Positions 1-32,000 of a stretch of 32,000 bases of DNA are shown in pieces (within the stretch, counting starts at the first letter, position 1; every line of letters begins with the position of its first letter). Source of the stretch: Pyrolobus fumarii 1A. Lineage in GTDB: Archaea; Thermoproteota; Thermoprotei_A; Sulfolobales; Pyrodictiaceae. The notes under the pieces are model-generated. The model did not search any database and had not been told where the DNA came from. It was given only the letters and a program-made list of their open reading frames with translations. A program made the translations under genes and the position numbers. The stretch spans positions 960,001 to 992,000 of the forward strand of contig NC_015931.1 of NCBI RefSeq assembly GCF_000223395.1, read 5' to 3'.

Positions 1-325
1 GGCCTCTCCCACGGCCCCCGCCCGGCCTGGGCGTAACTGGTCTGGTGGAGGGCCTTGGCGTGGACGGGCGTGCTAGAGCGGGTGAGGGCCTAGAGGCTGG
101 TGTAATAGTTGTACGGGTAGCACCGCCACCGGATATGCGAGCCTTGAGTGGCACATCCTCTGTTCCCGTGCTTCTCGCGCGACTAATATACCGGTTGTAG
201 CACCTTTCACACACGTACATCTCGCTACCCTCAACGTATATAACGTATGGCTCGTCCTCGACGGGCAGGCCACACATCTCACAGTAAAGGACGCGTCTCC
301 TGCTAGACAAGGACCTGCACCCCAC
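1..325 (-). CDS. MBF1-like zinc-ribbon transcription cofactor, N-terminal part (C-terminus runs off the window start)
   Basis: Not in the supplied ORF track. The minus-strand frame with codons (325..323)...(4..2) is open for all 108 codons by manual translation. From GTG 325 it reads VGCRSLSSRRRVLYCEMCGLPVEDEPYVIYVEGSEMYVCERCYNRYISRARSTGTEDVPLKARISGGG..., followed by a P/R/T/G-rich linker. CxxC-x20-CxxC plus a low-complexity linker is the N-terminal layout of archaeal MBF1; the HTH would lie beyond position 1. Alternative starts are TTG 310 and ATG 277. There is a minus-strand TTTATA at 364-369. Confidence 0.45.
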   Translation of the reverse strand, partial: MGCRSLSSRRRVLYCEMCGLPVEDEPYVIYVEGSEMYVCERCYNRYISRARSTGTEDVPLKARISGGGATRTTITPASRPSPALARPSTPRPSTRPVTPRPGGGRGRG

Positions 326-363
326 TCAGCCAACAACCATTAGGCTATCAAGCTCCGCTAGGG

Positions 364-369
364 TATAAA
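364..369 (-). promoter_or_regulatory. TATA-like box upstream of the MBF1-like gene
   Basis: The minus strand reads cctagTTTATAccctag, about 40 nt upstream of GTG 325. It is flanked by a direct ctaggg repeat on the plus strand. Confidence 0.3.
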
Positions 370-975
370 CTAGGGGCTCGGCAAGGGCCCAGCAGCATCA
401 CTCTCACTTCAGATGCTCGACGGATAGCTCCTCACAGCCCCACCCTGAACAACCATAGGGGAGGGTATAGTGCCGAGCGTTGCGCGTGGACTAGCGTGGT
501 GCGTTAACGGGCCTCACGATAAGATGCATAGGGCGATTATGTGCTGTCGTTAGGAAGTGTAGAAGAGTTACCATGAGGTCTCGCAATGTTAGACTGTGTG
601 TTTATCTCGAAGCCCGTTTGCCAAGCTAGCAAAATGTGAGGCACCTAGCTGCACTATTAACATATTATCACCAGGGTTAGTATAAATGTGTATGCGCAGG
701 GTGCACTAGTGTTAATACCGCCGATGCTTATCGGCGTGTTGCACGGCACCATCTAGAACATTAAGAGGTTTGGCGCAAGAGTTTATATAGTAGAAGACTA
801 CTGTGCGCTCGGGCTGTGCTGGATACACATCACAGTAATTGGTATCTAAGGAGGTTTAGACTAAAGAGAAAAGTAGGCCGTGGCATGTGTTTACATTTTG
901 ACTATTTTGGCGAGTCGGATATGTGTAGGGATAGAGATATGGTAGCCTCTGTATCTGCAACCTGGTGCACCCTTA

Positions 976-1782
976 TTGCGGGCGCACAGGAGCCTCATTG
1001 TGTTGCTACCTGTACTAGCTCTTGCTTCTGCAATCGTCTATACAGTCTATCACTCGTCTAGCGCACCCATGATGCACTCAACAGATAATGCGATGCGAGT
1101 CTATTCTAGAAGCTTATGTGCATACCGTATGCTCTTTTATGATCCACTCGCGCTCGAATATCCAAATCAGACGCTCCTCCGCCAAATAGAGTACATCGTG
1201 AACGAATCGGGAGGCTGCCTCGACGCCTATATCGGAGAAGAAGCGGGTCTAGAACCACTCCTCCACCTCGATAAATATGATATCATCGTTATCCGTGCGC
1301 ATGGCGGGATCTGGGATGGAAGAGGCTTCTATTTCGCGACTGGTCTCTCACCACAGGGCCCTTACGACATCCCAGTATTACTCGTCCAGAAGCTAGCTAA
1401 AAATGGTGTGCTTGAGGCGGGCTCACCAGCTGTACTCTCCGAGGGAGCTGTCATATCATCCTCAGAGTATATCATAGTCGGGGCTCTCTTCTTTAAGCAT
1501 GTCGCGAGGCTCAAGAAGGGCGCGGTAGTCGTAGTAGCATCTTGTGATAGCCTCAATGATCCGAGATTCGTGGAAGCGGTCCTCACGGCTGGGGCCGTGG
1601 CATATATAGGATGGATGGGTAAAACGACACCATCTGCAATAGACGATATGCTTCCAAGCCTTATCAAGCTAATCGTAGAGCACCTAGATAACCCATGCGA
1701 AGCTTTGACTAATCTGAAGATTATTGGGGTGAAGTTAGTGGCGCCAACGGGTGCCGTTCTCTCCGGGGTATGCAAAGAGTAA
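976..1782 (+). CDS. Membrane-anchored exported protein with a clan CD (gingipain C25/caspase-fold)-like His-Gly / Ala-Ser-Cys dyad; putative cysteine peptidase
   Basis: A 268-aa ORF with a TTG start. N-terminal hydrophobic anchor LIVLLPVLALASAIVYTVY. A hydrophobic strand followed by His-Gly (YDIIVIRAHGG, His codon 1300-1302). A hydrophobic strand followed by Cys (GAVVVVASCDS, Cys codon 1543-1545). Then AGAVAYIGWMGKT, which resembles the GAVAxIGS segment after the catalytic Cys of C25-type peptidases. That it is a CDS is fairly safe. The peptidase assignment is tentative because the His-Cys spacing of 81 aa is longer than in the classic families. Confidence 0.55.
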   Translation: MRAHRSLIVLLPVLALASAIVYTVYHSSSAPMMHSTDNAMRVYSRSLCAYRMLFYDPLALEYPNQTLLRQIEYIVNESGGCLDAYIGEEAGLEPLLHLDKYDIIVIRAHGGIWDGRGFYFATGLSPQGPYDIPVLLVQKLAKNGVLEAGSPAVLSEGAVISSSEYIIVGALFFKHVARLKKGAVVVVASCDSLNDPRFVEAVLTAGAVAYIGWMGKTTPSAIDDMLPSLIKLIVEHLDNPCEALTNLKIIGVKLVAPTGAVLSGVCKE

Positions 1783-2018
1783 CTCCGAATAATACTATTT
1801 AGGTCAGGTTGTAATTCTGTCTACCAAGTTATCTCGGAGTACACTTTGACCATGCTAGCTTCTCCGATACGTGTTAATGCAGCGTGAACAACCAAGAGTT
1901 CTCTCCTTGCACTCCTGCGACATTCACAACAATACCCTCGGTTTCTCCAGATCGTTACACTAAGACGCTTGGAGCTTGCTGCCTCTAAAACTACCCATCT
2001 TTACTTCTCGAACGTACA

Positions 2019-2026
2019 TTTTTAAT
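2019..2026 (+). promoter_or_regulatory. TATA-like box for the surface glycoprotein gene
   Basis: TTTTTAAT lies about 41 nt upstream of ATG 2067. A GGTGGAAGGTG purine-rich SD-like stretch lies between them. The track's ATG 2025 sits inside this box, which argues against 2025 as the start. Confidence 0.4.
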
Positions 2027-2066
2027 GGTATCCGTTTTAGGCTGGTGGGTGGAAGGTGTACCACTA

Positions 2067-5000
2067 ATGAGGCGTCTATTATTATTATTGTTTGCTCTTC
2101 TCGTAGTGGTAACAGTACCCCTGGTTGCATCGGCCCAAGTGAGTGTGGTAACGTCAAACAACGGTACCAACTTGGCGCCTAATGAAATCACATCAGTCAC
2201 TATAACACTTGATAAGGGTGCGGTCTTGGCACCTGCTGGTAACCTAACACACCTCTATCTCAACCTAACACTGCCTTCCGGTGCTCAAGTGCAAGTGTAT
2301 GCTGTGAACATAAGTTATACGTCGGGAGCGCTGATAAACAACATAACTTTTGACAAGGCTAAGAGGAGTATACTGATATACATGGAGTACGACAATACTG
2401 GTACGACTGACGTCCCGATAACGTTGAATGTTACGTTTTACCTTGCGATAAGCTGGTATGGCAACTATAGTTTCATTGCGAGTTACTATTCTAACGCTAC
2501 TGGCGTGTTAACCGAAGTGGCTTCAAAGCAATTCGTGTTGACAGTTGCTGAGCCGCTTACCCTCTGTGGTACAGAACCCTTGCTGGAAATCTCCACAGTT
2601 AGACACGTAACGCGAATAATAGCAGATGATGTGAGTTCATTCAAAGCGCTTAGTATGTTCCTAAACTCGAGCGTAATGCCTGGTGGGAACAGAAACGACG
2701 CCTGGTACAACACTACGGCCCTAAACAACGTCTTGCTGGTAGTTTATGGTGGTTACGCCCTAAACGTCTTGCAGAGCTTATCCATGCTGCCTAGCTTCAG
2801 CTCAAGTCTGGGCATAAACACAACAGAGATAGTCATACCCGCGGTGTGGTTGGATGGTATGACTGTAGGCGGGTTGGTTCTACCCGTGCAGGGCAACTTT
2901 ACGAGCATCATATTGACCGATGTGAATGCATCAAAGGTGTATGTGAATGCCACGGTAGCGCTCGTAGCGAGACGGTGCGGCAAGTCTATGAGCATATCAA
3001 TGTTGAACATAACCGCTTCAAGATACGTCTTCGTCTACGAGGTTCAAGTTTCTAGCATGCTCCTAAACGCTACTGGGCAAACCACCTTTCTCCTAGCAAA
3101 CACCACAATCACCGACAAGCTCGCGGTAACCAACGTTACAGGTATCACTTATTTCACGACCCTACTCTACAGTAGCAATGTCTATGCGGATCTCGTCGAG
3201 TACGCGAGATACCATGTCTCGTATGTTGGAGTGGCCTTGTCAAAAGTTGTTGGAGGCCCGCAATCCAACCTAACAATAGACCATGCTGAGTTCTCAAACG
3301 TCACTGGCGTGACCGTGGCAAGCAAAAAGTTCGATGGTGTTGTAGACCAGTACCTTATCGGGAAGGACCATGTGATTACAGTTGCTAACGCTGATACGGT
3401 CAACTTCACGGTGCAAGGCTACATGGCATATGTTTATGCTTTAAACCCGGCCAACCTCGGCAACCTCTACATACCAGTCTACCTTAGAAGCAGCTTTGTG
3501 AATCATGCTAGGCTTATTGTCACTTTGGGCCTCGGCGGCAACTACAATTACAGTTACAATTTCACACAAGACATGTTCTGCTACAAATTCTACTATGGCG
3601 ATGCATATGTGATAGGTACATCAGTTACACTCAGCGTAGGCGGTCTCAGCGAGCATGATGCTGCTATCTGTGCGCCCATGAGTGGCTATCCGGCATTAAG
3701 CTTGAGCAGTGTCTCGCAAGGCGGTGATATAGCAGTTTACAAGCTTAACATAACGTTGCCTCTCATGGCCTCCGGGGACACTATAGTGTTCAACGTCACG
3801 CTGCCAGCAGGGGTGTACCTGGCTGGCTTCCTAGTAGAAGAGCCATCTTCTCTAAACGTGGTGCAACAAGTGAAGTACAACTTCGGTCCATTCTCCTTCA
3901 TAAATGTTACAACAGTGGGTACACCGAGGTTGACACTTCTTGACAGACCGCTTAACGTCACACTCTTGATATTTACGGACCCGAGCATTACCACACCTGT
4001 AACCGTAGACTATAGCCTCGGCATTAACATGACCAGCACGACACTATCCTACAAGAAAGTGCTTGATGACTCGTTAAGCTTACCTATAAACACTGCAGGC
4101 GAAGCGTTTACGCTAAGACTTGTTGATGCACACCACGAGTATGCCCTCGGACTAATACTATCAGGGTACACCCCCTACACTGTGCACACTGTAGCCACGT
4201 CTAGGACGGTCTATCACGCCTACGCCAATACCGAATTATCAACACTTGCCTCGAGGATAGTAGTTGTAGGCGCTCCCTCAACGGGATTCAAATGGGACTA
4301 CCTCAACCTTACAAGCAACGTAACACTGATAGGCTATTACAGTCCCAAGTTCTACCTTGATAAGCTCAACATAACAACTACGTTTAACATGACAGGTGTA
4401 TACATAGAAGCGCTCTACATCGATATAGATGCTGATGCTGCACCCGGCATTTACATAACAGTGAGGAATGGAGGGTTCCTGTACGGTACCAGGATGTACC
4501 TCAATGTGAGCCTGGCAGTGTTTGAGAAAGCTATACTGGTCAACACGAGCGATACAGGGTACATGGTTGTCGAGAAGAGTAAGATCGTAGCGACGGGCTC
4601 CGAAATAAACGCGTCAAGCATCACACTAGAAGATAGTAGCTTTACCATAATATCAAGTGGTGTGTTTATCGGGAACGTCAGCACCGTTAACTCGGTGTTT
4701 AAGCTCGTAGCTCCAACACGCTATTCGGCAAACCTTGCTAACTTTATAGTGGTGCCTTCAGTCCCGGTACTTGCAAAGACCATCGTATTGCTAGACCGTG
4801 GAGTCGAAGCTACAACACAGATATGGTCGATGAATGTGAGGGTCAAGTTCCCCACGCAGACGACGGCAGCTGTTGCGGTGAGCGTACTTGCCCCGGTCGG
4901 GCCGATGAAAGTACTGCAGAATGTTGCACGTGGCTACAGAGTCGTAGCTGATATCCTCGTAGCGGGAGCTACACCCGGCACCATAGAGGTTGACTTCACG

Positions 5001-5360
5001 CTGCCACCTGCAATCTGTGAGCGCCCACAGCTTCTCAACAGCATACTAGTGTTCTACTATGATGAGGCTAATGGTGAGTGGAGACCCGCGAATGTAACTA
5101 TGAGAATCGATAGGACGAGATGTGTCGTAAGCGTATTCTTCACTTCCACGACGGTGCCGAGTGTAAGCAACTTCACGGGTCTACCAATCTCACTATATGC
5201 TCCTGCACCACTGCCCGTGGTAGGTCTAAGCGAGTTCAAGAAGCTCAACGCGATTCTAGCCGGGACGGAGAAGGGCTCGATACCTATACACCTAGTGGCG
5301 GTGTTGGCAGCGGTAACACTTGCATCAGTCATTGTACTGATGAGGAGGTATTCAACATAA
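2067..5360 (+). CDS. Large exported N-glycosylation-sequon-rich surface protein (S-layer-like / cell-surface glycoprotein) with a C-terminal TM anchor
   Basis: The ORF track gives 2025..5360. The in-frame ATG at 2067 yields a canonical signal peptide, MRRLLLLLFALLVVVTVPLVASAQ. The composition is rich in V/T/N/S/Y and looks beta-rich. I counted about 38 N-x-S/T sequons by hand. The C-terminus is IHLVAVLAAVTLASVIVLMRRYST, a TM helix plus a basic tail. The gene is followed by a T6 run. Confidence 0.8.
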   Translation: MRRLLLLLFALLVVVTVPLVASAQVSVVTSNNGTNLAPNEITSVTITLDKGAVLAPAGNLTHLYLNLTLPSGAQVQVYAVNISYTSGALINNITFDKAKRSILIYMEYDNTGTTDVPITLNVTFYLAISWYGNYSFIASYYSNATGVLTEVASKQFVLTVAEPLTLCGTEPLLEISTVRHVTRIIADDVSSFKALSMFLNSSVMPGGNRNDAWYNTTALNNVLLVVYGGYALNVLQSLSMLPSFSSSLGINTTEIVIPAVWLDGMTVGGLVLPVQGNFTSIILTDVNASKVYVNATVALVARRCGKSMSISMLNITASRYVFVYEVQVSSMLLNATGQTTFLLANTTITDKLAVTNVTGITYFTTLLYSSNVYADLVEYARYHVSYVGVALSKVVGGPQSNLTIDHAEFSNVTGVTVASKKFDGVVDQYLIGKDHVITVANADTVNFTVQGYMAYVYALNPANLGNLYIPVYLRSSFVNHARLIVTLGLGGNYNYSYNFTQDMFCYKFYYGDAYVIGTSVTLSVGGLSEHDAAICAPMSGYPALSLSSVSQGGDIAVYKLNITLPLMASGDTIVFNVTLPAGVYLAGFLVEEPSSLNVVQQVKYNFGPFSFINVTTVGTPRLTLLDRPLNVTLLIFTDPSITTPVTVDYSLGINMTSTTLSYKKVLDDSLSLPINTAGEAFTLRLVDAHHEYALGLILSGYTPYTVHTVATSRTVYHAYANTELSTLASRIVVVGAPSTGFKWDYLNLTSNVTLIGYYSPKFYLDKLNITTTFNMTGVYIEALYIDIDADAAPGIYITVRNGGFLYGTRMYLNVSLAVFEKAILVNTSDTGYMVVEKSKIVATGSEINASSITLEDSSFTIISSGVFIGNVSTVNSVFKLVAPTRYSANLANFIVVPSVPVLAKTIVLLDRGVEATTQIWSMNVRVKFPTQTTAAVAVSVLAPVGPMKVLQNVARGYRVVADILVAGATPGTIEVDFTLPPAICERPQLLNSILVFYYDEANGEWRPANVTMRIDRTRCVVSVFFTSTTVPSVSNFTGLPISLYAPAPLPVVGLSEFKKLNAILAGTEKGSIPIHLVAVLAAVTLASVIVLMRRYST

Positions 5361-5366
5361 TTTTTT
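5361..5366 (+). terminator. Oligo-T terminator after the surface protein gene
   Basis: TTTTTT lies immediately after the TAA stop at 5358-5360. Archaeal termination typically occurs at oligo-T. Confidence 0.4.
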
Positions 5367-5576
5367 ATGTGCTTCGTGTAACACGAGTGTCATAATCCAC
5401 AGCCTTGTGCTTTTTAGGGCGTTTGTGCTCTATGCATAACCGGACAACAACGTTCTAAGGTTATCATAATGCGTGATGAATGAGTAGAGGTATCCTAGTG
5501 ACGAATTAGCTCGTGTTGGAAGTGAAACGATTCTGTATGAACTTGCAGGTATAGCGTGTTGGGCGATAAGCGGGGG

Positions 5577-5582
5577 TTTAAA
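5577..5582 (+). promoter_or_regulatory. TATA-like box upstream of trpA
   Basis: gggggTTTAAAcgg lies about 40 nt upstream of TTG 5622. Confidence 0.3.
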
Positions 5583-5621
5583 CGGTAGGAGTGACGGCGG
5601 CTAACGTGAGGCAGGGAAGGG

Positions 5622-6380
5622 TTGACACTCCCGAGGCCCGGCTTCTCGGCCTATATCACCATAGGGTGGCCTAACCCCGGTACATTCGAGAAGCTAGTGG
5701 AGACTCTATCCGAGTGTGTAGACTTCTTCGAGTTCGGCGTACCAACGCCAAGGCCAATTTACGATGGTCCTACTATCCGAGAGACGCACGCCGAGGCGTT
5801 GAAGAGTGTTAGTGGGTGGAGGGATGCTCTAAAGCTGTTATCCAGGCTAGAGATTGGAGATAAACGCCCGACCATAATCATGGCGTATATGAGCGACCAT
5901 CTTGGTCATCTCCGCGAGTTCCACGAGGAGGCGGCATCTGCGGGTGCGCGCTGCATACTGTATCCGGATCTACCCTTCGAGCACCCTGAGAAGCTATGGC
6001 TGTATGTTGACGAATCGGAAAGGGTTGGACTAAAGCCATGCTTCTTCGCTTCCAGCAGGTTTCCTCACCGTTGGCTGCTCACGTATGCTGCGCTGAGGCC
6101 ACTCTTCATCTACCTTGGTCTACAGCCGGCCACCGGCGTGAAGCTGCCAATCGCTGTAGAGAAGAACGTAAGGCTAGCTAAGAAGCTGGTAGGCGACGTA
6201 TACCTTCTCGCTGGTTTCGCAATACGCGATTCTGAGACGGCCAGGAGGCTAATAGAGGTTGGTGCTGATGCTGTTGTGGTAGGCTCGGCTATCATAAGAG
6301 CCGCGAAGGACAGGGGCCTTGACGAGGCGAAGAGATTGGCATGCAGTATACACCAGGCGGTGCACGCGGAGAGAGCGTAG
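5622..6380 (+). CDS. trpA: Tryptophan synthase alpha chain
   Basis: A 252-aa ORF with a TTG start; an in-frame TGA lies 15 nt upstream of it (5607-5609). FSAYITIGWPNP matches the N-terminal YxTAGxP segment. FFEFGVPTPRPIYDGPTIRETH matches ExGxPFSDPxADGPxIQ, including the catalytic Glu and Asp equivalents. GFAIRDSE...GADAVVVGSAI matches the C-terminal GFGI...GxxVGSA segment. Confidence 0.8.
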   Translation: MTLPRPGFSAYITIGWPNPGTFEKLVETLSECVDFFEFGVPTPRPIYDGPTIRETHAEALKSVSGWRDALKLLSRLEIGDKRPTIIMAYMSDHLGHLREFHEEAASAGARCILYPDLPFEHPEKLWLYVDESERVGLKPCFFASSRFPHRWLLTYAALRPLFIYLGLQPATGVKLPIAVEKNVRLAKKLVGDVYLLAGFAIRDSETARRLIEVGADAVVVGSAIIRAAKDRGLDEAKRLACSIHQAVHAERA

Positions 6381-6435
6381 GTGGTTCAGTCTCGCCCTCG
6401 TTCATCACCATTCAGCCGGACCCGACGTCACATCA

Positions 6436-6948
6436 CTAGTGGTTCCTCGTTGTATCAACCTGGATTCTTGCAAGGGCTTCTTCGAGCCTCGCTCTAAGCT
6501 GCCTGGTAAGCTCCTCTATTACCCGTAGCCTCTCAGCCACCTCGGCCACCAGGCTAGGCGATACTAGTGTTCCGCCACGTAGTCTGTCGGCGGCCCGTAA
6601 GTGTAGACGTAGCAGCGTCTCGATTAGCGTCAAGCCGCGTGCCGCCATTGAAAGTAGTGTCTCTACACCCTTCCGTGTCAATCTATAGACCTTCCTCCGT
6701 CTACCCCCCGTATGCTCTTCTACAGCCTCAACACACCCCTCTTCCTCGAGACTCCTCAGAAGCGGGTAGAGGGTGCCTGGGCTTACACCCCGTCCAATCT
6801 CGGGTAAAAGGGCACGAATAGCCTTGAGTAGCTCGTAGCCAGTCTTGGGACCCTCGGCTAGCATGAGGAGCACGAGGTATCTGGTCCTAAGCTCGACTCC
6901 CCGCTGCTCGAGACTACTCTCGATGCTAGACACGCTTCCATCCAACAT
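6436..6948 (-). CDS. PadR-family winged-helix transcriptional regulator
   Basis: YLVLLMLAEGPKTGYELLKAIRALLPEIGRGVSPGTLYPLLRSLEEEGCVEAVEE...GRRRKVYRLTRKG is a typical PadR wHTH, followed by a helical C-terminal domain. The track ORF extends to GTG 6990. I prefer ATG 6948 because a minus-strand TATA-like GATAAAT (6993-6999) lies only about 3 nt from 6990. Confidence 0.85.
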   Translation of the reverse strand: MLDGSVSSIESSLEQRGVELRTRYLVLLMLAEGPKTGYELLKAIRALLPEIGRGVSPGTLYPLLRSLEEEGCVEAVEEHTGGRRRKVYRLTRKGVETLLSMAARGLTLIETLLRLHLRAADRLRGGTLVSPSLVAEVAERLRVIEELTRQLRARLEEALARIQVDTTRNH

Positions 6949-7010
6949 TTTTGGCGGGTAAAGCGAGACTATTACATATGTCTCGAGCACCGATTTATCA
7001 CCCCCAGATA

Positions 7011-7025
7011 GCTCGGTAACCGAGC
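7011..7025. promoter_or_regulatory. Perfect 15-bp palindrome in the PadR / MMPL divergent intergenic region; candidate operator
   Basis: GCTCGGT-A-ACCGAGC has 7-bp arms. It lies 4-10 nt upstream of the MMPL start (GTG 7029 / ATG 7035) and about 12 nt downstream of a plus-strand TTTATC (6994-6999). This places it over the expected transcription start. Confidence 0.4.
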
Positions 7026-7028
7026 GGT

Positions 7029-10000
7029 GTGAGAATGAGTGTAGCTGGTTTCATCGCGAGGCATCCGCTGCTAGTGATTAGCGTATGGTTATTGGTGGCA
7101 TTGCTAGCTACGCCGCTCTTCATGGAGCTAAACACGGTTGTCAAGAGTATCCAGTACTCTCTGCCGCCAGGCAGCGAGGCTGAACAAGCCGAGAAGCTCC
7201 TCACGAGCATAAAGAGTGGTGGTGCTCACCCGGCGATAATAATAGTCGAGAACGTAGATCTCAGTGATAATGCGACGCTTGTCAAGCTAGTCCGGTGGGG
7301 ACGCGTATTCAACGAGAGCTTCGAGGAGAAGAAGCTAGGTAGTAACCTCGTCAGCGTCCCAGTGATGCTCGCGTCTATCAACGAGAGTATCTACCAGAGG
7401 CTCCTCGAGGGCATAGAGAAGGGCTCGGAGGGCGCAAGTGAAGCCTACCGCGCACTCCTACAGCTAAACGAGAGCTACACCATAGCATACCGTAACCTCA
7501 CAACCATGATAGAGCAGCTAAATGAGGCTGTGAAGGGCGTCGTCAAGGCCGACCGGGGGTACAGCGAGGCCTACCACGGCCTCCTAATGTTGACGAATGC
7601 TAGCGTCGCAGTGGCACAAGGTCTGGTCGAGCTTGATAAGCGTGTAGTGAACGCGACCGAACAGTTGCTCCTAGTGGCATCCAAGCTTAACGAGACTGCT
7701 TCTAAGCTCGCACTTCTAGACAAAGAGGCTAGCCAGCTGGCAGCCAACCTTACAGAGACGGCAGCCCTCCTCAGGAGCATGCTTGGCAACGAGAGCATAG
7801 TATCGAGGATAATGGAGGGTGTAGCCTTCACCTGGTGGCAGGTCAGCAGAACCTACGAGTACATGGAGGCGTTCAACGGCAACTATACAATGTATGTGGC
7901 CTACACTAACTTAACACTCATAGACCCGAGGCTAGCCCCGTTACCATCTAGCGAGGCGAAGCTCGTCTGGCTTAGCGTCCGCAACCTAACACTCCAGGGC
8001 ATTGACCCGGATAGAGCGTCTCTCCAAGTCGCAGAGAAGCTGGTGGCGGAGCAGCTGGCTACGCGCGACGCTAGGCTAGCAAAGCTGCTACCACTGTTCA
8101 CCCAGGTCTACTGGAAGATGCTAGAGGCGGAGAAGCAGAGGCTCAACGTGACAAGCCTAGCAAGCCTCTATAGTCTCGATCCGCGCCAGGCGCCATATAC
8201 GCAACTCCAAGTCCTTAGCATCGCGCGCAGTGCGGGTGGCAACGCAACGCTCTACATTACCAGCCACGCGGATGAACTTGTGTCAACCCTACTCTCCGAG
8301 CAGATGAAACGCATGGGTATCGACGAGGAAACGGCGGTACAGCTGTCACAAGCTGCGGTAGAAGGTCGCATACCGGCCTACCTCGCGGCCAAGGCTGTAG
8401 TAGAGCTAGCGTCGCGAACGTACCCAGAGGTATCCACGGTAGCAGACCTACTCATCGAAGCCATAAGCAGGTACGACCCGGGCCTAGAGGCTAGCCTAGC
8501 GACCAACCGTACGCTTGCGGTACGTGCGGCATCCGAGATGTTAGTGAAGCTTGGTGTACCGCGTAACATAGTTGAGCTTGTAGCGCCCCTAGTCGAAAAG
8601 AACATTACAAGCCGTGAGGCTTATGCTACTGCCGCATACCGCCTCATTAAAGAGATGCTTGTCAGAGTAAAGCCTGAAGCCGTACAACTCCTGCCACTCG
8701 TTGAGAAGTACGACCCGCTCGCAGAGGGGAGGCTAGTCTCCGACAGGGCAACGTTGAAGGCTGCCGTGATGGAAGCCTTGAGTAGAGTAGCAGGCGAGAG
8801 GCTAGCGCAACTTCCTCGCGAACTCGTAGAGTGGATAGTTAGCAGAGTGGTTGAGGGTAACCAGCCGAGTCCGGAGGAGTTGCGAGAGAAGGCGATCAGC
8901 CTCGTAGAGAGTATGCTCGCGGAGATGGTTGGCAAGGAGAAGGCTAGGCTGATCGTCGAGATACTGGAGAAGTATGATCCGGAAGCTGATGCGACACTAG
9001 CTCGCAACACCACTCTTGCGGTACAGGCGCTGGTTGAAGCCTTCGAGGGGCAGGAGGCGAGCATACCCGTCAACAAGACCGTGGTAATTGAGCTGGTCGA
9101 GCATCCCGAGCAGCTTAACGAGACCTTCTGTAGGCTATTCCGCGAAGAAGCACTCAAGCGTGTACCAAGCGAGGCAAAGACCCTAGCCGAGAGGGCGATT
9201 AACACGCTATGCGAGAAGGGGAGACTAACAGACAGCGATGTGTGGCTACTAGTACGCGAAGCAATCGAGGAGAATATAGGCAGGATAAGCGCCAACTTCA
9301 CGGGTGTCAGTCTCCCGGAGTGGCTCAAGCCTCAACTCGTTAACGCTATACTTGCGGTGGCGCGTAACGAGACTAGACCCGAGGTTGAAGCCGCTAGGCT
9401 CTCAACCTTAATCCTGCTACGTGACGTGACGCCCAAGGTGATGAGTGAGGCTAAGGGACTACTAGTAGCTCGTGACCTCAAAGGCTTCATAGTGATGTTC
9501 GAGCCTAGTGGCAATGTGAGCGACGAGAGGGTCGAGAAGATCCTGGAGGCGGAGAAGCTAGTAAAGGAGACGCTCTCTCGCTTCGTCAGCGGCTTCAACG
9601 TTCGTATGACGAGCTCGGACCTCGTGATGAAGGAGGTTCGCGAGTATGCGCTCGAGGATATAGAGAAGACTAGCAAGATAAGCGAGGCTGCGACGTTTCT
9701 CGTGCTACTCTTGATACTCGAGAGCCTCTTTGCAGTGGCAATGCCGTATCTCGGCATAGGCCTAGGCATAGTGCTCGGCGGCGCCCTGGTCTTCCTTGCC
9801 GCCAGGTACGGGCTCATAGATGTCACGAACGAGGCACAAACGCTAATGATAACAACGGCTCTGGGTCTCGGTGCGGACTACGCCGGTTACCTGGTCCACA
9901 GGTTCCGCGAGGAGTACGCGATAGTCGGTGATGCTAGGCGGGCTGTAGAGAGGGCGCTGAGTACAGCCGGTCCAGCGATAGTGGCCAGCGCGTTTACCGT

Positions 10001-11276
10001 GATAATCGGGTTCGCCAGCCTCCTCCTTGGCTGGGATATAGCGTTCCTACGCAGCCTCGGCGAAACCATACCAATTACTGTAGCGGCGACCGCCCTGGCG
10101 AGCCTAACGCTGGTGCCGGCGCTCCTAGCGCTGCTAGGCGGGCGCTCGTGGTTCTGGTGGCCGAGGAGACCAAGCATAGAGAGGCATGTGGGCCGCGAGA
10201 GTAGGCTGATGAAGAGCCTGCTCAGACACCATCGTGTTGTGCTAGCGGTGCTAGTGGCAGTGTTCCTAGTAGCTGGGTACTTCTACGTGAACTTCCACGG
10301 CAGTCATGACATGAAGCTTATGCTCCCCGAGAATGCTGACGCAGTAAAGGCCTTTGATACGCTCAAACGTGAGTATATGCCAGGCCTCACTGATCCGATA
10401 TTCGTCACGCTAAAGCTACCCAAGAGCTTCCACGAGAGTATTGAAATGCAAACGCTTGTCGAGAACCTTGCTAAGCGTATTGAGCGCGTGGAGGGCGTCG
10501 GTATAGTGGTGGCGCCCAACGCGACTAGCGGCGAGACAAGCAGCCTGGTGAGCAGCGACGGCAAGATTGTTGCTCTCCAGGTGATACTCTCGGCAGACCC
10601 GTATAGCTGGGACGGTGAAAAGACGATCAGAGAAGTGCACCGGATTGTACACGAGTATGCAGAGACACATGGTATCGAGGCGTATGTGGGTGGAGCCCCA
10701 TTCGCGGTAATGGAGATGGATGAGATACTCCACGAGCGCTTCTACTACCGTATACTCCCGGCGGCCAGCATACTCATGGTGGCCGCGTTCACCGGCATCT
10801 TCGGCGCGCTCCCAGTGAGCATAGCCGCACTGCTAGTAATCATAGGCGCCGCAATGACAGGCATTATGGCGAGTGTTGCGCTGTTCCAGTGGCTGCTCGG
10901 CAAACCGATACTATGGTTCCTACACATTGTGACGATGGTTGCGGTGCTAGGCGTGGGCATGGATTACAACAGCTTCTTCCTAGCAAGGGCGCTTGAAGAG
11001 TGTAGAAAGACGAACTGTGACGTCGAGAAGGCCCTGCCGCGCGCCGCTGGTGCAGTAAGCCTCTTCGTGGTTGGCCTGGCACTTGTAGTCTCTAGCGCCT
11101 ACCTGTCACTAATGGCGAGCAGCAACGTAGGCATGAGAGAAATGGGCTTCACGCTAGGCTTGACGGTCATGCTGGCTGGCATAATGGCTGCATACCTCTT
11201 CACGCCGCTAGTTATAGCTGTGTTGCGGCATCGTGCATGGTGGCCGCGCGGGATGAAAAGGAAGGTTGTGCATTGA
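7029..11276 (+). CDS. MMPL/RND-superfamily membrane transporter with a greatly expanded first extracytoplasmic domain
   Basis: A 1415-aa ORF; ATG 7035 is an alternative start. N-terminal TM LLVISVWLLVALLATPLF. First TM bundle with the signature GLGADYAGYLVHRFREEY. Second TM bundle with GVGMDYNSFFLARALEE. The overall topology is 12 TM. About 850 aa of mostly helical, sequon-rich sequence lies between TM1 and TM2. Confidence 0.85.
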   Translation: MRMSVAGFIARHPLLVISVWLLVALLATPLFMELNTVVKSIQYSLPPGSEAEQAEKLLTSIKSGGAHPAIIIVENVDLSDNATLVKLVRWGRVFNESFEEKKLGSNLVSVPVMLASINESIYQRLLEGIEKGSEGASEAYRALLQLNESYTIAYRNLTTMIEQLNEAVKGVVKADRGYSEAYHGLLMLTNASVAVAQGLVELDKRVVNATEQLLLVASKLNETASKLALLDKEASQLAANLTETAALLRSMLGNESIVSRIMEGVAFTWWQVSRTYEYMEAFNGNYTMYVAYTNLTLIDPRLAPLPSSEAKLVWLSVRNLTLQGIDPDRASLQVAEKLVAEQLATRDARLAKLLPLFTQVYWKMLEAEKQRLNVTSLASLYSLDPRQAPYTQLQVLSIARSAGGNATLYITSHADELVSTLLSEQMKRMGIDEETAVQLSQAAVEGRIPAYLAAKAVVELASRTYPEVSTVADLLIEAISRYDPGLEASLATNRTLAVRAASEMLVKLGVPRNIVELVAPLVEKNITSREAYATAAYRLIKEMLVRVKPEAVQLLPLVEKYDPLAEGRLVSDRATLKAAVMEALSRVAGERLAQLPRELVEWIVSRVVEGNQPSPEELREKAISLVESMLAEMVGKEKARLIVEILEKYDPEADATLARNTTLAVQALVEAFEGQEASIPVNKTVVIELVEHPEQLNETFCRLFREEALKRVPSEAKTLAERAINTLCEKGRLTDSDVWLLVREAIEENIGRISANFTGVSLPEWLKPQLVNAILAVARNETRPEVEAARLSTLILLRDVTPKVMSEAKGLLVARDLKGFIVMFEPSGNVSDERVEKILEAEKLVKETLSRFVSGFNVRMTSSDLVMKEVREYALEDIEKTSKISEAATFLVLLLILESLFAVAMPYLGIGLGIVLGGALVFLAARYGLIDVTNEAQTLMITTALGLGADYAGYLVHRFREEYAIVGDARRAVERALSTAGPAIVASAFTVIIGFASLLLGWDIAFLRSLGETIPITVAATALASLTLVPALLALLGGRSWFWWPRRPSIERHVGRESRLMKSLLRHHRVVLAVLVAVFLVAGYFYVNFHGSHDMKLMLPENADAVKAFDTLKREYMPGLTDPIFVTLKLPKSFHESIEMQTLVENLAKRIERVEGVGIVVAPNATSGETSSLVSSDGKIVALQVILSADPYSWDGEKTIREVHRIVHEYAETHGIEAYVGGAPFAVMEMDEILHERFYYRILPAASILMVAAFTGIFGALPVSIAALLVIIGAAMTGIMASVALFQWLLGKPILWFLHIVTMVAVLGVGMDYNSFFLARALEECRKTNCDVEKALPRAAGAVSLFVVGLALVVSSAYLSLMASSNVGMREMGFTLGLTVMLAGIMAAYLFTPLVIAVLRHRAWWPRGMKRKVVH
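8448..9050 (+). repeat. Three tandem ~80-90-aa helical protein repeats inside the MMPL ectodomain
   Basis: The copies are LLIEAISRYDPGLEASLATNRTLAVRAASEML, LLPLVEKYDPLAEGRLVSDRATLKAAVMEAL and IVEILEKYDPEADATLARNTTLAVQALVEAF. The Tyr codons of the YDP motifs are at 8472, 8709 and 8973, a spacing of 79 and 88 codons. DNA-level similarity is only gagaagtaYgaYccg. Confidence 0.6.
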
Positions 11277-11324
11277 GACGGTGCGACTATCGTGACGGCA
11301 CGCTACTCGACAAATGTCATACAC

Positions 11325-11329
11325 TTTTT
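11325..11329 (+). terminator. Oligo-T run downstream of the MMPL gene
   Basis: acacTTTTTacg lies about 50 nt after the TGA at 11274-11276. Confidence 0.3.
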
Positions 11330-11390
11330 ACGTCATTTCATGCATTGCTGGTTACGCGCTAGGCGCTGCGCCATGGGGGTTACTTGTATT

Positions 11391-11413
11391 GAATTGTGTT
11401 TTATGCACAATTC
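11391..11413. promoter_or_regulatory. Perfect 8-bp inverted repeat (GAATTGTG-N7-CACAATTC); candidate operator of the 11469-13138 operon
   Basis: Read directly: gaattgtg ttttatg cacaattc. It lies 12 nt upstream of the TATA-like TTATAAAG (11425-11432) and about 55 nt upstream of GTG 11469. Confidence 0.45.
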
Positions 11414-11424
11414 GTGAACCCACG

Positions 11425-11432
11425 TTATAAAG
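11425..11432 (+). promoter_or_regulatory. TATA-like box of the 11469-13138 operon
   Basis: TTATAAAG lies about 37 nt upstream of GTG 11469, consistent with a very short leader. Confidence 0.4.
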
Positions 11433-11468
11433 CCAAGCGACAGCAGTACATTCTCTTGATGGGAGATA

Positions 11469-11924
11469 GTGTTGAGCGTAAAGCTAGGCGTCGTAGCCGC
11501 GATAGTAGTAGCAGTGTTGATTGCGGCGTTCCCGCTATACGCTGATGCTCTTAGACCATTCATATGGCAGCATTACGCGGAGACGCGCGAAGGCGGCTAT
11601 GGATGGAGGGGTGGTGAAAGCGAGGCTACAAGCACAGCGGTAGCTACGTATGAACCGGGCGAGGAGGTAACCATAACCGGTGTCATAGAGAAGATCGATG
11701 TTAATGAGGGTAGTGTAACAGTCAACGGCGAGAAGATTATCGTGCGGGGCACGTGGATCGTCGAGACCCCCGAGGGCAAGAAGGAGGTGTACTTCGACGA
11801 GTTGTTGACGATGCTGAAGCCCGGTGAAAAGGCGAGCATCAAGTGCCGCGTCTCCGGCAAGTGGGGTCTTATAGCACTTGAGATAGAAACACCAAGCCTA
11901 AAGGCAGAGAAGAGCGAGGGGTGA
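11469..11924 (+). CDS. Small N-terminally membrane-anchored protein with a beta-rich (OB-like?) C-terminal domain, function unknown
   Basis: A 151-aa ORF with a GTG start. TM LGVVAAIVVAVLIAAFPLY, then EEVTITGVIEKIDVNEGSVTVNGEKIIVRGTWIVETPEGKK. Its stop overlaps the next start (ATGA-type overlap at 11921-11924). Confidence 0.6.
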   Translation: MLSVKLGVVAAIVVAVLIAAFPLYADALRPFIWQHYAETREGGYGWRGGESEATSTAVATYEPGEEVTITGVIEKIDVNEGSVTVNGEKIIVRGTWIVETPEGKKEVYFDELLTMLKPGEKASIKCRVSGKWGLIALEIETPSLKAEKSEG

Positions 11925-12217
11925 TGCCCATGGTCAACGTGTATATGACTCTACGTACCGTGAGCGTCGTCCTGCTGGCAGTCTTCGGGTTATTGACGCT
12001 AATCAGTGGTATGATACTCGCAACAGCGCCCCACGGCCCCGGAAGCGGCGATGCTACTGCACTGGGTATCAGTAAATCCGATTGGAATGCGATACGCGAG
12101 ATAGTGGCGTTCATAGCAGCTGGTGCGGCCGTGCTGCACGTGTATGCAAATCAGCGTGCACTAGCGTTCCACTTTAAGCGTGCTGTAGGAGTGACGCCAT
12201 CTGCCGGAAGGAGGTGA
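11921..12217 (+). CDS. Small 2-TM membrane protein, DUF4405-like (conserved His pair)
   Basis: A 98-aa ORF. VSVVLLAVFGLLTLISGMILATAPHGPG...WNAIREIVAFIAAGAAVLHVYANQRAL has two TM helices, each followed by or containing His. This resembles the DUF4405 pattern as I remember it. It overlaps the upstream gene by 4 nt. Confidence 0.5.
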   Translation: MMPMVNVYMTLRTVSVVLLAVFGLLTLISGMILATAPHGPGSGDATALGISKSDWNAIREIVAFIAAGAAVLHVYANQRALAFHFKRAVGVTPSAGRR

Positions 12218-12259
12218 GAGTGACTGACACTAGTCGCTCAACTAGCGCCTTTTTTACTC

Positions 12260-12853
12260 GTGATATCGGCTGTTGGTATAGTCGCGACTATCTACGCGTC
12301 TCTTAGGTTGTTCTCCGCCTCGCGCATAGTAGGTGACCAGACGCTGATCCTAGAGGGTATAGCGCTACTCATGTACGCTATAGCGCTGGGCGTGGAGGTC
12401 ACGGGTCTGCTTGGCGCTGTCAGCGCTGTTGGTATAGGAGGAGGGCATCCCCCCTGGGCGCGTCATCTTCCGGGCATGGGGCAGTCGCAACTCGAGGTTG
12501 GCAAGATTCTCCAGGCAAGTTTGCTTGCAGGATACCTCTATGTCGCCTCGTATGCGGTTCACGCCGCTAGCCTATATGCGGGTGCGAAGAGTGAGCGCGC
12601 ACTCCTCCCTTCAATGGTAATAGTCTATATGGATTACAACCTCATAGCGCTTGTACTCCTAGTTGCTATCTGCTTCGCTCTAGTCAACATATACGGCGCC
12701 ACGAGACAAGCAGTATTATACCACGTGCTAATATGTGCTAGTCATGCCATGGGCATAGTTGTAGCCTCGTTGGGGGAAACGTGGCTCCTAGCTCCCATAG
12801 CGTTGCGTAGCGTAGCGCCACTCGCGTTGATCCCGTGGAGGCGTGGAGGCTGA
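12260..12853 (+). CDS. Polytopic (about 6 TM) membrane protein, function unknown
   Basis: A 197-aa ORF with a GTG start. Hydrophobic segments alternate throughout. I recognise no family motif. It lies 42 nt after the previous gene and 6 nt before the next. Confidence 0.55.
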   Translation: MISAVGIVATIYASLRLFSASRIVGDQTLILEGIALLMYAIALGVEVTGLLGAVSAVGIGGGHPPWARHLPGMGQSQLEVGKILQASLLAGYLYVASYAVHAASLYAGAKSERALLPSMVIVYMDYNLIALVLLVAICFALVNIYGATRQAVLYHVLICASHAMGIVVASLGETWLLAPIALRSVAPLALIPWRRGG

Positions 12854-12859
12854 TGATGA

Positions 12860-13138
12860 TTGAGGAGGAGGTACCGCAGCCAGGCAGGCATAATCCACGA
12901 CATACTCCTAGTCCTATCTAGAGAAGGTCCTATCAACTCTACTAGGTTGGCGCAGCTGGCTAATCTACCATACGATAGGCTTCGTGAGCTGCTTGATAGG
13001 CTTGTAGCGGAGGGCCTCGTGGAGACAGTTGAAGAGGGCGATAGGAAGCTGTACCGAATAACGCCTCAGGGGCTTGACGCGCTTAGGAAGCTTCAAGCTG
13101 CTAAGGAAGTTCTTGAGCGTCTCGGGTACAAGTTCTAG
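12860..13138 (+). CDS. Small winged-helix DNA-binding protein (HTH_45-like archaeal regulator)
   Basis: A 92-aa ORF with a TTG start. RRRYRSQAGIIHDILLVLSREGPINSTRLAQLANLPYDRLRELLDRLVAEGLVETVEEGDRKLYRITPQGLDAL shows the helix-turn-helix plus wing pattern of the small crenarchaeal wHTH family. Confidence 0.7.
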   Translation: MRRRYRSQAGIIHDILLVLSREGPINSTRLAQLANLPYDRLRELLDRLVAEGLVETVEEGDRKLYRITPQGLDALRKLQAAKEVLERLGYKF

Positions 13139-13198
13139 CGTGTACTACCTACTTCCCTTGATGGTTGGCTTGATAAGGCTGCGGTTTAGGGTACACCC

Positions 13199-14398
13199 AT
13201 GCGCACCTGGAGGGGTGTTGAAGAGATGGGTGCTCTGCTCGAGAAGCTAAAGCCGATGAGTGATGGTCAAAAGGAGATGCTAGAAGCGCTCACTAGCGAC
13301 GAGTACGAGATTATAGGACTGTTCGGCCCGACCGGTACCGGTAAGAGCCTCTTCAGCGTACTAACAGGCCTCGATGCGGTACTCGAGGGCAGGTACAAGA
13401 GGCTCATTATCTCGAGGCCAGTTGTCGACGTGGTTACTGGCAAGGAGCTTACTGCGCAGGAGCTAGGCCCCCAGTACTACGAGTTCGTCTCCGCGTACCT
13501 ACGTGACATTCTCGGCGAGTTCATCGAGTGGAAGGAGGTTGAGAAGCTAATCCAGGAGGGTAAGGTGATGTTCGCTGATACCCACTATCTCCGCGGCAGG
13601 ACATTCGACGATGCCATAATCTTCCTCGACGATGCGCAGAACGTGCCGCCGGAGACCAGCGTAGAGATAATGATGAGGATCGGTAGAAACAGCAAGTTCA
13701 TCATCGCGGGCGACCCGGTCTTCCAGAAGCCGCCGCACATGGAGAAGGACGGCGCCACTATGATCAGGGAGGTGCTGCTGGGCGAGGAGAAGGCCAAGGT
13801 GGTTGACCTAGGCTTCAAGGATATTGTGAGGCCCGGCGCTAGGAGAGGCATTAGGCTCCTCCTAGAGCTGCGTATGAGGAACAGGCCGTTGAACGACGTC
13901 GAGAAGAGGATAATGGAGTCGGCGAAGGTGCACGCCCCTGACGCCGACGTGATAACTGTGGTCGAGTTTGTCGAGGAGAAGAAGAGGTTTGAGATTAAGA
14001 GCGAGCATGTCCCAGACGCTCTTATAATCGTCAAGGAGGGCTACCTAGGTAGGCTAGTTGGCCGCGGCGGGGAGAGGATAGAGAAGATCGAGGAGGACAC
14101 TGAGCTCAGGCTACGCGCCGTCGAGCTAACAAGCGATCTGCGCAGCAGCTTCATCAACATGATACGCGCTATACACCCAACCAGCTGGATCTACAAGCAC
14201 ATAGAGGATGTTGACTTCAAGGGACCCGAGCTAGCAATATGGGTACGTAGTGACGAGTTTGGAGCCTTCGTGGGTCAGCGCGGCTTCTACGTCAAGTTCG
14301 TAGACTCGGTATTCAAGAAGCTAATGGGAGTCGGCATCCGTGCCTTTGAGGTGGCTGAGGAGGAAGAGGAGGGTAGGAGGCGCAGGAGGCGCCGCTAA
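13199..14398 (+). CDS. PhoH-like P-loop ATPase fused to two KH-type RNA-binding modules, with an acidic/poly-Arg tail
   Basis: Walker A GLFGPTGTGKS, Walker B IIFLDDAQN, and IIAGDPVFQ (compare PhoH GDxxQxD). KH GxxG motifs occur in LVGRGGERIEKIEE and FVGQRGFYVKF. The C-terminus is EEEEEGRRRRRRR. Confidence 0.8.
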   Translation: MRTWRGVEEMGALLEKLKPMSDGQKEMLEALTSDEYEIIGLFGPTGTGKSLFSVLTGLDAVLEGRYKRLIISRPVVDVVTGKELTAQELGPQYYEFVSAYLRDILGEFIEWKEVEKLIQEGKVMFADTHYLRGRTFDDAIIFLDDAQNVPPETSVEIMMRIGRNSKFIIAGDPVFQKPPHMEKDGATMIREVLLGEEKAKVVDLGFKDIVRPGARRGIRLLLELRMRNRPLNDVEKRIMESAKVHAPDADVITVVEFVEEKKRFEIKSEHVPDALIIVKEGYLGRLVGRGGERIEKIEEDTELRLRAVELTSDLRSSFINMIRAIHPTSWIYKHIEDVDFKGPELAIWVRSDEFGAFVGQRGFYVKFVDSVFKKLMGVGIRAFEVAEEEEEGRRRRRRR

Positions 14399-14445
14399 AG
14401 ACCACCCGGTAGTGATGGAGTTGTTTCAATTATAACTGTTTTCCA

Positions 14446-14450
14446 TTTTT
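14446..14450 (+). terminator. Oligo-T run downstream of the PhoH-like gene
   Basis: ccaTTTTTaatg lies about 50 nt after the TAA at 14396-14398, preceded by tgTTTTcc. The same TTTTTAAT could also act as a TATA box for a downstream transcript. Confidence 0.3.
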
Positions 14451-14722
14451 AATGCGGGCTCGGCATAGGCGAGGGGCACGCATTCCTCACCGGTTCGGCC
14501 TACCCTCGGTTCACCACAGCCCATGTTAGTCTACAATGCTGCCGCTCGTCACGCATTATAGTTTCGTTCTCTTCGTGTGATACTCGCTCCGATACGTGGG
14601 GCAACTGGATATCGTACTACTAGTGTATGAGTGGAGTATCTCGCGTATTTACTGTAGTGTGAAGAGAGTGGGCTTTTTGTTAGGGGACCGGTTTACCTGT
14701 TCAGCCTGGGGATGTTGGCTCC

Positions 14723-16183
14723 TTGGTCGGCACCCTTAGGGCTGCCACACCTCTAGGCTACTACCAGGCGATACACGAGGAGCTTCGCCGCCAGGGCTTC
14801 ATTCGTACCGATTACCCGCCTCGCCGCGATGAGATACTCTGGAACAAGCGTATACTCACGCTTCCACGCGAGGAACTCGAGAAAATAAAGACGCAGAGGC
14901 TCAAGCAGATCGTATGGTGGGCTTGGGAGAACTCGCCGTTCTACCGCCGCTTCTGGAAGAGCAAGGGCTTCCACCCGAGCATGATCAAGGACTGGAGGGA
15001 TGTCGTCAAGATACCAGTGCTCACGAAGAAGGATTTGAGGAAAGACCAGAGTAGCAATCCGCCCTACGGCAGCATAATGGTCCCAGAGCTATCCAGGTAC
15101 ATCCACTTCGTTGGTGCTACCACTGGCTCCACCGGCATGCCTACGTTCCAGGGTTGGGGTAGACTCGAGCTAGACTACTTCGAGGAGCTGCAGGCACGTT
15201 ACCTCTGGACCTTTGCAGACGTCAAGCCAGGCACCATCTACGCCAACTACCTCAACATGAGCGGGTTCTACTCTTGGGGTCCGCCACTAGTAGAGACTGC
15301 CATGTGGAGGTGTGGTGCAACCGCCATCGCGGGTGGCGGCGAGACGTTCTTCACCTGGAAGGAGAGGCATATGCTAATACTCAAGCTATGGAAGGTTGAC
15401 GTGTTCGCGACCACCCCATGGCTACACCGTCTCATCGGCGAAATGGCGCGTGAGGAGGGCTGGGAGACGCCGTTCCGTGTGCTCCTACTACACGGCGGCG
15501 CGGCCGCCGAGAACACGAAGAAGAAGCTAATGGAGGTCCACCCGAACGTCGAGAAGGTCCTCAGCATCTGGGGTACCACGGATGGCCACGTGGCTGTCGA
15601 GCCTCCAGATGCCCCAGGCACTCTCCTCATCTTCGAGGACGTAGAGATATTCGATGTCATTGCGCCTGGTAGCTACGAGGACAAGCCAACCGGCGAGCCA
15701 GCCGGCGAGGGTGAGCGCGGCGAGCTGATAGCAACCCTACTCTACCACTACACAATGCCACTCATCCGTTACAGCCTAGGCGACTATGTGAAGAACGAGT
15801 TCATCTGTGAGCCAACCCCCGAGTACGGCATCACACACTGCAGGTTTGCAGAGCTAATCCCAGGCCGCGTCGAGTGGATGTTCAGAGTGAAGGGCAAGCT
15901 GCTATTCCCGATAATCGTAGAAGACGCGATTAACGAGATACCAGACACCACCGGCGCCTACAACATCATAGTCTATGCGGACGAGATGGACAAGCTAAAG
16001 ATACGCATCGAGACCAAGAGAAAGCTCCCAGTCGACCCACAGTACGACAGGCTAGCCCGCGAGATACTAGCCAGGAGGCTAGACCTAAGCCCCGACGACA
16101 TCGAGATCGAGTGGGTAGAGCCGGGCAAGACCGTCTGGAAGGGCTACAAGCTACAAGTCTTCCTCGACCAGAGGAAGAAGTAA
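14723..16183 (+). CDS. Phenylacetate-CoA ligase (PaaK)/coenzyme F390 synthetase-family adenylate-forming enzyme
   Basis: A 486-aa ORF with a TTG start. The start is uncertain because there is no internal ATG in the first ~120 codons. [39 protein letters not shown] is a typical PaaK N-terminus. [11 protein letters not shown] is the AMP-binding motif. Confidence 0.8.
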
Positions 16184-16202
16184 CCCTACCAAAACACGCA
16201 AA

Positions 16203-16207
16203 TTTTT
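16203..16207 (+). terminator. Oligo-T run downstream of the PaaK-like gene
   Basis: caaaTTTTTcacc lies about 20 nt after the TAA at 16181-16183. Confidence 0.3.
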
Positions 16208-16286
16208 CACCAACCAGGGATCCTCTAGTTGTATGAGTATCTCGCCATTCTAACCATTCTACCCTTTCTCATTCATCACTTGTAGT

Positions 16287-16307
16287 GATATAGCGCTCTT
16301 CTATATC
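16287..16307. promoter_or_regulatory. 7-bp inverted repeat overlapping TATA-like sequence upstream of hisH
   Basis: GATATAG-cgctctt-CTATATC ends 17 nt upstream of ATG 16324. Both arms are TATA-like. Confidence 0.3.
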
Positions 16308-16323
16308 TGGTGGTTTAGGTTGG

Positions 16324-16971
16324 ATGAGTAAGCGGGGTCTACTTGTGCAGCCGAGGGTAGTTGTGGTCGACTATGGTGTTGGTAACAGGTTCAGTATTAT
16401 CGGAGGGCTTAGGCGTGCAGGTGCCACGGTAACACTGTCTAGGCGTCCAGAGGATATCAGGAATGCCGATGGTATAGTGTTGCCGGGCGTCGGGTCCTTC
16501 CCAGCAGCCATGAGGATCATGGAGGAGGCTGGTATAGTGGATCTTGTCGTTGACGCTGTAAAGGAAGGCAGGCCCCTTCTTGGCATCTGTCTCGGAATGC
16601 AGTTGTTGTTTGAGGAGAGTGTCGAGTGGGGCGGTTCTAGGGGTCTGGGGCTGCTACCTGGTAGGGTTGTGCAGCTCCCGACGTGGAGGAAGCCGCATAT
16701 GGCGTGGACTCGTGTGTGGAGGGTTGGAGATTCCAAGCTTCTCAAGAGTATCGATTATGGAGAGTATTTCTACTTCGCTCATAGCTTCTATGTAGATACT
16801 CGTGGCGAGCATGTGAAGGGTTACGCTGTTCATTCCGGTTTTAGGTTCCCTGCTGTCGTGGAAAAGCACCCGGTTTATGGTACTCAGTTCCACCCTGAGA
16901 AGAGTGGGCATACGGGTCTCAAAGTTCTACGCAACTGGTTTAGTGTGGTGGAGGAGGCGGTGCGGCGTTGA
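16324..16971 (+). CDS. hisH: Imidazole glycerol phosphate synthase, glutamine amidotransferase subunit
   Basis: VVVVDYGVGNRFSI, LPGVGSFPAAM, GICLGMQLLFEES (catalytic Cys), FYFAHSFY and TQFHPEKSG form the class-I GATase triad in the HisH pattern. Confidence 0.85.
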   Translation: MSKRGLLVQPRVVVVDYGVGNRFSIIGGLRRAGATVTLSRRPEDIRNADGIVLPGVGSFPAAMRIMEEAGIVDLVVDAVKEGRPLLGICLGMQLLFEESVEWGGSRGLGLLPGRVVQLPTWRKPHMAWTRVWRVGDSKLLKSIDYGEYFYFAHSFYVDTRGEHVKGYAVHSGFRFPAVVEKHPVYGTQFHPEKSGHTGLKVLRNWFSVVEEAVRR

Positions 16972-17369
16972 GGATGAGTAGGGAGGAGGTTGAGGCGATA
17001 GCTTCGAAGCTGAATTATCGTCATCGGGATGGTACTGTAGTGGCGGTTGTTCAGGATGCTAGGAATGGTCTAGTGTTGATGGTTGGTTTCATGAATCGTG
17101 ATGCGGTAGTCTTGACGTTAACAACGGGTTACGTCCATTTCTGGAGCTTGTCTAGGCGTAGGATATGGATGAAGGGCGAGACGAGTGGCCACCGGTTGAG
17201 GGTGCAGAGCGTCTATGTAGATTGTGACCTGGACGCCATCCTTGTGAAGGTTGTGCCGGAGGGGCCGGTGTGCCACACGGGGCATCTGACGTGCTTCTAC
17301 CGGAGGATTGTTGATGGTAATGTGTGGGATTACGAGTTGGGATTGAAGAGGGGTCTTGAGCGTGACTAG
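16968..17369 (+). CDS. hisI: Phosphoribosyl-AMP cyclohydrolase
   Basis: VVAVVQDARNGLVLMVGFMN, WSLSRRRIWMKGETSGHRLRVQSVYVDCDLDAILVKV and PVCHTGHLTCFYR are canonical HisI motifs. The start is TTG 16968 (4-nt overlap with hisH) or ATG 16974. Confidence 0.85.
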   Translation: MRMSREEVEAIASKLNYRHRDGTVVAVVQDARNGLVLMVGFMNRDAVVLTLTTGYVHFWSLSRRRIWMKGETSGHRLRVQSVYVDCDLDAILVKVVPEGPVCHTGHLTCFYRRIVDGNVWDYELGLKRGLERD

Positions 17370-17471
17370 ATGCGTAGTGTGTGGCTGTTGGTGGAATGGG
17401 CTGGTATAGGGTCAAGGAGTGGGTCTATTGGGTGCCTTCTTGACGCTACGAGCGAGGAGGAGTAGACGGTC

Positions 17472-18785
17472 ATGGGGTTACAGCTTGGCGTTGGCGAGCC
17501 TCTAGAAGAGTGGAGCGGGTGTGGCAAGAGGCCTTTGGCCAGGATACCAGAGCCGCGGAGACTCGTAGCCTGGGCCGAGAAGAGGTATGACTACGTGGCC
17601 CTGTTGGAGAGTGGCGAGGGGTTCCCGGAACGCGCCAGGTACACCCTCGTTGCCATGGGTGCGAATAGGGTCTATGAGACTGATGACATTCTTGACGGGT
17701 TTAATGTCCTCTGGAAGGCGCTCCGGGGGAGAGGTTGTGATGCGCTACCTTGTCGCAGCATGCTCTTCGGAGTAGTCTCATACGAGGCTGTTGCCGGTGT
17801 TGAGCCGTGGCTGGCGCCCAAACTGAGACGTCATACTTGGCCCGTAGTGAGAGTATTTGAGCCAGAGGTGCTTGTGGTGTACGATCGTCTCACTGGGAGG
17901 GCGTACGTTTGCCCGGGTGACGCGGATCTAGGCGAGGCTGAGATAGGGGGGTTCGTGCAGGCAAGGGGGCCCGTCTATGAGACGCCGCGGGAGGAGTTCG
18001 AGGCGTGGGTTAGGGAGGCGAAGAGGCTGATAGAAGAGGGGGAGTTCTTCCAGATAGTCCTCTCGCGTGTAGAGCGGTACGAGTATAATGGTTCGCCTCT
18101 CGCGCTTTACGAGAGGCTGGCGGGGGGTAACCCGAGCCCCTACATGTTCTACCTGAGGATGGGCGACCATTGGATAGTTGGGACTAGTCCCGAGCTCCTA
18201 GTCAAGATGAGCCTGGGGCGTGCCGAGACACACCCGATAGCGGGTACGAGGCCTCGTGGCAAGACGCCGGAGGAGGATGTGGCGTTGGAGGAGGAGATGT
18301 TGCGCGATGAAAAGGAGAGAGCCGAGCATATGATGCTCGTGGATCTCGCGAGGAATGATCTGGGTAGGATAGCTGTGCCGGGTACGGTTAGAGTAACAGC
18401 GCTTATGGACGTCGAGAAGTACAGTCATGTCCAACATCTTGTGAGCAGGGTGGAGGCCCTCGTAAAGCCCAAGACGCTCTACTCGGATGTGCTTGCTGCG
18501 ACGTTCCCCGCGGGTACGGTCTCCGGTGCGCCAAAGACGAGGGCGATGGAGTATATCGCTGTGCTTGAGGATGAGCCTCGCGGCCCGTACGCTGGCGCTG
18601 TTGGCGTGTATGCTGAGAGGGCGGGAGAGACGGCTATAGTCATACGCAGCGTGTGGAGCTACGAGGACGGTATTGTCGAGGCTAGGGCGGGTGCAGGGAT
18701 AGTCTATGATAGTGTCCCCGAGCGCGAGTACATGGAGACTGTTCACAAGATAATGGCTGTGAGGAGGGCTCTGGGGGTGGCGTAA
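17472..18785 (+). CDS. trpE: Anthranilate synthase component I (TrpE); the aminodeoxychorismate synthase alternative is not excluded
   Basis: YVALLESGEG...ARYT, HPIAGTRPRG, DEKERAEHMMLVDLARNDLGR, FPAGTVSGAPKTRAMEYI and RGPYAGAVGV are chorismate-utilising enzyme motifs. Confidence 0.75.
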   Translation: MGLQLGVGEPLEEWSGCGKRPLARIPEPRRLVAWAEKRYDYVALLESGEGFPERARYTLVAMGANRVYETDDILDGFNVLWKALRGRGCDALPCRSMLFGVVSYEAVAGVEPWLAPKLRRHTWPVVRVFEPEVLVVYDRLTGRAYVCPGDADLGEAEIGGFVQARGPVYETPREEFEAWVREAKRLIEEGEFFQIVLSRVERYEYNGSPLALYERLAGGNPSPYMFYLRMGDHWIVGTSPELLVKMSLGRAETHPIAGTRPRGKTPEEDVALEEEMLRDEKERAEHMMLVDLARNDLGRIAVPGTVRVTALMDVEKYSHVQHLVSRVEALVKPKTLYSDVLAATFPAGTVSGAPKTRAMEYIAVLEDEPRGPYAGAVGVYAERAGETAIVIRSVWSYEDGIVEARAGAGIVYDSVPEREYMETVHKIMAVRRALGVA

Positions 18786-18788
18786 GCC

Positions 18789-19376
18789 GTGGCCGACACC
18801 CTCGTACTGATAATAGACAACTATGATAGCTTCGTCTATAACCTCGTGAATGTCCTAGCCGAGCTTGGCGCTAGAAGCATCGTGGTTAGAAACGACGAGA
18901 TTAGCGTGAGGGGCGTGGAGAGGATCGACCCCGACCGCATCATAATCTCGCCCGGGCCAGGCTCGCCCCTAAAGCCGCGCGACGTTGGCGTGTCGATAGA
19001 GATTGTGAGGAGACTAGGCTGGAGGATACCGATACTCGGCGTCTGCCTGGGCCACCAGGTTGTCGGGGTGGCGTTTGGCGCGAGGATTAGGAGAGCCAAG
19101 AGGATAATGCACGGAAAGACTGACACTGTGCGGCACAATGGTGGTAAGTTGTACCGGGGTGTGCCCAGCGAGTTCACCGCAATGAGATACCACAGTCTGG
19201 TGATCGATGATGTGCCTAGCGTGTTGAAAGTCGAGGCTAGGAGCGTCGTCGACAACGAAATAATGGGCGTGAGGCACGTGGAGCATCCGATACACGGGGT
19301 GCAGTTCCACCCGGAGAGTATCGGAACTCCATACGGGCCACAGATACTCAAGAACTTCCTTGATGACCCATGGTGA
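18789..19376 (+). CDS. trpG: Anthranilate synthase component II (glutamine amidotransferase)
   Basis: GTG start 3 nt after the trpE stop. Motifs are [27 protein letters not shown] and VQFHPES. Confidence 0.8.
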
Positions 19377-19377
19377 G

Positions 19378-19902
19378 CTATAGGCTTGGCAACCCTCTCA
19401 CGAGCAAGCTCGTGAGCAGCGCGAGTGCCCCCATTAGCATGGCTAGCTTGTTTGCGGTTGGGTGGTTGTAGGGGAGGCTTGCTAGCCTCCACCTCTTGGA
19501 TGAGAGTGGCCAGTAGGGGTAGACTCCCCCCTCGGTCACAGCATCGAGTGCTAGGTGTGAGTAGCTGCCTACAAGTATCGCAATAATTGCTGCCAGAGCC
19601 TCAGGAGGCGGCGCTAGGAGGGCTGACGTCATAAACACTGTTGAAAACGCGAGGGGGCCCACAAAGCTATGGCTAAAGGCTGTGCGCCTAGGCCTCCCTC
19701 CCCGTACCTCGTGTCCAAGCAGATCAAGCGCTATGTTGACAAGCGCTGAGGACCACGCGGCATACCAGGCGCAGCTCGCTGGGCAACCCGCTAGCAGCGC
19801 TAGCGCGGCAGCTATGCTAGACGAGAAGGCGACATGCGTAGCTAGCTTCAAAACATGCCCCCGTGGGTATCGGGTAGTCAGCCGCCTCAATACTCTTGGC
19901 AA
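19378..19902 (-). CDS. Membrane-bound metal-dependent hydrolase-like protein (YdjM/DUF457-like)
   Basis: A 174-aa hydrophobic protein with His-containing motifs ATHVAF, LDLLGHE, SHSFVG and SHLALD, then YPYWPLS, as in DUF457. The N-terminal start is uncertain. Confidence 0.55.
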   Translation of the reverse strand: MPRVLRRLTTRYPRGHVLKLATHVAFSSSIAAALALLAGCPASCAWYAAWSSALVNIALDLLGHEVRGGRPRRTAFSHSFVGPLAFSTVFMTSALLAPPPEALAAIIAILVGSYSHLALDAVTEGGVYPYWPLSSKRWRLASLPYNHPTANKLAMLMGALALLTSLLVRGLPSL

Positions 19903-19913
19903 GGTTTAACGAT

Positions 19914-21224
19914 CTAACCGCTCTGCCCGCCAAGTTTGAAGATAAGTCTGGCGAATACCCTTGCATCAGCCACAGCGTTATCGATCTTGGCGTATTCGTT
20001 CGGCTGGTGTGCGGTCGCGTCGCATGTCTGCCATACTACTGCGGGCATACCCCTCTTACGGAAGTATCTCGCTACGGTACCCCCGCCTATACCCACGGGC
20101 CTAGGCTCTATGCCGCGATCCTCCCGTATGCTCTCGGAGAGGTAACGGACAAGCGGATGAGACGGTGACGTTGGCTCTCCAGCAGCGTCCTTCATCACCA
20201 CCTCTACGTCTATCTTTGCATTGCTGCGGAGCGCAAACCAATAGGCCATGCTCTTGACAGTCTCGATCACATCGTCTAGGTCGTAGCGTGGGAGCACTCT
20301 GCAATCCCAGTATACCACGTCGCGACCGGGAACTGTGTTAATGTTAGCCACGTTCGCCTCCTTCTTCGTAGGCTCGAAGGTCGACACCGGAGGCTCAAAG
20401 ACCTCGTCGAAACCAGAGAACTTCTCGTGGAGTGTCTTGTCAAGCTCCAGGTTGAACATCATGCCCAGTCTATGTGCGTTTAGCCCCTCGTGAGGCATAG
20501 AGGCGTGAACCTGCCTACCCTCAATAACCACCTTGAACCATAGGATGTGTTTCTCGGCGACCTCTATGCGGGAACCATCGCTACTACAATAGTCCGGTAC
20601 AAGAACCCAGTCGCCGCTACGGAAGACACCAGTCTTCTCGAGCAGGTACCTCACACCATACCTGCTACCCGCCTCCTCGTCAGACACGAAAGCCACCATG
20701 AGCGTTATGGGAGGCTCGGTCTGCTCCTCGCTCAACGCGCGTAAGAGTAGAAGCGACGAGACAACAGCCTGCAGGTTATCCTCAACACCCCTGCCGTAAA
20801 CCCTGTCACCGACAACTGTTGCCTGATAGGGAGGGTACTTCCAGAGGCTAGCATCTCCTTCGGGTACAGTGTCGAGATGCGAGATTATCCATAGTCGTGG
20901 CCTCCCACTACCCAGCTTAACGACTAGATTGGGCCTTACGCCACCCTCGGCGCGGTCATCACGCGCATCATACCTTTCGACGTGTAGTCCTAGCCTCTCA
21001 AGCTCCTCTTGGAGCGCCTCGGCTCTACGCAGCTCCCCCTTGCCACCGAAATCAGGGGGTATAGCCTTCAGGGGAACAAGCTTCTTGTAGAGCTCCACTG
21101 CATAGCCACGAAGCGACTCAATACGCGAGAGGAGCTTGTCTAGCAAGCAGGCCGCACCCCTGGAACGCACGCTTGACCAGCAACAAGCCTCCTCATAACG
21201 TGTTCTCTGCTCCCGGCGAGACAA
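19914..21224 (-). CDS. M20-family metallopeptidase (ArgE/DapE/ACY1/CPG2-type deacylase)
   Basis: Motifs are SHLDTVPEGD, GRGVEDN, FVSDEEAGS and a C-terminal HQPNEY. The first ~26 codons of the track ORF look non-native, so an alternative TTG start at 21146 (MLDKLLSRIESL...) is plausible. Confidence 0.8.
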   Translation of the reverse strand: MSRREQRTRYEEACCWSSVRSRGAACLLDKLLSRIESLRGYAVELYKKLVPLKAIPPDFGGKGELRRAEALQEELERLGLHVERYDARDDRAEGGVRPNLVVKLGSGRPRLWIISHLDTVPEGDASLWKYPPYQATVVGDRVYGRGVEDNLQAVVSSLLLLRALSEEQTEPPITLMVAFVSDEEAGSRYGVRYLLEKTGVFRSGDWVLVPDYCSSDGSRIEVAEKHILWFKVVIEGRQVHASMPHEGLNAHRLGMMFNLELDKTLHEKFSGFDEVFEPPVSTFEPTKKEANVANINTVPGRDVVYWDCRVLPRYDLDDVIETVKSMAYWFALRSNAKIDVEVVMKDAAGEPTSPSHPLVRYLSESIREDRGIEPRPVGIGGGTVARYFRKRGMPAVVWQTCDATAHQPNEYAKIDNAVADARVFARLIFKLGGQSG

Positions 21225-21272
21225 CCGGGAATAAACGCTAGCAGGCCAGCTGCACGGCGGTCGGGCGACAAT

Positions 21273-22010
21273 TTGGAGGCGCTAGTGGCCATACTAGTAG
21301 GCCTCCTCGCCGGCATAGTCGGGAGTATAGCCGGGCTAGGCGGCGGCGCGATAATGGTACCACTATTGATACTAGCTGGCGTTGAGCCCCACCACGCAGT
21401 ATCGGCTAGCCTCTTCGCGGTACTCGGTACGAGCCTAGGAGGCATAATCCACCTGCACAAGGAGGGCCTCCTAGACACCAGGCTCGCCGTTACGCTAGCA
21501 ACGGCTAGCGTTACGGGTGCAGTCATAGGTGCTTACGTAGCCGTCAACATACCCGGCCGTGTCATAGTAGCCATAGTTGTACTCGTGCTCGTTGCTTCGG
21601 GAATCATTGCGCTCAGGGGCCCTCGTAGCGCAGCAAGGCAAGGATCCCATGCAATCCCCTTGGCTTGGGCTGTGCTACTCGTCGGTGGTTTTGTCGGCGC
21701 GCTGGCTGGTAAGGGCGGCGGTAGCTTCAACATGCCGGTATTGATTGGGATAATGGGCCTCGACTCTAGACGTGCTGCAGCAACATCAAAGCTAATGGCG
21801 GGTTTCAACGCCGCTACGGCTACACTCGTGTATGCGATGCACGGCATGCTAGACCTTGCGCTAGCAGTGCCTCTAGTCATCGGTACATACACTGGTGCAA
21901 CAATAGGCTCGAGGCTAATAACACGCATGAAAATAGAGCATCACAAGCTGATCGTGGCGGTGATATACTTTGTGCTAGCGGGCGCGGCAACGGTAAAACT
22001 CGTAGGGTAG
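21273..22010 (+). CDS. TauE/SafE (TSUP)-family anion exporter membrane protein
   Basis: A 245-aa polytopic protein with the duplicated glycine-rich motifs GLGGGAIMVPLLIL and GKGGGSFNMPVLI typical of TSUP. Confidence 0.8.
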   Translation: MEALVAILVGLLAGIVGSIAGLGGGAIMVPLLILAGVEPHHAVSASLFAVLGTSLGGIIHLHKEGLLDTRLAVTLATASVTGAVIGAYVAVNIPGRVIVAIVVLVLVASGIIALRGPRSAARQGSHAIPLAWAVLLVGGFVGALAGKGGGSFNMPVLIGIMGLDSRRAAATSKLMAGFNAATATLVYAMHGMLDLALAVPLVIGTYTGATIGSRLITRMKIEHHKLIVAVIYFVLAGAATVKLVG

Positions 22011-22041
22011 GCGCGGCGCGACAAGCTACTGGTGCACACGC

Positions 22042-22665
22042 ATGGGTAACGTTTACCACATACGTCTTCCAGCCTCCCGCGAGGATATCGAGAAGCTGCG
22101 TGTAGGGGACACCGTCTACCTCACCGGTATAATCGTGACAGCGCGTGACCAGGCTCATCGTAGGATACTCGAGCTCGTGAGGCGTGGAGAAAAGCTGCCC
22201 ATCGATCTCAAGGGGCTTGCTATATACCATTGTGGTCCTGTGGTGAAACGCGAGGGTAGCGAGTGGAGGGTTATCGCTGCGGGACCCACAACAAGCTACC
22301 GCATGGGTATGCTGGTAGCCGAGGTTGTGAAGGCTACTGGCGCTGCATTCGTGATAGGGAAGGGTGGGTTGCCAAGCGAGGCGGCCAAGGCTCTAGCAGA
22401 GGCGGGTGGCGTGTATCTAGCATTCCCGGGTGGAGCGGGAGCCCTGGCAGCCACTAGGATCAAGAGCGTCGCTGGGGTATACTGGCTAGAGGAGCTTGGC
22501 GTTCCAGAGGCGCTCTGGGTGTTCGAGGTTGAGGAGTTCGGCCCGATGACAGTAGCGGTTGACGTTCATGGCGGCAACCTGTACGAGGATGTTAGAAGCA
22601 GAGTGTCCAGTAACGCCGCGCAGGCGAAGAGGAGGCTCATAGAATCCCTAGCTGTTCTACCTTAA
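22042..22665 (+). CDS. Fe-S hydro-lyase beta-type subunit (class I fumarate hydratase / tartrate dehydratase beta subunit)
   Basis: LRVGDTVYLTGIIVTARDQAHRR, IYHCGP, AAGPTTSYRM and FVIGKGG are motifs of the FumA C-terminal/TtdB family. Confidence 0.75.
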   Translation: MGNVYHIRLPASREDIEKLRVGDTVYLTGIIVTARDQAHRRILELVRRGEKLPIDLKGLAIYHCGPVVKREGSEWRVIAAGPTTSYRMGMLVAEVVKATGAAFVIGKGGLPSEAAKALAEAGGVYLAFPGGAGALAATRIKSVAGVYWLEELGVPEALWVFEVEEFGPMTVAVDVHGGNLYEDVRSRVSSNAAQAKRRLIESLAVLP

Positions 22666-22703
22666 ACCACCCTTTCCACTCATGCACGACGGCCAGGAGC
22701 GCG

Positions 22704-23864
22704 ATGAGCGCGCCATGCATCGAGTATGACGCGGGTGTCATACGCGAGCTTAAGAGGGTAGCGCGTAACGACAAGGCTCTCGAACTCCTCCTCTCGAGCC
22801 TTTGTGAGCCTCCACGTCGCTTATACGTGAGAGTAAACACGATGCGTGCTGATCCCGGGGAGGTGCTCGACGAGCTAAGGGAGCAGGGGCTACGAGCGTA
22901 TCGCGATGAGCACCTCGAGGAGGCTATCTGGTTTCCTGTGGAGGGTCCATTCCGCGTTCCCCGTGTGGATAAGCGCGTGGTTGTCGACAAGAGGACTGCT
23001 GAGAGCGTCCTGCTAGGTGCTCACGTCTATGCACCCGGCGTCATAGATATGGAGGGCGTCTCTAAGGGTGATGAGGTGAACATTGTAGCAGAGAACGGGG
23101 TGGTTGTTGCGTATGGCGTGGCGGAGATGAGCTGGGATGAAGTGCGGGAGAAGCGTCGCGGCCTAGCGGTTAGGGTTGTCGTCTCGAGGTTCCGCGCGCC
23201 TAGCACCAGGGAGCTGAGCGTCTGGAAAAGAGGGCTGATATATGAGCAGAGCTTACCCGCTATGTGGGCCTCGAGGCTTCTCGAGCCTCAACCCGGCGAG
23301 ATAGTGGTTGACATGTGCGCAGCGCCCGGGGGCAAGACGGGGCACCTTGTAGAGTTGACACGCGGTAAGGCGCGGATAGTAGCGATCGACCACTCTAGGT
23401 CGAAGATAAGGAGGATGGTTGAGGAGCTTGGGCGACTAGGGCATCTAGACCTGGTTCACATAGAGCAAGCTGATTCGAGGTACCTGGACCTAGACTACCC
23501 GATGCTTAGGGCGGATAGGGTGCTTCTCGACCCGCCGTGTACGGCGCTCGGCGTGATACCAAAGGTGTATGATAGGAAGACGTGGCGTGATGTTAGGAAC
23601 GCGGCGGAGTATCAGTGGCAGTTTGTGAAGGTTGCAGCCAAGATATTGAAGCCGGGAGGCCGTCTAGTCTACTCGACGTGCACGCTCACAGTTGAGGAGA
23701 ACGAGGCCATCGTGAGGAGGATGGAGAAGCTGGGGCTGCGTCTGGTCGAGCTGCGGGCGCCACGCTCCAGCATGGGTGTTGATGGTCTGCCGGTCTCGAG
23801 GTTCCTCCCCAGCGTTCAAAAGATGCCAGGCTATTTCATAGCCGTGCTTGAGAAGAGGGGGTAG
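22704..23864 (+). CDS. NOL1/NOP2/Sun-family RNA (cytosine-C5)-methyltransferase with an N-terminal PUA-like domain
   Basis: The SAM motif is DMCAAPGGKTGHL. The catalytic Cys motifs are DPPCTALGV and YSTCTL. The upstream segment KGDEVNIVAENGVVVAYGVAEM is PUA-like. Confidence 0.85.
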   Translation: MSAPCIEYDAGVIRELKRVARNDKALELLLSSLCEPPRRLYVRVNTMRADPGEVLDELREQGLRAYRDEHLEEAIWFPVEGPFRVPRVDKRVVVDKRTAESVLLGAHVYAPGVIDMEGVSKGDEVNIVAENGVVVAYGVAEMSWDEVREKRRGLAVRVVVSRFRAPSTRELSVWKRGLIYEQSLPAMWASRLLEPQPGEIVVDMCAAPGGKTGHLVELTRGKARIVAIDHSRSKIRRMVEELGRLGHLDLVHIEQADSRYLDLDYPMLRADRVLLDPPCTALGVIPKVYDRKTWRDVRNAAEYQWQFVKVAAKILKPGGRLVYSTCTLTVEENEAIVRRMEKLGLRLVELRAPRSSMGVDGLPVSRFLPSVQKMPGYFIAVLEKRG

Positions 23865-23902
23865 ACGCTCGTCCATCGTGACTGGCGGGGAGGCTAGCGA
23901 GC

Positions 23903-24406
23903 GTGACGGGAAAAGTGATGGTGTTGGATACCACGGCGTTTCTGGCAGGCTTGCCACTCATGCTCTATGGCGTGAGGCTGGTTGCACCACCGAGTGTGAT
24001 TGAGGAGGTGCGTGACGATGAGAGCCGCTCCCGGCTAGAGACAGCGATGCTGCTAGAGAGGGTCGAGGTGGTGAAGCCGAGGGAGAAGTACAAGTGGCGT
24101 GTGAAAAGGGCTGCTGTGAAAGTTGGTGTGCATGGGAGTCTATCCGAGACTGATGTTGAGGTTGCGGCGCTCGCGCTGCAGTTGAAGGAGGAGGGGCTAG
24201 AGGTGGAGGTGGTAACGGATGACTACGCGTTACAGAACCTCCTTGCAAGCCTTGGCGTTTCGTACCGCTCGTTAAGGACTAGAGGTATAAGCAGGTTGGT
24301 AAGGTACATCCTCGTGTGCCCGGCGTGTGGCTACACGTCGAGAAGGTACGGCGAGAGGAGGTGCCCAGTTTGCGGTGCACCACTTGTAAAACGGCCGCGC
24401 TCATGA
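23903..24406 (+). CDS. nob1: Nob1-type PIN endonuclease with a C-terminal zinc ribbon (pre-16S rRNA 3' end maturation)
   Basis: PIN acidic residues occur in VLDTTAF, EVRDDES and VVTDDYALQN. The zinc ribbon is CPACG-x13-CPVCG. The size of 167 aa fits archaeal Nob1. Confidence 0.8.
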   Translation: MTGKVMVLDTTAFLAGLPLMLYGVRLVAPPSVIEEVRDDESRSRLETAMLLERVEVVKPREKYKWRVKRAAVKVGVHGSLSETDVEVAALALQLKEEGLEVEVVTDDYALQNLLASLGVSYRSLRTRGISRLVRYILVCPACGYTSRRYGERRCPVCGAPLVKRPRS

Positions 24407-25635
24407 GCCTCATGCTACTCCTTGCCCTAGGCTCGGCAGCCTACGCGGCCAGTCTGGAGCAGCTTGCATACTTTGCAACTAGTATCTCGCTTGCACTCGT
24501 GGCCGGCGACTATCAGACAGCAGCAGTTGCTTCAACAAAACTATGCCTTGCTATAGCCGAGATGCCGCCAGGAGTACTACGCAACGACACTGGACTTGCG
24601 CAGAAACTTGCTATACTCGCGGCTGTTGTGGGTGGGGATACGGGGATAGACCCTAACCGAGCAAACCTAGTGTACTTGCATCTCGTGGGTGAGGCTCGTC
24701 TAGACCCCCAGGTCTGTACGGAAGGCGTGCCTCAAGCCTACTATTACAACGAGACACTCGGCAACCTCATCCCCCCAGAGGCGAACGTAACGACGTCCGA
24801 GAGAGCGGCAAAGCCTCAGGGCACAGAAACGCCACCAGCCGGGTCAATGCCAAGCTACGCTGGTGTAGCTCCTGGCGGCGAAGGCTCGGTTACAGAGAGT
24901 GACATAGAGGCTCTGACGAAGCTAGTCAAGAGTCTCAAGGGAGAGAACATAACCATGTACGAACCTAGCGGCTATACGCTGGCGAGGCTCGTCGCCGAGG
25001 ATATCCTATCCTCCCAGGGAATCCTCCCTACAAAGACGCAGGTGAACTTAGAGGAGGTGCTCACAGACTTATTCAGCGGTGGAGCGACGGGCGAGCAAGA
25101 TGTGCTAAAGACGCTGGAGCTGCCAGAGAGCATCGACGTAGGGAGGATATCGCTACTCTCGCTGCCAGCGGCTGGCGCCCCGCCTCTACCAAGCGTCAGG
25201 CTTCCAAGCATCACGCTACCCGAAGCCGGGTTCGACCCTGTACTTATTCTATTGCCGCTGGCGGTGGTGGCAGCAGCGGCGGTAGCATGGTATGGCAGGA
25301 GGGTAGTCTCCGCGTTTCGCTTCTCCAGAATAACACGGCTAGTATCGCGTGAAGCTGCAAAGGGTGAGGCAGCGGGTACGGTTGAGGAGATGTTCGCTAA
25401 GTTGCTTGAAGTGATAGGGACAAAGTGTAGGCCTCGCCAAGCCTGGGAGACACACAGAGAATATGCATCTGTTCTCCGCGAGTCAGCGAAGAACATCTAC
25501 ATGAAGGCGGCTCTAGCATATGAGGAGGCTAAGTTCGCTGGTCGGGGGACGGAAGACGCGTCTAGGGTTATAGCTGAGGCTGTGTCGCTCCTCGCGTCCA
25601 GGCTAGAGTGTAGCGAGGGAAGGGAGGAGGAGTAG
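24403..25635 (+). CDS. Membrane protein: signal peptide + ectodomain + TM + cytosolic DUF4129-like tail
   Basis: The track ORF starts at 24316 inside nob1. ATG 24403 (an ATGA overlap with the nob1 stop) gives the signal peptide MSLMLLLALGSAAYAAS. TM FDPVLILLPLAVVAAAAVAWYG. The tail RPRQAWETHREYASVLRES...AALAYEEAKFAGRG resembles DUF4129. Confidence 0.6.
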   Translation: MSLMLLLALGSAAYAASLEQLAYFATSISLALVAGDYQTAAVASTKLCLAIAEMPPGVLRNDTGLAQKLAILAAVVGGDTGIDPNRANLVYLHLVGEARLDPQVCTEGVPQAYYYNETLGNLIPPEANVTTSERAAKPQGTETPPAGSMPSYAGVAPGGEGSVTESDIEALTKLVKSLKGENITMYEPSGYTLARLVAEDILSSQGILPTKTQVNLEEVLTDLFSGGATGEQDVLKTLELPESIDVGRISLLSLPAAGAPPLPSVRLPSITLPEAGFDPVLILLPLAVVAAAAVAWYGRRVVSAFRFSRITRLVSREAAKGEAAGTVEEMFAKLLEVIGTKCRPRQAWETHREYASVLRESAKNIYMKAALAYEEAKFAGRGTEDASRVIAEAVSLLASRLECSEGREEE

Positions 25636-25636
25636 C

Positions 25637-26911
25637 GTGGACTACGTGAGGTACGGTAAGTGGGTCTCAATCGCTGTGCTCATACTGGCGCTTGTGACGC
25701 TCCCATACCTTTCTCTAACGATACCACTGCGCCTACAAGCAACAGTCTATGATGATGGCCCCGAGGGTTTTACAGAGTTTGTTTCCGAGCTACGTGCGAG
25801 AGGAGTACAAGTGTATCTACAGCTGCCGGACCCGAGCACCGTGAAAGATGCTGTACTACTCCTTCTTGATCCGCAGTTCTGCCTCTACTACGAGGATCTA
25901 GAGCAATGGGTGGAACGTGCAAAACCCAGACTAATAGTGGTCATCGGTGAATCTCTGTGCGCCAGGTGGATAACTGCACGGTTGGACAGCGCGTTTGCCC
26001 GCCTGGAGTACAGCCTAGTTGATAGTGGTGTGCTTAGGCTCGGTGATGTCAGCATACCCACTATCAGCATTCTGGCGATGAGCGGCGAGGGCGTCAAGCC
26101 TATAGGGTATGTCGGCGGGAGGGCGGCGGCGGTTACACACGGCTCGATCATATTTATCGGCGACTCGGACTTCCTCCGTAATGACGCGCTCCAGGCAAAT
26201 CCAGACACTCTAGACACTATTGTGGAGCTGATGGGTTGTGATGCTGGCTGTACGGTAGTGATGCCATCGGTCTTCGAGACTGGAGCTATAGGTTTCGCGT
26301 TATCCGCCTACCAGCTTGCGAGGATACTCGTAGAGATGCTTGCGAATCTCGAAGAGATGTTTCTCCGGCTATCTCGCGGCCTAGCAGTCTTGGCGTACGT
26401 GCTTGTAGCGGGGTATGTTGCTTACAAGTTGTTCCTCGGAGGTTTTACGCGGGGCAAAGAGGAGATTTACCACGTTGCACCACGCCCGTCTATCTACGGC
26501 TACACGAGGCTATACCAGCGGATAGTAGAGGGCGGGAAACTGTCCACCCTAGAGGCGAAGACTGTCATAATGAGGCTCTACGAGATTACTGATAGGGTGC
26601 TTAGGGTTAGACTCGGAGCCGGTATCGACGAGATTGTTGGCAACGAGGAGCTGGTAGCGAGATTGTCAAGTGCAACGGGCATCGATCGTGAAGAGCTTAG
26701 TGTGTTGCTTCGGAGGCTATACAAGCTCTACAGGAAGGCTGCTGGATTATCGCGGAGACCGTTGATTGTGAGATGGCGTAGAGAGTCTGAGCGTATGGTC
26801 ACGAGCCTAGGTCGAGTGCTTAAAGGTCTAGGTGTTGAGCTTGAGAAGCTACGTGGGTTGGAGGTGGTAGTAGAGTATGGCGAGTCTAGAGCCAGTGAGA
26901 AGTCTAGCTGA
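25637..26911 (+). CDS. Two-TM membrane protein with a DUF4350-like ectodomain
   Basis: GTG start 1 nt after the previous stop. TM1 [17 protein letters not shown]. The ectodomain contains [27 protein letters not shown]...[15 protein letters not shown] and [15 protein letters not shown], a DUF4350-like pattern recalled from memory. TM2 [19 protein letters not shown]. The C-terminus is helical. Confidence 0.55.
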
Positions 26912-27821
26912 GAGAGTCTTGGGGCAAGTGCGTAAGGTGGTATACGGGCTTGACGAGCAACTGAAGATACTCCTCGCGTCTCTTCTTGCCGAGGGTCACG
27001 TCCTCCTGGAGGGCGTGCCGGGTGTAGCGAAGACGACACTAGCCAAGGCCTTCGCATCGAGCATGTCTCTCAGCTTCAAGAGGATCCAGTTTACGCCGGA
27101 TTTACTCCCCAGCGACGTGATAGGCACGATGGTATACGACCAGAAGAGCGGCGAGTTTAGGCTAAAGAAGGGCCCGATATTCGCCAATATAGTGCTGGCT
27201 GACGAGATTAACAGGGCGTCGCCGAGGACTCAGTCGGCTCTCCTCGAGGCGATGCAGGAGAGGCAGGTGACCATCGAGGGTAACACGTTGAGGCTGCCGG
27301 AGCCCTTCATGGTCGTGGCGACGCAGAACCCGATCGAGTTTGAGGGTACGTTCCCACTGCCAGAGGCGCAGCTGGACAGGTTCCTAGTCAAGATTGTCGT
27401 GCCGAGGCCATCCAGGGAGGTGTTGAAGCAGGTTCTTCGCAACTATGGTGTGATTAGAGAGTGGCCTATCGAGCCGGTGGCCACAGCGGAGGATGTACTC
27501 GAGGCGAGGAGAGCCGTGTGGAGCGTCAGGGTGAGCGACTCGGTGCTAGACTACATAGTGGAGATTGTTGAGGCTACGCATCGCCACCCGCACGTGAGGT
27601 TGGGCGGCTCCCCGAGGGCAGCGATAGCCATGCAGCAGCTCTCCAGGGCGCTCGCGGCGATGGAGGGTAGAGACTACGTGATACCCGATGATGTGAAGCT
27701 CGCGGCGAGATACGTGCTGCCGCACCGCATAATCTTGAAGCCCGAGGCTGAGGTTGAGGGGGTCACACCCGAGGCTGTGGTCGAGGAGGTGTTGAAATCT
27801 GTCCCAACACCAGTCCCGTGA
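26877..27821 (+). CDS. MoxR-family AAA+ ATPase
   Basis: Motifs are [21 protein letters not shown] (Walker A), [42 protein letters not shown] (Walker B and sensor), [22 protein letters not shown] and a C-terminal GGSPRAAIA. It overlaps the upstream gene by 35 nt. Confidence 0.9.
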
Positions 27822-27837
27822 CGCCACGCCATTACGG

Positions 27838-29190
27838 TTGACGGGGAGAGGTGCAGCGTTAACACTACTACTCGCGTTGATAGCAGCCGCAGGTGTCGTT
27901 GGAGCGCCCAGTGGATTATCGGTTGCATATGCGGCTGGTATTGCTCTCCTGTCGTTGCTGGCGTACTGGCGTATAGTAGGCGTGGCTAAGGCTGCGGCGC
28001 TGAGCCGATTACGTGTTGAGAGGGTGATTGAGGGTCACAAGGTTGAGGGGAGGAAGCTTCGCGTCAAGGTTGAGATTCGCAATCCAACGCCGGTGCCATT
28101 CGAGCATATAGAGGTGTATGACGAGCCTCCGTGGCTTTGGAGGATAGACGGTCAGCCCAGGGTTGCGGTAACCTTACCAGCTAGAAGTAGAATGATTATC
28201 GAGTATGACGCGGAGCCGGTCTATGGTGAGCACGTATTCGGGCCAATTAGGCTCGTTGCTTACGACCCGTTGGGCCTGTTTCGCGTCGAGACGCGCGTGG
28301 GTGGAGAGACGAGTGTGAGGATTGCGCCACGTACGCTTGGCGCCGTTAGGGGTGTGTACCTGGTACCGTCGCTTCCTAGGCCGGGTGGTGTTGCACCCGG
28401 GCGGCGTAAGGGCGCCGGCACGACGATATACGATGTTAGGGAGTATGTGCCGGGTGACGACACCCGCCTCATAGACTGGAAGGGCTTCGCGCGTACTGGC
28501 AGGCTGCTCGTGAAGGAGTTCGAGCAGGAGGTGCAAGTGTACACTCTCCTTGTGCTTGATGTGACTGGCACGATGCTTCTAGGAGCGCTTGGTGAAACCA
28601 AACTGGAGAACACGGCGAGGGTCGTGAGGACGATAATAGAGTATGTGGCGTCGCGTGGGGACGTGTATCGGGTCGTAGTGATAGACAGGGATGGTAAGCT
28701 CTACTACACTCCATGGCTACGCGGGAGAGCAACAATACATCAGGCTGTAGAGCTTCTCTCGAGTGTTAAATGGGGTAAGGCTAGCGAAGAACCGCCGGGT
28801 GAAGAGGAGCTTGAGGCCAGGCTGGCGTCCCTGAGGGAGCTGGCGAGGCTAGCTGGTAGAGAGAAAACGCTCATCTTCGTGTTCACGGATGCCTATGAAT
28901 CGCCACAAGTAGCTAAACGATATGCTGAGGTGCTCTCAAAGCTGCGTCTCTTGCATCACGATGTGCAAGCGTTGATACCTTTGACGGCATATTTCGAGGT
29001 GCAGTTATTGTCGCGTGACCAGCTTGAAGCGAGTCTCTACGCTCTACTAGCCTATGAGAAGCTGCGAGAGTATACGGAGATACAGAGGGTGTTTAGGAGG
29101 AGTGGTATTCCGGTTGTGGCTACGGGTCCCGTGCGGCTGGTCGAGACGGTTCTCGAGAAGCTCGAGGCTTATCGGAGGATGCTCTTCTAG
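27838..29190 (+). CDS. DUF58-family membrane protein with an Ig-like module and a vWA-like C-terminal half
   Basis: TTG start. Two N-terminal TM helices. KLRVKVEIRNPTPVPFEHIEVYDEPP is Ig/CARDB-like. The DUF58 signature is YDVREYVPGDDTRLIDWKGFARTGRLLVKEFEQE. LLVLDVTGTML is a MIDAS-like D-x-T-x-T, and LIFVFTDAYES is the TDG-strand equivalent. Confidence 0.85.
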   Translation: MTGRGAALTLLLALIAAAGVVGAPSGLSVAYAAGIALLSLLAYWRIVGVAKAAALSRLRVERVIEGHKVEGRKLRVKVEIRNPTPVPFEHIEVYDEPPWLWRIDGQPRVAVTLPARSRMIIEYDAEPVYGEHVFGPIRLVAYDPLGLFRVETRVGGETSVRIAPRTLGAVRGVYLVPSLPRPGGVAPGRRKGAGTTIYDVREYVPGDDTRLIDWKGFARTGRLLVKEFEQEVQVYTLLVLDVTGTMLLGALGETKLENTARVVRTIIEYVASRGDVYRVVVIDRDGKLYYTPWLRGRATIHQAVELLSSVKWGKASEEPPGEEELEARLASLRELARLAGREKTLIFVFTDAYESPQVAKRYAEVLSKLRLLHHDVQALIPLTAYFEVQLLSRDQLEASLYALLAYEKLREYTEIQRVFRRSGIPVVATGPVRLVETVLEKLEAYRRMLF

Positions 29191-29243
29191 CCTAGGCCTC
29201 TCCTCTGGAGGCCCGGGTAGGGGAATAGTTGCAGAAGGAGGTC

Positions 29244-30449
29244 ATGCGTAAGGCGCTGCTTATCGCAGCTGTTGTACTCCGGGTTGCGGCTGCCGCTTCT
29301 TCGGCGCTCGCGGCTTACGATCTAGCACCACACGTCATAACATCCTTGCCCGTATTGCCTATGCCAGGTGCAAAGGTAGTATCCCTGGCTGTAGCGGCGG
29401 CAGTGGCTCTACTCGCTCTCGTTGGGCACTATGGTGCTGCGATAGTGGCTCTTGGCATAATGGCGGCTGTGTATACAGCCCTGGGTATGAAGATTCCTAT
29501 CACGTTGCTTGCGGCTATAGTGTCCCTGCTACTTGCGCCTATGCTAGTGAGAAGAGCGGATGTAATGGAGGGTAGCGTGGTCGAGACGCGTCTATACTGC
29601 TCGTGGGGGTGTAGGCTAGCAACGCCAGCGTTCTACATAGTGCTTCTCGTGGGGGCGTACCTGGTCTATGGTGCGGCTTTTGCCCTCGGCTATGCGGTTG
29701 GCTCTGTGCTTGAAAGCCTAGAGGTGATGCCGCAGCAGGTGGCGGCCATTGCTTACCTGGCTACGAGGTTGCTAGCTATGCGCATAATCATACTCCTCGT
29801 CATACTATGGGTGTTGTATAAGGCGATTGTTGGTCTCGCAGAGCCGCTAGTCTATACTATACTCGCGCACCCCAGGGATGTAGCCAGGCTGGTCAACAGC
29901 ATACTCGAGGGTGAGAGAAGAGCACTCGTAGAAGGCAAAACGTGGCACCACAAGCTCTACCTGAGTGCCGCCTCGCACGTGGCGGGCGTGATAACGCTCA
30001 TCATAGCTTACTCGCTGATGCGAGTGGCGAGTACAATCTACAATGTGCTCCTAGGGGGACAGCCGTTACCCTCGGCTATCCTCGCCGCCGAGAAGTTTAC
30101 CACAATGACAGCCCCATTGTGGGGATTGGCGACCTACTACGCCGCCTACCGCTTCACCAGGAGGAGGATACAGTCAACGCTCGCAGGCGGCGTGTCACCA
30201 CCACGTGCAACGCTTCCATTGCTGACCGTGCTTGCCGCCGCAGCACTGCTACTATACTCTGGACTCAGCGATGTGCTACTCTCCGTGCTTTTGTGCCCAG
30301 TCCAACCGACGGCGTGCACCGGAGTACACGAGGCGGGCTTAGCCGCGAGGATAAGCATGGTGGTTAGCGCAGCGGCAGAGAGCATAGCGGCGAGCATAAG
30401 GCGGGGTGTAGAGCTTATAGACTCTATTGTTGCGATGCTCTTCGGGTAG
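29244..30449 (+). CDS. Polytopic (about 8-10 TM) membrane protein of unknown family, terminal part of the MoxR cassette
   Basis: The track ORF starts at TTG 29229. ATG 29244 is preceded by GAAGGAGGTC. The protein is hydrophobic throughout, with one ~50-aa cytosolic-looking loop (HPRDVARLVNSILEGERRALVEGKTWHHK). I see no recognisable motif. Confidence 0.6.
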   Translation: MRKALLIAAVVLRVAAAASSALAAYDLAPHVITSLPVLPMPGAKVVSLAVAAAVALLALVGHYGAAIVALGIMAAVYTALGMKIPITLLAAIVSLLLAPMLVRRADVMEGSVVETRLYCSWGCRLATPAFYIVLLVGAYLVYGAAFALGYAVGSVLESLEVMPQQVAAIAYLATRLLAMRIIILLVILWVLYKAIVGLAEPLVYTILAHPRDVARLVNSILEGERRALVEGKTWHHKLYLSAASHVAGVITLIIAYSLMRVASTIYNVLLGGQPLPSAILAAEKFTTMTAPLWGLATYYAAYRFTRRRIQSTLAGGVSPPRATLPLLTVLAAAALLLYSGLSDVLLSVLLCPVQPTACTGVHEAGLAARISMVVSAAAESIAASIRRGVELIDSIVAMLFG

Positions 30450-30455
30450 GTCACA

Positions 30456-30710
30456 GTGGCAAAGTTTGGCGATGTAAGGTACTGGGTGAAGACGGGTGCA
30501 GCTCTAGCCTTTGTCGCGGTCACCCTATGGCTATCCTACTACTTCTTCGTAGTTGGGGTAGGCCTAGTTTCTCGCATGAGCGTGGTAGCAGGCGTGCTGT
30601 CAGCGGCGATAGGCTTCGCGCTTCTCTCAGCCTCTGTGACCGTAATGAGGGACTGGGTGCTAGCTATACGCGGCAGAGAAGGTCGCGAAGAAGCCGGAGC
30701 ATCATCCTAG
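30456..30710 (+). CDS. Small 2-3-TM membrane protein, unknown
   Basis: An 84-aa ORF with a GTG start 6 nt after the previous stop. It has two or three hydrophobic helices and an acidic/basic tail. Its 3' end overlaps the convergent DUF72 gene by 47 nt, so it is less certain. Confidence 0.4.
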   Translation: MAKFGDVRYWVKTGAALAFVAVTLWLSYYFFVVGVGLVSRMSVVAGVLSAAIGFALLSASVTVMRDWVLAIRGREGREEAGASS

Positions 30711-31380
30711 CATTATCGAGCATCCAGTGGTCGTTGTTGAAGAACACGTAGGTTCTGCGGGGGGCTAGAGCAGCAATCCTAGATGCTATATCCATAAGCT
30801 CGTCGCTGCTATAGTCATAGGCGTACCAGACGCCCCTTCCATGCATACGAAGGTATAGCGTGCCGCGTGGAGCAACTATCCAGGTGCCTATTGGGGCGTC
30901 GATGGAGACAAGTGTGAACCCGAGCTTTTCCGCCCATTCTACGGTACTCTTGTCGAACCACGATTCGTGCCGGAACTCGACTGCAATCCTCTCCCCAAGA
31001 CCAGTGGTCTTTACAGCCTCTGCCACTCTCCTCATGTTCTCTGGTGTCTTCCTGAACCCAGGCGGGAGCTGCACAAGGTAGAAGTCAATGAGTGTATCCA
31101 TGGGTTTGAACACCTCGAGGAACTTTAATAGAAGCTGGAGCCCACGCTCGTTAAGCCTATGCACATGCGTAACGCCACGATAGACCTTCACGGCCCAGCG
31201 TAATGCGGCCCCCTTCCTAGCCCAGGACTCGACCATTCTCCGCGAAGGTATCCTATAGAAGCTAGCGTTAAGCTCGACAGCATTCAACCCGCTATACGAC
31301 GCGTACCACTCTAGCCCATCGGGGTTCCAATCATAGACCCAGCCACTAGTCCCCACGTAAACTGTACAGGAGGTGCCCAA
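30664..31380 (-). CDS. DUF72 (UPF0759)-family protein
   Basis: YVGTSGWVYDWNP, AVELNASFYRIPS, WAVKVYRGVTH, VEFRHESW and VFFNNDH match the DUF72 pattern. Confidence 0.8.
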   Translation of the reverse strand: MGTSCTVYVGTSGWVYDWNPDGLEWYASYSGLNAVELNASFYRIPSRRMVESWARKGAALRWAVKVYRGVTHVHRLNERGLQLLLKFLEVFKPMDTLIDFYLVQLPPGFRKTPENMRRVAEAVKTTGLGERIAVEFRHESWFDKSTVEWAEKLGFTLVSIDAPIGTWIVAPRGTLYLRMHGRGVWYAYDYSSDELMDIASRIAALAPRRTYVFFNNDHWMLDNARMMLRLLRDLLCRV

Positions 31381-31400
31381 CAGCCGTTTTCCCGCTGTGT

Positions 31401-31405
31401 AAAAA
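31401..31405 (-). terminator. Oligo-T (minus strand) within a short hairpin downstream of rps2
   Basis: The minus strand reads cccgcgTTTTTacacagcggg. The cccgc/gcggg arms are at 31391-31395 and 31407-31411. It lies 14 nt after the rps2 stop. Confidence 0.3.
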
Positions 31406-31418
31406 CGCGGGGGAGGCG

Positions 31419-32000
31419 TTAGAACCTAGGCCTAATCTTCGTCTCGAACTCCTCCCAAGGCTCCGGGAGATCCTGGTCGGGGCCTAGGTCGCCCCTCGCG
31501 CGCAGCACCTCTCTCGCGAGTATCCAGTAGACGAGTGCGAGGCTCCTCCTACCCTTGTTGTTCACCGGGATGACAAGGTCGATATTCTCGATACGATTGT
31601 CAGTGTGCGCTAGGGCAACCACCGGGATACCCATGCGCGCAGCCTCCTCGATAGCCTGGCTGTCAGCTCTTGGGTCGGTAACCAGTATGACATCAGGCTC
31701 TAGGTACCACTCTAGCATCGGGTTCGTAAAGGTACCTGGAAGTATACGGCCGGTTAGAGCCTTGCAGCCAACATACTGGCAGAACTTGGTGACAGGCTTC
31801 TGGCCATACTGCCTGACAGACACGGCCACTATCTTCTCCGGCGGGAAGCGTGCTAGGAACTTAGCCGCAGTGCGCAGCCTCTCGTCAATCCTCCTAATAT
31901 CGAAGATATAGATGCCATCGGGCCTAACACGATACACGAACTTCCTCATGTACGCGGTGCAGATGTGAGTACCGACGTGAACACCAGCCTGGATATACAA
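31419..32000 (-). CDS. rps2: 30S ribosomal protein uS2 (N-terminus beyond the window end)
   Basis: [28 protein letters not shown] and [31 protein letters not shown] are archaeal S2 motifs. The ORF is open to position 32000. Confidence 0.9.

Follow-up and report, generated by a model that had tools for sequence, protein, structure and literature searches.

A six-gene membrane-anchored MoxR/DUF58 cassette in Pyrolobus fumarii 1A as a variant of an already predicted type of system

The stretch of DNA analyzed here (the window, 32 kb of Pyrolobus fumarii 1A; all positions refer to it) contains six tightly packed ORFs on the + strand. The ends and junctions claimed for them in an initial annotation were all reproduced. 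The genes are referred to as g1 to g6:

g1, 24370..25635, + strand: signal peptide, ectodomain, one TM segment and DUF4129-like tail; alternative start ATG 24403
g2, 25637..26911, + strand: Pyrfu_1043; TM/signal anchor, DUF4350-like ectodomain, second TM segment and basic tail
g3, 26877..27821, + strand: soluble MoxR-class AAA+ ATPase with AAA_3 and AAA_lid_2
g4, 27838..29190, + strand: DUF58 protein with TM hairpin, Ig-like domain and vWA domain
g5, 29244..30449, + strand: Pyrfu_1046; polytopic membrane protein with about 8-10 TM segments; alternative start TTG 29229
g6, 30456..30710, + strand: 84-aa protein with a two-TM hairpin

The junctions are a 1-nt gap between g1 and g2, a 35-nt overlap between g2 and g3, and gaps of 16 nt (g3/g4) and 6 nt (g5/g6). 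The ATGA overlap of g1 with nob1 described before is present for ATG 24403, but the start is most likely TTG 24370. This TTG is at the position matching the called starts of two relatives in the alignment, GGAGGTG stands upstream of it, and translation from it yields a normal signal peptide with R and K in the n-region, a hydrophobic core and AYA/AS. With the start at 24370, a 37-nt overlap with nob1 replaces the ATGA overlap. A further in-frame GTG is found at 24316, also ahead of ATG 24403. For g5, ATG 29244 is the probable start, with GGAGG located 4 nt ahead of it. A simple hydropathy window and charge counts were used for TM and topology calls, and all topology is given as predicted; hydropathy agrees with the earlier view of MoxR as the only soluble product, being the one protein of the six that lacks a TM segment. 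The Pfam cut-offs applied were 23.4 bits for DUF58, 27 for VWA_2, 24.8 for DUF4129 and 30.4 for DUF4350.

The ATPase g3 matches AAA_3 with 226 bits (E 1.4e-67), together with AAA_lid_2, and is the best-conserved gene of the cassette, with 79-88% identity in relatives. Among solved structures 2r44 is nearest (E 2.5e-83), with the AAA modules of midasin next, and the bpMoxR model matches it with 46.5 bits. Based upon the phyletic table of Makarova et al., where P. fumarii is counted with one member of arCOG00434 and zero of arCOG00435 (PMC5898192), g3 appears to be the sole MoxR of these two families in this organism.

The g4 product matches DUF58 with 74.7 bits (E 8e-21) and VWA_2 with 23.1 bits (E 1.2e-4), the latter under the cut-off. 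It is composed of an N-terminal TM hairpin (aa 5-23 and 32-50), an Ig-like beta-sandwich (aa 59-163), a loop (aa 166-196) and a vWA domain (aa 197-450) with a MIDAS-like motif D241-x-T-x-T, of which D241, T243 and T245 are invariant. The loop is conserved, with 64-77% identity among the close relatives L001, L005 and L006 and 45% to L004, and is of low confidence in the AlphaFold2 model. The signature VREYVPGDDTRLIDWK is found in the protein. Both the Ig-like and vWA halves were confirmed by this model (pLDDT 84.8, pTM 0.77); in Foldseek searches, the former matches TRAP and MG-type beta-sandwiches and the latter the vWA domains of CMG2, TFIIH p44 and Rpn10. AlphaFold2 and Foldseek support the two halves initially assigned to g4. 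Positive-inside analysis predicts that the Ig and vWA part is cytoplasmic, on the same side as MoxR. Note that the arCOG annotation places the DUF58 vWA domain outside the cell, opposite to this prediction.

Both g1 and g2 are predicted to be surface proteins of single-pass type, acidic outside and with conserved basic tails inside. The g1 ectodomain of about 260 aa is acidic, contains no recognisable domain and carries four N-X-S/T sequons, whereas none are present in g2, g4 or g5. Its predicted cytosolic tail of about 115 aa is rich in K/R and carries the DUF4129-like domain. Ectodomain length ranges across orthologues from about 190 to about 830 aa, while the tail is conserved; identities to close relatives are 34-35% and 45-50%, respectively. 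In all g1 orthologues DUF4129 is predicted to form a cytosolic juxtamembrane tail. Neither a transglutaminase core nor a TgpA_N domain was found in g1. The ectodomain of g2, about 220 aa long, is acidic and DUF4350-like; the protein's basic cytosolic tail of 157 aa is conserved, with motifs retained in alignment A6. The placement of the two proteins in DUF4129 and DUF4350 falls below the cut-offs in P. fumarii itself, with 20.9 bits for g1 and 26.6 bits for g2 (E 8.5e-6, profile positions 2-170 of 181), but holds for their orthologues: 32-51 bits for the positional orthologues of g1 in L009, L011 and L013-L016, and 31-45 bits for those of g2 in L009, L011, L012 and L014. Makarova's table, though, scores P. 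fumarii as without the DUF4350 family (PMC5898192).

The polytopic g5 belongs to a tiny, lineage-restricted family. An exhaustive phmmer search of 1.84 billion representatives gave 10 hits in total, and Pfam gave no match for any of 13 family members. Of the 13 aligned sequences, 11 retain a Cx4C motif, and the invariant W234 sits in a soluble helical insertion. Only two columns are invariant across all 13 sequences, and six across an alignment of 10, so that no pore or catalytic signature is evident. The AlphaFold2 model of g5 is all-helical (pLDDT 62.8) and found no match in a structural search. The g6 protein, predicted to be N-in/C-in, adjoins g5 conservedly. It shows 48-62% identity in L001, L005 and L006 and 34% (E 2e-12) in L003/L004, has HMM matches in L009-L011, L013 and L014, and gave no significant match in the Pfam search.

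Conservation of the gene order beyond P. fumarii was confirmed, the six-gene order being kept in about ten other Pyrodictiaceae/Desulfurococcales assemblies (L001, L005, L006, L007/L008 and L009-L014). In comparisons between lineages the cassette genes are essentially the sole shared genes and the flanks differ, as does the downstream context in L005, which marks the cassette as a conserved unit. In L003/L004, L015 and L016 the neighbourhood has no MoxR gene, so loci for these membrane proteins do not always include an ATPase next to them. Both membrane ORFs at the end of the cassette, initially listed with MoxR, are indeed conserved but follow DUF58, not MoxR: g5 comes directly after DUF58 in all Desulfurococcales loci examined, a DUF58-g5-g6 sub-module occurs in L003/L004 and L015, and g5 and g6 still adjoin DUF58 in places that lack MoxR, g1 and g2. 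Being nearly absent elsewhere, g5 and g6 appear to be the lineage's own addition to the predicted system.

We consider the cassette, with a probability of roughly 0.55, to encode a membrane-anchored MoxR/vWA remodelling module, which would act at the cytoplasmic face to assemble or maintain a cell-surface complex. By analogy with NorQ on NorD, the MoxR hexamer would dock on the vWA domain of DUF58, with the g4 loop at aa 166-196 as the candidate for a finger entering the pore. Through its MIDAS-like site, DUF58 may grip an acidic residue of a partner, most likely in the DUF4129 tail next to the g1 membrane helix, the g2 tail or a g5 loop. ATP hydrolysis would then pull on or remodel the gripped partner and alter the conformation of an envelope-spanning complex, or its state of assembly, and the ectodomains of g1 and g2 would form the outer face of this complex. 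All of these contacts are inferred. The anatomy of the cassette is compatible with the outward transmission of ATP hydrolysis to the ectodomains envisaged in the initial annotation, but also with outside-in sensing or a role in secretion. No client or output for it could be identified in the 32-kb window.

Outside-in sensing, in which the g1 ectodomain, possibly with g2, detects a surface cue and passes it through the DUF4129 tail to DUF58/MoxR, whose role would be that of a transducer or threshold in a cytoplasmic response, is possible but rather unlikely. The length-variable, domainless ectodomain of g1 on a conserved tail would suit a sensor, and so would the bpMoxR match of g3. Such a model has been proposed for the actinobacterial Esr pathway, where a preprint describes genetic and phosphoproteomic work on the sensor esrA, the transglutaminase esrD and an FHA protein, whose clusters also hold genes for MoxR, vWA and a kinase. 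The signal is taken there to run from the surface sensor and the transglutaminase through MoxR and vWA to a Ser/Thr kinase and FHA, although the genes tested were those for the sensor, transglutaminase and FHA protein rather than MoxR or vWA (PMC13622651). However, genes for a kinase, phosphatase, FHA protein, beta-propeller or transglutaminase are absent from the 32-kb window, cassette included, and the PADLOC defence families gave generic P-loop matches only. In favour of sensing, genes for KaiC-like, vWA, FHA and protein-kinase products are divergent to the DUF58-g5-g6 trio in L004, but in this one lineage only. Their neighbourhood resembles the common crenarchaeal Arn cluster, so this adjacency is possibly due to chance.

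A secretion or export system is a more doubtful interpretation. Here g5 and g6 would form the conduit, the GldG-like DUF4350 ectodomain would work outside, and MoxR/DUF58 would energise or gate the export of, for example, g1. This would follow the prediction of Makarova et al. in 2015, who found DUF4350 similar to GldG by HHpred (PMC5898192), and it conforms to the majority of components being membrane or extracellular and to the constant position of the multi-helix g5 after DUF58. However, no relation of g5 to transporter or channel families was detected by sequence or fold, and its few invariant columns lack an evident pore signature. The N-termini of g1 and g2 are of ordinary Sec-type and thus need no special exporter, and the cassette has no counterpart of the COG4743 S-layer-like Ig proteins that belong to the 2015 model. 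Moreover, to our knowledge MoxR ATPases are remodelling chaperones, not translocation motors.

It seems improbable that MoxR/DUF58 is a maturation chaperone inserting metal into, or activating, a membrane or respiratory enzyme encoded elsewhere, with g1, g2, g5 and g6 as anchors or accessory proteins. CbbQ/CbbO and CoxD/CoxE are maturation pairs in the manner of NorQ/NorD, but known pairs adjoin their client genes, and no candidate client is linked to the cassette at any locus. Cofactor insertion or enzyme activation is the task of characterised MoxR/vWA pairs (PMC9976466), and such a role would be compatible with g3 as the apparently sole MoxR and with the conserved MIDAS-like motif of DUF58 and Cx4C motif of g5. 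The conserved partners are, however, the four membrane proteins themselves, and those with DUF4129 and DUF4350 recur in another domain of life. That six unrelated genes merely lie side by side in a compact genome is hardly credible, since their order is kept in about ten assemblies despite flank turnover and that of the four-gene core is identical in Streptomyces, even though genes in this region are often closely packed on one strand, the run already including TauE, the fumarase beta subunit, RsmB and Nob1 ahead of g1, at spacings of 31-38 nt.

CbbQ/CbbO and RavA/ViaA are further MoxR/vWA chaperone pairs; the known ones are soluble or peripheral and adjoin a known client. In the cassette the adaptor is membrane-anchored, unlike in NorQ/NorD, and the only linked candidate clients are membrane proteins of uncharacterised role. 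[quoted passage not shown]

Bacteroides aerotolerance (Bat)-type MoxR-DUF58-BatA/BatB operons (L048, L064 and L069, with a Haloferax variant in L051) resemble the cassette in combining the MoxR-DUF58 pair with membrane-anchored partners, but Pfam detected neither a BatA-type vWA membrane protein nor a TPR protein in the cassette. The Esr pathway of Schaalia and the bifidobacterial PFNA cluster, which has STPK, FN3 protein, MoxR, DUF58 and transglutaminase, are related to the TgpA operons of bacteria; the cassette has no kinase, FHA or beta-propeller gene. In bacterial MoxR-DUF58-TgpA operons the pair is followed by a membrane protein with an extracytoplasmic domain, a TM segment and a DUF4129 tail. 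In the TgpA-type third genes of L036, L042 and L077 this tail lies 15-35 residues past the last TM segment, as in all g1 orthologues, so that MoxR-DUF58 operons repeatedly encode DUF4129 as a predicted cytosolic tail close to the membrane. TgpA is built from TgpA_N, a transglutaminase core and DUF4129, of which g1 has only the last, and the DUF4129 protein is encoded downstream of MoxR there but upstream in the cassette.

The recurrence of DUF4129, DUF4350, MoxR and DUF58 in actinobacteria, mentioned in the initial annotation, was found in the same order in Streptomyces hundungensis (L088) and in the mycobacterial Rv3689-Rv3695 region. The Streptomyces and cassette MoxR proteins are 51% identical; the DUF58 proteins share 28% identity over the first ~250 residues, with a nearly full-length HMM match. 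HMMs of archaeal g1 and g2 did not directly detect the Streptomyces DUF4129 and DUF4350 proteins, and the link between them is through Pfam models alone. The Streptomyces DUF4129 protein has 229 aa, whereas g1 has a large ectodomain. The first gene of the actinobacterial cluster encodes a polytopic DUF7847/GPDPase_memb protein, and SpoIIM and RDD genes are found nearby; none of these occur in the P. fumarii window. A profile comparison of g5 with the polytopic protein of Streptomyces showed no similarity. As the initial annotation held, no function has been assigned: the searched literature contains no experimental characterisation of the P. fumarii-type cassette or its actinobacterial counterpart.

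The novelty first attributed to the cassette was overstated, since a similar neighbourhood of DUF4350, MoxR and DUF58 was predicted in 2015 to be a "secretion or membrane-remodelling complex" (PMC5898192). This arCOG01314/COG0714/arCOG02742 neighbourhood, itself purely predicted, has in common with the cassette a DUF4350 protein that is anchored in the membrane and carries an extracellular domain, MoxR, a DUF58 protein with N-terminal Ig-like and C-terminal vWA domains, and further membrane proteins, small or polytopic. The phyletic table of the 2015 paper scores both P. fumarii and Hyperthermus butylicus without arCOG01314 (PMC5898192), and the cassette thus lies outside the described set. 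It differs in the lack of COG4743/S-layer-like Ig proteins by Pfam, in g5 and g6, whose families are almost memberless elsewhere, and in the predicted cytoplasmic location of the DUF58 soluble part, extracellular in the Makarova/arCOG view; DUF4129, the constant first gene here, has no mention in the full text of PMC5898192. The cassette is a variant of an already predicted, experimentally uncharacterised type of system, not a new type.

The conserved unit is the six-gene cassette itself and not the region surrounding it. Loci for comparison, mostly MAG contigs, were collected from the contigs of g4 orthologues, of which a word-indexed search gave nine at 42-62% identity, and by a genome scan with the DUF58 alignment. 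The same word-indexed search with g2 returned the query itself only. Conservation of gene order outside this genome was confirmed by local HMM searches and ORF/TM maps across loci L001 and L005-L014. Among these, L001, L005, L006 and L007/L008 (the last two labelled Pyrolobus sp.) come from relatives that are 54-62% identical in DUF58, and L009-L014 from Pyrodictiaceae and Desulfurococcales MAGs. The common order is a protein with signal peptide, ectodomain, TM helix and DUF4129, then DUF4350, MoxR, DUF58, a ~10-TM protein of 405-434 aa and a 2-TM protein of ~80 aa; in L012 another small ORF takes the final place, and L007/L008 are cut by the contig end.

Genes of the cassette (24370-30710, + strand) and identity of the window proteins to those of L001, L005 and L006
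g1, ectodomain-TM protein with DUF4129 tail: 30-34%
g2, DUF4350 protein: 35-43%
g3, MoxR AAA+ ATPase: 79-88%
g4, DUF58 protein: 58-62%
g5, ~10-TM protein: 31-35%
g6, 84-aa 2-TM protein: 48-62%

The upstream genes nob1, RsmB and fumarase are shared by the window, L001 and L006-L008, and are absent from L009-L014. Downstream, DUF72 and S2 are shared by the window, L001 and L006; the neighborhood of L005 differs, and the L007/L008 contigs end before the downstream genes. Between lineages little beyond the cassette genes is in common, and no seventh conserved gene was found in the flanks of all lineages compared.

All six + strand ORFs of the initial annotation were found, with stops and junctions as it gave them, and the translations of g2 and g5 are 100% identical to Pyrfu_1043 and Pyrfu_1046 of Pyrolobus fumarii 1A, respectively. 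Two starts, those of g1 and g5, need revision. The open frame of g1 extends back to GTG 24316. In two close relatives the gene is called from a (T/G)TG-CGG that aligns with TTG 24370 of the window, and one relative has an in-frame stop further upstream. GGAGGTG lies six bases upstream of TTG 24370, and initiation there gives a normal signal peptide (n-region with R and K, hydrophobic core, AYA|AS), whereas initiation at ATG 24403 gives one without any charged n-region. Judged by these sequence features, TTG 24370 is the likely start rather than ATG 24403. The g5 start is probably ATG 29244, which is preceded by GGAGG.

A scan for bacterial-type promoters and terminators, uninformative for an archaeon, gave no terminators, and a simple search for archaeal TATA-like motifs gave none inside the cassette. 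Upstream, the following were observed:
21230: the sole AT-rich TATA-like motif found upstream
21273-24406 (+): tight same-strand run of TauE/SafE, fumarase beta subunit, RsmB/PUA methyltransferase and Nob1 PIN nuclease genes, with gaps of 31-38 nt
24286-24291: TATAAG within the nob1 coding region, located ~26 nt before GTG 24316 and ~80 nt before the likely g1 start

The TATAAG could be a candidate internal promoter for the cassette; it is only partly conserved in L001 and L006, a comparison confounded by coding constraints. A hairpin in the g4-g5 spacer (29195-29213) was rejected, as its folding energy is no better than that of shuffles (z = 0.14), and no structured RNA was found in the window with Rfam.

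In Pfam, g3 matches AAA_3 with 226 bits and AAA_lid_2 with 89.9 bits, its translation contains GVPGVAKT and VLADEINR, which fit Walker A (GxxGxGKT) and Walker B (hhhhDE), and it matches structure 2r44 with an E value of 2.5e-83. The AAA_3 core, the Walker motifs and the C-terminal AAA_lid_2 are features of MRP-type MoxR proteins. PMC12067865, citing Snider and Houry, takes an adjacent DUF58 gene as marking the MRP subfamily, and g4 begins 16 nt after g3. The bpMoxR model also matches g3, with 46.5 bits, far below the AAA_3 score. g4 matches DUF58 (PF01882 / COG1721 / arCOG02742) with 74.7 bits against a gathering cut-off of 23.4, besides a weak VWA_2 match.

For g1 and g2, the DUF4129-like and DUF4350-like labels of the initial annotation are supported through their orthologues. 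The window proteins score below the gathering cut-offs: g1 has 20.9 bits (E 3.9e-4) to DUF4129 (PF13559; gathering score 24.8), and g2 has 26.6 bits (E 8.5e-6) to DUF4350 (PF14258 / arCOG01314; gathering score 30.4) over profile positions 2-170 of 181, and its database entry lists PF14258.13. Positional orthologues in other Desulfurococcales reach 32-51 bits for DUF4129 and 31-45 bits for DUF4350, and HMMs built from close relatives join them to g1 and g2. Because these orthologues pass the cut-offs and are linked to the window proteins, the placement is not refuted. No Pfam match was obtained for g5 or g6, and NCBIfam added nothing specific for the cassette proteins.

The topology of the proteins was predicted from a Kyte-Doolittle scan and charge counts, that is, from simple hydropathy and charge rules. 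g1 has a signal peptide, an acidic ectodomain of 260 aa (net charge about -15), one TM helix (288-306) and a tail of 115 aa with 20 K+R; its DUF4129 match lies near the C-terminus, after the TM helix and in a protein encoded beside MoxR-DUF58, as expected of this domain. g2 has TM 11-29, an acidic ectodomain of 219 aa, TM 249-267 and a basic tail of 157 aa with 30 K+R, which fits the predicted DUF4350 layout of N-terminal signal or anchor, large extracellular domain and C-terminal TM helix. The tails of g1 and g2 were rejected as homologous domains (hhalign probability 0.25%). g6 is a hairpin with basic ends. Four N-X-S/T sequons are present in g1, all in the ectodomain, and none in g2, g4 and g5.

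Three other ORFs of the window were also observed:
2025-5360 (+): 1111-aa ORF with N-terminal signal peptide, 38 N-X-S/T sequons, C-terminal TM anchor and short basic tail, without a Pfam family, located where the window is poorest in GC (46-49% vs about 56%); its product resembles a major glycoprotein of the surface or S-layer type
6436-6990 (-): PadR-family regulator, divergent to the next
7029-11276 (+): MMPL/RND-type membrane protein, at 1415 aa unusually long for its family

g4 carries one R before TM1, an uncharged loop of 8 residues, TM2 and then a strongly basic stretch. This hairpin charge pattern predicts an N-in/C-in orientation and thus a cytoplasmic Ig+vWA part. arCOG02742 is described as an "extracellular vWF domain", a location that belongs to the annotation and is not a DUF58-defining feature; the predicted cytoplasmic side of g4 differs from it, and is where a soluble ATPase would have to be met. 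An AlphaFold2 model of g4 built from 28 homologues (pLDDT 84.8, pTM 0.77) displays two N-terminal helices, a beta-sandwich at 59-163, a low-confidence loop at 171-197 and an alpha/beta domain at 197-450. Foldseek relates the sandwich to TRAP and macroglobulin (MG)-type domains and the alpha/beta part to the vWA domains of CMG2/ANTXR, TFIIH p44 and Rpn10. A MIDAS-like DxTxT motif, made up of D241, T243 and T245, shows no variation across the ten closest sequences. As modelled, g4 has an Ig-like domain towards the N-terminus and, after it, a vWA fold that carries a MIDAS-type motif. It contains no Cys at all. The loop 166-196 (window 28333-28425; consensus VPSSPRPGGVAPSRQKGVGT) is the most conserved g4 segment among close relatives, with 64-77% identity, and most of it (171-197) is modelled at pLDDT below 50; it may serve in binding or insert into a pore.

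The ~10-TM protein g5, with at least eight hydrophobic peaks in the Kyte-Doolittle scan, belongs to a very small family. Among 1.84 billion representative proteins searched exhaustively with phmmer, ten sequences reached E <0.001, all unannotated, and the word-indexed search gave the query itself only. Membership in a known family was rejected on several grounds: 13 members have no Pfam match, the profile yielded just a 26-residue CopM match among PDB sequences, and the AF2 model is of low confidence (pLDDT 62.8) with no Foldseek match at E <0.001. Nor is g5 the counterpart of the polytopic DUF7847/GPDPase_memb protein of Streptomyces (hhalign probability 0.2%). The family alignment reveals a Cx4C at a membrane boundary in 11 of 13 sequences (g5 residues 119-123, window 29598-29612), a second Cys pair (residues 351/358) in the closer relatives only, an invariant Trp within a helical, soluble insertion, and a conserved C-terminal Gly.

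The initial annotation had asked whether the two terminal membrane ORFs co-vary with the MoxR core; they follow DUF58 instead. On two metagenome contigs, L003 and L004, homologues of g5 and g6 come next after a DUF58 gene of 42% identity, and no MoxR, g1 or g2 was found within 8 kb of this trio. A Hyperthermus MAG (L015, 5791-12155) encodes g1 (900 aa), g2, DUF58 and a 9-TM polytopic protein with no MoxR between g2 and DUF58, and L016 (2812-7113) encodes a DUF4129 protein, a 328-aa 2-TM protein and DUF58. The orders in L003/L004 and L015 indicate that g5 and g6 track DUF58 rather than the ATPase, and those in L015 and L016 that the ATPase gene is not always in the neighborhood. On L004 the trio (2954-7777, - strand) is divergent to KaiC-like ATPase, vWA, FHA and Ser/Thr protein kinase genes at 8001-10825; in the same region L003 has two unannotated ORFs in place of the vWA gene. 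These kinase/FHA genes are an Arn-like signalling cluster.

We consider that the role of the cassette is to assemble or maintain a complex of g1 and g2 at the surface, with a rough probability of 0.55. The sole experimentally grounded principle is that of soluble MoxR/vWA pairs. Within the NorQ/NorD couple, a finger of the vWA protein plugs the pore of the hexamer, and both an intact vWA domain and client carboxylates are required, a binding mode that its authors propose to be general (PMC9976466). By analogy, MoxR would dock onto the cytoplasmic vWA domain of DUF58, with the conserved loop 166-196 of g4 as candidate finger, the MIDAS-like site would grip an acidic residue in the tail or loop of a membrane partner, and ATP hydrolysis would remodel the partner so held. 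The parts that must meet are all predicted on the cytoplasmic side, and their genes are inherited together. The initial annotation proposed an envelope-directed machine in which cytosolic ATP hydrolysis acts through membrane partners; this reading is supported in part, as regards family placement and gene order, and we infer the contacts among the proteins and the output of the cassette.

A surface cue could instead be passed inward through the cassette, which we regard as unlikely. In its favor, the g1 ectodomain is variable, ranging from about 190 to 830 aa and containing no domain that could be recognised, and kinase/FHA/vWA genes adjoin the L004 trio; this Arn-like cluster was seen in a single lineage, so its adjacency may be coincidence. 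In Schaalia, according to a September 2026 preprint on the Esr pathway, genes for a surface sensor, a transglutaminase, MoxR, a vWA protein, a kinase and an FHA protein are clustered, and epibiont contact is proposed to act through MoxR and the vWA protein on phosphorylation and transcription, with genetics on the sensor, transglutaminase and FHA protein (PMC13622651). However, no signalling domain occurs in the cassette or the window, and PADLOC was negative. More doubtful still is the specific version in which the glycosylated, variable g1 ectodomain reads a cue, for instance damage to the envelope or contact with a virus or epibiont, the DUF4129 tail relays it to a cytoplasmic DUF58-MoxR switch, and DUF58-g5-g6 is an ancestral membrane core also able to serve kinase/FHA modules, as L004 hints. 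If true, DUF4129-DUF58-MoxR would be a transmembrane signalling principle common to archaea and bacteria. A secretion system is somewhat less probable again, since g5 has no transporter-like feature and the N-termini of g1 and g2 are ordinary Sec-type. A maturation chaperone for an unlinked client is very improbable, and mere adjacency of the genes is hardly credible.

MoxR/vWA pairs are among the most widespread prokaryotic ATPase modules of still unknown function, and we know of no established mechanism for the membrane-linked DUF58 branch. The cassette presents this branch in a minimal, single-copy form in a hyperthermophile genome of less than 2 Mb. It offers three testable points: the DUF58 Ig+vWA domain should be cytoplasmic, DUF4129 is the prime candidate for touching DUF58/MoxR, and DUF58 has membrane partners of its own, g5 and g6, kept without an adjacent MoxR. 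If confirmed, these would provide a handle on the homologous, uncharacterised clusters of Streptomyces and Mycobacterium, including Rv3689-Rv3695.

Among known systems, the Bat operon has BatA/BatB-type TM + vWA and TPR proteins downstream of DUF58, which the cassette lacks. The MoxR-vWA-beta-propeller conflict systems and Esr differ by a beta-propeller or filamentous sensor, Ser/Thr kinase, FHA and effector domains, none of which is in the window; membership in a defence system was rejected, with PADLOC giving generic P-loop matches only. Other bacterial and archaeal MoxR-DUF58 loci have two types of third gene:
TgpA-type (L036, L042, L077): TgpA_N, transglutaminase core and DUF4129
BatA-type (L048, L064, L069; Haloferax variant L051): TM and vWA

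In the TgpA-type, DUF4129 lies 15-35 basic residues after the last TM helix, and likewise in the g1 family. From this shared placement, DUF4129 is a recurrent cytosolic juxtamembrane tail in three MoxR-DUF58 partner architectures; as the common tail of otherwise different partners, it is a prime candidate for the contact with DUF58/MoxR.

Among actinobacteria, a Streptomyces hundungensis locus (L088) with a distant g4 homologue encodes DUF7847/GPDPase_memb, DUF4129, DUF4350, MoxR and DUF58, with SpoIIM and RDD nearby; for mycobacteria, the same genes are listed in the Rv3689-Rv3695 region. DUF4129-DUF4350-MoxR-DUF58 are identical in family and order to the cassette, whereas DUF7847/GPDPase_memb, SpoIIM and RDD were not found among the scanned window ORFs of at least 110 aa. 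The archaeal g1 and g2 HMMs gave no direct match to the Streptomyces DUF4129 and DUF4350 proteins. No functional study of the DUF4129/DUF4350 cluster was found in the literature on DUF4129, DUF4350, DUF58 with MoxR, or the Rv numbers, and a 2025 review describes the role of DUF58 beside mycobacterial MoxR1 as unknown.

Among archaea, Makarova, Galperin and Koonin (2015) described arCOG01314 (DUF4350) neighborhoods with a COG0714 ATPase, an Ig+vWA DUF58 and assorted membrane proteins, predicted them to be a complex for secretion or membrane remodelling, and pointed out that DUF4350 resembles GldG in HHpred (PMC5898192). Their phyletic table counts no arCOG01314, one arCOG00434 (MoxR), one arCOG02742 (DUF58) and one arCOG02887 protein in P. 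fumarii (PMC5898192); with arCOG01314 at zero, the cassette was not recognised then as an instance. By the counts for this genome, it appears to hold the sole MoxR of arCOG00434/arCOG00435 and the sole arCOG02742 DUF58. The arCOG01314 system includes S-layer-like / COG4743 Ig proteins (arCOG02884, arCOG02887), which no cassette protein matches, but DUF4350, the COG0714 ATPase and the Ig+vWA DUF58 stand in one predicted operon in both. The cassette is a lineage-specific variant of this known, uncharacterised kind of system.
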